A DNA stretch of 52,128 nucleotides from a virus (Duplodnaviria; Caudoviricetes), in the IMG/VR virus record IMGVR_UViG_3300005613_000085, positions 1 to 52,128 of that record; one strand, 5' to 3'. The position numbers were made by a program, and so were the translations under genes. The notes below the pieces were generated by a model that saw nothing but the letters and a program-made list of their open reading frames with translations, was not told where the DNA came from and did no database searches. This document shows positions 1-52,128 of the stretch, piece after piece (position 1 is the first letter of the stretch; the number at the start of each line of letters is the position of its first letter).

Positions 1-76
1 GAGCGCAGACGCGCGGCTTTTGACGCGAAAGTTATGGTTTTAGTAGGTTAATCAAAGACTTAAATGGTAGGGTGGA

Positions 77-98
77 AAGCCCCCAATGAAGGGGGCTT
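77..98 (-). terminator. Hairpin, possible terminator of the leftward operon
   Basis: Perfect 8-bp stem AAGCCCCC/GGGGGCTT with 6-nt loop, about 55 nt past the stop of ORF 152..559; the U-tract is weak. Confidence 0.45.
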
Positions 99-151
99 GA
101 AGGGTAGTGGTGCTAGATAGCTTTATTGATAGGTGAGACTGAGATATGCTT

Positions 152-559
152 TTAGAGGTCGATAGGCGAGTAGGTTTTTTCCCAGACGCCGTTAGTATCA
201 TCCCATTTATAGAGTTCACCATCAGGGTTAGTTTCTGTAGACCCAATTCTTCTGTAAAGTTTGTTGTTAATAACAAATAGATTATGAATACCGTGCTCAT
301 TTTCTAAGTTAGCTTCTAATTCCTCCTTTAATACTACATAGCCGTTTAGAGGTACGAAATCCTCCATACACCAATTCTTACAGTAATCCGCTACCTGTCC
401 GTCAGTTGTAAGTAACGACGTTGTATGTACGATTGTACCTACACCTTCCTTACTAAAAAGGACAACCAATTCACCGTCTTTACTTATTAAGAGCCTCGGG
501 TAAGAATATGCGTCTTTTTTTGTTTCTTTGTTTATTACTAAAGCTGAATGTACTTTCAT
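152..559 (-). CDS. Hypothetical phage protein
   Basis: 135-aa ORF, start overlaps the stop of the HNH gene, RBS GGAGG upstream; N-terminal half resembles ORF 42050..42298. Confidence 0.7.
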   Translation of the reverse strand: MKVHSALVINKETKKDAYSYPRLLISKDGELVVLFSKEGVGTIVHTTSLLTTDGQVADYCKNWCMEDFVPLNGYVVLKEELEANLENEHGIHNLFVINNKLYRRIGSTETNPDGELYKWDDTNGVWEKTYSPIDL

Positions 560-1401
560 TTAATTCCTCCTTCTCCCCAGAACACTGGGTCAATATGATT
601 CTCAATCCATTTCTTATCAACAACTTTCTCTTTTCTCTCACTCTCCACAACATAATCACCGCTCTCATACCAGAACTCCGGCTCCGGCGGTTTATACCTC
701 TCTACAAACGCATGGAACTTCATTGGTTTTAAATCCGCAATCAACTCCGGCCCTTTGAATATCGTATTGTAATTCAAATACACGTTCTCTTTCGGATGGC
801 CTTTCTTATATCGAATCCTCCACATGTGTTTGATTTGTGCATAAAGCTCGGTGATTGTTAAATGCTTCATACCGGATGTCTTAACAAACCGATTACCAAT
901 ATACATTGTCGCTGGCACAGAACAAAGATAAAGACCGTCGCCTATATATTCCAATGGTAAAACCTCACCGAACCGATAACCAATAGGAGCAGAAGTGTTG
1001 TAGCTTAATCCATTGACTGATGTCTCCGGTATGTCTTCTGCTTTGACTCGTGTTTGACCGATTAAGTTCCTCGTAGCTAATGTTTTGTATTTATGAATAT
1101 CTCCTCTCGGTATACGTAATAAGTTCCCGCGTCGGCAATTAAACACATTACCATCTAAATGTACAACACAGTCGTTAGGATCATCAACTTCTAACAAATA
1201 CCTCTTCAATGCCCGTGTGCTTTTAGTCTCAAGCCTCGTAGTCACTGTTCGGCGCTTGAGAATCCACTTATATTCCATAGCGAGCATGATATCTTCAATG
1301 TCAATAACCGCTCGCGGCTCCCCTCCGAGTTCTAAATCAATATCAGCGGTCTTATTGTCAATATAGTATGTGTTTTTGCCCTTTACCTCTATCCTGCTCA
1401 T
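556..1401 (-). CDS. HNH endonuclease-like protein (degenerate HNH_3 motif)
   Basis: AVIDIEDI..MEYKW and CVVHLDGNVFNCRRGNL resemble the VDHINGNxLDNRRxNL motif of phage HNH nucleases. Confidence 0.6.
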   Translation of the reverse strand: MSRIEVKGKNTYYIDNKTADIDLELGGEPRAVIDIEDIMLAMEYKWILKRRTVTTRLETKSTRALKRYLLEVDDPNDCVVHLDGNVFNCRRGNLLRIPRGDIHKYKTLATRNLIGQTRVKAEDIPETSVNGLSYNTSAPIGYRFGEVLPLEYIGDGLYLCSVPATMYIGNRFVKTSGMKHLTITELYAQIKHMWRIRYKKGHPKENVYLNYNTIFKGPELIADLKPMKFHAFVERYKPPEPEFWYESGDYVVESERKEKVVDKKWIENHIDPVFWGEGGIK

Positions 1402-1421
1402 TTACGCTTTTATCCCTTCTT

Positions 1422-1673
1422 TTATTTTATTCCTAAACAACGATTTCGAGCTTGACGCAGATTGTTGAGTTTTTGTTTTAATTCTTCCCAATTCCGAATA
1501 AGATCAGCCATTTCATTTTCTACTAAATCAATGTTATCAATATCTGGAGTGTCCGGGTGGTAATTAAACCAACCAAAACGCTCAGCTTTACAGATAGCGT
1601 GTATTACTTCAGCACACTCTTCCATTACTCTTGTTTCTGGATTACCAATATTTACGTATTTTAGATCAATCAT
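1422..1673 (-). CDS. MazG-like nucleotide pyrophosphohydrolase
   Basis: MEECAEVIHAICKAERFG...LVENEMADL fits the EExxE...ExxD pattern. Confidence 0.7.
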   Translation of the reverse strand: MIDLKYVNIGNPETRVMEECAEVIHAICKAERFGWFNYHPDTPDIDNIDLVENEMADLIRNWEELKQKLNNLRQARNRCLGIK

Positions 1674-2233
1674 TTATCTTGTCCGTGATCGTTTCTAATT
1701 TCTTCTTCTTGTTGTATTAGAGTTGATGCGGTTGATGCGTTCATGCCTATGAACTTAATATGGTTATCCTCTAAATACTGCTTCCATTGGAAAGTCTGAT
1801 TTTTAAATCCTTTATGCATTACCACTAAATCTACTAAGGACTCAGAAAACACTGAACAATTACCGTTGCCAGGCAGTAGATACGGGGGAGGTTCCCAATT
1901 ATCATTAAGTTCTAAGAGTTCCCGATGTACCAATTCATGTGCCAGGCTGCCAACTAAAACCGCATGAGAAGCGTTGGCCCATACATCTTTATTATAGAAG
2001 ACACAATAAGCATCACGCTTAATCGACTCAGAACAACATGCAATAGACCCATGATGCCGAGCTATATCTGTGCTTTCTCCAATTACCCGTCTAGCAACGC
2101 CCGCAATATTATCTTTCGTTATAACATTAATCTTAATAACCGGTCTACGTAAATTCACAAACGGTCTAACCTCTTCAAGTGCATTTAACAGTCTCTTTTT
2201 AAGTGATAATTCCACTTTGTTACTTTTAATCAT
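1670..2233 (-). CDS. Putative zinc metallopeptidase-like protein
   Basis: LAHELVH (HExxH) followed by a downstream Glu (SESLVD); RBS AGGGGG. Confidence 0.55.
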   Translation of the reverse strand: MIKSNKVELSLKKRLLNALEEVRPFVNLRRPVIKINVITKDNIAGVARRVIGESTDIARHHGSIACCSESIKRDAYCVFYNKDVWANASHAVLVGSLAHELVHRELLELNDNWEPPPYLLPGNGNCSVFSESLVDLVVMHKGFKNQTFQWKQYLEDNHIKFIGMNASTASTLIQQEEEIRNDHGQDK

Positions 2234-2301
2234 TATTTGCCCCCTAAAAATGGTTTTTACTATAAATTCATATAAATCTGCCCCGATCGATCGATTTCCC
2301 T

Positions 2302-2330
2302 AATTTAGCACTACTTTTATCAAAAGTCAA
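2302..2330 (-). promoter_or_regulatory. Sigma70-type leftward promoter
   Basis: Minus strand reads TTGACT-17 nt-TAAATT with an extended -10 TG, upstream of ORF 1670..2233. Confidence 0.6.
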
Positions 2331-2489
2331 CACATATTTATAACATTATGCGAGGTTTTTACTCTTTTTTAACGCATTTAAGTACAATCATATTATTCTT
2401 CATCAGTAAAACATAATTCCACTACCAGAAGTACGCGTGGTACTTACATCAAATCCCGTACTATATAAGACAAATACAGAGAGCGTTAT

Positions 2490-2543
2490 CACGCAGATAA
2501 ATTCGTCGTGCCAAAAATCATCATTTTCTGGATATTGTATAGT
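2490..2543 (+). promoter_or_regulatory. Conserved 30-bp element, copy 1 (putative late promoter or operator)
   Basis: CACGCAGATAAATTCGTCGTGCCAAAAATC, 28/30 identical to 10097..10126, followed by TGGATATTGTATAGT just before the terS ATG. Confidence 0.55.
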
Positions 2544-2544
2544 T

Positions 2545-3150
2545 ATGAACTTAATGACGAAAGCACAATATTCAGAACATCGTGGTGTCTCTCGGCCAGC
2601 GATATCGAAACTGGTCAAGAACGGTCGGATCATTGTTAACTCCGATGGTCTTGTAGATGTCGAGATGTCAGACTTGATCTTAGATAACTTCTCTCGGCCC
2701 TCACAAGGTACCAGAATTCCACAAGAAGAACCAACCACCTCTGCTACAAAGCCTCGGAAAGTAAAGCGAACAAAAGGGCAAAATAAGGCCTTTACGGACA
2801 TGATGAGTGCGATTACCGGCAGTCATGATTACAATACCGCGAGAGGAATGTTAACTTCTTACATGGCGGATTTAAAGAAACTCGAACTCCAGGAGAAGCA
2901 AGGCGAGATGATTCACATTGACATTGTAACGCGAGAGTCCTTCGAGTGTGCCCGTCGTACTCGCGATGCAATTCTCGCCATAGAAGACAGGATCAGTGAT
3001 ATTCTCGCCGCAGAATCGGATAGGACGAAAATTAAGGAGATTCTTAACACTGAGCATCGAAACGCCTTAGACGAACTCGCAAACATGCCGGTGATCAATG
3101 AACAGATTAAAAAGAGAAAGAAACAGAAAAATGAAGATAACAACGGTTGA
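2545..3150 (+). CDS. terS: Terminase small subunit (Nu1-like)
   Basis: N-terminal HTH (HRGVSRPAISKLVKNGRI); C-terminal YNTAR...ADLKKLELQEKQGEMI...RTRDAILAIEDRIS; start re-called at ATG 2545. Confidence 0.85.
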   Translation: MNLMTKAQYSEHRGVSRPAISKLVKNGRIIVNSDGLVDVEMSDLILDNFSRPSQGTRIPQEEPTTSATKPRKVKRTKGQNKAFTDMMSAITGSHDYNTARGMLTSYMADLKKLELQEKQGEMIHIDIVTRESFECARRTRDAILAIEDRISDILAAESDRTKIKEILNTEHRNALDELANMPVINEQIKKRKKQKNEDNNG

Positions 3151-3463
3151 AGAACTAACAACACTTGCACTTAAACGCTCGTTCTACCTCAAAGACGGTC
3201 GTAAACGCCGTTTGACTGCCATCTGCTATTCCTGTGCTTATCAACGAAGAATCAACGGTATATCTCTCTGTGGGAGGAGAAATCATTGGGAAGTGTTAAA
3301 ACCAGACTTCACTGACAATATAGAATGTATTGACGCCACGTGTCGATACCACACTGATAAACTATCACCGTATCCGTCACAGCTAAACAACAAATCAATT
3401 ACTTACTTAGATGCTATTATTAATGAACTCAAAGCCAGAGGAGGAAATCCTTCTCATGGGTAA
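3131..3463 (+). CDS. Hypothetical Cys-rich protein
   Basis: Overlaps the terS end; CYSC...C...CIDATC suggests metal binding. Confidence 0.6.
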   Translation: MKITTVEELTTLALKRSFYLKDGRKRRLTAICYSCAYQRRINGISLCGRRNHWEVLKPDFTDNIECIDATCRYHTDKLSPYPSQLNNKSITYLDAIINELKARGGNPSHG

Positions 3464-5306
3464 AGGGATCATTAAAGAGATATTGAAGAATGACGAAGGC
3501 GAATACGTTGGTCAATATAGAGTCGAGCTGCAAAAAGATACATCGAGAGGTAAATTAATTGCAGATGCACTAAATGCACAAATCACCGCGATTAATGAAA
3601 AGATCCCGATATTAGAGTCAGATATCACTGAGATGGAATCACAGCAAGATAAACTTAAAGATGACATTGATCACCTTATCTGGCTTGCAGATGGCCACAA
3701 GCACGGTTTCAGTGATCAACGTATGCATGTCATCACTGACCCGGCAAACCCGACAACGCCACCGATAAATAATCCAAGTGATATGAAGCTCCCTGAGACA
3801 GTAAATAACATTATCTCCAAACCGAAGAAACCAGGTGAGATCGTCCCTGATCACAAAAACAACTGGAATATCATTACACAGAACAATAACAAGCCCGATG
3901 ACAGGATCATTGCCAATATAACAGGCGATCCGATCATAATAGACAATATTACCGACAATGAAACACACGAACTTATTATTCCGGACCCGGCAGCGGATCA
4001 TTTAATCATTGACCCTGTGACAGGCCAGATAACATACAATGCTAATGACATTGGCCAAATAACACCGGAAACACTTGATCAATCCGGTACGATTTATGTC
4101 GATGGCATTGATGTCGGTCAGATTGATGTTGATCCGGTATCTGGCGAAATCAACATTAATCCCGATGGGACAATCGTACTGGACCCTGATACGGGTAAAA
4201 TAATCATTGATCAGATAAACGGTGATATGAAATGGGAAATAACCAGTGAATCAATCTTTCAAACAGAAGATCTCGTTGCAGATCCAATCACAGGTGCGAT
4301 TACGCGCCAACAGACAGGGAAGATTATTATCACTGATCAAGAGATAATCGATGCGATAATACCAATCAACAGGTCCGCTGACAGTGATGTTGTCATCCTC
4401 ACTACGAAAGAGCAAGGTGATGAATATCCAACAGCAATTGTTGCTATTGATATTAATGACCCGGAAGAGCCAACGATAGGCAATAACCCTCTTGATTCTC
4501 TCCCCGGTGTCATATCTGCTTCATCAGTCCATATCCCAATAACAAACACAGATGTAGCTGTGGTGATGATGGTAGACGGGACTGCGATTATCGTTGACTG
4601 TACTGATCCGAATAACCTTTTATCAACACCATTACCCCTTCCCGGCAACATGTGCGCTGTTGGTCTCGATGCTGCCGGTAATCCAATCTTAATGGCATAT
4701 GATCCTGATACCGGCGAGGCGACATTATATGATCTTGATCCTGCGGACCTCGGAAACCCCAATCAGCGTGGTAGTGAGACAATTCCCGGTTCAGTTGCTT
4801 ATTTTGAGCAAATCCTCATATCGTATCACAATGGTGATGATCCTGGTGAATACGCGCATTTTATCGCATCAACCTACTACGGCAATGACCAATCCGATAC
4901 TGGAATGGTCACGATGGATATAACAGATAAAGATAATCCAACATATGTTAGTAGATTTAATGAATTCGCAAGTAATTACAGCTACTACTTTCATATATTC
5001 GAAAGTGAATACAGTGAAGATATTCTTTACATTGTCGAAGGATTCAACGAGCCAATCGCCGGTGTTAAAACGCTTCAGGATCAGAATCGCAAAATAGTAG
5101 ATTATACTCGCAAAAAAGTAAAACGTTGGAGGATTCTCATTGTCAGTATAGCTGATCCGGCAAATCCAACTACAGTTGGAGTAATAGAGTCATCTGACAC
5201 TGATGATCCTAACGCAATTAAACAGAAACCAACATCACCGCCGCCGAACTGTATGACAGAGAATGATGATGTTCTCGTCGTAGTTGGCCAGACAACGGAG
5301 CCGTAG
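3456..5306 (+). CDS. Putative virion protein: N-terminal coiled coil, DPxTG hairpin repeats and LVIVD-like repeats
   Basis: RBS GAGGAGG before ATG 3456; IIIDPVTGQI/IDVDPVSGEI/VLDPDTGKI motifs; IVAIDINDPEEP, MVTMDITDKDNP, LIVSIADPANP. Confidence 0.6.
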   Translation: MGKGIIKEILKNDEGEYVGQYRVELQKDTSRGKLIADALNAQITAINEKIPILESDITEMESQQDKLKDDIDHLIWLADGHKHGFSDQRMHVITDPANPTTPPINNPSDMKLPETVNNIISKPKKPGEIVPDHKNNWNIITQNNNKPDDRIIANITGDPIIIDNITDNETHELIIPDPAADHLIIDPVTGQITYNANDIGQITPETLDQSGTIYVDGIDVGQIDVDPVSGEININPDGTIVLDPDTGKIIIDQINGDMKWEITSESIFQTEDLVADPITGAITRQQTGKIIITDQEIIDAIIPINRSADSDVVILTTKEQGDEYPTAIVAIDINDPEEPTIGNNPLDSLPGVISASSVHIPITNTDVAVVMMVDGTAIIVDCTDPNNLLSTPLPLPGNMCAVGLDAAGNPILMAYDPDTGEATLYDLDPADLGNPNQRGSETIPGSVAYFEQILISYHNGDDPGEYAHFIASTYYGNDQSDTGMVTMDITDKDNPTYVSRFNEFASNYSYYFHIFESEYSEDILYIVEGFNEPIAGVKTLQDQNRKIVDYTRKKVKRWRILIVSIADPANPTTVGVIESSDTDDPNAIKQKPTSPPPNCMTENDDVLVVVGQTTEP

Positions 5307-5307
5307 A

Positions 5308-8001
5308 ATGGCAGTTATACCACCATTAATGCTATATGAGGATTATTGGCCTGAGATCAGAGATACTATGCCTGATGTTGCTCAGATCCTCGCTATGATA
5401 CAAAAGCTCGTTGTTATTGGTGAAAAACGCCGGGTAGAGTTAATAAAAAAGCGCAATCTCATTGACAGACTGAATATCCAACTCCAAGCGTTGAATGACA
5501 AACTCAATGATATCGAACGAGCAATAGAAGCAGATGCAGAGATCGTTGACATGTGGTGTATCGACTATACGTTGGAAATCCCTGTTGGAACAACAATCGG
5601 TACAATGGAAACTCCAGGTGAGGCAACGAGGCTGAATATCCAACGCGGGTATGAAGAAGATGATGATACGGGATTTGCAATGTCACTTTACAATGATGCT
5701 CGCGATGGCATGATCCAACCAATCTACCCGGTATCCTTCCTCTCTGGTGCTTCATGGTTCTTCAACGCTGCAATGAAAGCTGCTTGGCAGAAATGGATGC
5801 CGTTATTCCGATACGGGACAATCACAGAGATGATTGATCAAGAAGACGGGACTCGCAAGTGCAATATCTTACTAGACGCATCTACAGAGGCAAGTACGAT
5901 TCTCTCAGGCGCTCACGGTCTCCTTTCCACTGGAGATGTTCATTACATTGCAGGTCCAACGGGATTGAACATTAATCAAACAGATGAGCTTCATGATGTG
6001 CCTTTTCAATACATGGATTGTGATGATGTTGCATTTGCTGTTGATGATGAAGTTGTGATTGAATTCCGTGAATTACAATTACCAATCTGGACTAAAGGTG
6101 AAGTAGATACACAAGTGGTAGAATCCGGTGAATTTGTATCACAGAGTATAATGACCATGAAAGAAGGATGGGTGCAATCCGGTACCGGTCCTGCACGTGA
6201 TTGGTCACAGCCGGTTGTCATTGGGTTTCAACATGATCCACAACCCTGCGCGTGGATATTTAGAATCCGTGTGACAATGGATAATAATTCAGTTAATGGA
6301 AAATACGAAGATACTTTAGTAATAGATAGCGATTTCTTTGATGAATATAATGAAAACTTACCAGAAGACGAGCATATCACAGAGCCACGAGTATATATAT
6401 TTGAAGCTACCGGGTATTATGGCACTGGTACACCATCTACGTGCGAGTTTATCGAATCGTCCAGTAGTATGCCAGCTCATTGGAAAATTACAATACCATC
6501 AGAAGCTACGGTAATCAATACTTTTACAAAATTAGACGGTGAACGTCTTTTCGGTGAATTATGGGAAATACCCGAAGGGGCTCATGTACTAGTTGATGGT
6601 GTGCCTTACTGTAGCCTACAAGTATTGTTTGATTACTGTATTCTTTTTGATCTTGTTTATAATTATGTCGGTTATCCAGATAATCAAGGTAGACTGTTAA
6701 AAACAGCCGGTGAAGGCTACGCGCCTGATAGCGGGTGGAAATACTCACCGCCGATGCATTTAGGAGAAAAAACTGCGATATTTGATTATACCCACGATAA
6801 AACAGTACATGATGTTTTAATTCCTGGGGATTATCATTATAGTTTTAGGATTTACATAGATAACCGTGATGGTGGTACGCTGTGGAAGGATGTGACTGAA
6901 GGCGTGTTAGAGACCATGAAGTTATATGTGCATTTTCGTGATCAAGACGGAGAGATGCGTTGTAATGAACGGACTATAAGTAAATCTTCTTTAGATGATG
7001 AGGGATATTTAGACTTAACATTTGGAGGTAGAATATACGATACAGAGACACATAAATATCATTACTTACCTCGTCCACCTGAATTCGAGGGTCTCTGGTT
7101 TAAATTAACAAGTGGTACGTCAACTTGGTCTTGGAAACTTGATATGGGGTATTATCCTTTACAAGGTTCTTATGCTTGGTATGCATATGTAATACCTACG
7201 CAATACCCGTACGTATATGTAGAAGACGAACAACGCCAAGATGAGAATAAAACACTACCTTGTAAGGCTGATTTTCATGTAGCGTATTGGATGTTTCGTA
7301 AGACTGTAGGTGATAACCAAGATAAACCGAGCGGTGAAGATTGGTGTTGTAGTCCTGGAGGTAGCTTTGTTTGCCATTATCTGTTTGGAGACTCAGCACT
7401 AGAAGGCAGGGAAATATATACTAGTGTTTCTTTTAAAACCCAAACTTCTATATATGCCGGTTTTACTACTGGTTTGATAGTTAAATATCATAGCACTTCA
7501 TCTACAGTTGATCCACCGCCACTTGAAGAGCGAGATACTGATGTCACATATAATTTAGGTGGCGGGTCTTGCCCTGATGGTGATTACGGTGATCCATACT
7601 GTATCCCTGCTAGAATTAGTGGTGGCGGGTTAATGTTGATTACTTACGAGCCACACACTGGTTTATGTGCATCTACATATACTAGTGAAGATGACCCTTA
7701 CTCCAAAGATACAATTAGTGGCTGGCATGTTGATGATTTTCCTATTAGCGAGCAGCATAACTTACATAGGATTTTATTAGAAGGCCGTGGCAACCCGGTA
7801 GGAATAGGCGGTTCAAATGAATCGTCATGTACTGCTTATTATTATTTATGGTATGGGCAGGCAGAGGGAGGTGTTGTTAGCCGTTGGTGGACAAGTGCTA
7901 AAATAGTCGATTATCTTTATCCTCTCGTTGCTATCCATCGAGAAGCGATAACATACGAAATGAACCCGAACACAGGTAATCCTCCGCCGTACATACCTTA
8001 A
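5308..8001 (+). CDS. Putative tail-tip/baseplate-associated protein with a variable C-terminal region
   Basis: Long ORF, ATG 1 nt after the upstream TAG; coiled coil then WCIDYT...FFNAAMKAAWQKWMP.FRYGTIT...YMDC..AF...PVVIGF, recalled from prophage tail-region proteins. Confidence 0.5.
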   Translation: MAVIPPLMLYEDYWPEIRDTMPDVAQILAMIQKLVVIGEKRRVELIKKRNLIDRLNIQLQALNDKLNDIERAIEADAEIVDMWCIDYTLEIPVGTTIGTMETPGEATRLNIQRGYEEDDDTGFAMSLYNDARDGMIQPIYPVSFLSGASWFFNAAMKAAWQKWMPLFRYGTITEMIDQEDGTRKCNILLDASTEASTILSGAHGLLSTGDVHYIAGPTGLNINQTDELHDVPFQYMDCDDVAFAVDDEVVIEFRELQLPIWTKGEVDTQVVESGEFVSQSIMTMKEGWVQSGTGPARDWSQPVVIGFQHDPQPCAWIFRIRVTMDNNSVNGKYEDTLVIDSDFFDEYNENLPEDEHITEPRVYIFEATGYYGTGTPSTCEFIESSSSMPAHWKITIPSEATVINTFTKLDGERLFGELWEIPEGAHVLVDGVPYCSLQVLFDYCILFDLVYNYVGYPDNQGRLLKTAGEGYAPDSGWKYSPPMHLGEKTAIFDYTHDKTVHDVLIPGDYHYSFRIYIDNRDGGTLWKDVTEGVLETMKLYVHFRDQDGEMRCNERTISKSSLDDEGYLDLTFGGRIYDTETHKYHYLPRPPEFEGLWFKLTSGTSTWSWKLDMGYYPLQGSYAWYAYVIPTQYPYVYVEDEQRQDENKTLPCKADFHVAYWMFRKTVGDNQDKPSGEDWCCSPGGSFVCHYLFGDSALEGREIYTSVSFKTQTSIYAGFTTGLIVKYHSTSSTVDPPPLEERDTDVTYNLGGGSCPDGDYGDPYCIPARISGGGLMLITYEPHTGLCASTYTSEDDPYSKDTISGWHVDDFPISEQHNLHRILLEGRGNPVGIGGSNESSCTAYYYLWYGQAEGGVVSRWWTSAKIVDYLYPLVAIHREAITYEMNPNTGNPPPYIP

Positions 8002-8016
8002 TGTGGGTATATAATA

Positions 8017-8166
8017 ATGCGAATACAACAAACACCGTGTTTTAACTGTGGCAGTAACAATACAGTTATAAAGCACATAGTTAAAATAGGTCATAGACCA
8101 TCTTGACGCGATCCATTTCAATTAACCTGCCGTGATTGCGGGTTTAGAACAAGGATACCAAGACGT
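8017..8166 (+). pseudogene. Zinc-ribbon mini-gene interrupted by an in-frame TGA
   Basis: MRIQQTPCFNCGSNN...HRPS*RDPFQLTCRDCGFRTR; TGA at 8104-8106 lies between two CxxC knuckles; end coordinate approximate. Confidence 0.4.
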
Positions 8167-10096
8167 AATGTCATTTCAAAGCAGCTTCAAAGACGGGCTA
8201 AGACCGAGCCCACTATTAACAGTGTCGGAGTGGGCAGATCAGTACAGAATGCTCCCGGCGACATCAGCGGAGAAAGGCCGTTATCGTACCTCACGGACCC
8301 CATACTTAAAGGAACCGATGGATTGCCTCTCAATGCACAGCCCGGTCCGTGTCGTGGTGATAAAGAAACCAACCCAGGTCGGGGCAACGGAAGCGGGAAA
8401 TAACTTCCTTTTCTACGTCGCTGATATCGCCCCCGGTCCCTGTATGATGGTCTTTCCCACTACAGAACTAGCCAAGCGCCACTCCAAAACCAAGGTCGCC
8501 ACTTCTCTCCGTGAAATGCCTTGGCTCCACTCAAAGATCAAAGACGTTAATGCTCGTGGCGGAGACTCCATCTTCATAAAAGAATTCCCCGGCGGATTCT
8601 GGACCTTCATGGGATCAAACTCCCCTGCTATCTTCCGTTCTGCTTCAATCCAAATCCTCATCCTCGATGACGAAGATGGCTACGAAGCCGACGTAGGCGG
8701 TGAAGGCGATCCAGGCGATCTCGCAAAGAAACGAACCGACTCCTTCTCTGCCACCTGTAAATGGCTCTTAATGTCCACTCCAACTGTCAAAGGTCTCTCA
8801 CGTGTTGATAACGATTACGAAACCACTGATCAATGCGAATATTACGTCCCTTGTCCTCATTGCGATGAAATGCAGCCTCTCATCTGGGGCGGTACAGGCT
8901 TTGATCACGGTATTAAATTCTCTCACAAACACAAATCCGTTCAAGTCTCTGACGTCTGGTACGTCTGCCGAAAATGCCACAAACGCATTGACGAATACCA
9001 TAAACCATTCATGCTCGAGAACGGCGTCTGGGTACCAACACATCCAGAGATCAAACTCTATCGCGGATTCCAACTCAACTCCATGTACTCTCCCCTTGGG
9101 TGGGTGACATGGAAGAAGATCGCCATGGAGTTTCTTGAAGCAAAAAAGAAACCCGAAAAGCTCAAAGTCTGGGTTAATACTCGTCTTGGTCTTTCTTTCG
9201 AGGTCGAAGGTGAACAGCCTGATTGGAAGAAGATCAAATCCCGCGCCGGTGGATATAAAATCAACACCGTCCCTCGCGGTGGCCTCTACCTTGTCATGGG
9301 TGTCGATGTCCAAATCAATCGTCTCGCGGTAATCGTTCTCGCTTTTGGCCGCGAGGAAGAATGCTGGGTCATATTCTACGGCGAGATCTTCGGTAAACCA
9401 GCAGAACCTCAAGTCTGGGCGGAATTAGACACACTACGCAAAAAGCCCTTTCCCCATGCTTCTGGTGTTGACCTTCGCATCGGCTGTACAGCGGTAGATT
9501 CCGGAGACCAAACACAATTAGTCTACAACTACGTTAAAACTCGATCCCCTCGCGTCATTGCAGTCAAAGGATCATCTACCAGAGGTAAACAGATAATAGG
9601 AAGGCCTACGATGCAGGATGTGACATCTCCCAACGGCAGAGTCACTAAAGGTGCAGTAGAACTCTATGCCATTGGTACTGATACTGCGAAATACCTTATC
9701 TACTCGCGATTACAATTAAAAGACGAACTCAAAACCGGCCTCCCAACCAACACAGCGATGATCCACATGCCATCTTATCTCGATGACGACTTCTACGAAC
9801 AGCTCGTATCAGAGCGATTAACCACTCGATATGTAAAAGGCTATCCAGTAAAAGAATGGGTCTTACCCTCCGGAGCACGCAATGAAGTTCTCGACATAAC
9901 AGTCTACGCCTACGCCGCTGCCATCCACGCTGGTCTATATAGGTTCGATTGGCATAAATTAGAGAAAGAACTCGGAGGACTAATAAAAGCGAAAACGATA
10001 ACAAAACCCCCACCGACTCCGCGAGAGGTAAATGCACCAAAAGTGGACAAAACCAGATCAAAATCCAATTTCTTATCAAACACTACATATAGATAG
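8132..10096 (+). CDS. terL: Terminase large subunit (lambda GpA family)
   Basis: LTVSEWAD, RTPYLKEPMD, KPTQVGATE, ILDDED, STPT, CPHC, GVDVQ, VDSG, RNEVLDITVYA; alternative start ATG 8168. Confidence 0.95.
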   Translation: MIAGLEQGYQDVMSFQSSFKDGLRPSPLLTVSEWADQYRMLPATSAEKGRYRTSRTPYLKEPMDCLSMHSPVRVVVIKKPTQVGATEAGNNFLFYVADIAPGPCMMVFPTTELAKRHSKTKVATSLREMPWLHSKIKDVNARGGDSIFIKEFPGGFWTFMGSNSPAIFRSASIQILILDDEDGYEADVGGEGDPGDLAKKRTDSFSATCKWLLMSTPTVKGLSRVDNDYETTDQCEYYVPCPHCDEMQPLIWGGTGFDHGIKFSHKHKSVQVSDVWYVCRKCHKRIDEYHKPFMLENGVWVPTHPEIKLYRGFQLNSMYSPLGWVTWKKIAMEFLEAKKKPEKLKVWVNTRLGLSFEVEGEQPDWKKIKSRAGGYKINTVPRGGLYLVMGVDVQINRLAVIVLAFGREEECWVIFYGEIFGKPAEPQVWAELDTLRKKPFPHASGVDLRIGCTAVDSGDQTQLVYNYVKTRSPRVIAVKGSSTRGKQIIGRPTMQDVTSPNGRVTKGAVELYAIGTDTAKYLIYSRLQLKDELKTGLPTNTAMIHMPSYLDDDFYEQLVSERLTTRYVKGYPVKEWVLPSGARNEVLDITVYAYAAAIHAGLYRFDWHKLEKELGGLIKAKTITKPPPTPREVNAPKVDKTRSKSNFLSNTTYR

Positions 10097-10156
10097 CACG
10101 CAGATATATTCGTCGTGCCAGAAATCGCTACTTCTTGGACATTATATATATATATA
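10097..10156 (+). promoter_or_regulatory. Conserved 30-bp element, copy 2, plus (TA)n tract
   Basis: CACGCAGATATATTCGTCGTGCCAGAAATC directly after the terL stop, then TGGACATTATATATATATATA upstream of the endolysin. Confidence 0.55.
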
Positions 10157-10181
10157 AACACATGTGGAGGTACAAACTTTT

Positions 10182-10604
10182 ATGCCTCATTACAGTGAAT
10201 CATCATTACGCAAATTACAAACATGTCATTCTTATCTTCAAGAGCTCTTTGGCGAAGTAATTAAAGTCTGGGACTGTACGATTGTAGAGGGTCAACGATC
10301 TTTATCACGTCAGGCTGATTTACTCGCTGAAGGTAAAACAACGATTGAATTCTCCCGCCATAACGTAACTCCATTATCCTGGGCAGTAGACGTTATGCCT
10401 TATCCAGTAGATTGGAATGACATACCTAGATTCTGTCATTTCGCTGGTATTGTTCTCGGTCTATCTGTCTCTATGGGTATTCCTATTCGTTGGGGTGGTA
10501 ATTGGAAACAATCAAAACGCAAATTAACTGATCACGGACTTATTGACATGCCTCATTTCGAGCTAACGGGTCCGGACTTTAAATTAAAGGGGACGTATAT
10601 ATGA
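10182..10604 (+). CDS. Endolysin, M15 family (L-Ala-D-Glu peptidase-like)
   Basis: GQRS..RQ, SRH, AVD..PYP, RWGGNW, DMPHFEL; RBS GGAGG before ATG 10182. Confidence 0.88.
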   Translation: MPHYSESSLRKLQTCHSYLQELFGEVIKVWDCTIVEGQRSLSRQADLLAEGKTTIEFSRHNVTPLSWAVDVMPYPVDWNDIPRFCHFAGIVLGLSVSMGIPIRWGGNWKQSKRKLTDHGLIDMPHFELTGPDFKLKGTYI

Positions 10605-11119
10605 GTATAAAGCTCAATCTCGGCTGTGGTAAACGTATTTTAAAAGGCTATACAAACATAGACCTTCATAATACAAAAGCGGATATATTACACGATCTTA
10701 CAACACCGCTGCTATATGACAATAACACTGTCGATGAAATACTCGCTGAACATATCGTTGAACACTTCCACCCGGAAGAGTGGTATCGCATTGTCGCTGA
10801 TTGGTCTCGGGTACTAAAGCCCGGTGGAATACTTCACATCTACACGCCGGATATTATTCGCTGTGCAAAAAACCTTATAGCTGAATCGGAAATAATACAC
10901 GGTGACGATAAGCGCATAAAATGGCGCTGGCTCCTTCCCATCTACGGTGGTTATCGTGGTCCTGGTGAAATACACAAAAACGGATTTAATTTAACAAAAC
11001 TAACTAATCATCTCAATGCAGTCAATATCCTTGTCACTGACCATGGCTATTTCCGTGATCGGAAACCATCACCGACAGGGTTTAACGTTTATGTAAAGGG
11101 GATCAAACAATGCAATTAA
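10601..11119 (+). CDS. Class I SAM-dependent methyltransferase
   Basis: KLNLGCG, TNID, DEILAEHIVEH, RVLKPGG. Confidence 0.85.
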   Translation: MSIKLNLGCGKRILKGYTNIDLHNTKADILHDLTTPLLYDNNTVDEILAEHIVEHFHPEEWYRIVADWSRVLKPGGILHIYTPDIIRCAKNLIAESEIIHGDDKRIKWRWLLPIYGGYRGPGEIHKNGFNLTKLTNHLNAVNILVTDHGYFRDRKPSPTGFNVYVKGIKQCN

Positions 11120-11820
11120 CGATCGTATGTGCAGTTGATAATGAAGATTTACTGGAAGCTAATTTGTTAAAGTCGAAAGTTGTGAGGAAGAAGCAATGTC
11201 CGATACTATTGCTAAAAGACCCCAATCCCAATGACCCTGATAGAGTTTGGAACCCAGTAGCTGCTCTTAACGAAGGTAAAATGGCCGCAACAACTACACA
11301 TATTGCTTTCATTCAACAATCCATATTCCTTCCAGACATATGGTATGACACTACGATGCAGTCATTGGTCCGTATCACTCAGATCGATTCTAACTTCGGA
11401 GCCCTGGGAGTTGCAGGAGTGTATCACGATAGATTAGTCGGCCATATCAAAAACGGTAACAGAGCCTGGGGAACACCAGTCGGGCTTCCGAGAGTCGTTG
11501 ATACTTTAGATGAAATGCTAATCATAACGAGGAAAGACAATGTATGGTTTGATGAATCTACTCCTTCGGGTTACTACTACGGTGCTGATCTTTGCATCAC
11601 ATATCGTATGCGGGATCTGCGTAATTATGCTATTAACGCTTATTGCCGTAACAATAGCCCTGAAGTTAAAAGACTCCCGGATGATGTTAAAGCTGCGCAA
11701 GACTACCTCCGGACGAAATATAATCTGGTTAAGCCGGAATTCCGTGTTTTTCCCATTAGGACAACAAACGAGACAATTGATAAGACAGAGAAGAAAGAGA
11801 AGAAAGAGAAATCTAAATGA
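11110..11820 (+). CDS. Glycosyltransferase-like protein (GT-A fold, degenerate DxD)
   Basis: AALNEG...IAFIQQSIFLP, GALGVAG, VDTLDEMLII, YYYGADLC. Confidence 0.65.
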   Translation: MQLTIVCAVDNEDLLEANLLKSKVVRKKQCPILLLKDPNPNDPDRVWNPVAALNEGKMAATTTHIAFIQQSIFLPDIWYDTTMQSLVRITQIDSNFGALGVAGVYHDRLVGHIKNGNRAWGTPVGLPRVVDTLDEMLIITRKDNVWFDESTPSGYYYGADLCITYRMRDLRNYAINAYCRNNSPEVKRLPDDVKAAQDYLRTKYNLVKPEFRVFPIRTTNETIDKTEKKEKKEKSK

Positions 11821-12512
11821 ACGTTGCAATAATAATCCCCGTAGTTCAGGCAAGATTGGCCACAGACTTACTAAATCAGATTAAATCCGGCATATATGTG
11901 CCGGACCAAGTCATAATCATTGACAACACTTCTGATGGCTTTGTATGTCCGATTCACGCTGGTCAGCAAATAAGACCGAAGAATGTACCATTACCGGTCA
12001 ACCCGTCCTGGTACTTAGGGCTTTCACATTTACGATCCGACATAGATGTCGTTGGGATCTTAAATGACGATATTGTTATTACTAAGTGGTTCATTGATAA
12101 AGCCATGGAAGTCTTCGACACTACATTAAACTGTGGTATAGCAATACCGAGAGAGGCCAACGAAGATGAGGTTCGCAATTATCAAGCAACTCCAAGCGTT
12201 CGTGTCTGTGCTCATAAAACAAAAAAACGCTCAGGATGGGCGTTCTTTGTTAGGCGTTCGGCTTTAGAGTCAATACCTTCAATACCAAATGATCTCTCTA
12301 TGTTCTTCGGCGACGCCTGGATATTTCAGCTTCTCCACATCAAGGGTTGGTATCGATATCATATGATCGATAACCCGGTATTTCATTACGGCGGAATATC
12401 ACTTAAACAAGGCCCAGTCAGTAAATCACGCTCTCTTCGTAGATATGAGCGCCACATATACCGCAAAGCAATAGAGGAGATAAAATCATGTCCTACACAA
12501 GCACGGACTTAA
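11817..12512 (+). CDS. Glycosyltransferase, GT2-like
   Basis: AIIIPV, IIIDN, NPSWYLG, ILNDDI, FFGDAW, VFHYGG. Confidence 0.8.
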   Translation: MNVAIIIPVVQARLATDLLNQIKSGIYVPDQVIIIDNTSDGFVCPIHAGQQIRPKNVPLPVNPSWYLGLSHLRSDIDVVGILNDDIVITKWFIDKAMEVFDTTLNCGIAIPREANEDEVRNYQATPSVRVCAHKTKKRSGWAFFVRRSALESIPSIPNDLSMFFGDAWIFQLLHIKGWYRYHMIDNPVFHYGGISLKQGPVSKSRSLRRYERHIYRKAIEEIKSCPTQART

Positions 12513-12715
12513 CATCTGTAGAAGCTGCGATAGTTACACTGGCGACAGGAGAACGGCAAGTCCGTGTGACTATTAATAACAAAACTATTGAATACGGACA
12601 AGCAGATCTAAGTAAGCTCGAACACCTTAGGGGTGTTATGCAAGCTGAGATCGCCGCTGCTGCTGGCACTGGTACTCGCCATCGGTACGTGCAGACTTCA
12701 AAAGGATATGATTGA
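12488..12715 (+). CDS. Head-to-tail joining protein (gpW-like)
   Basis: Small ORF before the portal: LTSVEAAIVTLATGERQVRV...IEY. Confidence 0.85.
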   Translation: MSYTSTDLTSVEAAIVTLATGERQVRVTINNKTIEYGQADLSKLEHLRGVMQAEIAAAAGTGTRHRYVQTSKGYD

Positions 12716-14301
12716 TGAGATGGAATCCAATTAAATCACTAGCCAGATGGGTATTGAAAAACGACAAGCCAAAACAACGTGCATATACACATGACGGAGC
12801 AACGACAGGAAGAAGACTAGGTACTTGGGGGTTATCAGGTAACGGTCCTAATACTATTGTATCTCAAGATGGAGCTAATCTCCGTGCCAGGGCCAGGAAA
12901 ATCGTACGTGAGAATCCCATTGCAAAAAACGCTGTGGAATCATATGTAGCAAGCGCCGTTGGTAAAGGCATTACTCCGCGATGGCAATCAGAGAGTGAAG
13001 AGATTAATAAAAATATCTTAAAGCTCTGGAAGCAATGCGTGCCTTATATGGATGCTGATGGTGTGTTGGATTTCTATGGTCAACAGTCTCAAGTCGTTAG
13101 AACTGTTCTGACTGCCGGAGAGATTCTCGCTCATATGTTGGTGGTGAAGAAAGACAAAAACAATCCTGTGCCATTCAAGGTTCGTTTAATGGAGCCTGAT
13201 ATGTTTAAACAGTGCACAGTTGAATACATATCTCGTAACCGTACAATACGTATGGGTATTGAGTTTGACAATAACAACGTTCGGAAAGCTTATCATGTCT
13301 ATAAAGAACATCCAGGAGATACAATAGTAACTTCTGCATTTTCATTCGCCTCTGACATAATTAGAATCCCCGTAGAAGATATGATGCATATATTCGTTCC
13401 TCTTCGCCCCGGTCAGATCCGGGGCATAACTCGTTTCTCAACTCTCATCACAAGACTCCGACAATTAGATGAGTATGAAGATGCCGAATTAACAAGGAAG
13501 AAAGTCGCTGCGATGTTCAGTGCGTTTGTGATTTCAGATTCAGGCGATGCGGATCTCTCTGCTATGCCTGGAGAGAATGAAGATGTAGTTGACAGTGACG
13601 GTAGCACAGTGACGTTAGCTTCACTTGAACCTGGGCTTGTTACGTATCTCAGGTCTGGAGCTAATGACATTAAGTTCGCTCAACCCGCCGATGTCGGTGC
13701 TAATTATCAAGTCTGGTTGCAACAACAATTACGTGAAATCGCCATGGGTATGGAAGTTACATACGAGCAACTAACTGGTGATCTTACTAATGTCAATTTC
13801 TCTTCTATTCGCGCAGGGCTTATTGAATTCCGTCGTCGGTGTGAGGCGTTTCAAAACAACATAATAGTACATCAATTTTGCCGTCCGTTAGCAGCAAAGT
13901 GGCTTGACATTGCAGTATTATCCAGAGCAATAAACATCCCTGATTACAATAAAAATCGCGCATCTTATATCAATGCATTCTGGAATGCAGACGCCTGGGC
14001 TTATGTGAATCCTAAAGAAGATGTTGAAACAAACGTCCTTGAGGTTCGCAGTGGGTTTAAATCTCGTGAGATGGTTGTTGAATCCACATCTAATCGTGAC
14101 ATTCAAGAACTTGATAAAGAGATTAAAGAAGAGAATGATCGGACGAAAGATTTGGAGTTAAAGTTCGATACCGATGTTAATAAACCGGATGATCCGATAG
14201 TACAGCCTGGTATGGGTGGTGGGGTACCGATGAAGCCAGATCCTAAAGAGAAGGCAAAGGAAAAACCAAAACCCAAACCAAAGCCGAAAGGTAAACCGTA
14301 A
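12712..14301 (+). CDS. Portal protein (lambda family)
   Basis: LRARARKIVRENP, RPGQIRG, YEQLTGDLTNVNFSSIRAG, YVNPKED; Pro/Lys-rich tail. Confidence 0.95.
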   Translation: MMRWNPIKSLARWVLKNDKPKQRAYTHDGATTGRRLGTWGLSGNGPNTIVSQDGANLRARARKIVRENPIAKNAVESYVASAVGKGITPRWQSESEEINKNILKLWKQCVPYMDADGVLDFYGQQSQVVRTVLTAGEILAHMLVVKKDKNNPVPFKVRLMEPDMFKQCTVEYISRNRTIRMGIEFDNNNVRKAYHVYKEHPGDTIVTSAFSFASDIIRIPVEDMMHIFVPLRPGQIRGITRFSTLITRLRQLDEYEDAELTRKKVAAMFSAFVISDSGDADLSAMPGENEDVVDSDGSTVTLASLEPGLVTYLRSGANDIKFAQPADVGANYQVWLQQQLREIAMGMEVTYEQLTGDLTNVNFSSIRAGLIEFRRRCEAFQNNIIVHQFCRPLAAKWLDIAVLSRAINIPDYNKNRASYINAFWNADAWAYVNPKEDVETNVLEVRSGFKSREMVVESTSNRDIQELDKEIKEENDRTKDLELKFDTDVNKPDDPIVQPGMGGGVPMKPDPKEKAKEKPKPKPKPKGKP

Positions 14302-14894
14302 TGCGCAATCACGTTATAATCTCAGGCACAGGCCGCTGTGGTACAAGGTCAATAATAGAACTCTTGACTCGCCTTGGATTAGACACAGGTTTCACTGTTA
14401 AAGACATCGAAGTATCAAGTACGTATAAAGGCAAGCGTATGGAGTTTCAATCTCTTGAATTCAGCACTTATAGACTATCTCCAAACGCGCCGTATATTAT
14501 AAAATCTCCTCACTTCTGCGTGACTATCTCCAGATGTTTGAAACGATACAAAATAAACGTTGATCATCTATTCGTTCCTATCAGAGATATAAAACAAGCC
14601 GCACGGAGTGCAAGGCGAGTGTTTAAAGATAGAGGTCGTTTAATTGGTACGAATTCATTTAAGCCTGGAGTTCAAGAGGCTGTTCTAATGCGCAGGTTAT
14701 ACGGTTTATTACTTAACGCATCTGCGGAAATGATTCCCGTAACGTTTATGCAATTTCCCCTACTCACAAGAGATAGTGAGTATTTATATAAGAAATTAAA
14801 ACCGATATTGAAAGGTATTACTTATGAAACCTTCGCTGATGTATTCGCTGTTTCTATGGACCAAAGTAAGGTACATAAGTATCCAAAGAAATAG
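14301..14894 (+). CDS. Sulfotransferase-like P-loop protein
   Basis: IISGTGRCGTR (5'-PSB-like loop), IIKSPH, VPIRD...S (3'-PB-like). Confidence 0.6.
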   Translation: MRNHVIISGTGRCGTRSIIELLTRLGLDTGFTVKDIEVSSTYKGKRMEFQSLEFSTYRLSPNAPYIIKSPHFCVTISRCLKRYKINVDHLFVPIRDIKQAARSARRVFKDRGRLIGTNSFKPGVQEAVLMRRLYGLLLNASAEMIPVTFMQFPLLTRDSEYLYKKLKPILKGITYETFADVFAVSMDQSKVHKYPKK

Positions 14895-14911
14895 TAAAGG
14901 AGCTGATTAAT

Positions 14912-16183
14912 ATGTCACTACATAAACTACCTCATATAGCAGCGAGGATATTCAACACACCTTTATTGGTCACTCATGATCGTATAAGGGAAATCATCGT
15001 TGCGTTAAATGAACGAATAGAGATCAGTGCTGAGACTATAGACGGGTATACGACTAATGTCAATGACTACATACCTGAGCAAATCGACAACATCGCTGTT
15101 ATACCTGTTCACGGTACTTTAGTTCATCAAGGTGGATTTGCCGACGCCCTATCCGGTATTCAATCCTACTCAGAAATCAGATCAATGTATCAAGCAGCAT
15201 TACAAAGCTCACAATATGAATCAATCCTATGGTCGTTTAGATCTCCTGGAGGAGAAGTCTCCGGTCTATTTGATTTCATAGATGAAATATACGAATCACG
15301 CGGCATCAAACCTATGGCTGCGATTGTCAATGAAATGGCCATGTCTGCTGCATTTGGCCTCGCCTCTGCCGTTGGTAATATCTATATCCCTCGAACAGGC
15401 ATGGTTGGATCTGTCGGTGTTATTGCAATGCACAAGGACCAATCAAAAGCCGATGAAAAAGCAGGCCTCAAATACACAGCGGTCTATGCCGGTGCTAAAA
15501 AGAATGAAGGAAATCCTCACGAGCCATTTAGCAAAGAGGATCGTGAAGCACTTCAAGAACGAGTTAATGACACATACGAGCTTTTTACTGCAACTGTCGC
15601 TCGTAATCTTGGAGTATCTCAGCAAGCTATCAAAGACACCGAAGCTGGTGATTATATCGGCGAGAAAGCAGTCGCAGTTGGATTTGCTTCTCAGATAGCT
15701 AGTTATACGGAAGTAATCAACCATTTACAATACCAAGGAGGTAATAACATGCCTATTACTAATCAGAATGCGCAGAGTCAAGCCGATGCTCAACGCATAG
15801 CGGAATTGGAAACAAAGATCGGTCAGTTGAGTGCGGGGATTGACGAGAAAGACGCGGCAATCGAAGCGCTCAATGCTAAGGGAAAGGAAGTTCCGGATCA
15901 GCTTCAAGCTGAAGTTGAGAAAGAACGTGAGAGAATTGCAGAGATTATAACGCTCTGTGAGACTCATAACGTTTCGGAACTCGCGGAAGGTTTTATTAAA
16001 GAAGGTAAAGGAATCGATGTTGTCGGTACTGCGATTCTCAGTGCTCTTGCAGAGAAGTCTAAAGTCCAGAATACAATGGATACCAAGGTCAAAGAGCCCG
16101 GTGATGGCCCGAATCCTTTAATTGAACTCTGTAAGAAACGAGCTGAGGCTGCTAAATTGTCTTGGCAAAAACGTGGTATATAA
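14912..16183 (+). CDS. Prohead protease, S49 family (gpC-like), with C-terminal scaffold
   Basis: IAVIPVHGTL, SPGGEV, AMSAAFGLAS, VGSVGV. Confidence 0.92.
   Translation: MSLHKLPHIAARIFNTPLLVTHDRIREIIVALNERIEISAETIDGYTTNVNDYIPEQIDNIAVIPVHGTLVHQGGFADALSGIQSYSEIRSMYQAALQSSQYESILWSFRSPGGEVSGLFDFIDEIYESRGIKPMAAIVNEMAMSAAFGLASAVGNIYIPRTGMVGSVGVIAMHKDQSKADEKAGLKYTAVYAGAKKNEGNPHEPFSKEDREALQERVNDTYELFTATVARNLGVSQQAIKDTEAGDYIGEKAVAVGFASQIASYTEVINHLQYQGGNNMPITNQNAQSQADAQRIAELETKIGQLSAGIDEKDAAIEALNAKGKEVPDQLQAEVEKERERIAEIITLCETHNVSELAEGFIKEGKGIDVVGTAILSALAEKSKVQNTMDTKVKEPGDGPNPLIELCKKRAEAAKLSWQKRGI
15749..16183 (+). CDS. Nested in-frame scaffold protein (Nu3-like)
   Basis: Strong internal RBS AAGGAGGT at 15735-15742 before in-frame ATG 15749; coiled coil with ERERIAEI. 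Confidence 0.7.
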   Translation: MPITNQNAQSQADAQRIAELETKIGQLSAGIDEKDAAIEALNAKGKEVPDQLQAEVEKERERIAEIITLCETHNVSELAEGFIKEGKGIDVVGTAILSALAEKSKVQNTMDTKVKEPGDGPNPLIELCKKRAEAAKLSWQKRGI

Positions 16184-16197
16184 GGGAGGTGAATTAA

Positions 16198-17127
16198 ATG
16201 CCTAGCATTTTACGTGAAGGTTATGGTCTCGGTGATGTTCTTCGGTATGAAGAGTTAGATAAAATGTCCCGAGATGAAGTTACTGTACTTGCCGGTCAAG
16301 AACTTCTTGTTGGTGAGGTATTAGGTAGAGTCTCCGCTGGTACATGCCCTACGACAGGTACTGCTGATGTAGGAAATACAGGTAATGGTACCTGTACCGC
16401 TGTTACTGCTGGTGTGGATGTTAAAGTTGGTGTTTATCAAGCCCGGTGCGTAAAGAAAGTCACCAATTTAGGTGATTTTGAAATTAGAGATCCTGACGGT
16501 GTTTTAATTGGCATAGCAACCACTGGTACCGCTTTTGCTCATGATCAAATTAATCTCACAGTCAATGATGGTTCGACTGACTTTGAGTTGGAAGATTTAT
16601 TTACTGTTACTGTCCCCGCTGGTGGTCTTCAAGTCAGAGAGATTAACTTCTCCGGTGTTGACGGAACTGCACATGCAATGGGATTATCTTGGGCTGCTTA
16701 TGATGCCTCTGCTCCTGGAACCAGAACACTTGCATATAACTCCGGTGGTACTTACGAAGTTATGCCTGGTGACACGATTACTGGTGATACTTCCGCTGCT
16801 ACTGCTGTTGTTGTAGCTTGTGGCTTATCAACTGGAACCTGGGCGGGCGGTGATGCTGCTGGTACGTTTACATTACAAGAACAGTCAGGGACATTTACAA
16901 CTGGTGAAACTTTTAGCGTCGGTGGTAATTCCAATGTCGCTACAAATAACGCTGGTGGAAATTCCACCGCAGTCGCCGCTTCTGATCTTGCCGGTGTTGC
17001 TGTTGTCCGTCATGCAAGAGTTGTTAGCACTCGCCTTGTATGGCCTACTGGTGCTACTGCTGCACAAAAAGCCGCAGCGATTGTAGAACTCGCTGCTTTA
17101 GGAATTATAGTTAGAGACTACGCATAA
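16198..17127 (+). CDS. Head decoration protein with inserted domains
   Basis: Between protease and capsid; SRDEVTVLAGQ.L.VGEVLG and ARV....LVWP.GAT.AQK..A...LAALGIIVR. Confidence 0.8.
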   Translation: MPSILREGYGLGDVLRYEELDKMSRDEVTVLAGQELLVGEVLGRVSAGTCPTTGTADVGNTGNGTCTAVTAGVDVKVGVYQARCVKKVTNLGDFEIRDPDGVLIGIATTGTAFAHDQINLTVNDGSTDFELEDLFTVTVPAGGLQVREINFSGVDGTAHAMGLSWAAYDASAPGTRTLAYNSGGTYEVMPGDTITGDTSAATAVVVACGLSTGTWAGGDAAGTFTLQEQSGTFTTGETFSVGGNSNVATNNAGGNSTAVAASDLAGVAVVRHARVVSTRLVWPTGATAAQKAAAIVELAALGIIVRDYA

Positions 17128-17142
17128 GGAGGTGAAATTCTA

Positions 17143-18153
17143 ATGTTATTCAATCCCTTTAATCAAGATGCTTTCACCTTAGTAAATCTGGCGGAAGCAA
17201 TGACTATCTTACCCAATAACTACGGTAGGATCAATCAATCAGGGATCTTCAAGGAGAAGGGAAGTAACAGCCGGACTATCTTAGTTGAAATGAAGGACGG
17301 TGTATTAAACCTGTTACCAACTAAACCTGTTGGAGCCCCTGGTAGTGAACTTAACCGTGGTTTGAGAAATGTCCGATCTTTGGTCATTCCTCATATCCCT
17401 GCTCATGATGTTATTCTCCCTCAAGAACTTGAAGGTATTAGAGCTTTCGGTACAGAAGACCGACTGGTCGCTCTAAGTGAGATCATGGCAGAACATCTTC
17501 AGTCTGCTAAAGACAAGTTCGCGATTACCAAAGAGTATCAGAGAATTACTGCATTGAACGGGTCTGTGTTAGATTCTGACGGTGCTACTGTGCTCTTTAA
17601 CTGGTATGAAGAGTTCTTGATGAAGCAGAAGACCGTGACATTTACTGTCTCTGGTACTGAAGATCCTCGGAAACCTGTATTAGAACTTAAACGTTATATG
17701 GAAACTCATCTTAAAGGTGAGACCATGAACGGTTATCACTGTTACGTTGACAAAGATTTCTTCGACGGTATTACTCAATATGGTGAAATGAAGACTGCCT
17801 GGGATAGGTGGAGAGAGGGTGAATTCTACCGATCAGATATGAGAAACAGATTTGAATTCTGCGGCATCGTATTTGAAGAGTATGAAGGAACTGCCGATGA
17901 CAGAGACGGTGTGGCAAGGAAGTTTATTCCTTCTAAGTATGGTTACTGTTACCCAACAGGTACCAGTCAGATGTTTAGAAGTTATTATGCTCCTGCTAAC
18001 CGATTCAGCACAATCAATAAGCCAGGCCAAGAGAATTATGTATGGCAACGGATGAGAGACGATGAGTCTGGTATCGACCTTTGGTTCGAGACTAATCCAA
18101 TGCACATGGTAATGAGACCTGAATTGATAGTTAAGGTATATTGCCAGACTTAA
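17143..18153 (+). CDS. Major capsid protein (lambda E-like)
   Basis: Position and size; IPHIPAHDVILPQE, EYQRITALNG, FEFCGIVFEEY, ETNPM...RPE. Confidence 0.92.
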   Translation: MLFNPFNQDAFTLVNLAEAMTILPNNYGRINQSGIFKEKGSNSRTILVEMKDGVLNLLPTKPVGAPGSELNRGLRNVRSLVIPHIPAHDVILPQELEGIRAFGTEDRLVALSEIMAEHLQSAKDKFAITKEYQRITALNGSVLDSDGATVLFNWYEEFLMKQKTVTFTVSGTEDPRKPVLELKRYMETHLKGETMNGYHCYVDKDFFDGITQYGEMKTAWDRWREGEFYRSDMRNRFEFCGIVFEEYEGTADDRDGVARKFIPSKYGYCYPTGTSQMFRSYYAPANRFSTINKPGQENYVWQRMRDDESGIDLWFETNPMHMVMRPELIVKVYCQT

Positions 18154-18171
18154 TCTGAAGAGGATTAACTT

Positions 18172-18729
18172 ATGAATCTAATCAATCATGCTGCAATTAG
18201 CAATAAGACACAAGCTGATGGTGTTCAGGCTGTAAGTTTGACTATCCATGAAGCCTCGTTATTGCACCAATTACAGCTATCGATTGGTAGGTACTTAGTA
18301 TTTACATCAGGCGGTACAAGTGAGCTTGTCGCTGGTATTACTCTTACTGGAGCCATATCGGGAGCCACAGCCAGATTAGGCGTCGTGACCGTTGGCACCG
18401 GTTCGTGGGAAGCTGGCACTGCCGCTGGTACATTGATTCTTTACGATCAAGTAGGAACGTTTGTAGCTGAGAACCTCGACTGGGGAACTCAGCTCAACGT
18501 CCTTACTATCGCAGGAGATTCATCGTTACCGTCTGCCGGAACACTCACTGTTGGAGTCAAAACCCCGGAAGCAGAGGATTATGTCGATCTCACACATACA
18601 ATCGACATGGTCAACGGACCTTACCTTTATCAGTTTTCAGGTTTTGCTTCCAACATACGTGTTACTCCGACGGCTTTTACCGCTGTAAATACATATACTG
18701 TTGATATTGTCAGTGGAGTTATATCATGA
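18172..18729 (+). CDS. Putative virion structural protein carrying the shared TSGATA domain
   Basis: RBS GAGG; internal segment similar to parts of the decoration protein and the tail terminator. Confidence 0.65.
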   Translation: MNLINHAAISNKTQADGVQAVSLTIHEASLLHQLQLSIGRYLVFTSGGTSELVAGITLTGAISGATARLGVVTVGTGSWEAGTAAGTLILYDQVGTFVAENLDWGTQLNVLTIAGDSSLPSAGTLTVGVKTPEAEDYVDLTHTIDMVNGPYLYQFSGFASNIRVTPTAFTAVNTYTVDIVSGVIS

Positions 18730-18905
18730 TTCAGGGCCAAGGCGTAAAAGGAAGTGAGACACACCTGCCACTGAGGGAGGTAATTCTGGAGAAAATATTC
18801 TTGACTCCAATTTACTTACTTGAACCTGAGAAACGCATGATCTTGGATCAAACAGATAACTCAATACGTGATCAATGGGGAGCACCAATATTCGATGGCA
18901 ATTAA
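18726..18905 (+). CDS. Small hypothetical protein (59 aa, absent from the ORF track)
   Basis: ATGA overlap with the upstream stop; MIQGQGVKGS...DQWGAPIFDGN fills the gap to the next gene. Confidence 0.6.
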   Translation: MIQGQGVKGSETHLPLREVILEKIFLTPIYLLEPEKRMILDQTDNSIRDQWGAPIFDGN

Positions 18906-19215
18906 CTCAGCGTTTGTTAACGCAGCTAGAGATATTATAGAACGAATAGGAGTGGCCGCTAGCTATCAAAAGCTTGCTGGCGGTGCTCCTATTTCTTTAT
19001 ATATAGACCCGGATGTCAAAGTGGAATTCTTACCTGAAGACATGCAAGCGACAGTAGCAGTGGAAATGAAGATAGCAGAATTGTTAAATGAAGACATCGC
19101 GCCGGATAGACCGGAACGAGGAGATACAATAACAATCACAGCGACATCAGAGGTTCTCACTGTTCAAGGAGAATTAGGTGATGATGGCGCGTCAATGTGG
19201 GTATCGGTGGTATAA
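18895..19215 (+). CDS. Head-tail joining protein (gpFII-like head closure)
   Basis: Position and size; RPERGDTITI motif; RBS GGGGAG before ATG 18895. Confidence 0.65.
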   Translation: MAINSAFVNAARDIIERIGVAASYQKLAGGAPISLYIDPDVKVEFLPEDMQATVAVEMKIAELLNEDIAPDRPERGDTITITATSEVLTVQGELGDDGASMWVSVV

Positions 19216-19941
19216 ATGCCAGTTGTTAAATCATTAAGTATAGAGATTAACTCAGAGCAATTAAACGCTGTGCGGGGTTTAGTGGAGAAGTTTGGTAAAA
19301 AAGCACGCAAGCCTTTAGCCTGGGCGATTAATAAAACCATGACAGGCAGTGCAACGGCCAGGGGCACTGGTGGTTTGATTAAAGACTCTGTTGATGAAAT
19401 GGCAAAATATATCAACTTACAAAAAGGAATATTAAAGAAAGGCCCACATTCACCTGGGCATAAAGCGTCAGAGAAGAATCGTGTATGGAGTGTGGAGAAA
19501 TCAACTCCTGATGATTTAGGTGGAAAACTGTCCTGTACGAGTAAGAATCTCCAACTAATCCACTATTCTAATCAACGTGGCAGTGCGAGAGCTCATGCTA
19601 AATCAATATTTGTTCAGGTATTAAAAGAGCGCAAGAAAAAGAAGATGAAAGGTGTGTTTATTCCTAAGCTTAAGTCCGGTCACATCGGATTATTTACTCG
19701 TGTAAAAGAATCAAACGCAATTACTCCGAGAGGAAAACAAGCATACAAAAAAGGGCGATCAGGCAGGGCGAGAATAAGAGAACTCTACGGGGCCAGAATT
19801 AGTGATTTTTACTCGAATACTCCGATGCTTGACGAGATTATTATGAAGAAAGCAGGAGAGAGATTAGATAAGAATTTAGCTCACGAAATAGATTATTTTA
19901 TAACTAAAATGAACAGCCAAGCGGAGGGAAAAAAGAAATGA
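19216..19941 (+). CDS. Tail completion/neck protein (gpZ-like)
   Basis: Basic protein; AINKT, FIPKLKSGHIGLFTR, IRELYG, RLDKNLAHEI. Confidence 0.75.
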   Translation: MPVVKSLSIEINSEQLNAVRGLVEKFGKKARKPLAWAINKTMTGSATARGTGGLIKDSVDEMAKYINLQKGILKKGPHSPGHKASEKNRVWSVEKSTPDDLGGKLSCTSKNLQLIHYSNQRGSARAHAKSIFVQVLKERKKKKMKGVFIPKLKSGHIGLFTRVKESNAITPRGKQAYKKGRSGRARIRELYGARISDFYSNTPMLDEIIMKKAGERLDKNLAHEIDYFITKMNSQAEGKKK

Positions 19942-20204
19942 TATCACCAACAGTATTGCAGATTGGGTGGTTAGTATTTAGAATCATCAGAAAGCTATAC
20001 CCGATTGGTAGAGAAGTGTTTGATAAGTATCAAGATACACCGACCGGGAAGAAAGTAAAGCCTGTGAAAGAGATTAAAGAGAAAGCTAATGCAGAAGGAT
20101 TTAACATTGGTAATACAGAGGCAGAGTTAATCAGAAGTGCGATCCACTACGTAGTGGATAAGAAATCCAGACGCAAGGGATTAAAGAGACGTAAGAGAGG
20201 GTAA
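19938..20204 (+). CDS. Hypothetical protein
   Basis: 88-aa ORF coupled by ATGA overlap; amphipathic N-terminus and basic C-terminus. Confidence 0.6.
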   Translation: MISPTVLQIGWLVFRIIRKLYPIGREVFDKYQDTPTGKKVKPVKEIKEKANAEGFNIGNTEAELIRSAIHYVVDKKSRRKGLKRRKRG

Positions 20205-20207
20205 CAA

Positions 20208-23200
20208 GTGCCAACAACCACCACTTATTTATATTTTACAATGGACGACGATGACATTACTGGTGTTGTTGTTGATGATTTATCTCCTAGCGAAAACGAT
20301 GGTCAGTTAGGAGATGGATCGACAGCGTCTACTTACCCGGACTCTGTTCCGGGGATATTGGGTGAAGCACGGAGGTTCTATCAAGGTGATTGGATAGAAG
20401 TAGCAGATGCAAATACATTGGATTTCAGTGATGATCCTTTTAGTATTTCGTTGTGGTTGAAGGTTGCCGGTGACGCAGATACTTATCAGATTGGTGATCT
20501 TGTTACTAAATATGATGCAGCGAATAATACTGGATTTAATTTAACAGTAGTAGGTAATGAAAGTAATACTCGTAATATTTTCTTTGGTATTAATGATGCT
20601 CACCAAGATAGCGCTTGGGTAGAAAAAGCCCCTAAACACGACGATGAGACTTATATTCGCGCTCTTGCTGTTTTTAACGGTAAACTCTACGGAGGTACCA
20701 ACCCTAATAGTAACCTTTTAGAGTGGAACGGAACAAACGCCTGGGTAGAAAAAGCCCCTAAACATGACAGTGAGTCTAATATTCGCGCTCTTGCTGTTTT
20801 TAACGGTAAACTCTACGGAGGTACCTACCCTAATAGTAATTTAGTAGAGTGGAACGGAACAAACGCCTGGGTAGAAAGAGCCCCTAAACATGACGATGAG
20901 CAGTATATCCTCTCTCTTGCTGTTTTTAACGGTAAACTCTACGGAAGTACCATCAACGTTAATGGTAACCTTTTAGAGTGGAACGGAACAAACGCCTGGG
21001 TAGAAAAAGCCCCTAAACACGACGATGAGTCTGCTGTCAACGCTCTTGCTGTTTTTAACGGTAAACTCTACGGAGGTACCAGTGCCACTGGTGGTAATTT
21101 AGTAGAGTGGAAATCTGGGATAGGCGTGCAATATAACTATGCGCTCACTGCTGGTACCCACCATATCGTTGCTGTAAGAGATACAACAACATTAAAGCTT
21201 TATATAGATAAAGTTCTTGTCGGTACTTCTGATGCATTCACGCAAGCAGATTATGATGTTGATAACGCTGAAAAAGTAATGATTGGTGCGTATGGCCATA
21301 AAGTTATAGATGAATTACATATTTATAACCGAGCGTTGAATATGACCGAGATAGGTGTGTTGGAGGGGAGCTATAGTACGACATCGACTTCTACGACAAC
21401 GACATCCTCGATATCAACGATATCAACGATATCATCGACATCAACCTCTATATCATCAACATCCTCTTCATGTTCTACTTTATCAACAGACATAACAACA
21501 ACATCAACAGAAACAACATCATCATCATCTACCTGTTCTACTCTATCAACAGCATCAACAACACATACAACGGCATCGACTTCTTCAACTTCATCATCGT
21601 CTTGTAGTACACTGTCAACGGCCTCAACTCTCTCAACGACAACATCGACTTCTACTTCCACTTGTTCGACGTGTTCAACGTTATCGACCGCTTCGACTCT
21701 TTCAACAACAACATCAACTTCCACTTCCTCATCATCTACTTGTTCTACATTATCAACAGCTTCGACAGCTTCAACAACAAGCACAACTTCTTCTTCTACT
21801 TCTTCATCATGCTCGACTCTCAGTACGGCATCAACACTGTCAACGACATCGACTTCTACTTCAACTTCATCTTCATCATGCTCGACTCTTAGCACAGCAT
21901 CGACAGCTTCGACTTCATCTTCATCGTGCTCGACATTATCAACAGCTTCGACACTATCAACAACAACATCATCATTATCTACAACTTGCTCGACTTGCTC
22001 GACATTATCAACAGCTTCGACTTTATCAACAACAGCGTCATCATCTTCAACTACCTGTTCTACATGTTCGACTTTGTCAACGTTATCAACTCAATCTACA
22101 ACGTCCTCTTCGTCTTCTTCCACGTGTTCTACTTGCTCGACTCTTAGCACGGCACCTACATTAAGTACGACGACATCTTCTTCTTCAACTACTTGCAGTA
22201 CGTGTTCGACTCTCAGTACAGAATCGACACTATCAACGACATCGACTTCATCTTCAACTTCCTCCTCATCGTGTTCAACACTGTCAACGGTATCGACACT
22301 ATCAACGGCATCGACTTCTTCGTCTACAACGTGTTCAACTTGTTCGACGTTATCAACGGCATCGACATCCTCTTCATCTTCATCCACATGCTCAACTTGC
22401 TCGACTCTCAGTACAATATCAACTACATCTTCATCATCTTCATCCACATGCTCAACTTGCTCGACTCTCAGTACAATATCAACTACATCATCAACGTATT
22501 CAACAGCATCTACTTCATCTTCATCATGTTCTACATTATCAACAGCTTCGACGCTATCGACAACGTCTTCATCTACGTGTTCGACATCATCTACGTGTAG
22601 TACGTTATCGACGGCTTCGACACTGTCAACTACATCATCAACGTCTTCGACTACATGCTCAACCTGTTCGACTCTCAGTACATATTCAACATCTTCTTCT
22701 TCATCATCTACTTGTTCAACTTGCTCGACTCTTAGCACGCAATCAACTACAGCGTCAACGCAGTCTACAACATCCTCCTCCTCATCATCTACCTGCTCAA
22801 CTTGCTCAACTCTTAGTACGGCATCGACTTTATCAACAACATCGACTTCTACATCTTCTTCCTCATCCTCATCATCTACCTGTTCAACACTCTCCACTCA
22901 CAGTACGATATCGACAACGACATCCTCCTCCTCTTCTACTTCTTCTACCTGCTCAACGTTATCAACGGCGTCAACAACATCCTCTTCATTATCTACATCA
23001 TCGTCATGCTCGACTTGTTCAACACTATCTACTGATGTTACGACATCATCTTCCACATCATCTTCTTCATCCTCTACTTGTTCTACGCTATCAACACTAT
23101 CAACATCGTCTTCTTGCTCATCGACATCTTCATCTTGTTCAACACTCTCCACATACAGCACGGCATCAACAACGTCATCATCAACTTCAACAACAACTTC

Positions 23201-26200
23201 AACTTATCCTGTATGTGAATTAGATGATGATTTTGATAACCTCACGCATTGGATGATAGTAGAGAATTACGGTGGCACGGTTTCAACAGTCGGCGGTCAG
23301 ATGAGACTGACAATAGATAATGGTGCCAATAGAAATATAAGAGTTGCATTCGGCCATCAAATTCTCGCTGGCGATTTCGATGTTCAGATTGATGTAGCGG
23401 ATTGGATATTAACAGATAATAAAGAACTCCATGCGATATTTTGTATTGCTGATAAAACTCATGATAATTATTACCACGTAGGTATTGAGATTGAAGCCGC
23501 AGGTAGTGCGGAGGATTTCGTTGCAGAGTACCAAGAGAACGGCGGCGGAGAAGTAGAAATAGATAGAGACGATGACGTAGCTGATATAACAGGTTGTAAG
23601 CTAAGAGTTAAACGAGTCGGTACAGTTCTTCAAGGTTTCTATGACGCAGGTTCCGGTTGGGTAGCGATGACTTCCCGTGATATGGGAGCCTGGGCTGCGG
23701 AGCTTGTTTATGTTAATTGTGCTATACATGAACATGAAAATGTTGGCGGTTCTGTTGATTGGGATAATCTTCATTGGAACTTAGGCATATGCCCTGATCC
23801 TAATGGTTGGACAACGACAAGCACAACGACAAGTACAACAACATCGTGTTCGACCTGTTCGACTCTTAGTACAGCATCGACATTATCAACATCTTCAACA
23901 ACATCATCTTCAACTTGTTCAACCTGTTCGACCTTTAGCACAGAATCGACACTGTCGACAACATCGACTTCCTCTTCATCAACATGCTCTACATTGTCAA
24001 CTCAATCAACTTCCTCATCTACGTGCTCAACACTGTCAACAGTCTCGACTTCTTCTTCAACCTGTTCGACATGTTCTACTTCATCTACATGTTCGACATG
24101 CTCGACACTAAGTACAGCATCGACAGCTTCGACAGCTTCGACAGCTTCAACGTCATCCTCATCTTGTTCAACTCTTAGTACGACATCGACGGAATTAACA
24201 ACGTCGTCATCGACTTCCTGTTCGACGGCGTCTACACAGTCAACGGCATCGACACTATCAACTACATCATCCAGTAGTAGTACGTGTTCGACCTTATCAA
24301 CACTCTCAACATCTTCTACTTCCTCCTCCTCTTCATCATCCACTTGTTCAACTTGTTCTACGCTCTCAACAGCATCGACACAGTCTACAACATCATCTTC
24401 ATCCTCATCCACATGTTCTACTTGCTCTACACTTTCAACACTTTCAACATTATCAACGTCTTCCTCATCTACATGCTCCACTCTTAGTACGGAATCAACA
24501 ACCTCTTCATCTTCATCCACATGTTCGACGCTCTCAACGGCATCAACATTATCGACAACGTCTACTTCATCCTCATCTACATGTTCTACTTGCTCGACAT
24601 TATCAACAGCTTCAACACAATCTACAACATCATCCTCATCCTCATCCACATGTTCCACTCTCAGTACAGAATCAACAACCTCTTCCTCTTCATCTACATG
24701 TTCCACTCTCAGTACAGAATCAACAACCTCTTCCTCTTCATCTACATGTTCCACTCAATCAACGGCGTCAGGAAGCACAACATCAACATGTTCAACATGC
24801 TCAACTCTTAGTACACAATCTACTCAATCTACTCAATCTACAACGTCATCTTCATCCTCATCCACATGCTCTACTTGCTCTACATTATCGACACTATCAA
24901 CATCATCAACTTCATCAACTTCATCCTCATCGTGTTCAACTCTCAGTACAGAATCAACGACATCATCATCTACACTGTCAACGACATCATCAAGTAGCAG
25001 TACGCGTTCGACCTTATCAACACTCTCAACATCATCTTCTTCATCATCATCTACACGCTCGACTCTCTCAACCGCATCGACGACATCGTCATCTTCAACT
25101 TCATCTTCATCTACATGCTCAACTCTCAGCACAGAATCAACAACCTCCTCTTCTTCATCCACATGCTCTACATTATCAACAGTAACAGGAGTATCAACCT
25201 CATCCTCATCAACTTGTTCTACACTTTCAACATTGTCAACATCCTCTTCATCTACATGCTCAACTCAATCAACAGCATCAACAACGTCATGTTCTACTTG
25301 TTCTTCATCATCAACTTACACGACAATGACCACTTGGTCCTGCTCTTCTACATCATCCTCCACATGTTCAACGCTATCAATAGTTACAACCTCATCCACA
25401 ACACACACAACTGGGTCTACTTGGTCCTGTTCGACTACATCAACTTGCTCGACGTGTTCAACGCTATCAACACAATCAACTCAATCAACTTCTTCATCTT
25501 CATCTTCATCAACTTGTTCTACTTGCTCTACACTTTCAACACTATCAACATCCTCATCTACGTGCTCTACTCAATCTACGCTGTCAACGCTCTCAACATC
25601 TTCTACATCTTCTACCTGTTCTACTTCAATGTCATCGACATCCACATCGACCTCATCTACTCATACAACAACAACCACCTCTCCTCCTGCATATGACATT
25701 ACGATCCGCGAACTCGTTATCGCGGCAATAAAAACAAAAGTAGATGAAATCTCCCTGGCCAACGGCTACCGTAACGACATTGCCAACGTCGGTATCGGCT
25801 ACCGCTTCTGGGGTAAAAACGATCTCAATGCAATATCAATCTTACCCGGTACTGAAGACATCAATCACCAACTCGGTGTAAGATCAAATCCAATGCAAGT
25901 TACAATCCTCGGTTTCAGTGCATTCAATCCGTCATCAGAGAATCCCTCACCCGTAGCGGAACCTCTCTTGGCTGATATAAAGCACAATATCCTTGGATTG
26001 ACATTCCGAATCCCCTTCGTCCTCGGTCAGAACGAGCCAAGTCAAGGTGACTTACTCAGGGGTCAGACATCAGGGGCGACAGTAAGAATAATGAGAATCA
26101 ACCATACCACTGGTTCCTGGGCCCTTGGTAACGCCGGTGGTACATTCAGAGTCCGCGATATGCGTGGGTTCCTACTACATAATGAGAACCTTCTTAACTC

Positions 26201-26393
26201 TTCCGGTGTAGTAGTAGCAAAGGGCCAAACAATAGTCGTAGAAGACCGCTTCGGCGGCTATGTAACAACTGTAGATTATGTCACAGGTGGGATAGAGGGT
26301 TATCCTGAAGTAGGTGAAACGGCGATTGCTGTAACTGCAACGTTCTCTTTTACTTATATGACAATGAATGATAACCCGTATCTTCAACCTTAA
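20208..26393 (+). CDS. Giant virion protein: LamG domain, two Ser/Thr/Cys tracts, ConA-like domain, C-terminal tail terminator-like domain
   Basis: LamG motifs FSISLW, HHIVAVRD...LYID, IDELHIYNRAL; C-terminal TIRELVIAAIKTKV..I..ANGY at the gpU position before the tail tube gene. Confidence 0.75.
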   Translation: MPTTTTYLYFTMDDDDITGVVVDDLSPSENDGQLGDGSTASTYPDSVPGILGEARRFYQGDWIEVADANTLDFSDDPFSISLWLKVAGDADTYQIGDLVTKYDAANNTGFNLTVVGNESNTRNIFFGINDAHQDSAWVEKAPKHDDETYIRALAVFNGKLYGGTNPNSNLLEWNGTNAWVEKAPKHDSESNIRALAVFNGKLYGGTYPNSNLVEWNGTNAWVERAPKHDDEQYILSLAVFNGKLYGSTINVNGNLLEWNGTNAWVEKAPKHDDESAVNALAVFNGKLYGGTSATGGNLVEWKSGIGVQYNYALTAGTHHIVAVRDTTTLKLYIDKVLVGTSDAFTQADYDVDNAEKVMIGAYGHKVIDELHIYNRALNMTEIGVLEGSYSTTSTSTTTTSSISTISTISSTSTSISSTSSSCSTLSTDITTTSTETTSSSSTCSTLSTASTTHTTASTSSTSSSSCSTLSTASTLSTTTSTSTSTCSTCSTLSTASTLSTTTSTSTSSSSTCSTLSTASTASTTSTTSSSTSSSCSTLSTASTLSTTSTSTSTSSSSCSTLSTASTASTSSSSCSTLSTASTLSTTTSSLSTTCSTCSTLSTASTLSTTASSSSTTCSTCSTLSTLSTQSTTSSSSSSTCSTCSTLSTAPTLSTTTSSSSTTCSTCSTLSTESTLSTTSTSSSTSSSSCSTLSTVSTLSTASTSSSTTCSTCSTLSTASTSSSSSSTCSTCSTLSTISTTSSSSSSTCSTCSTLSTISTTSSTYSTASTSSSSCSTLSTASTLSTTSSSTCSTSSTCSTLSTASTLSTTSSTSSTTCSTCSTLSTYSTSSSSSSTCSTCSTLSTQSTTASTQSTTSSSSSSTCSTCSTLSTASTLSTTSTSTSSSSSSSSTCSTLSTHSTISTTTSSSSSTSSTCSTLSTASTTSSSLSTSSSCSTCSTLSTDVTTSSSTSSSSSSTCSTLSTLSTSSSCSSTSSSCSTLSTYSTASTTSSSTSTTTSTYPVCELDDDFDNLTHWMIVENYGGTVSTVGGQMRLTIDNGANRNIRVAFGHQILAGDFDVQIDVADWILTDNKELHAIFCIADKTHDNYYHVGIEIEAAGSAEDFVAEYQENGGGEVEIDRDDDVADITGCKLRVKRVGTVLQGFYDAGSGWVAMTSRDMGAWAAELVYVNCAIHEHENVGGSVDWDNLHWNLGICPDPNGWTTTSTTTSTTTSCSTCSTLSTASTLSTSSTTSSSTCSTCSTFSTESTLSTTSTSSSSTCSTLSTQSTSSSTCSTLSTVSTSSSTCSTCSTSSTCSTCSTLSTASTASTASTASTSSSSCSTLSTTSTELTTSSSTSCSTASTQSTASTLSTTSSSSSTCSTLSTLSTSSTSSSSSSSTCSTCSTLSTASTQSTTSSSSSSTCSTCSTLSTLSTLSTSSSSTCSTLSTESTTSSSSSTCSTLSTASTLSTTSTSSSSTCSTCSTLSTASTQSTTSSSSSSTCSTLSTESTTSSSSSTCSTLSTESTTSSSSSTCSTQSTASGSTTSTCSTCSTLSTQSTQSTQSTTSSSSSSTCSTCSTLSTLSTSSTSSTSSSSCSTLSTESTTSSSTLSTTSSSSSTRSTLSTLSTSSSSSSSTRSTLSTASTTSSSSTSSSSTCSTLSTESTTSSSSSTCSTLSTVTGVSTSSSSTCSTLSTLSTSSSSTCSTQSTASTTSCSTCSSSSTYTTMTTWSCSSTSSSTCSTLSIVTTSSTTHTTGSTWSCSTTSTCSTCSTLSTQSTQSTSSSSSSSTCSTCSTLSTLSTSSSTCSTQSTLSTLSTSSTSSTCSTSMSSTSTSTSSTHTTTTTSPPAYDITIRELVIAAIKTKVDEISLANGYRNDIANVGIGYRFWGKNDLNAISILPGTEDINHQLGVRSNPMQVTILGFSAFNPSSENPSPVAEPLLADIKHNILGLTFRIPFVLGQNEPSQGDLLRGQTSGATVRIMRINHTTGSWALGNAGGTFRVRDMRGFLLHNENLLNSSGVVVAKGQTIVVEDRFGGYVTTVDYVTGGIEGYPEVGETAIAVTATFSFTYMTMNDNPYLQP
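20616..21110 (+). repeat. Four tandem 126-129 bp coding repeats (WVEKAPKHD...LAVFNGKLYGG...EWNGTNA)
   Basis: Units start at 20616, 20742, 20868 and 20997; near-identical scaffold with two variable patches. Confidence 0.95.
21371..23204 (+). repeat. Ser/Thr/Cys low-complexity tract 1 (about 610 aa)
   Basis: STCSTLSTAST-type X-S-T repeats with mixed synonymous codons. Confidence 0.95.
23811..25683 (+). repeat. Ser/Thr/Cys low-complexity tract 2 (about 620 aa)
   Basis: Same repeat grammar as tract 1. Confidence 0.95.
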
Positions 26394-26408
26394 ATAGGAG
26401 GTATTAAG

Positions 26409-27437
26409 ATGTTAGCTAATACTGCTGAAAATGGAGCATTATATTACGAAGCTTCACAAGCAGTTACAGCAATGACAGCGTTGACGGATTCCGGAGACCA
26501 TCAACTCTTTACGTCTGCTGTAACTCTGTGGTCCGAGCGATCTGGTTATTCACCAGTTGTTCGCCCGGACGGAATGATCTCCGGTGGTATCGTTATACCT
26601 GAAGCATCGGGTCCGGATAATGATGAAGTCGATGTCAGCGCAGGTACATGTTATCTAGTCGGTGTTTCTACTTCTGTAGTTGCTGTGTCTGGTGTAACAT
26701 CATTAGTCTGTGCGAGAACCGCTGATGCTGCCAATAAATGTATCATCACATCAATTATCGTTACTGCTGCTGGTGCTTATGACGTTCTACAAGGAACTAA
26801 AGGTGCTGCATTATCAACGACTCGTGGCGCTGCTGGTGGTCCACCGCTGCTCACTGTTGGTGTTATTGAAGTCGCACAAGTTAAATACACCTCTGAAGCT
26901 GTTGGTGCTGTTCTTGAATCTGAGATCTTTCAAGTACCCGGCGTAAGTCAAGAGCGATATGATTACCCGTTATGGGAAGTTCATAACGGTAGAGACCAGG
27001 CCGGTGATATTCCCGGTGGCTGTGTCAAGCTCTTGTCTGCTATTACTGCTGATCACGTCGGGCCAGTTGCTAAGGCCGTATATGCTTCTTACGCTGAACC
27101 AGCTTTTGCTGAAAACCGACCTGTATCTGACTTTGTGCCACCTACCAATGCCCATAGCGTTTCGTCTAAACAAGTCTATAGCGGAACTATTGGATCTCGT
27201 TCGTCCTCATTAAACCAAGGATCATTTACAGCGTTTTTATCCAACGGTGTTAATGACGCTTTAATGCGACTCAAAGATGAAATCCTCTGGTTTAAATTCT
27301 ATCCGGATCGCTATAAAACACCGTATGTTCTTACTCAAGGTAAACTCGGGGTTGTTCCTTCTTACCCCGCTGATGATTCAATCACCGCTGCATGTACAAT
27401 TTCGGCTGCTGAAGCCGCTGTTAATGTAGATGCATAA
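26409..27437 (+). CDS. Putative major tail (tube) protein
   Basis: Strong RBS AGGAGG; lies between the terminator-like gene and the tail chaperone. Confidence 0.65.
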   Translation: MLANTAENGALYYEASQAVTAMTALTDSGDHQLFTSAVTLWSERSGYSPVVRPDGMISGGIVIPEASGPDNDEVDVSAGTCYLVGVSTSVVAVSGVTSLVCARTADAANKCIITSIIVTAAGAYDVLQGTKGAALSTTRGAAGGPPLLTVGVIEVAQVKYTSEAVGAVLESEIFQVPGVSQERYDYPLWEVHNGRDQAGDIPGGCVKLLSAITADHVGPVAKAVYASYAEPAFAENRPVSDFVPPTNAHSVSSKQVYSGTIGSRSSSLNQGSFTAFLSNGVNDALMRLKDEILWFKFYPDRYKTPYVLTQGKLGVVPSYPADDSITAACTISAAEAAVNVDA

Positions 27438-27454
27438 TAAGGAGTGAATAAGTC

Positions 27455-27928
27455 ATGCCTTTTGATTTAAAGAAATTTCAAGGCGCGACTTTTACCCCTA
27501 GAGAGGAGCTTGTGGAGGTTAAAGATCTCCACGAGTTCTTCCCCAAAGGGGAAAAGCCGTTTATTAAAGTTCGTGGGTTAGAGGGTCCGGAGCTTGCACA
27601 GGTTCACGAAGCGCTCAGTAAAAACAAAAACATATCTAAATTAGTAGACGGACTGTTGTCTTCTCAATCAACTGAGCTGTTAGCGTCCGTTCAAGAGGCA
27701 ATCGGTGTTACAGATAAAACACCTAACGAGATTGCTAAGAGATTAGAAATGATGGTTATCGGATCGGTAGAACCGAAATTCACCATGGACATGGCTGTGA
27801 AGTTCTGCCGTGTCTGGCCTATTGAGTTTTATTCTGTCACTAATGTTATTAGTAGATTAACCGGGCAGGGCATGTTGCCGGGAAAATCCAAGCCCTCTGG
27901 GACGACCCCGAAGTCAAAGCGTGCTTAG
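27455..27928 (+). CDS. Tail assembly chaperone (gpG-like)
   Basis: Position before the tape measure gene; slippery site near the 3' end. Confidence 0.8.
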   Translation: MPFDLKKFQGATFTPREELVEVKDLHEFFPKGEKPFIKVRGLEGPELAQVHEALSKNKNISKLVDGLLSSQSTELLASVQEAIGVTDKTPNEIAKRLEMMVIGSVEPKFTMDMAVKFCRVWPIEFYSVTNVISRLTGQGMLPGKSKPSGTTPKSKRA

Positions 27929-28089
27929 GGCTGGCTTGGAAATGGAACATGCCGATGTTTAAAGTTCGCCCGGACTTGTTTCCAGAGGGGTATTTGACGA
28001 CGACAGAAATTATCTTATGGGGTAGATATATTGATCAGAAAGGTAAGAAGGGTAAGAAGAATATGAATGTGAATATGAATATAGGATGA
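27880..28089 (+). other. Programmed -1 frameshift site G-GGA-AAA and gpGT-like extension
   Basis: Heptamer GGGAAAA at 27880-27886 in the correct phase; the -1 frame is open (IQALWDDPEVKACL...RPDLFPEGYLT) to TGA 28087-28089, 4 nt before the tape measure ATG. Confidence 0.85.
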
Positions 28090-28093
28090 CATT

Positions 28094-31000
28094 ATGGCTA
28101 ATATAGCACGTACAGTAGAGATTTTATTTAGTGCCAAAGATCAGATGTCTATGAAACTCACTGGTATCAACCAAGCGTTAGAACTGTTGGAGAAAACAGT
28201 AAATGCTCTTCTTGATCCCTTAGCACAATTAGGCGATGCTATTATAGAAGTAGATAAAGTAATCGCCGGTTACGCACGGACTTTAGGTTCTGATGTTTTA
28301 GATGCATCAATGGATCTTGAGTCTGTTTTAATAGATTTAAAACGTCTACTAGGTGAGCAGACTGAGCAGTTTGATGACTTGGTTGAAGCAAGTCGTGAGT
28401 TGTCTCGTGAATTTGGTGTGGCACTTGAAGATGTTATTCAATCTGTTATTGAATTTAAACGTGCTAATTTTGATGCTAAAGAATCATTAGATCTTACCCG
28501 AGAAGCATTAACTCTTGTACGTGTCGGTTTTGTTGACATGCATACAGCGACAGAGTCATTGGTCAAGATCCTTAAGGGCTTTGGCGCTGAAGCTGATAAG
28601 GCTAATGAGATTGTCGATATATTATCAATCACATCAAATACTTATGCAACTAACGTAGAGAAGCTTGCCATTGGTATGGGAGAACTTGCTCCTATTGCAT
28701 CTAAAGTTGGCTTCTCTATGGCAGAGACCGCAGGGCTGGCAACGAAGGTTATCGAGGTATTTCAGTCAGGTGAAGAAGCTGCAACAGCATTAAAGACAGG
28801 CTTTACACGACTAGCTACTGGTTCTGCTCAAGTCCAAAAAGCCTACGATAAATTAAAGATCTCTGGTAAAGACGCCAATGGTATGTTGAAGGACGGCAAG
28901 ACTATGCTTGGTGAAATTGCCGCTGCCATGGGTAAATTTACTGAAGCTGAACAAGTCCAAATCTCTGCTTGGTTAGTTGGTAATCGTCAAGCACAAAAAA
29001 TGGTTGACATCTTTACTGATTACGACAAGGTAATCAAGATAGGCATAAAAGCATTAAGTGATAGGCAATATGCAGAGAAGCAACTCGTCGAAGTAATGAA
29101 AGCAACTAAGTTTCAATTAGAGAAGATGGAGACTGGTTGGATAGAATTAAAAGCAGCGATGGGTGATGAGTTTCTCCCTGTACTAAGTCTAATACTACAA
29201 GGTTTGCATGAAATAGAAACAGCACTGACCGATACAGTCAATGAAGGCGTACTAAAAGATATAGCGGACAGGCTATTGAAATACGGCGACGAGATTAAGA
29301 AGTATCTACAAGGTATAGCTACTGCTATCCCCGAAGCGTTAAAGGGAGTAGATGTTGGGCCTTTATTAGATTCCTGGGATAATGTAGCGAGTACGTTAAG
29401 TAAAGTATTCGATACAGCTAAAATTGAGAATGCTGAGGATCTAGCAGAGAAGGTACAAGTCCTTGTTAATGCTATGACATTATTAGTTAATATTACTAAT
29501 GGCATGATAAAACCCTGGACAGATCTTACAAATAAACTATTAGAAACGATACCTATATTAGCTGAAGTTGAAGGCGAAGTAGCTACATCCTTCGGTAATA
29601 TACTAGGCCATGTCCAGATGATAAAGAAGATGGGATTCATCTGGTACGGCGTTTACAGGGCTATGGGTAATGATGTTGAGACCTTTCAAGATAGAGCTGT
29701 TCTTGTTGCAGATAAGATAGCTAAAAAACAAGCAGAAGAAAAGATACACCTTCTTAAAAAACAAGAAGCATGGGACTCAGTACTATCTTATATTGAGGGT
29801 AGATTATACAACCTTACACTTGGGTTAGATGATAGTAGTAAAAGAACATACGAGTGGACTTTAAGACATAGAGAATCATTAAAAAAACTAGAAGAAGCTG
29901 AAAAGAAATTCACTGAAACATTTGTAGGTAATAAGGGAGAGTACACAAAAGCTTTAGAGGAGCAACGTAAAGCTAACGAAGAGACAGAAAAAAGCTTCGG
30001 TACTCTTATTAAAGAGGGTGAAGAATATAGCCTTACAATAGAAGAACTAGCTTCTGAAATCAACGATTTACCACAATTAGCAGAGATTGATATTAAAACT
30101 AAGACCCCTATTCCAGAATTAAACGAAGAACTTATAGAGTACGGTATAACGATTAAAGAACTTCCAGATGGGAAAGTGATTGTTGTTACCACTGAATTGG
30201 AACCTGAAGCTGATTGGAATAAAGTAGATGCTATATGGAATGCCAGAAGAGCTGCTATGAATACATCTATAGATTTAACGTTTGAGATCGATACACATAC
30301 TTTGGATCGAGTAGTTACTTCTGCTAATAAAGCTATAAATGAAGGCATACCTACAGAGAAGAGCGTTAAGATACTTTTAGATGGCATAGATGTTTTTTAT
30401 GATGCATTAGATAAGATTCAATATGAATTAGAAGAAGTTGAACCTACTAAGGAAGTAGAAGCGAGGCTGACTGAAGTAAAGGCTTTTAGAGAGAAGTTGA
30501 ATAGTATGGTTAAGCTTTTAGATGAAGCTCCTTCTGCTCATAATGTGAAGTTTGTTTTAGATGGGATTACCAAGGCGTTAAAGGACATAGAAACACTTCA
30601 AGAGAAATTAGATGCTACGCCTAAAAATGTAAAAATAGATGTAGAAGTAGATGGTGTTGAAGAGGCTATAGCATCGTTTGACGGACTTCATGTAAAAATA
30701 GGTGAGACTCCAGAAGAGGTTGAAGTGAAAGTTAAAGTAGATGAGAAGTCTTTTGAAGCTGTGACAAAACGCATCGATGCCTTAGCCAAGCACGCTAACG
30801 AAAAGCTCAAATTAGAAGCAACGATCAATGTTGCAGAGATCGAAGCCGCCGCTAGTGCAATGGTTGCCTCGATAGAAGCGGAAGCTAATAAAGCCATCGC
30901 TGTAATAAACAGTCTAGCTAGTTCAATAGCAGCTGTCAGTAACAATGTCGGTGGCATGTTTAGCTCCCTCGTCGGGCTATACGATAGAATTATTGATCTC

Positions 31001-32068
31001 GGAGAAGAGCAAATACAGATAATGGAGGAGACTGCACAGTCGTTTGAAGATCTCAAAAGCGAAATAGAAGAAACAATTAGTGCGTTAGATGATTACCTCG
31101 AAAAGATGGAAGAGATAACAGATGCCATAGATGATCAAGAAGATAGTGTGGATGAGTTAGAACGAGAGTTAGCACAGTACGAAAAGGCTTTAAAGCGCAT
31201 TGAAGATGGTATTAGTACCGAACAGATAGAGAAAGATTTAGAGAGAATTCGTAACGAGATTAAAGAGGTCGAGAGAGAACTTGACTACCTCTACAGTCAA
31301 CCTTATTCCCCTGAAAATGAAGCTAAGATTAAGAAGTTAGAGAGAGAATTAGAGTATTTAAAAAGAGAAGAAGATATACTTAATAAGACCATGGAAGACA
31401 GCGCAGCGGCCAGAGAAGAGTTCGAGCGCAAGATCCTGGACTTAAAAAAAGAGATTTGGGAAGCACAAAAAGAAATCAATGATCTAGCTGGTGACTTACC
31501 CGATGTCATAGGCGATGCATCTAAAGAGTGGGATGAATGGATGGGTAAGATTGGTGATGCTAAAGAGCGCCTTCGAGAACTTTACGACATGGGGTTGATC
31601 AGTAAAGCAGAATTTGATCTGGCAATGAAATATCTCAATGAGTTAGAACAGAAAGTTACAGGGTTTTTAGATGAACTTGAAGCTATGGGCATCGAAGATG
31701 TAGAGGAGATACAAAGAGAAACAGGGGAGAAGCAGCTTAGGGCGATAGAAGCACTTAAAGCTGAAATAAGAGCACAGACAGCAACATTAGAAGCATATCT
31801 TGATGAACAAATGGCCCTGCAATCTCAGTTAATTCATAAACAAATGGAACTGGTTGATGCTCAAATAGAACAAATAGAAGCCCGGACAGCTATGATGAAG
31901 AAGGGCGACAGTATGATAAAGATTCAAGGCGACGGGCTGGAACCGGAACTCGAAGCTTTTATGTGGAAAATACTTGAAAACTTACAAGTCAGGGCCAATC
32001 AAGAATTCAGCGAATTCCTCATTGGTCTCCGCGGTCTTAACCTAACATCGACGACAGGATCATTATAA
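28094..32068 (+). CDS. Tail tape measure protein (TP901-type core)
   Basis: 1324-aa helical protein; SNTYATNVEKLA.GM..LAP.A..VG.S..ET, SGEEAATALKT. Confidence 0.92.
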   Translation: MANIARTVEILFSAKDQMSMKLTGINQALELLEKTVNALLDPLAQLGDAIIEVDKVIAGYARTLGSDVLDASMDLESVLIDLKRLLGEQTEQFDDLVEASRELSREFGVALEDVIQSVIEFKRANFDAKESLDLTREALTLVRVGFVDMHTATESLVKILKGFGAEADKANEIVDILSITSNTYATNVEKLAIGMGELAPIASKVGFSMAETAGLATKVIEVFQSGEEAATALKTGFTRLATGSAQVQKAYDKLKISGKDANGMLKDGKTMLGEIAAAMGKFTEAEQVQISAWLVGNRQAQKMVDIFTDYDKVIKIGIKALSDRQYAEKQLVEVMKATKFQLEKMETGWIELKAAMGDEFLPVLSLILQGLHEIETALTDTVNEGVLKDIADRLLKYGDEIKKYLQGIATAIPEALKGVDVGPLLDSWDNVASTLSKVFDTAKIENAEDLAEKVQVLVNAMTLLVNITNGMIKPWTDLTNKLLETIPILAEVEGEVATSFGNILGHVQMIKKMGFIWYGVYRAMGNDVETFQDRAVLVADKIAKKQAEEKIHLLKKQEAWDSVLSYIEGRLYNLTLGLDDSSKRTYEWTLRHRESLKKLEEAEKKFTETFVGNKGEYTKALEEQRKANEETEKSFGTLIKEGEEYSLTIEELASEINDLPQLAEIDIKTKTPIPELNEELIEYGITIKELPDGKVIVVTTELEPEADWNKVDAIWNARRAAMNTSIDLTFEIDTHTLDRVVTSANKAINEGIPTEKSVKILLDGIDVFYDALDKIQYELEEVEPTKEVEARLTEVKAFREKLNSMVKLLDEAPSAHNVKFVLDGITKALKDIETLQEKLDATPKNVKIDVEVDGVEEAIASFDGLHVKIGETPEEVEVKVKVDEKSFEAVTKRIDALAKHANEKLKLEATINVAEIEAAASAMVASIEAEANKAIAVINSLASSIAAVSNNVGGMFSSLVGLYDRIIDLGEEQIQIMEETAQSFEDLKSEIEETISALDDYLEKMEEITDAIDDQEDSVDELERELAQYEKALKRIEDGISTEQIEKDLERIRNEIKEVERELDYLYSQPYSPENEAKIKKLERELEYLKREEDILNKTMEDSAAAREEFERKILDLKKEIWEAQKEINDLAGDLPDVIGDASKEWDEWMGKIGDAKERLRELYDMGLISKAEFDLAMKYLNELEQKVTGFLDELEAMGIEDVEEIQRETGEKQLRAIEALKAEIRAQTATLEAYLDEQMALQSQLIHKQMELVDAQIEQIEARTAMMKKGDSMIKIQGDGLEPELEAFMWKILENLQVRANQEFSEFLIGLRGLNLTSTTGSL

Positions 32069-35000
32069 TGCAAATGAAATTAATAATAACAACATTGAAT
32101 ATGGATCTCAACAGTCCACTGATGTTGAACGTCGATGTCAGTGACTCTGAGTTAGAGGTATTGACAAGGAGAGTTAATAGAAGTGCGACACTTGATACTG
32201 GGAGTGTGATTGATGATCATGGGTTCTCTCAGGGTGATAGGGATTTGGTGTTTAGGATCAGTGATGCCAGTGAGAGTGATATTACGAAGTTGAAATACTT
32301 TTTGCAGAGGTATTCGGAGTTAAGGATAGCATTTAACGAGGGGATCTTCCTTGTTAATTTCAATAAGATGGATAATGACTTTGGTGATGTGGTATTGACT
32401 TTTTTTGTGAGTGAAGTAATTGTACTGTGCCAAAGATATCCAGTTGTTTATACAACAACGACAAGCGCAACGACTATATCAACGACAACTACAACGACAA
32501 CAGTAGATTTTGACTGTGAGTACGATGATTTAACATTCGATGATGCTAATAAATGGAATCTAAGTAATGGAGCTGTACTTGCCGGTAATAAACTAACATT
32601 CAGCCCTAGAGGTAACGCTGTTTATGTATATACACCTTCAGACGAAGCTAATTACTGTATTGAAGTTCGTGTATCTGATTTTATATGTGATGATCCTTAC
32701 TCAGGTACGGGTCCAACTTTTGCTTTTCAAGTAGATGGTAAGTTCCGAAGATGGACAACTGAAGAAACATATGTTAGATGGACTGGTAATGAGAGTAAAA
32801 CATGGTGGAGAAAGCCTGGTGGCGGTGGTTGGTTCCCTGTAACTCATCATAGAACTATAAAACGAAAGTATACACGCACAATTTACCACTACTCTGGTTA
32901 TAAGGGTTATGCTCGAATACGGTGTTATCCTATATTTGATTGGAGTGCAAAGGAACATCGATACGCAGTGGATATGGAATGGTATCAAATTGGTTTAGTA
33001 CCCTATAGTGAGCGAACGAGCTATACCGCTCCTAAAATAGTAACCACAGTACCTTCGCTATTTAGAATTCAAAGGTCTGGTAATTTAATAGGTGGGTACT
33101 TCTATAGTGATAACAGTTGGACATTAATAGGATCGCGGGATTTTGAAACTAGACACCTTAAAGAAATACGGTTAATAGGAGATACAACTTTTCGAGGCGG
33201 CGGTTCTGTAAGTGTTGATCGTCTTAGATTTGTTACATGTCTTGGTACGGGCAGGTTAGCCTGGTGTAATGCCGGTGACGATATCATGTCTTCTATGGAT
33301 CATTGGAAAGTTATTAGTCAGTCCGGGGGTGGCACAGCTACAGCCGGAGAAACTGACGGTCTTTTATTAACTCTTCCTAGCGGTATCCAACCTCCGGGAT
33401 CTCCATCAGAAGTCACTATACTACATCAGTACGTGACAGATGCTGTTCTAGGTACAGAGAATGCAACAGAGTTTATTGTAGATATAGCCGCAATTACATC
33501 TGATAGTGCCGATTTTAACAATAGTGACACTTACACCTACCGTAGTTGTATGTTAAGGATTAAATGGTCAGACCCTCTTATACCCACGAATTATACAATT
33601 GTAGATATAGATAGATCAGGTACTAACGAAGACCCGTCATATTGGAGATGTAGGGTACGTACATACCATTTAGGGGTGCTTGAACTTGATAGTTACGCGG
33701 AGTATGGCTGCCCCTTAGAGGGTGCCGATGCTGGTATGGGGGAGATTAGAATTAGACGAGAAACATACGATATATATGACTGCGTTTCCGTATGGTGGAC
33801 TCCTACGATCTCTGAGGATGAAGATAGTGCACCTAATGATGCTGGTGTTTTAAGTGAAGAGAATAGCACTTGGTTAAATGTAGCTAACCCTGTAGATACA
33901 CCAGATGCGTATACGACATTAGTTCACGGTGTAGGTGAGTATAAAGATTTTGAATTACAAGGTATTGCCGGTCAAGATAGTGGAACTATAGTATTAGATG
34001 GGCTGACAACTGATGCTGGTTGTCCAGGATGTGATACACCAGCGTTAACACAATGGACAACAACAACGACATCATCAACGACATCGAGCTGTAGTACCAC
34101 AGAGTCAACAGCATCGACATCCTCATCCTGCTCAACGATATCAACTTCATCTTCAACCTGCTCGACAATGTCAACTTCATCTTCAACCTGCTCGACAATA
34201 TCGATTTCATCATCTTCATCATCTTCATCATCTTCTTGCTCAACTCAATCATCACTCTCATCAACATCAACCTACCCAACATGCCCTTACGATGACGGTT
34301 TTACAACATTCGACCTTTGGCAAGTAACAGACAAAGAAGATGGCAGTGAGACAGCGACGATCATTGGGAACAAACTACGATTAACACTAGCACATGACCC
34401 GGAAACACATCCTAGTTCAGCTATAACAATAGCATACAAATACCTACTTCCTACTGGTGATTTTAAAATAACATTGAAGTTCTCTGATTTTGTCACCGCT
34501 GGTTATTATAAACCTACATTTTACTTCAGAGCGCAGTCGGAAGATGAAGACGATAATATGATCGAAGGGGAAGTAACCGGTAAAGACAGGACTTTTGATG
34601 TTAGCTGTCGTTACTGTGGATCATCTACTTCTGATGGATGGACATTAGGTGCTGACGACGATCAAATATGTCTTGCTCGTGTCGGTAATGTCTTATCTGT
34701 ACATACTGGTAAAGATGGCATATGGACTGATTCATGGTCTAAAGATGTCATAGAGTGCGCACAGCACATAGATAGATTATACATTAAGCTGTTTGATTAT
34801 TATTCAGATGGTGGATCAGTTGATATAGATGAATTAGAATTCTGGTATGGCTGCCCTACGGGGTCCGCGACGGTATGGACATCTACAACAACATCGACAA
34901 CGTGTTCGACTGCAAGTACGTCAACGTTGTCATCTACTTGTTCAACGCTGTCAACGTTGTCAACAACCAGCTCGACGATATCAAGTACGTCATCATCTTG

Positions 35001-36792
35001 TTCGACATGTTCTACTTGTTCGACTTGTTCAACACTATCAACAGCATCTACACTATCAACGGCATCTACGTTATCAACGACCAGTTCAACAACGTCATCA
35101 TCTTCATCTACGTGTTCGACGTGTTCGAGCTGTTCAACTTGTTCGACTTGCTCAACTTGTAGTACGCTATCAACGCTATCTACAATTAGTACAACATCTT
35201 CATCATCCTCTTCGACTTGCAGTACGCTATCGACGCTGTCAACGACAAGTTCATCGTCATCATCAAGTACCTGCTCAACGTGTTCGACTTGTTCAACGAT
35301 GTCTACAGAATCGACTACATCATGCTCGACGTGTTCGACTTGTAGTACATTATCGACACTGTCAACGACTTCTTCTTCATCTTCGACTTGTTCGACTTGT
35401 TCAACACTGTCTACGGAATCAACAACCTCTTCTTCTTCTTCAACCTGTTCTACATTGTCAACGCATAGTATAACAACGACATCGAGTTCAACACAATCAA
35501 CGATGTCAACATCAACATCATCTTGCTCGACTTGTTCAACGGCATCGACTGTATCAACGCAGTCTACAACATCATCTTCTTGCTCTTCAACATGTTCGAC
35601 ATTGTCAACGTTATCGTCATGTTCGACTTGCTCGACATGTTCTACTTGTTCGACTTGCTCAACCTGTTCAACGTGTTCAACACTGTCTACATCATCATCA
35701 TCTTGCTCTACTTGCTCGACATTATCTACACTTAGTACGACATCAAGTTCTACATGTTCTACATGTTCAACATGTTCAACACTGTCAACGATATCAACTA
35801 CGTCGAGTTCGACTTGTTCAACATCATCAACTACATCATCCTCGACGTGTTCGACTTGTTCAACATCATCAACTACATCGTGCTCTACATGTTCGAGCTG
35901 TTCAACGTGTTCAACACTATCAACTAATTCGACAACGTCATCTTCGTCTTCGTCTACTTGTTCGACTCTCTCAACGCAGTCAACATCCTCATCCTCTTCC
36001 TCGACATGCTCGACTCTCAGTACGCATTCAACGTCCTCTTCTTCCACGTCAACTTGCTCTTCACTCTCAACAACATCTACTTACCCTACTTGTGAATACG
36101 ATGAAGACTTCGACTCTGGTGTTGGTGACTGGAAAGTAGTTTATACCTATATAGGTACAGAGACTATGACAGCCGTAGGTAATAAACTAAGATTGACTGT
36201 AGTAGATTCTAATGGGAGTGGAATACAAACTAACTATCTATATAAAGTACCTGCTGGTGATTTTGATGTACAGGTAACAATATCTAACTTCGTGTTTAAC
36301 GGCGATGATAGACTTCGGGCTGCTTTAGGGGTCGTAGCTACTAATCAGCATTTTGATAACTCAACGGGTTTTGTGATTAAATCGTACCCAACAGATCCTA
36401 CAGATAATGTAGATGTTTTATGTAGTCGTTATTTAGACGGTGGTACCAGTTCAGGTAATTGGGATAGTGATATAGGGGCCTTCACTACACTGTCACTTAG
36501 AATTACGCGAGTAGGTACAACTATGAAGGGTTATTACCAAAAAGACTCGGGTTCTTGGGTCTTAAGTTGGTCAACTGAACATGAAGATATGACATTAGCT
36601 GATAGGGTTATCTTAGCATTACGGGAATACAACGGTGGCAATGACGGTGGTTCGGTTGATTTCGATAATCTGAAGTTTAATAAAGCAGAGTGTCCGACTG
36701 GAGATACCTGGTCAACTACAACGACATCAACAACATCAAGCTCCACTTGTTCAACCTATTCAATAACTACAACAACAGAGGCACCACCATAA
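32068..36792 (+). CDS. Distal-tail-like N-terminal domain fused to four ConA-like domains and Ser/Thr/Cys tracts
   Basis: Follows the tape measure gene; N-terminal ~120 aa with RRVNRSATLD.G.VI.D.G...GDR; repeated CxxDDxF...W...RxG...GGSVDxD...C modules. Confidence 0.7.
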   Translation: MQMKLIITTLNMDLNSPLMLNVDVSDSELEVLTRRVNRSATLDTGSVIDDHGFSQGDRDLVFRISDASESDITKLKYFLQRYSELRIAFNEGIFLVNFNKMDNDFGDVVLTFFVSEVIVLCQRYPVVYTTTTSATTISTTTTTTTVDFDCEYDDLTFDDANKWNLSNGAVLAGNKLTFSPRGNAVYVYTPSDEANYCIEVRVSDFICDDPYSGTGPTFAFQVDGKFRRWTTEETYVRWTGNESKTWWRKPGGGGWFPVTHHRTIKRKYTRTIYHYSGYKGYARIRCYPIFDWSAKEHRYAVDMEWYQIGLVPYSERTSYTAPKIVTTVPSLFRIQRSGNLIGGYFYSDNSWTLIGSRDFETRHLKEIRLIGDTTFRGGGSVSVDRLRFVTCLGTGRLAWCNAGDDIMSSMDHWKVISQSGGGTATAGETDGLLLTLPSGIQPPGSPSEVTILHQYVTDAVLGTENATEFIVDIAAITSDSADFNNSDTYTYRSCMLRIKWSDPLIPTNYTIVDIDRSGTNEDPSYWRCRVRTYHLGVLELDSYAEYGCPLEGADAGMGEIRIRRETYDIYDCVSVWWTPTISEDEDSAPNDAGVLSEENSTWLNVANPVDTPDAYTTLVHGVGEYKDFELQGIAGQDSGTIVLDGLTTDAGCPGCDTPALTQWTTTTTSSTTSSCSTTESTASTSSSCSTISTSSSTCSTMSTSSSTCSTISISSSSSSSSSSCSTQSSLSSTSTYPTCPYDDGFTTFDLWQVTDKEDGSETATIIGNKLRLTLAHDPETHPSSAITIAYKYLLPTGDFKITLKFSDFVTAGYYKPTFYFRAQSEDEDDNMIEGEVTGKDRTFDVSCRYCGSSTSDGWTLGADDDQICLARVGNVLSVHTGKDGIWTDSWSKDVIECAQHIDRLYIKLFDYYSDGGSVDIDELEFWYGCPTGSATVWTSTTTSTTCSTASTSTLSSTCSTLSTLSTTSSTISSTSSSCSTCSTCSTCSTLSTASTLSTASTLSTTSSTTSSSSSTCSTCSSCSTCSTCSTCSTLSTLSTISTTSSSSSSTCSTLSTLSTTSSSSSSSTCSTCSTCSTMSTESTTSCSTCSTCSTLSTLSTTSSSSSTCSTCSTLSTESTTSSSSSTCSTLSTHSITTTSSSTQSTMSTSTSSCSTCSTASTVSTQSTTSSSCSSTCSTLSTLSSCSTCSTCSTCSTCSTCSTCSTLSTSSSSCSTCSTLSTLSTTSSSTCSTCSTCSTLSTISTTSSSTCSTSSTTSSSTCSTCSTSSTTSCSTCSSCSTCSTLSTNSTTSSSSSSTCSTLSTQSTSSSSSSTCSTLSTHSTSSSSTSTCSSLSTTSTYPTCEYDEDFDSGVGDWKVVYTYIGTETMTAVGNKLRLTVVDSNGSGIQTNYLYKVPAGDFDVQVTISNFVFNGDDRLRAALGVVATNQHFDNSTGFVIKSYPTDPTDNVDVLCSRYLDGGTSSGNWDSDIGAFTTLSLRITRVGTTMKGYYQKDSGSWVLSWSTEHEDMTLADRVILALREYNGGNDGGSVDFDNLKFNKAECPTGDTWSTTTTSTTSSSTCSTYSITTTTEAPP
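34880..36081 (+). repeat. Ser/Thr/Cys tract 3 (about 400 aa)
   Basis: CSTCSTCSTLST repeats; shorter tracts at 34057-34272 and 36711-36780. Confidence 0.95.
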
Positions 36793-37409
36793 TGCCAATA
36801 CTCAAAGTAAAATTCACAGCTCAAATCCTCTCTACTTCCCAAGGCACTCTCACTCTCCCCATCTCTTCCTTCTCCGCTCGCATCTCCCTCACCGCTGAAG
36901 GCCGATCAACACGAGTCTATCAGCCCGGCGTATCTTCCGCTGTATGGTCTCAATACATGCGACCGGTCGTCTCCACTTCTCTTTCTCTCGTTGTCCCAGG
37001 CTACAATCACCTCTCAGATATATCACTGCGGATCTCTGACGGGTATATTAAAATAACTAAATGGATTAACAACAAACCAACAATACTAGGCAACGTGCCT
37101 ATAAAAACCCCACGCACAGACACAGGGTCCAAATCCAATTCAATCACACTCTCCGGCGAACTTGTCTCCTATCCGTTCACAATCACATCACTACCTACAA
37201 ACGAAGTCGAAATCACAAACTACAATTACATAAGACAATCAGTATCCACAGGCGTTCGCTGTGGATTAAATAACAACATCAACATCGGTGAATTCATGCT
37301 CATCGATACCGTACCTTACCGAGTGACTCAGATATCTATTTGGGACTCTGAAGCATACGGAACCATGGAGTTAACATCACAGCCAATATCCTTTGGCTAT
37401 GTAAATTAA
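36792..37409 (+). CDS. Putative tail hub/tip protein
   Basis: TAATG overlap gives start 36792; beta-rich 205-aa protein, second gene after the tape measure. Confidence 0.55.
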   Translation: MPILKVKFTAQILSTSQGTLTLPISSFSARISLTAEGRSTRVYQPGVSSAVWSQYMRPVVSTSLSLVVPGYNHLSDISLRISDGYIKITKWINNKPTILGNVPIKTPRTDTGSKSNSITLSGELVSYPFTITSLPTNEVEITNYNYIRQSVSTGVRCGLNNNINIGEFMLIDTVPYRVTQISIWDSEAYGTMELTSQPISFGYVN

Positions 37410-37421
37410 GGAGGGGATACA

Positions 37422-38507
37422 ATGCCAAAATTTAATGACTACCCAGATGGTAATCCCCATTGGATTGATTATGTTTTATTCTATGATCAGACTGACGGGA
37501 AGGTTAAAAAGTGTCATATAGAACAGATACTTGAGTTAGCCGGGCTGACCAGTACATCAACAACGACGACATCGAGTTCGAGTTCGAGTTCATGTTCATC
37601 ATGTTCGAGCTGCTCAACCTGTTCGACGTGTTCTACGTGTTCTACGTGTTCTACGTGTTCGTCTTCTTCATCTTCTTCTTGCTCTTCGTGCTCAAGTTGC
37701 TCTACTTGTTCCTCCTGTTCGACGTGTTCTAGCTGTTCATCATGCTCAACTTGTTCTTCGTGCTCAACTTGTTCGACCTGTTCGACTTGTAGTACGATGT
37801 CCACCCATTCTACAACGTGCTCTACTTGCTCGACTTGCAGTACGATGTCTACGGCATCGACTTCTTGTTCTACTTGCTCAACTTGCAGCACGGCGTCTAC
37901 AGCATCAACCTCTTGCTCAACTTGCAGCACGGCGTCTACAGCGTCAACCTCTTGCTCAACTTGCAGTACAATATCTACGGCATCAACTTCTTGTTCTACT
38001 TGCTCGACGTGCTCGACGTGCTCAACAATATCCACAGAGTCAACTACCTGCTCGACTTGCTCGACATATTCGACTCTTAGTACAACATCAACAACGTCAT
38101 CCTCATCTTCATCTACCTGCTCTACCTGCTCAACTCTATCAACGGCATCAACTACCTGCTCTACCTGCTCAACTCTATCAACGGCATCAACTACCTCATC
38201 CACATGCTCAACTTGTTCAACATGTTCAACTTGCTCTACTTCATCGACTTGCTCAACCATATCAACAGCCTCTACATCTTCTTCTACATGTTCAACATTA
38301 TCAACACAATCAACTTCATCTTCTTCATGCTCCACATCCTCAACATGCTCTACTCTTAGCACACAGTCAACCACTTCATCTTCTACCTCATCATCCTGTT
38401 CTACTTCTTCAACTATATCAACTCTATCAACTACCTCTTCCTGCTCATCTACATGCTCTACAATGTCAACGGAATCGATAACAACTACATCAGAGGATCA
38501 CGGTTAA
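37422..38507 (+). CDS. Cys/Ser/Thr repeat protein with a 40-aa N-terminal anchor-like domain
   Basis: RBS AGGAGG; about 315 aa of (C-S-T/S)n with roughly 50 Cys. Confidence 0.8.
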   Translation: MPKFNDYPDGNPHWIDYVLFYDQTDGKVKKCHIEQILELAGLTSTSTTTTSSSSSSSCSSCSSCSTCSTCSTCSTCSTCSSSSSSSCSSCSSCSTCSSCSTCSSCSSCSTCSSCSTCSTCSTCSTMSTHSTTCSTCSTCSTMSTASTSCSTCSTCSTASTASTSCSTCSTASTASTSCSTCSTISTASTSCSTCSTCSTCSTISTESTTCSTCSTYSTLSTTSTTSSSSSSTCSTCSTLSTASTTCSTCSTLSTASTTSSTCSTCSTCSTCSTSSTCSTISTASTSSSTCSTLSTQSTSSSSCSTSSTCSTLSTQSTTSSSTSSSCSTSSTISTLSTTSSCSSTCSTMSTESITTTSEDHG

Positions 38508-38527
38508 CCAATGCTTAGATCCGTATC

Positions 38528-38570
38528 AATAGCGATTAGACAGCTAATCTACTCTGATCGCTATTTTTAT
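38528..38570 (+). terminator. Rho-independent terminator ending the structural operon
   Basis: AATAGCGATTAGA-12 nt-TCTGATCGCTATT stem running into a T-rich tract. Confidence 0.65.
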
Positions 38571-38572
38571 TC

Positions 38573-38602
38573 TTGACAACCTTAAATCGTATTTGATATA
38601 CT
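38573..38602 (+). promoter_or_regulatory. Sigma70-type promoter
   Basis: TTGACA-18 nt-TATACT with extended -10 TG. Confidence 0.7.
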
Positions 38603-38647
38603 CTTTCGTGTTTAGCGTATTCCATATCAAATGCCAGGAGATCGTTT

Positions 38648-39622
38648 ATGTTTAGGACCATTGAGATTGCAGTAATAACGTTATTAAGTACCATTGCTTT
38701 ATTAGTATCTACAGTTCACATTTGCCCTGCTGGTCAGCCGGAAACTGGTCCCGGCAGTGCCACCTATGCCCATGATAGTGTTCGTCACAGCGAACATGGA
38801 CGAGGAGCTAAAGCTTATCATTTATACGAGCCTGATGAACCTCGCCTGGAATCTGCCCCAATGATCGTGTTCCTTCACGGACTGTTCGGAACAATGCCTA
38901 TGGTTTATGGTGGATGGATTAAACACATAGTAAAAAAAGGTAACATCGTTGTGTTTCCAATCTATCAGTCTCTATTTAGTGGTATTAATGATGTAGTGTT
39001 CTCCAAGAACGCCGCAGTGTCAATTAGAGATGCTATTGAGACGTTAGAGACTAGGCCTGAATTAGATAAAGTAGCATTTGTTGGGCACTCCGCAGGGGGG
39101 TTTCTCGCTGTGAACATTGCAGCCAGTGCTGCTGAATTTGGAGTACCAGCACCCAGAGCAATTATGTGTGTTGCCCCGGGTAAATCACCCATGTTTAGGC
39201 TCAGGCATTTAGATCAAATTGACCCGAGTACACTACTATTGTCTCTTGCTGGGGACAAGGATATAATCGTGGGGAGGAAAGACCCGAAGGCTATATTCAA
39301 CAAAACACCTCAAATTGCTAACCGTAATTACATCCTTGTTAATTCGAGTAGAGGGTTGTCGGCTAATCACTTTGCAGCACTGACAATAGGCTGTGATAAC
39401 ATCGACTACTATGCGTATTGGAAACTATTCGATGGGTTATATAGTGCCGCGTTCTATAATATCTACTGGGAATACTGCTTAGGTGACACTCCGGAACAAA
39501 GGTACATGGGGGTTAGTAGGAGAGGCAGGCCTTATGAAGAATTAACTGTTACATTACCGGACATGTTACTCAGCTATCCGACAACCGACGACGAGTGTAG
39601 TAAATGTCATGATAAATCTTAG
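38648..39622 (+). CDS. Secreted alpha/beta hydrolase (esterase/lipase-like)
   Basis: Hydrophobic N-terminal signal, VFLHG, GHSAGG nucleophile elbow, GDKD, ANHF; C-terminal CSKCH. Confidence 0.85.
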   Translation: MFRTIEIAVITLLSTIALLVSTVHICPAGQPETGPGSATYAHDSVRHSEHGRGAKAYHLYEPDEPRLESAPMIVFLHGLFGTMPMVYGGWIKHIVKKGNIVVFPIYQSLFSGINDVVFSKNAAVSIRDAIETLETRPELDKVAFVGHSAGGFLAVNIAASAAEFGVPAPRAIMCVAPGKSPMFRLRHLDQIDPSTLLLSLAGDKDIIVGRKDPKAIFNKTPQIANRNYILVNSSRGLSANHFAALTIGCDNIDYYAYWKLFDGLYSAAFYNIYWEYCLGDTPEQRYMGVSRRGRPYEELTVTLPDMLLSYPTTDDECSKCHDKS

Positions 39623-39646
39623 ATTAAATTAAGAAGGTATATTGAT

Positions 39647-39883
39647 ATGGGTACGCTAGACAATGCAGTAAAAACAGCAAAGTCATTAGGTAATATGACT
39701 CCGGCTTCAGAGTTACCTCTGTTTGATACTGGAGGGTATTTAATGAATAAGGTTAAATGGAAGAATAAAGAGGAGAGGAGGAATAGGAAGAATGAATATA
39801 GTTTATCAAAGGTTATAAGAGCTCGTAATAAAGCAGGGCAAGGTAACAAATACTATAAACCTGTTAAACAAAAGGAGCTATAA
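39647..39883 (+). CDS. Hypothetical basic protein
   Basis: RBS AAGG; fills the gap before the GT cluster. Confidence 0.5.
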   Translation: MGTLDNAVKTAKSLGNMTPASELPLFDTGGYLMNKVKWKNKEERRNRKNEYSLSKVIRARNKAGQGNKYYKPVKQKEL

Positions 39884-39885
39884 AT

Positions 39886-41169
39886 ATGAAAATTGCATTA
39901 ATGACTAACTTCAGTAAGTTCCAACCTTATTACTCATTAACATACGTCGTCAAAGATACGGCAGAAATGCTTGCCAGATACAATCACGAAGTCCATCTAT
40001 TTGTCTCCAATAAATGGAGAGATGCTGAAGATCAATTCGCGCCGGGGGTTATAGTAGAGAAGAAAGTACCTCACGGTAATCTCAGAGATTACGGACCCAA
40101 TGAAGAGGAACTTATACCTGAACATAAGTTACTCCGCAACAATACTGCACAGATGTTTAGAAAAGAACTTGCTGAAGGGTATGAGTTGGCAATCACAGAG
40201 GATTTTGTATTCCAGAACTGGAACAAGCCTTATGGATTAGCTATTCAAGATGCGACAAAGGATCTTCCAAACGTCCGCTGGCTGCATAGAATCCATTCTG
40301 TACCAACAGTACAAACTACTTGGTGGAATATCAGGAATTACGGGGGTAAACATAAATTAGTCTATCCGAATAAAACCGATGCATTGAGAGTTGCTGAGAT
40401 GTATAAAGGATGGTTGGAAGATGTAAGAGTCATCCCGCATATCAAAGACCTCCGGACTTGGTTTGAATTCGGCCAAGACACAAGGGATATTATTGACTGG
40501 TGCCCGCAGATTATGCAAGCTGATATCGTTCAAATCTATCCTTGCAGTGTTGATCGATTACATGCGAAGAGGTTAGATGTTGTCATTAATATCATAGCCA
40601 ATATCAAACGCCAGATGCGCTCAGTGTGTCTCGTTGTCGTACCTCAATGGTGTACGCACGATAAACAAAGAGCGATAATGGAAGAGTATAAAGTTCTGGC
40701 AGTAAAACAGGGATTAGATATCGGTACTGATATTGTATTTACGCCTGAATACCCAGGGGCTCCGAAAAGATTCGCTGTTGGTGTGGATCGTAGAGTTATA
40801 AGGGAATTGCAATTATGCTCTAATTTATTTATATTCCCTACTGATCATGAAACATTCGGATTAGTCTTGCCTGAAGCCTGTATCACTGGTTGTCCTATTA
40901 CTGTATTGAATCGATCACTAGCAATGATGCCTGAAATCTCAGGGTACAATGGCTTATTCTTTGACTTTGGATCTTATACTCAGAGAGTTGATCGTCCTTC
41001 AGAATCCACTGATCGGTTTTATAAAGATCTTGCTATGATTATATTAGGGGAATATAACCATAATAAACCAGTGCAAATGAAGACTTGGATGAGACAGAAA
41101 TATAACATGAACAGAATATATCATCATTACTACGCCCCTATCATAGCGGAGAGTAAACAATGGGCCTAA
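39886..41169 (+). CDS. Glycosyltransferase, GT-B fold (GT4-like)
   Basis: MKIALMT, HEVHLFV, NLFIFPTDHETFGLVLPEACITG (Ex7E). Confidence 0.85.
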   Translation: MKIALMTNFSKFQPYYSLTYVVKDTAEMLARYNHEVHLFVSNKWRDAEDQFAPGVIVEKKVPHGNLRDYGPNEEELIPEHKLLRNNTAQMFRKELAEGYELAITEDFVFQNWNKPYGLAIQDATKDLPNVRWLHRIHSVPTVQTTWWNIRNYGGKHKLVYPNKTDALRVAEMYKGWLEDVRVIPHIKDLRTWFEFGQDTRDIIDWCPQIMQADIVQIYPCSVDRLHAKRLDVVINIIANIKRQMRSVCLVVVPQWCTHDKQRAIMEEYKVLAVKQGLDIGTDIVFTPEYPGAPKRFAVGVDRRVIRELQLCSNLFIFPTDHETFGLVLPEACITGCPITVLNRSLAMMPEISGYNGLFFDFGSYTQRVDRPSESTDRFYKDLAMIILGEYNHNKPVQMKTWMRQKYNMNRIYHHYYAPIIAESKQWA

Positions 41170-41231
41170 GAAACCTATGCGATATTTTTAGAAAATTAGA
41201 TTATGTATACATTAATGAAGGAGTTAATTTT

Positions 41232-41585
41232 ATGGATGCAGACATAAATGAAGTATCTATTAACGGTAGTGTTTATGTATTAAAAGCCGACAAGCAAGAA
41301 GTAATTAAAAATTATGTAATTATCCGTACATACGCAGCAGGTTGTCATGCCGGTGAGCTTGTTAGTAAGAATGATACTGTAGTAACTCTGCGTAATGCTC
41401 GCAGGTTGTATTACTGGTCCGGAGCTGCTACACTATCTCAACTAGCAATGGAGGGTGTAAGTAAGCCAGAGAAGTGTAAGTTCCCTTGTGAGGTAGGAGA
41501 AATTACACTACAATGGATAGAAATAATCCCATGTACTCAAAAAGCTATAGATAGTATAAAGGGGGTCACTATATGGTCAGCATAG
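41232..41585 (+). CDS. Conserved small phage protein (DUF6948-like)
   Basis: YVIIRTYAAGCHAGEL...NARRLYYWSGAATLSQLAMEG...IEIIPCT; RBS AGGAG before ATG 41232. Confidence 0.7.
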   Translation: MDADINEVSINGSVYVLKADKQEVIKNYVIIRTYAAGCHAGELVSKNDTVVTLRNARRLYYWSGAATLSQLAMEGVSKPEKCKFPCEVGEITLQWIEIIPCTQKAIDSIKGVTIWSA

Positions 41586-41815
41586 AAATTAACGGAGACA
41601 GAAACGGAGATGGATACGGAGACAAATACGGAGACGGATACGGATACGGACACGGACACGGACACAGATACGGAGACGGAGACGGATACGGACACGGACA
41701 CGGAACCGGATACGGAAACGGAGACGGAACCGGAAACGGAGACAGACCCGGAGACGGAAACGGAAACGGAGACGGAAACGGAAACGGAGACAGATGCGGA
41801 CACGGACACGGGTAA
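41573..41815 (+). CDS. Gly-X dipeptide repeat protein (GDGYGHGNG)
   Basis: RBS AAGGGGG; hexamer repeat GGA-NNC. Confidence 0.65.
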   Translation: MVSIEINGDRNGDGYGDKYGDGYGYGHGHGHRYGDGDGYGHGHGTGYGNGDGTGNGDRPGDGNGNGDGNGNGDRCGHGHG

Positions 41816-41847
41816 TTATAATATTTTATAAAACTAAGGAGTAATAC

Positions 41848-42057
41848 ATGAACAACAAACGTGAATGTGGTAAAGAGTTAATATGTCATACATGTGTATA
41901 TGGTAGTGGAGGTCATAGTATCAGTGGGCATTGTAAAGCTAAGTCCCCTATCATATCTTCCGGCATGACAAACATTGTTGTTTGCAGTCAATATTACGAT
42001 ATATTAACCGCGGAATGTAAACCTGAGAGGCCAATAAAAGGAGGCACAGATGATTAA
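41848..42057 (+). CDS. Small Cys-rich hypothetical protein
   Basis: RBS AAGGAG; CHTC...C...C. Confidence 0.65.
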   Translation: MNNKRECGKELICHTCVYGSGGHSISGHCKAKSPIISSGMTNIVVCSQYYDILTAECKPERPIKGGTDD

Positions 42058-42298
42058 AAGTAAAGTAGTAAATAAAAGCTCGGTACCAGTAGTTAATCTT
42101 ATAGATAAATACCCATGTGTAGGTATCTCGGATAATGGTACAGTCGTCTTATTTACATCCCCGCCGTCATACGGGGTGGTTTTACATGTCGATGATAACA
42201 ACCCTCATAATACTATAGGGGAGATTTCAGCTTCATGGGCGTTGGATGTATTTACACTACTTCCAAAGGACAAGCACGTGGAGATCAGTAATGCCTAA
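42050..42298 (+). CDS. Hypothetical protein, similar to ORF 152..559
   Basis: RBS AGGAGG; YPCVGISDNGTVVLFT...GVVLH...W..D.F..L. Confidence 0.7.
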   Translation: MIKSKVVNKSSVPVVNLIDKYPCVGISDNGTVVLFTSPPSYGVVLHVDDNNPHNTIGEISASWALDVFTLLPKDKHVEISNA

Positions 42299-43433
42299 AC
42301 AAAAACTCATCTACTTATATACATCAGACCGACCAGCAAATGACGCTAAACGTGAAATCGTCATGACCCCTACTAAGAATAAATTCGCCACTGAAGCCCC
42401 TACTGACGGTATGATCAAAATGTGGTGCGAACTCGCTGGCCGGGACATTGTGAATCAAGTTGACATCTTCATTGACTCCCACATTAACTGTGGTTACAAA
42501 GCTTTAACACCGAAAGCCAATCTCTATGTAGTACCGAACATGGATATCGTCAGGGATTATATTTCCCCTGGCGATATCGTTATCGCTCGTGGCGGGTTCA
42601 AACCTTGGTATAAAACACTGACTGAGATCTACAATGAAAGGCAGAATTGGATACTGTTCTACCGTGCTAATACCAATCGCAATCCTTGGCCGTTCTGGGA
42701 TATTATATTGGATGACCTGTTGCGAAAGTCATCGGTAATGCACTTGAATCGCTTCTGGTTTAAGTTTTCTAAGCCTGTTAATGAAGAGATATTTAAATAC
42801 GATCCGAAGATTGGCAAGAGCTATGGCAAGCATTATAATGTCTGTATCGGTGCGAGTCACGTTCACAAGAAGAAAGGCCAGTTCGTAGGCGTGAGAGCAT
42901 TAAAAGCGTATACTAAATACTATAATCATAAACTCTCAGCGGTGCTGCCTGGTGGATTTATCTCTTGCATGTATAATAGAGAAATACTTGATGCTCATAG
43001 CCGGGGTATAGTCGATGTGACTCGCCATATGACAAGGCAATTATTGTGTGAGTTATTTAATCGTACTGAAGTGTTTATTCATGCCGGTCCTGGGGGTCAA
43101 AACGACCGTGGGGTGTTAGAAGCTATGTGTTGTGGACTGCCTGTGATATTAACATCACCGAAGAGGTTTAGTGACTTTGTATCTTACGGTCCCAATGCCG
43201 TAGCTAAACAAGATCCGTTGGATATTGCACATTGGATTAGATCGATACGTAAGGATTCACCTACTCGCAGTGGTGTTAAGCAGTGGTACCAAGAACATAA
43301 CGGGTTAAATGAAGTTTGTATACCAAAGATGATTAAGTTATTTAACTGGATGAATCAATTCTCCGGTCCAGTCAGGCCTAAGATGAAGAACCCGAGGGAG
43401 ATTGTTCCCTGGGTTAAGGAGAGTGGTATATGA
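42291..43433 (+). CDS. Glycosyltransferase, GT-B fold (GT4-like)
   Basis: HKKKGQ, VFIHAGPGGQNDRGVLEAMCCGLPVI; start re-called at ATG 42291. Confidence 0.8.
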   Translation: MPKQKLIYLYTSDRPANDAKREIVMTPTKNKFATEAPTDGMIKMWCELAGRDIVNQVDIFIDSHINCGYKALTPKANLYVVPNMDIVRDYISPGDIVIARGGFKPWYKTLTEIYNERQNWILFYRANTNRNPWPFWDIILDDLLRKSSVMHLNRFWFKFSKPVNEEIFKYDPKIGKSYGKHYNVCIGASHVHKKKGQFVGVRALKAYTKYYNHKLSAVLPGGFISCMYNREILDAHSRGIVDVTRHMTRQLLCELFNRTEVFIHAGPGGQNDRGVLEAMCCGLPVILTSPKRFSDFVSYGPNAVAKQDPLDIAHWIRSIRKDSPTRSGVKQWYQEHNGLNEVCIPKMIKLFNWMNQFSGPVRPKMKNPREIVPWVKESGI

Positions 43434-43642
43434 GATTAATTAAAACATATGATATATTTGTACCCGCTGAGGATGTTCATGAAGCAGTCTCCGATAAGCA
43501 TACCGATCTCGTAAAACATGCTAATGTATATAATCTACTCCGCGAGGCATTTAAACTTGGTAGAGAAGCTGAACAAAAGGATAGAGCAGAAGAAGCCGCA
43601 GCTAAAGAAGGAGGCATAGTTCACAGTGTACAATCTAAATGA
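43430..43642 (+). CDS. Hypothetical protein
   Basis: ATGA-coupled 70-aa ORF. Confidence 0.6.
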   Translation: MRLIKTYDIFVPAEDVHEAVSDKHTDLVKHANVYNLLREAFKLGREAEQKDRAEEAAAKEGGIVHSVQSK

Positions 43643-44288
43643 AGCATACAATCAGAAATTCTTCGCACGCCGCAGATCCCTTGAATGGCGCGTGCCGATA
43701 TTCGTCGATGCCATCGAACAAGTCTATCACCCTCGAACTCTAATCGACTTCGGTTGCGGTGACGGTGATTTAGTCCGAGGGTTTAACTCTGTCGGTGTCA
43801 ACGCATTTGGAGTCGAAGGCACAGTTAATTGCTTACCTTATATAAGACTTGCAGTGGCAAAGATACCAGATCCGGACAATCCACCTTTATTAGGTATTCA
43901 GAATCGTATTATGATTCATGATTTGAGAAAGCCAATCGTAAAACTATTTGAGTATGATGATTTTAACCTCAACTCCGGTGTAGATGTTGCACTGTGTCTG
44001 GAAGTTGCTGAACATCTCGAAGAAGAATTCGCACATAATTTAATTCGTAATATCATTCTGTCTTCAGATAAGATTGTCTTTACTGCTGCACCTCCAGGAC
44101 AAGAAGGTAATCACCATGTTAATCTCAAATCCCGTGATTGGTGGATTGGATTATTCGGCGAGTATAAATACGTGTTTGATTATGAATCAACAAGCATGGT
44201 TAAGTATTTATTAGAGAGATCTGGTAAAGCTAAAGTCAAGGGGATTAAAGCTTGGTACCAGAACTTAATGTGTTTTAAAGGGGTATAA
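43626..44288 (+). CDS. Class I SAM-dependent methyltransferase
   Basis: LIDFGCGDG, CLEVAEHL, FTAAPPGQEGNHHVN; RBS GGAGG before GTG. Confidence 0.88.
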   Translation: MYNLNEAYNQKFFARRRSLEWRVPIFVDAIEQVYHPRTLIDFGCGDGDLVRGFNSVGVNAFGVEGTVNCLPYIRLAVAKIPDPDNPPLLGIQNRIMIHDLRKPIVKLFEYDDFNLNSGVDVALCLEVAEHLEEEFAHNLIRNIILSSDKIVFTAAPPGQEGNHHVNLKSRDWWIGLFGEYKYVFDYESTSMVKYLLERSGKAKVKGIKAWYQNLMCFKGV

Positions 44289-44289
44289 A

Positions 44290-45114
44290 ATGAAACTTGA
44301 TATTACAATGACAGCAACGAAACGCCCGGCTATACTGGAACGTACTTTACGTAGTTTCAGGCAGAACTTATTCCGCCCTAATTTATGCATCGACTACCAA
44401 TTGATAGTCAACGTAGATCCAATAGGCGAAATGGTACCTATCAGTTATATCCATGATCTATGTGCTGATTTCTTTCCTCATCCGATTATCATCACGCAAC
44501 CTACAGCACATTTCGGTGTAGCTTTTCACCGTGTATGGTTTTTGGCAGATTACAGACAGGGATTTGATTGGAGACCAGAATTTATATTCCACCTTGAAGA
44601 TGACTGGGAATGTACAAGGACTGTGGATTTGTATGCGATGATCGACAGTATGCGTAGTGGGTATAAAATAGGGATGTTAAGACTATCAACAGTAGGTACT
44701 GAAGGTAATTGTCTGAGACAATGGGGGCATACTTTTAATTGGAATGGTGAGTTTTATGAAATACCAGATGAAGATCAAGCCAAACTCAGGGTTTCAGGAC
44801 ATCCATCGTTGATTAATCCAGAGTTCATTCATCAAGTCTTACCTTATATGAACCCGGATAAAAATCCAGAGAAACAGCTATGTGAAGGTTCACCATTCAT
44901 TGGACTGATTATTAAACAATATCGTTTCGGAGTATTCAACACGCCTGGATTACCAGCAAATATCCGCGACATCGGGCGTGAATGGATGATTAAGAATGGA
45001 TTTAATAAACAAGGCAATAAGGCCTACTTTACACAATGGGAGAATAAGAATGGAAGAGAAGAAAGAAGTGAAAGAAGTTCAGAAGCAAGAACAGCTTGTG
45101 AATCAGTCTACTAA
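44290..45114 (+). CDS. Glycosyltransferase, GT-A fold
   Basis: ITMTATKRPAILERTLRSF, FIFHLEDDW, HPSL, DIG. Confidence 0.75.
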   Translation: MKLDITMTATKRPAILERTLRSFRQNLFRPNLCIDYQLIVNVDPIGEMVPISYIHDLCADFFPHPIIITQPTAHFGVAFHRVWFLADYRQGFDWRPEFIFHLEDDWECTRTVDLYAMIDSMRSGYKIGMLRLSTVGTEGNCLRQWGHTFNWNGEFYEIPDEDQAKLRVSGHPSLINPEFIHQVLPYMNPDKNPEKQLCEGSPFIGLIIKQYRFGVFNTPGLPANIRDIGREWMIKNGFNKQGNKAYFTQWENKNGREERSERSSEARTACESVY

Positions 45115-45427
45115 TTCGCAGATACCAGTACAGAAAGAGAATATAAAAGAACCTCAGCCTGTACAACCTACAAATCCGAAGCGCCGGGTAAGAAAGATCG
45201 ATGATATTATTAACTTCGATGGAGAACTATACAGAGTCTATAAGATAAAAGACGATGGAAAGAAAGTCGGTCTGTGTCGGTTAAGTCGAGAAGAACAACA
45301 TAAAGTTCGCTTAAAAATCCAAGCACAGCAAGAAGCCGCGATTCGTAGAACAAAAGAACTTGGAGTTGATCAGAAGAGAGTAATTGATGTACCACCAGTA
45401 GAGCAATCAAAGGGGGCTATTAAGTGA
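45050..45427 (+). CDS. Hypothetical protein
   Basis: Charged ORF within the GT operon; start re-called at ATG 45050. Confidence 0.55.
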   Translation: MEEKKEVKEVQKQEQLVNQSTNSQIPVQKENIKEPQPVQPTNPKRRVRKIDDIINFDGELYRVYKIKDDGKKVGLCRLSREEQHKVRLKIQAQQEAAIRRTKELGVDQKRVIDVPPVEQSKGAIK

Positions 45428-46461
45428 AACTTTCAGTCATAATACCTTTCGTCAATGAGTACCCGCAGATTATTTTCACGCTGCAATCCGTATTCAACGA
45501 AATCAAAGACATCGACGCAGAGGTTATTGCAATTGACAACTTCTGCCCGGAAATATTAGAGCAAGAATATGAAACACCATCAAATGTTTGTTCGTTCTGC
45601 TTTGAAAAGCTCGATGTGTACCGTACACGGGACTGCGGAGGATTTCAAGTTAAAGGGTATTCCGAGAAGATCACGAACCTTAAATACGAAGTATATGACA
45701 AGAAACTCTCCCACTGGAACGCAAAAAACCACGGGGTCCGGAGGTCTGAAGGTTCCGTGTTGTTGTTCTTAGACGCACATGTGGTTCCCAGTCCGGGTAG
45801 TATTAAACTTATGTATGATAGGTTCGTACTTGAAAACCCCAACGGCACATATCATCTTCCCCTAACTTACATGCTAGACCTCAAAAAGCAGCTCAAATAT
45901 CGACTCGATGTTGACCCCTCACGTTCGTATTTCGGGTATAGTTTTGCAGGATATGAACCAGTACAGGCTAGGCCAGAAGCTGTAGCATGTATGTCAACGT
46001 GTGGCATGATGATGACAAGAGAACTATTCGATCAAATGGGTGGTTGGCCGGAAGAACTCGGTATCTACGGCGGTGGTGAAAACTATATGAACTTCGTCCT
46101 TGCTACCATGGGTAACTCCAAATGGGTATGTCCTGTGGGGCCGTTGTATCACCTCGCTGCACCGAGAGGGTATTATTATAACTACGATGACTTTATCCGT
46201 AACCGTGCTATTGCTATGTATATGACGACAGGTTCTATAGAAGAGGCTTGGAATTATCTAAAACACTGTCAAGGTAATAATGAAATACTGCGTAGTATTT
46301 ATGCGAGTATATTTGAGACAGGATCGAGTCAATATAGTATCCGGAAACACCAAGAGCAGTTGAAGAATCATCAGGTTATTGATATTCATACTTGGTTGGA
46401 TCAAATGAAGTCCAAGGGGTTGTATGATGGATCGATATCTAAGAAGGAGTATGTTTCATGA
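45424..46461 (+). CDS. GT-A glycosyltransferase with DxH and Gal/GalNAc-T-like motifs (copy 1)
   Basis: LSVIIPFVNE, AKNHGV..S.G..LLFLDAH, MGGWPEELGIYGGGENY, LYH. Confidence 0.85.
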   Translation: MKLSVIIPFVNEYPQIIFTLQSVFNEIKDIDAEVIAIDNFCPEILEQEYETPSNVCSFCFEKLDVYRTRDCGGFQVKGYSEKITNLKYEVYDKKLSHWNAKNHGVRRSEGSVLLFLDAHVVPSPGSIKLMYDRFVLENPNGTYHLPLTYMLDLKKQLKYRLDVDPSRSYFGYSFAGYEPVQARPEAVACMSTCGMMMTRELFDQMGGWPEELGIYGGGENYMNFVLATMGNSKWVCPVGPLYHLAAPRGYYYNYDDFIRNRAIAMYMTTGSIEEAWNYLKHCQGNNEILRSIYASIFETGSSQYSIRKHQEQLKNHQVIDIHTWLDQMKSKGLYDGSISKKEYVS

Positions 46462-47474
46462 AAAAGCTGTCAGTAATAATGCCTTTTGTCAATGAAGCCT
46501 GGGCAGCATTCACTCTCCAATCTCTTATCTTAGAGCTTGAACAATCCGACTTTGAATGGGAGATCATCTGTATCAACAACTGGTGCGAGCGGGTAGCGAA
46601 TCAAGTTATTAACTCAGAACCACCAAGGACTAGAGTAGAATTAAATCAATTCATATACAAAACAGATGACCGTTGGGGCCAGAAAATGCAAGGTCTCTGT
46701 GCGGTAAGGAGTAATACAATTTATGTGGAATTCACCGACAAGCTCTCCCACTGGAATGCCAAGAATGCCGGAGTGGAAAGATCAACCGGAGATATCTTAT
46801 TCTTTATCGACGCACATTGCCTTATTACCCAAGGAAGACTCAGGCAAATGTATGAATGTTATGTGGAGAATGCCGATGAGATTCACGGGTCACTGCACCT
46901 CCCCATTGCATATCTTGGTGCCAACGCGGGTCAAAGTCTCATATATAAACCGGTAATGACACCAGAGAAAGGTGAATATCACTACTCTTTTACTCGGTAC
47001 AGAACATCAAACCATCCATACACTGTTCCCTGTATGTCTACATGCGGAATGATGCTATCAAAAGAGATATTTAATAACCTCGGCGGCTGGCCTAAAGAAC
47101 TCGGGATCTATTCAGGGGGTGAGCATTTTATGAACTTCACCCTCGCTGTCCTCGGCTATAACAAAGTGATATTCCCTGGACTACCACTGTACCATGAAGG
47201 CAAAGAGAGGAGAGGTTATTCATCTGATGCCAGTGATATGATTCGCAATAGATTCATTGCAACATATATGTACGGTGGCGATGACTTGTTAGAGCTATAT
47301 GCTAAGTATTCAAAAGGCCGACCTAATGTAAAGGAGATGTATGTTGAAGAGATTAAAAACAAATGTCATACACAGAGAAGTATGATAGCCCTAAGCCAGA
47401 AATGCTATATTGATTATTGGTGGAAAGGCTGGGCAGGGAGATTGTTATCAATTAACATGGAGCCATACAAATAA
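46458..47474 (+). CDS. GT-A glycosyltransferase with DxH and Gal/GalNAc-T-like motifs (copy 2)
   Basis: LSVIMPFVNEAW, STGDILFFIDAHC, LGGWPKELGIYSGGEHF; clear paralog of copy 1. Confidence 0.85.
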   Translation: MKKLSVIMPFVNEAWAAFTLQSLILELEQSDFEWEIICINNWCERVANQVINSEPPRTRVELNQFIYKTDDRWGQKMQGLCAVRSNTIYVEFTDKLSHWNAKNAGVERSTGDILFFIDAHCLITQGRLRQMYECYVENADEIHGSLHLPIAYLGANAGQSLIYKPVMTPEKGEYHYSFTRYRTSNHPYTVPCMSTCGMMLSKEIFNNLGGWPKELGIYSGGEHFMNFTLAVLGYNKVIFPGLPLYHEGKERRGYSSDASDMIRNRFIATYMYGGDDLLELYAKYSKGRPNVKEMYVEEIKNKCHTQRSMIALSQKCYIDYWWKGWAGRLLSINMEPYK

Positions 47475-47971
47475 TGCATGATGAATCGATGAAAGCAATG
47501 GGGGACTTCCTTGGCACTTTAGAGTTTTACGAACATTATAATATACTTGAAGTGGGGTCATTAAGAGTAGGTGGGGATCGATCTTACGCAGATCTCATGC
47601 CCGCGCACTGGAATTATACTGGATTAGATTTAGTAGCTGGCCCTAATGTAGATATCGTAGCAGAACATCCTTATGCTTACCCATTCTTACCTAATAAATT
47701 CGATATCATTATCTCCGGCCAGGCAATCGAACACGTTGAAGATCCATTTAGATGGGCTGCGGAACTCTATAGAATATTAAAACCAGGCGGTCAAATCTGT
47801 ATCATCGGCCCTTCGACAGGACCGGAGCATCATCGACCTGATTACTGGCGGATATTACCAGATGGTATGATTGCATTGTTACATGCCGGGGGGTTTATTG
47901 AAATAGTAATTACACCATATAATGACCGTAGATGGCATACATTGAGAGCTGTAGCGAGTAAATTAAAATGA
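47474..47971 (+). CDS. Class I SAM-dependent methyltransferase
   Basis: ILEVGS, YTGLD...GPNVD, FDIIISGQAIEHV, RILKPGG, DYWR. Confidence 0.88.
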   Translation: MHDESMKAMGDFLGTLEFYEHYNILEVGSLRVGGDRSYADLMPAHWNYTGLDLVAGPNVDIVAEHPYAYPFLPNKFDIIISGQAIEHVEDPFRWAAELYRILKPGGQICIIGPSTGPEHHRPDYWRILPDGMIALLHAGGFIEIVITPYNDRRWHTLRAVASKLK

Positions 47972-48255
47972 GAAGTATGAGTGGTTCTTTTACAGCTGAA
48001 CTTAGTCCAGAAAGCCTACAGGCATGGGAGGAACTTATGAAAGAGATAAACAGAGATACATTTGATGAATCACCAGCCAAAACCAAATTGAGTTTATTGT
48101 TTGACTCTATCTGCAACATCGAGGATAAAGTAGACGTGTTGACAAGGAAATTAGATGTGAAGTTGAAAATAGATAAAGTATATGTATGTATCGGTGGATT
48201 TCTCGGTGCGGCGTTTGCTTTATTGTTAAGGGAGATGCCTAAATGGATCTTGTAA
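47968..48255 (+). CDS. Small protein with coiled coil and C-terminal transmembrane segment (holin candidate)
   Basis: VYVCIGGFLGAAFALLL hydrophobic segment. Confidence 0.5.
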   Translation: MRSMSGSFTAELSPESLQAWEELMKEINRDTFDESPAKTKLSLLFDSICNIEDKVDVLTRKLDVKLKIDKVYVCIGGFLGAAFALLLREMPKWIL

Positions 48256-48452
48256 GATATATGAATAGCGATGGTAATTTACAATTACTCGATCTTGATG
48301 ATATTAGTATGGGATGTATCCAAGCTAATGTATTGTACCTTAGAATGAAAAATTCACATGAACAGTTTGAATTTTTAGAATCCGATGCAGCTCGTATACG
48401 TCAAGCTCTAGTTCTTAAATCAAGGATACTACCTGATGTCAAAAAAACCTGA
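48243..48452 (+). CDS. Hypothetical protein
   Basis: RBS GGGAG; overlapping operon arrangement. Confidence 0.55.
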   Translation: MDLVRYMNSDGNLQLLDLDDISMGCIQANVLYLRMKNSHEQFEFLESDAARIRQALVLKSRILPDVKKT

Positions 48453-48657
48453 ACCGACATACAACTACCTTGATATCCTAGCGGCAAAACACAAGGTATC
48501 GCACCCCGTACCTCAATCACCTTGGAAACACTCTCGTTCCACTCACCCTCTACGCGACATCCAGATCAAGCACGTAAAAATGCTAACTATCATAAACCGT
48601 GTGATAAGATCGAACAACACAGGAGAGAAGGAGCTTAAAATATGCAACATGATTTAA
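48436..48657 (+). CDS. Hypothetical protein
   Basis: Overlaps both neighbours and fills the gap. Confidence 0.45.
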   Translation: MSKKPEPTYNYLDILAAKHKVSHPVPQSPWKHSRSTHPLRDIQIKHVKMLTIINRVIRSNNTGEKELKICNMI

Positions 48658-49196
48658 TGAACCCGGAGATCGTTCCACCAACCGATGACAAAGGCCACAG
48701 TGCTAAAATTACAGTGAGAATACAGCCTGATTGGGTCAAGCAGATAGATATATCAGTGAAGCACAACGGGCTACTATATAATAACCGAGGTGATTTTATT
48801 CGCGATGCGATATTAAAGCATTTCGAATGGATCAATAGTTGGACAAGGGATCAGGATGATGAGATCACCGGGTCCATATGGGGCCAGATTAGATTAGCAA
48901 TGGATTTGTTCGAGCAAGATCGATATCAACAAGGATTCGCTGGCCTTATGACTTCATTACGAGAACGAGTCAACGTTTTTCTACAACGAGGAGCTAAGGT
49001 AGAAGCAGTCAGACATGTGTTGCAGACTATAAATACATTGAAGAATATGACTGACGGGTATTGGAGGAACATGCATTTAACGGCGGTGTTGGAAGAGTAT
49101 AAAGAGTTACTAAATGCATCAGATAAAGTAAGTCTTGTTAAACAAATAACACAAGAGGTTGAAGATAGTATTAATGAAATGGAGGAAGATACATGA
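48642..49196 (+). CDS. Ribbon-helix-helix DNA-binding protein
   Basis: KITVRIQPDWVKQID...YNNRGDFIRDAI; RBS AAGGAG. Confidence 0.75.
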   Translation: MQHDLMNPEIVPPTDDKGHSAKITVRIQPDWVKQIDISVKHNGLLYNNRGDFIRDAILKHFEWINSWTRDQDDEITGSIWGQIRLAMDLFEQDRYQQGFAGLMTSLRERVNVFLQRGAKVEAVRHVLQTINTLKNMTDGYWRNMHLTAVLEEYKELLNASDKVSLVKQITQEVEDSINEMEEDT

Positions 49197-49390
49197 TGCT
49201 ACGTTGCCCGTTATGCGGGAGTAGACAGTATGAGAAAGAAGGTAAGTATTTTAGGTGTACGAAATGCACTGTGATGTTTACAGACGTGAAGAAATTTTAC
49301 TCGGGGGGCAGACACGGAGCACCGGTGTATGGTGGTCGGCACGAGAATAAAGATGAAGCAGGATTACCGGATTATTATAAAAAGGATTAA
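49193..49390 (+). CDS. Zinc-ribbon protein
   Basis: CPLCGS...CTKC. Confidence 0.7.
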   Translation: MMLRCPLCGSRQYEKEGKYFRCTKCTVMFTDVKKFYSGGRHGAPVYGGRHENKDEAGLPDYYKKD

Positions 49391-49412
49391 CACTCAACAA
49401 GGGGCAATCAGA

Positions 49413-50945
49413 ATGCCAATAACATTACCATCACCGCCGGAGATAGGACTGCCATCATCGTTCCCATCCTGGCGTCCATACCAAGAACAAGCAATCATGG
49501 ATTGCATCTCTTCGCCGAAACGTTTCGTTGCGCAAGTCCAGCCCACTGGCAGTGGTAAATCAATATGTTACGTCGCCGCCGCCGAATTACTCTCGTGTCG
49601 GACGCTAATCTTAACTTCGACTAAGATACTGCAAGATCAATTAGAGAAAGACTTTGATGTTGTAGTTGCGAAGGGTAGATCGAATTATCCATGTAAATTA
49701 TATCATAATGTACTTAAATGTGACATGGGACCGTGCAGAATCGGCCATTATTGCCCCCATCGTAAGACTGATTGTGAATTCTATACTATGATAAACCGAG
49801 CTAAAAAAGCGAAGATCGTTGTGACTAACTATGCATTCTGGTGCCATAATAAACACGATACTATAGGTGATTTTAAGTTCCTTGTATGTGATGAAGGCCA
49901 TGACACGCCGCAGCAATTATTATCTACTCTTAGTGTGACATTTAATACACACGAACAAAACAATATCGGCCTTACAGGAAGCACTGAAGATATAAAAACC
50001 GCCAGGACTTATGGGAGATTAATTACTGACTCAATAGCAGATCAAGCGTCAGAGGCAAGGAAACTTGGCACTACAAGAGAACTTGCAGAGAGTCAAGAAT
50101 TCAAAGCCCTAACAAAACTCAAACATAAATTAGATAAACTAAACACTCAAGTCAACTGGGTAGTAGAAGAACATTCCAAAGGCATTGATTTTGACCCTCT
50201 ATGGCCTAGTGAATTCGCAGAGTCACATTTATTTCGAGACATACCAAAAATATTATTGACATCTGCTACACTAACTGCTAAGATACTATCGTTATTGGGG
50301 GCAAGTAAATCTAACTGTGATATATTCGAGTACCCGAGTTATTTTCCCGTACAATCAAGACCTGTGATTCACATCCCTACTGTTGCTATGAGGCATGGAA
50401 TGAATGAAGCGTTAATTACCATGTGGTTGAGTCGTATTGATCAAATAATAAGACAACGTACAGATAAAAAGGCAGTCATACATGCAGTTAGTTATAAACG
50501 CTGTCAAGATATCTTGCGTTATAGCGAGTTTAAGAACATAATGATAACACATAGACCGGGGCAAGTAAGTACAGCGATTAAACAATTAAAGAAATCCTCA
50601 TCACCTAAGATCGTAGTATCACCATCATGTATCACTGGCATTGATTTACCATATACAGATTGTGAATACCAGATCGTAGGCAAGATACCTTTTCCTGATT
50701 TAAGAAGGAAGGTTGATAAAGTAAGAAAGGAGAGTGATAAAGAATATGGTATGTGTTTTGCTGCTCAGAGTTTACAGCAGGCAGTAGGAAGGGGAACGAG
50801 AGCGGCAGATGATAGATGTGAGACATTGATTATTGACGATCAGATGAAGTGGTTTCCCTATAGGTATAAAAAGTTTTTTGCTAAGTGGTTCTTGGGTGCA
50901 GTGAGAACTAACCCTGTGATACCGAGGCCGTTGGAGAAATTATAA
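49413..50945 (+). CDS. DinG/XPD-family SF2 helicase with Fe-S cysteines
   Basis: WRPYQ, PTGSGKS, KGRSNYPC...C, VVTNY, DEGH, TSAT, GID, KIPFP, QAVGRGTR. Confidence 0.9.
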   Translation: MPITLPSPPEIGLPSSFPSWRPYQEQAIMDCISSPKRFVAQVQPTGSGKSICYVAAAELLSCRTLILTSTKILQDQLEKDFDVVVAKGRSNYPCKLYHNVLKCDMGPCRIGHYCPHRKTDCEFYTMINRAKKAKIVVTNYAFWCHNKHDTIGDFKFLVCDEGHDTPQQLLSTLSVTFNTHEQNNIGLTGSTEDIKTARTYGRLITDSIADQASEARKLGTTRELAESQEFKALTKLKHKLDKLNTQVNWVVEEHSKGIDFDPLWPSEFAESHLFRDIPKILLTSATLTAKILSLLGASKSNCDIFEYPSYFPVQSRPVIHIPTVAMRHGMNEALITMWLSRIDQIIRQRTDKKAVIHAVSYKRCQDILRYSEFKNIMITHRPGQVSTAIKQLKKSSSPKIVVSPSCITGIDLPYTDCEYQIVGKIPFPDLRRKVDKVRKESDKEYGMCFAAQSLQQAVGRGTRAADDRCETLIIDDQMKWFPYRYKKFFAKWFLGAVRTNPVIPRPLEKL

Positions 50946-51229
50946 TGAATGAAAAAGAAATAGAAGTAGGGTCTATATCACATAATATGATTATTATAGA
51001 AAAATCCATAGAGAGGATAAAGAATGAATTACGCATACGAGGTGTGGATACAAGCTTCTTAGATTCCAGAACTAACATTTTTACAAGGGCTATCGATAGA
51101 GTAGTAAAAATAAATAAAGTAATACCAGAAGTAAGATTGTGTCCTCTAAAGAAAACACAACAAAAATTATGCACAGGAAACTGTAAACACTGTCAGAACA
51201 AGGAAGGTAGTGATACTAATGGATCTTAA
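50945..51229 (+). CDS. Hypothetical protein with C-terminal Cys cluster
   Basis: TAATG coupling; CP...CTGNCKHC. Confidence 0.6.
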   Translation: MNEKEIEVGSISHNMIIIEKSIERIKNELRIRGVDTSFLDSRTNIFTRAIDRVVKINKVIPEVRLCPLKKTQQKLCTGNCKHCQNKEGSDTNGS

Positions 51230-51308
51230 ATTCAGTAAAGAAGTAGTCGTAATGTGTATTGCAGCTTGGTTAATCGGGTTTATGATTGGGCTACCAATCA
51301 TAATATAA
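51219..51308 (+). CDS. 29-aa membrane peptide (absent from the ORF track)
   Basis: RBS-like GGAAGGT; MDLKFSKEVVVMCIAAWLIGFMIGLPIII. Confidence 0.5.
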   Translation: MDLKFSKEVVVMCIAAWLIGFMIGLPIII

Positions 51309-51320
51309 CAATGAAAGGAG

Positions 51321-51539
51321 GTGATATCAATCAAACCAGCGCCAGGAGCATCAGTAAAAGTCAAACTTATATTCTTGGCAGAGATAGAGAACGAGTACCA
51401 TTTTAGGGCCGTCTGGCACAGTATATACTACAGGATTAAAAAATCCGACGTGCGAGACCTACGTTATATTAATGATCGCGATCTGGTAGAGGTAGAAATA
51501 CCTTACCATGTCGCAGAGCAAAAAGGAGTACCAATTTAA
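51321..51539 (+). CDS. Hypothetical protein
   Basis: RBS AAGGAGG near GTG; TAATG coupling to the next gene. Confidence 0.55.
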   Translation: MISIKPAPGASVKVKLIFLAEIENEYHFRAVWHSIYYRIKKSDVRDLRYINDRDLVEVEIPYHVAEQKGVPI

Positions 51540-52128
51540 TGGGACTTTCACTTAGACCGGAAGATGCAGTCGTCAGTGGTGGATTTTTAGACGATGAAGA
51601 CGTAACAATTAAAACCGTCCGTGCAACTATGTTTGATTATGCAGGGACGCGAGTAAATGATCCTTCACCGGCAATCTGTGTAGAATACGACAGGGGCGAT
51701 GGCGAGACCAACGAACAGTATTATACAGTAGGCAAAAGCAAAGACACAGCACCGAGTAACGACGGTAAAACGTTTAACAACCTGAGAAGTGACCCCAGAT
51801 CAGGGCTGCCTGAAAACTCCAATGGTATGATTTGGTTACAAGCAATTATTAATGCTGGTTTTCCTGCCGATAAAATCCATGATGATTTATCAGTGTTTGA
51901 TGGCACTGACGCGCATGTGAATCAAATCCCGGCGTTAGAGAGAAAGGGACTTACAGGTACCAAGGACAAAACGATATTGATTGTGACCAAGATTAATGCA
52001 TTGGCCAGTGAGAGAAGTAAGAGTAAGAGCAAAAGTACAGTGAAATCTACGACATCGAAAGGTAAAACCAAAGCTACTACCCCTACTGACACCAACACTG
52101 ACACCGGTGCCGATGAAGTATCAGCTCG
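51539..52128 (+). CDS. Truncated ORF, possible ssDNA-binding or replication protein
   Basis: MGLSLRPEDAVVSGGFLDD... open to the window end; function inferred only from context near the helicase and a low-complexity tail. Confidence 0.5.
   Translation, partial: MGLSLRPEDAVVSGGFLDDEDVTIKTVRATMFDYAGTRVNDPSPAICVEYDRGDGETNEQYYTVGKSKDTAPSNDGKTFNNLRSDPRSGLPENSNGMIWLQAIINAGFPADKIHDDLSVFDGTDAHVNQIPALERKGLTGTKDKTILIVTKINALASERSKSKSKSTVKSTTSKGKTKATTPTDTNTDTGADEVSA

Follow-up and report, generated by a model that had tools for sequence, protein, structure and literature searches.

Two tandem glycosyltransferases (GTs) encoded by an uncultured tailed phage have, in the predicted structure, a GT-A catalytic domain built like that of the eukaryotic polypeptide GalNAc-transferases (ppGalNAc-Ts; family GT27). 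We propose, with a probability of roughly one half, that they are O-glycosyltransferases that depend on Mn, work in the cytoplasm and start the glycosylation of mucin-like structural proteins encoded by the phage itself. Because the predicted shape is nearest to that of the animal enzymes initiating mucin glycosylation, and because phages that have this family almost always carry genes for giant Ser/Thr-rich proteins as well, these phages probably sugar-coat mucin-like proteins of their own making. The window, i.e., the whole 52,128-nucleotide stretch of DNA analysed (IMGVR_UViG_3300005613_000085), is a near-complete genome (97%).

The upstream paralog (45424..46461, + strand) has a GTG start and encodes 345 aa with the motifs LFLDAHV, IYGGGEN and LYH; the downstream paralog (46458..47474, + strand) starts with ATG and encodes 338 aa with FFIDAHC, IYSGGEH and LYH. 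The first-pass annotation had placed two tandem GTs here, and both overlapping reading frames are present at exactly those positions. Their products share 42% identity across 276 residues (E = 1e-67), a level that excludes chance resemblance and thus makes them true paralogs. Neighboring genes around the pair overlap by 4, 4, 1 and 4 nt (GTGA, ATGA, TAATG and ATGA), which appears to be the layout usual in translationally coupled genes.

A script check of both proteins recovered, in colinear order, all of the motif strings that the annotation had likened to ppGalNAc-T catalytic motifs. In the downstream enzyme, SVIMPFVNEAW lies at residue 5, AKNAGVERSTGDILFFIDAHC at 101, PCMSTCGMMLSKEIFNNLGGW at 191, LGIYSGGEHFMNF at 215 and LYH at 244; the upstream enzyme has LGIYGGGENYMNF at residue 212 and LYH at 241. 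Across an alignment of 43 family sequences, D118, H120, G220, G221, E222, N226 and H246 are invariant, and the upstream paralog keeps every invariant column. HMMER pairs FIDAHC with FLD(A/C)HC of the ppGalNAc-Ts and H246 with the His in the 'VGHVF' segment of that family; in GT27, the DxH motif and the downstream His bind the metal. The NEAW similarity to GT27 is a peculiarity of the downstream copy, since the family consensus at this site is NEYPQ, and this part of the resemblance is therefore not a conserved family feature. The GGE motif (e.g., YGGGEN) carries a one-residue insertion relative to WGGEN of GT27. Using phmmer to search the PDB with both paralogs, we found ppGalNAc-Ts as the sole matches, all weak (E 0.27–0.79 for the upstream paralog), besides one ribosome-assembly protein at E = 1. 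The family profile matched ppGalNAc-Ts in 15 of 30 cases, over the region from DxH to His (profile positions about 83–265); its best single PDB E-value, 3.8e-6 over the N-terminal 53 residues only, was to prophage-encoded TarP.

The AF2 model of the downstream enzyme (pLDDT 94.3, pTM 0.92) was compared with the PDB using Foldseek, and all 31 matches listed (ranks 1–50) were ppGalNAc-Ts, with a best E-value of 2.2e-16. Comparison with GALNT structures had been suggested by the first-pass annotation, and an independent structural search with VIA-align (48,161 chains) was again topped by GalNAc-T1 (Z 25.7, 291 of 338 residues aligned, rmsd 3.3) and TgGalNAc-T3 (Z 24.9, 282 residues aligned), with the next family at 18.9. 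The next structural neighbors were polysaccharide synthases, those of heparosan and chondroitin; TarP, SpsA, K4CP and heparosan synthase aligned over 187–234 residues with Z-scores of 16.5–18.9. The generic GT-A enzyme of the same gene cassette (see below) gave a flat list with a top Z of 15.2, in which GalNAc-T1 ranked 18 with 12.8; it shows no ppGalNAc-T preference and thus serves as an internal control for the fold match. A BFVD search with the fold returned generic phage GT-A matches only, and identity to ppGalNAc-Ts in the structural alignments is about 13–17%.

The resemblance to GT27 put forward in the annotation therefore holds for structure (fold, DxH and downstream His, plus a GGE-like motif) rather than for curated sequence models, among which Pfam assigns the proteins to GT2 only. 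The two paralogs score 45.2 and 43.8 bits on PF00535 (Glycos_transf_2), whose gathering cutoff is 23.3 (E about 1e-11; 1.3e-11 for the upstream paralog), as do 43 of 43 family members, with a model that spans the nucleotide-binding half only. This N-terminal half is shared with GT2 enzymes such as TarP, SpsA, K4CP and heparosan synthase; unlike generic GT2 enzymes, the phage family has DxH rather than DxD and aligns to GT27 over 291 residues with a Z of 25.7. The proposed Glyco_transf_7C (PF02709) search gave a sub-threshold match for the upstream paralog only (45997–46074; 12.1 bits, the cutoff being 23) and none at E ≤ 1 among the 43 members; one fused family member clears this model with 27 bits. 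PF11397, the model for GT60-type polypeptide GlcNAc-transferases, found no match in the window (E ≤ 10) or among the 43 members (E ≤ 1). A C-terminal ricin-type lectin domain is typical of GT27, though not universal, and its absence was noted correctly at first pass: neither protein and none of the 43 members has a ricin-type Pfam match, and the sole longer fused form found consists of GT2 plus a C-terminal extension with no ricin-type lectin. No membrane anchor was detected in the GT pair (maximum Kyte–Doolittle 19-residue mean, 1.2), and both proteins start straight at the first β-strand. With no membrane segment, the GTs would share the cytoplasm with the phage proteins.

The GT27-like family is phage-restricted. 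It comprises 123 clusters at 50% identity (E ≤ 1e-30) on viral contigs of about 10 to 277 kb. Cellular genomes nearly lack it: a scan of 185,579 species genomes gave 6 MAG contigs, whose labels hint at Desulfobacteraceae. No homologs were found in 50,697 GenBank phage records (tblastn, E 1e-5), and there is no PHROG family for it among 38,880. One member carries the automatic JGI label 'glycosyltransferase involved in cell wall biosynthesis'. A single copy is present in 68 of 71 sources, so that one enzyme suffices in most phages, and the earlier idea that the paralogs divide Ser from Thr, or first from follow-up sites, finds no support. In a tree built with a quick method (SH-aLRT support, midpoint root; ORFs shorter than 280 aa and identical duplicates dropped, 72 to 65 rows), the downstream paralog groups with single-copy orthologs as an orthodox family member, and the upstream paralog is a derived copy that clusters solely with its counterpart, the upstream copy at locus L005. 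The tandem pair reflects a lineage-specific duplication. We also considered Cys glycosylation as a role for the extra paralog and found no support for it: L005 has the pair, yet the part of it seen contains about 1% Cys. A separate, weak lead is a PqqD domain, a peptide-recognition element, fused to one distant relative of the family. This fusion is a singleton whose closest relatives are without PqqD, and scans of viral and metagenome sequences for its relatives yielded only one that was 29% identical, on one contig.

The pair belongs to a conserved phage glycosylation cassette that lies directly 3' of the tail and fibre genes, in the same orientation, and has the order GT4-like, small GT-A, GT-B-like, methyltransferase, generic GT-A and GT27-like. 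All of its genes are on the + strand: the GT4-like gene (39886..41169; 427 aa; Glycos_transf_1, PF00534, 27.1 bits); the GT-B-type, Glycos_transf_1-like gene (42246..43433; 395 aa; PF13692, 27.3 bits; phrog_2170), found in 39 of 70 family loci; a SAM-methyltransferase-like gene (43626..44288; 220 aa; 41/70 loci), matching PF13489 with E 1.5e-4, under the curated cutoff; and the generic GT-A gene (44290..45114; 274 aa; 42/70 loci). The last of these has an invariant E103-x-D105 in LEDDW and an AF2 pLDDT of 89.7, and had no sequence match in Pfam, PHROG or the PDB. A further SAM methyltransferase gene (47474..47971, + strand; 165 aa; PF08241, E 5.9e-11), whose start overlaps the stop of the downstream GT, is lineage-specific (1/70 loci). 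The small GT-A-like gene (11817..12512, + strand; 231 aa) has a weak PF00535 match (E 0.0085) and gave matches in 23 of 70 loci. In this genome it is located between terminase and portal; its homologs in other loci, as on MAG contigs, occupy the cassette slot that follows the GT4-like gene and precedes the GT-B-like gene. For the other cassette proteins, sequence searches of Pfam, PHROG and the PDB returned generic matches or none. No nucleotide-sugar genes were detected in the 52-kb genome, in which several large ORFs are unannotated.

Candidate substrates are encoded on the same strand (+). A 2061-aa protein (20208..26393), just after the Neck1 gene, has an N-terminal ConA-like lectin domain (Laminin_G_3, E 4.4e-13), two very long Ser/Thr/Cys tracts, and a globular spacer and C-terminus. 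In a 1574-aa protein (32068..36792), whose gene starts at the stop of the tape-measure-like gene, Ser/Thr/Cys tracts lie between globular modules, and a 361-aa protein (37422..38507) is nearly all (Cys-Ser-Thr)n in tandem repeats after an N-terminal segment of roughly 45 residues. Gene position suggests that these proteins are located on the virion. The tracts contain little Pro, and those of this phage contain much Cys. We rejected the possibility that the tract ORFs are frame artefacts, as the Ser/Thr frame alone is continuous with the flanking globular domains.

Ser/Thr-tract ORFs were found within ±10 kb of 29 of 70 family loci (26 of 67 after near-identical loci, L031=L042 and L039=L040=L068, are collapsed) and always on the GT strand, compared with 0 of 80 control loci. 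The control loci were anchored on terminase; a capsid-anchored scan gave one locus. A search of whole records for (WSN)x16 tracts covered 35 of the 70 family loci (34 records) and 50 of the 80 control loci. Of the 34 viral records bearing the family, 29 contained tracts, against none of the 50 control records, the latter being shorter, from smaller phages and in many cases alike. The built-in control of this search for a pattern carries no information, since (WSN)n is its own complement when reversed. Among the five family-bearing records with no tract, one is 96% complete. Pfam named a domain in 3 of 10 tract ORFs from other loci (SPRY, LVIVD and Laminin_G_3).

Based on this co-occurrence and on the analogy in fold, it is plausible that the GT27-like enzymes act on peptide Ser/Thr. 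The protein acceptor, initiating role, donor, stereochemistry and biological role that we infer for them make up the following model. Late in infection, the enzyme would bind a UDP-sugar from the host pool via Mn2+, with the DxH motif and the downstream His as metal ligands. It would then place a first sugar on hydroxyls of Ser/Thr within the very long tracts of the phage's structural proteins, and would probably do so with retention (α linkage). The remaining transferases of the cassette would then extend the glycan and the methyltransferases would cap it. The outcome may be stiff, protease-resistant, mucin-like bottle-brush stalks that bear lectin-like domains on the virion.

Within the same protein-glycosylation system, the roles could be exchanged, with the GT4-like or GT-B-like enzymes initiating on Ser/Thr and the GT27-like enzymes extending. 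In bacterial serine-rich-repeat proteins, very long Ser-rich repeats are O-glycosylated in the cytoplasm by a multi-GT cassette (GT4/GT-B plus GT-A), and the initiator is the GT4 enzyme GtfA. The phage cassette likewise has several GTs, with GT4/GT-B and GT-A enzymes; given the GT4-like enzyme in it and the GtfA/GtfB precedent from these adhesins, the GT27-like enzyme could be elongating and the GT4-like enzyme could be the initiator. In conservation, the GT4-like gene equals the GT27-like gene (58 of 70 family loci; reciprocally, the GT27-like gene is present in 50 of 60 GT4-anchored loci with enough flank, in a scan that used an alignment as query after a single-sequence query had found nothing). 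The closest structures outside GT27, the heparosan and chondroitin synthases, are also sugar-to-sugar transferases. However, ppGalNAc-Ts align over about 60–70 residues more than any sugar-extending GT-A, with a Z about 7 higher, and a PqqD fusion occurs in a distant relative. In PDB sequence searches, the GT4-like protein and its profile had weak, generic GT4 matches only (BshA-type, E 0.0076–0.058) and no similarity specific to GtfA. The phage system differs from the serine-rich-repeat systems in being phage-borne and without accessory Sec genes. We consider the exchange of roles unlikely, though less so than the alternatives that follow.

A quite improbable alternative is that the cassette modifies a glycan of the host envelope (LPS O-antigen, teichoic acid, capsule or S-layer) and so excludes superinfecting phages or masks receptors, in the manner of prophage TarP or Gtr systems, and that the Ser/Thr tracts are unrelated passengers. 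TarP gives the best E-value of the family profile, though over its short N-terminal stretch, one automatic label names cell wall biosynthesis, and phage GTs with such roles are mentioned in PMC12619734. This explanation leaves the co-occurrence with tracts (29/34 versus 0/50 records) unaccounted for. It also fits poorly with the position of the cassette straight after the tail and fibre genes, with the near-absence of the family from cells, and with a 52-kb genome in which no integrase or lysogeny gene was detected. Neither a membrane segment nor a lipid-carrier enzyme was seen. Finally, it is very improbable that the pair glycosylates hypermodified phage DNA bases against restriction, although virus-encoded DNA-hypermodifying GTs are known (Pyle et al. 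2024, as cited in PMC12619734). The match in fold is to polypeptide transferases specifically, and such a role would leave the association with Ser/Thr tracts unexplained. The genome also yielded no hydroxymethylase, thymidylate-synthase-like or base-modifying gene, an argument that is weak because several large ORFs are unannotated.

The preferred reading, initiation by the GT27-like enzymes on the phage's own proteins, can be set beside known systems. As in GT27 (8v9q, GalNAc-T1; 8uhv/6s22, TgGalNAc-T3; 2ffu, GalNAc-T2; 282–291 of 338 residues aligned), a GT-A domain carries DxH, GGE(N) and a downstream His in the same order, and the proposed acceptors are long, Ser/Thr-rich, mucin-like tracts. 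Unlike GT27, the phage enzymes have no ricin-type lectin, stem or membrane anchor, would work in the cytoplasm rather than the Golgi, fall below the Glyco_transf_7C threshold and have a YGGGEN motif one residue longer than WGGEN; unlike GT27 acceptors, the tracts are Pro-poor and, in this phage, Cys-rich. Virion glycosylation in mycobacteriophages is reportedly a recent discovery. According to PMC12619734, which cites Freeman et al. 2023, mycobacteriophage virion proteins are glycosylated by phage-encoded enzymes, with glycans at the C-termini of capsid and tail-tube subunits. Both are cases of phage GTs that are proposed or shown to glycosylate structural proteins of the same phage in the host cytoplasm, but the acceptors proposed here are Ser/Thr tracts on the kilo-residue scale rather than C-termini, and the GenBank phage records gave no homolog that would tie the GT27-like family to the GTs of such characterised glycosylated phages. 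In the open-access texts that we searched, neither a GT27-like enzyme of a phage nor mucin-like tracts of phages together with a glycosylation cassette were described.

A wider reading, which we hold only tentatively and lean against at present, is that a large, undescribed group of uncultured phages makes 'phage mucins', in which a dedicated cassette would convert kilo-residue Ser/Thr tracts of structural proteins to bottle-brush O-glycoproteins, with a soluble, lectin-less ppGalNAc-T counterpart initiating. The system that pairs a GT27-like enzyme with mucin-like tracts is apparently widespread and distinct from the mycobacteriophage type. If the proposal is true, the enzymes would be soluble relatives of the initiators of mucin-type O-glycosylation, compatible with the bacterial cytoplasm and useful for glyco-engineering. 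It would also explain the extreme Ser/Thr low-complexity ORFs of metagenomic phages and provide a testable model of how phages build extended adhesive or shielding fibres. The phage family could represent, among viruses of prokaryotes, a lineage that is sister to GT27, and would then inform the evolutionary origin of that enzyme family and bear on the origin of mucin-type O-glycosylation.

The two glycosyltransferase genes lie where the first-pass annotation had placed them, at 45424..46461 (+; 345 aa, GTG start) and 46458..47474 (+; 338 aa), and all six motifs quoted in it were found in the order claimed. The upstream and downstream paralogs share 42% identity (E = 1e-67), and overlaps of 1–4 nt join their genes to each other and to their neighbours, matching the expectation for a translationally coupled operon. 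The reported absence of a lectin domain was borne out, and neither paralog contains a hydrophobic segment; thus, we read both as soluble cytoplasmic enzymes.

The paralogs had been likened to eukaryotic polypeptide GalNAc-transferases (ppGalNAc-Ts, GT27). AF2 modelled the downstream paralog with very high confidence (pLDDT 94.3, pTM 0.92), and among the matches listed (ranks 1–50) all 31 Foldseek rows are ppGalNAc-Ts, with a best E-value of 2.2e-16. A second search with a Foldseek-independent aligner against 48,161 representative chains returned mouse GalNAc-T1 (Z = 25.7, 291 residues aligned, rmsd 3.3) and Toxoplasma GalNAc-T3 (Z = 24.9, 282 residues), followed by heparosan synthase (Z = 18.9, 218 residues), WrtF (18.3, 232), the chondroitin polymerase K4CP (18.2, 231), and SpsA (17.5, 217). 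As an internal control we folded a 274-aa protein from the same cassette (pLDDT 89.7), which its model identifies as a generic GT-A enzyme. Its match list is flat: POMGnT1 (15.2), B4GALNT1 (15.1), and GnT-I (14.7) score closely, and GalNAc-T1 (12.8) ranks 18th. Because the generic GT-A control lacks the GT27 preference, that preference is peculiar to the GT27-like family rather than general to GT-A proteins.

At the sequence level, Pfam reports GT2-type models only, with PF00535 at about 1e-11 in both paralogs, and a search of all PDB sequences with either paralog gave only weak ppGalNAc-T matches (E = 0.026–0.79) besides one unrelated row at E = 1. All 303 homologs at E ≤ 1e-3 are metagenomic and none is informatively named. 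In an alignment of both paralogs and 41 of these homologs, PF00535 is found in 43 of 43 members, and the invariant columns include Asp118 and His120 (DxH), Gly220-Gly221-Glu222, Asn226, and His246. The alignment profile matched 30 PDB sequences at E ≤ 1, half of them (15/30) ppGalNAc-Ts, over positions of about 83–265 (E = 5.7e-6 to 0.34); the best single E-value (3.8e-6) belongs to TarP and is essentially confined to the first 53 positions. None of the 43 members matches Glyco_transf_7C, the Pfam model for the Gal/GalNAc-T motif region, at E ≤ 1. In the window it scores in just the upstream paralog, where its 12.1 bits fall below the cutoff of 23, and one fused family member passes it (27 bits). 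Longer fused forms were represented by one protein alone, composed of GT2, family domain, and C-terminal extension. The family motif YGGGEN is one residue longer than the WGGEN of aligned GT27 chains, the GT60-type model PF11397 gave no match, and identity to GT27 is 13–17%. For these reasons, and for want of a lectin domain, we assign the proteins to a separate, GT27-like family of the GT2-type GT-A clan rather than to GT27 itself. The retaining GT27 enzymes carry E-N at this motif, where inverting GT7 enzymes carry acidic residues; the consensus of the present family is likewise E-N, with E-H in the downstream copy, which, judged by sequence, would fit a retaining mechanism.

Of 1.84 billion representatives searched with the profile, 1484 match at E ≤ 1e-3, of which 243 reach ≤ 1e-10 and 123 reach ≤ 1e-30, and 70 IMG/VR loci carry a family member. 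Several pieces of evidence show that uncultured phages are essentially the only carriers of the family: (i) Its Atlas neighbours are 90–97% viral. (ii) No match was found among 50,697 GenBank phage records, and no PHROG family corresponds. (iii) Across 185,579 species genomes it occurs in only six contigs, all of them MAG contigs bearing the same cassette and probably binned phage or prophage DNA. Four of these carry Deltaproteobacteria/Desulfobacteraceae labels and two come from archaeal bins (Thermoplasmatota, Thorarchaeota), a weak hint of host range. The gene is single-copy in 68 of 71 sources, with two copies in the window and in locus L005 and three in locus L059. A quick tree places the upstream paralog with the upstream copy of L005 (support 99), and the downstream paralog with the single-copy orthologs of loci L003 and L004 and the downstream copy of L005 (support 96). 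The duplication therefore predates the split of the window's phage from L005, and of the two copies the downstream one is orthodox.

The family belongs to a conserved cassette, whose usual order is GT4-like, small GT-A, GT-B-like, methyltransferase, GT-A, GT27-like. The window's genes of these kinds, with the fraction of family loci in which each is matched, are the GT4-like gene (39886..41169; 58/70), the small GT-A-like gene (11817..12512; 23/70), the GT-B-like gene (42246..43433; 39/70), the methyltransferase (43626..44288; 41/70), and the generic GT-A (44290..45114; 42/70). Between the GT4-like and GT-B-like genes lies a DUF6948 protein (41160-41585; PF22253, E = 7e-27), with no homolog listed among the 70 family loci. 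Directly past it, within the cassette, is an ACGGAG hexanucleotide array (41592-41811; 36.7 copies, 77% matches), whose plus frame holds a putative 80-aa Gly/Asp/Asn/His-rich ORF (41573..41815). Further methyltransferase genes of the SAM type occur at 10601-11119 and 47474-47971, giving three methyltransferase-like and at most six glycosyltransferase-like genes in the genome.

The window is an entire IMG/VR virus record (52,128 bp; estimated completeness 97%) and represents a tailed phage, with genes for small (2437..3150) and large (8132..10096) terminase, portal (12712..14301), protease (14912..16183), major head protein (17143..18153), Neck1/tail-completion protein (19216..19941), and a tape-measure-like coiled protein (28094..32068). 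Two ORFs of 631 and 905 aa between the terminase genes (3411-8001) have no Pfam or PHROG match, and a terminal ORF (51539-52126) with a Ser/Lys/Thr-rich low-complexity tail, without PHROG match, extends past the record end.

Three proteins in the window, the candidate substrates, carry very long Ser/Thr/Cys tracts, 2192 tract residues altogether (S 42%, T 31%, C 9%). The first (2061 aa; 20208-26393), directly past the Neck1 gene, has a ConA-like lectin N-terminus (Laminin_G_3, residues 306-382, E = 4e-13) and a weak Pfam beta-propeller match (E = 0.001); a 126-nt repeat in its N-terminal part (20612-21112; 3.7 copies, 86% matches) encodes units of ~42 aa ('...NGKLYGGT...NLLEWNGTNAWVEKAPKHD...'). 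The second (1574 aa; 32068-36792) begins at the stop of the tape-measure-like gene, and the third (361 aa; 37422-38507) is almost pure (CST)n. Between the latter and the cassette lies an alpha/beta-hydrolase (38648-39622; chlorophyllase/esterase-like, E = 4e-7), 54% identical to its counterpart in L004, which could be a virion-associated esterase. Tracts in other loci are 60–85% S+T, Pro-poor, and nearly Cys-free (0–2% in 29 other family loci, versus 9% and long exact Cys-Ser-Thr triplet runs here); one might speculate that the period-3 Cys ladder of a fibre-like protein serves disulfide or metal cross-linking or bears S-linked sugars. Pfam named a domain in 3 of 10 tract ORFs tested (SPRY, LVIVD, or Laminin_G_3), all binding-type modules.

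Tracts co-occur with the family under two definitions. The first counts ORFs that are 150 aa or longer and hold one or more 60-aa windows of ≥60% S+T, within ±10 kb of the family gene: 29 of 70 family loci are positive (26/67 after collapsing near-identical loci), with 48 ORFs in 1.26 Mb, every one on the glycosyltransferase strand, whereas none of the 80 control loci anchored on terminase (0.66 Mb) is. Requiring 16 consecutive WSN codons in whole records, a search that took in only half of each set, 29 of 34 family-bearing records are positive (8/9 of those ≥90% complete) and 0 of 50 controls. The contrast is qualified by the controls being shorter, derived from smaller phages, and similar to each other.

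From the fold, motifs, cassette, co-occurrence, and absent membrane segment we infer a mechanism. The GT27-like enzymes would bind Mn2+ through DxH plus His, draw a UDP-sugar from the host pool, and glycosylate Ser/Thr of the phage's own tract proteins ahead of assembly; lengthening of the glycan would fall to the remaining transferases and its capping to the methyltransferases. This would yield mucin-like stalks that display lectin-like domains, withstand proteases, or shield the virion. That the GT27-like enzymes take part in tract glycosylation at some step is rather probable; that they are the initiating protein O-glycosyltransferases has about an even chance (roughly 0.5). The first-pass observation is confirmed, and its interpretation as Ser/Thr-initiating enzymes is upheld in part. 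Of 80 loci anchored on the GT4-like gene, 55 hold a GT27-like gene, as do 50 of the 60 with at least 7 kb downstream (median gap 4.7 kb); the GT4-like enzyme might itself initiate, with the GT27-like enzyme as extender, which we consider unlikely given the ppGalNAc-T fold of the latter. Modification of a host envelope glycan is a still more doubtful reading, which would leave the co-occurrence of tracts and family without an explanation, and DNA glycosylation is very improbable. Serotype conversion and DNA glucosylation are among the phage glycosyltransferase roles listed in PMC12619734. Integrase, nucleotide-sugar synthesis, and base-hydroxymethylase genes were all undetected in the window, where several large ORFs are still without annotation. 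A distant relative (P0240, a 423-aa metagenomic protein) has an N-terminal PqqD domain (E = 1e-10; hhalign probability 99.8%). PqqD is a RiPP peptide-recognition element, so the fusion is a hint that the wider family may act on peptides; it is, however, a singleton whose two nearest relatives lack PqqD.

Glycosylation of phage virions and GT-A enzymes that O-glycosylate proteins are already known in kind. Mycobacteriophages are described as carrying glycans on capsid and tail-tube subunit C-termini (Freeman et al. 2023, as cited in PMC12619734), and a precedent for glycosylated Ser/Thr-rich disordered regions is reported from streptococci (PMC12041528). Full-text searches of open-access literature turned up neither GT27-like enzymes in phages nor mucin-like phage tracts accompanied by a cassette for glycosylation. 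The finding defines a phage system that is both apparently widespread and experimentally tractable.
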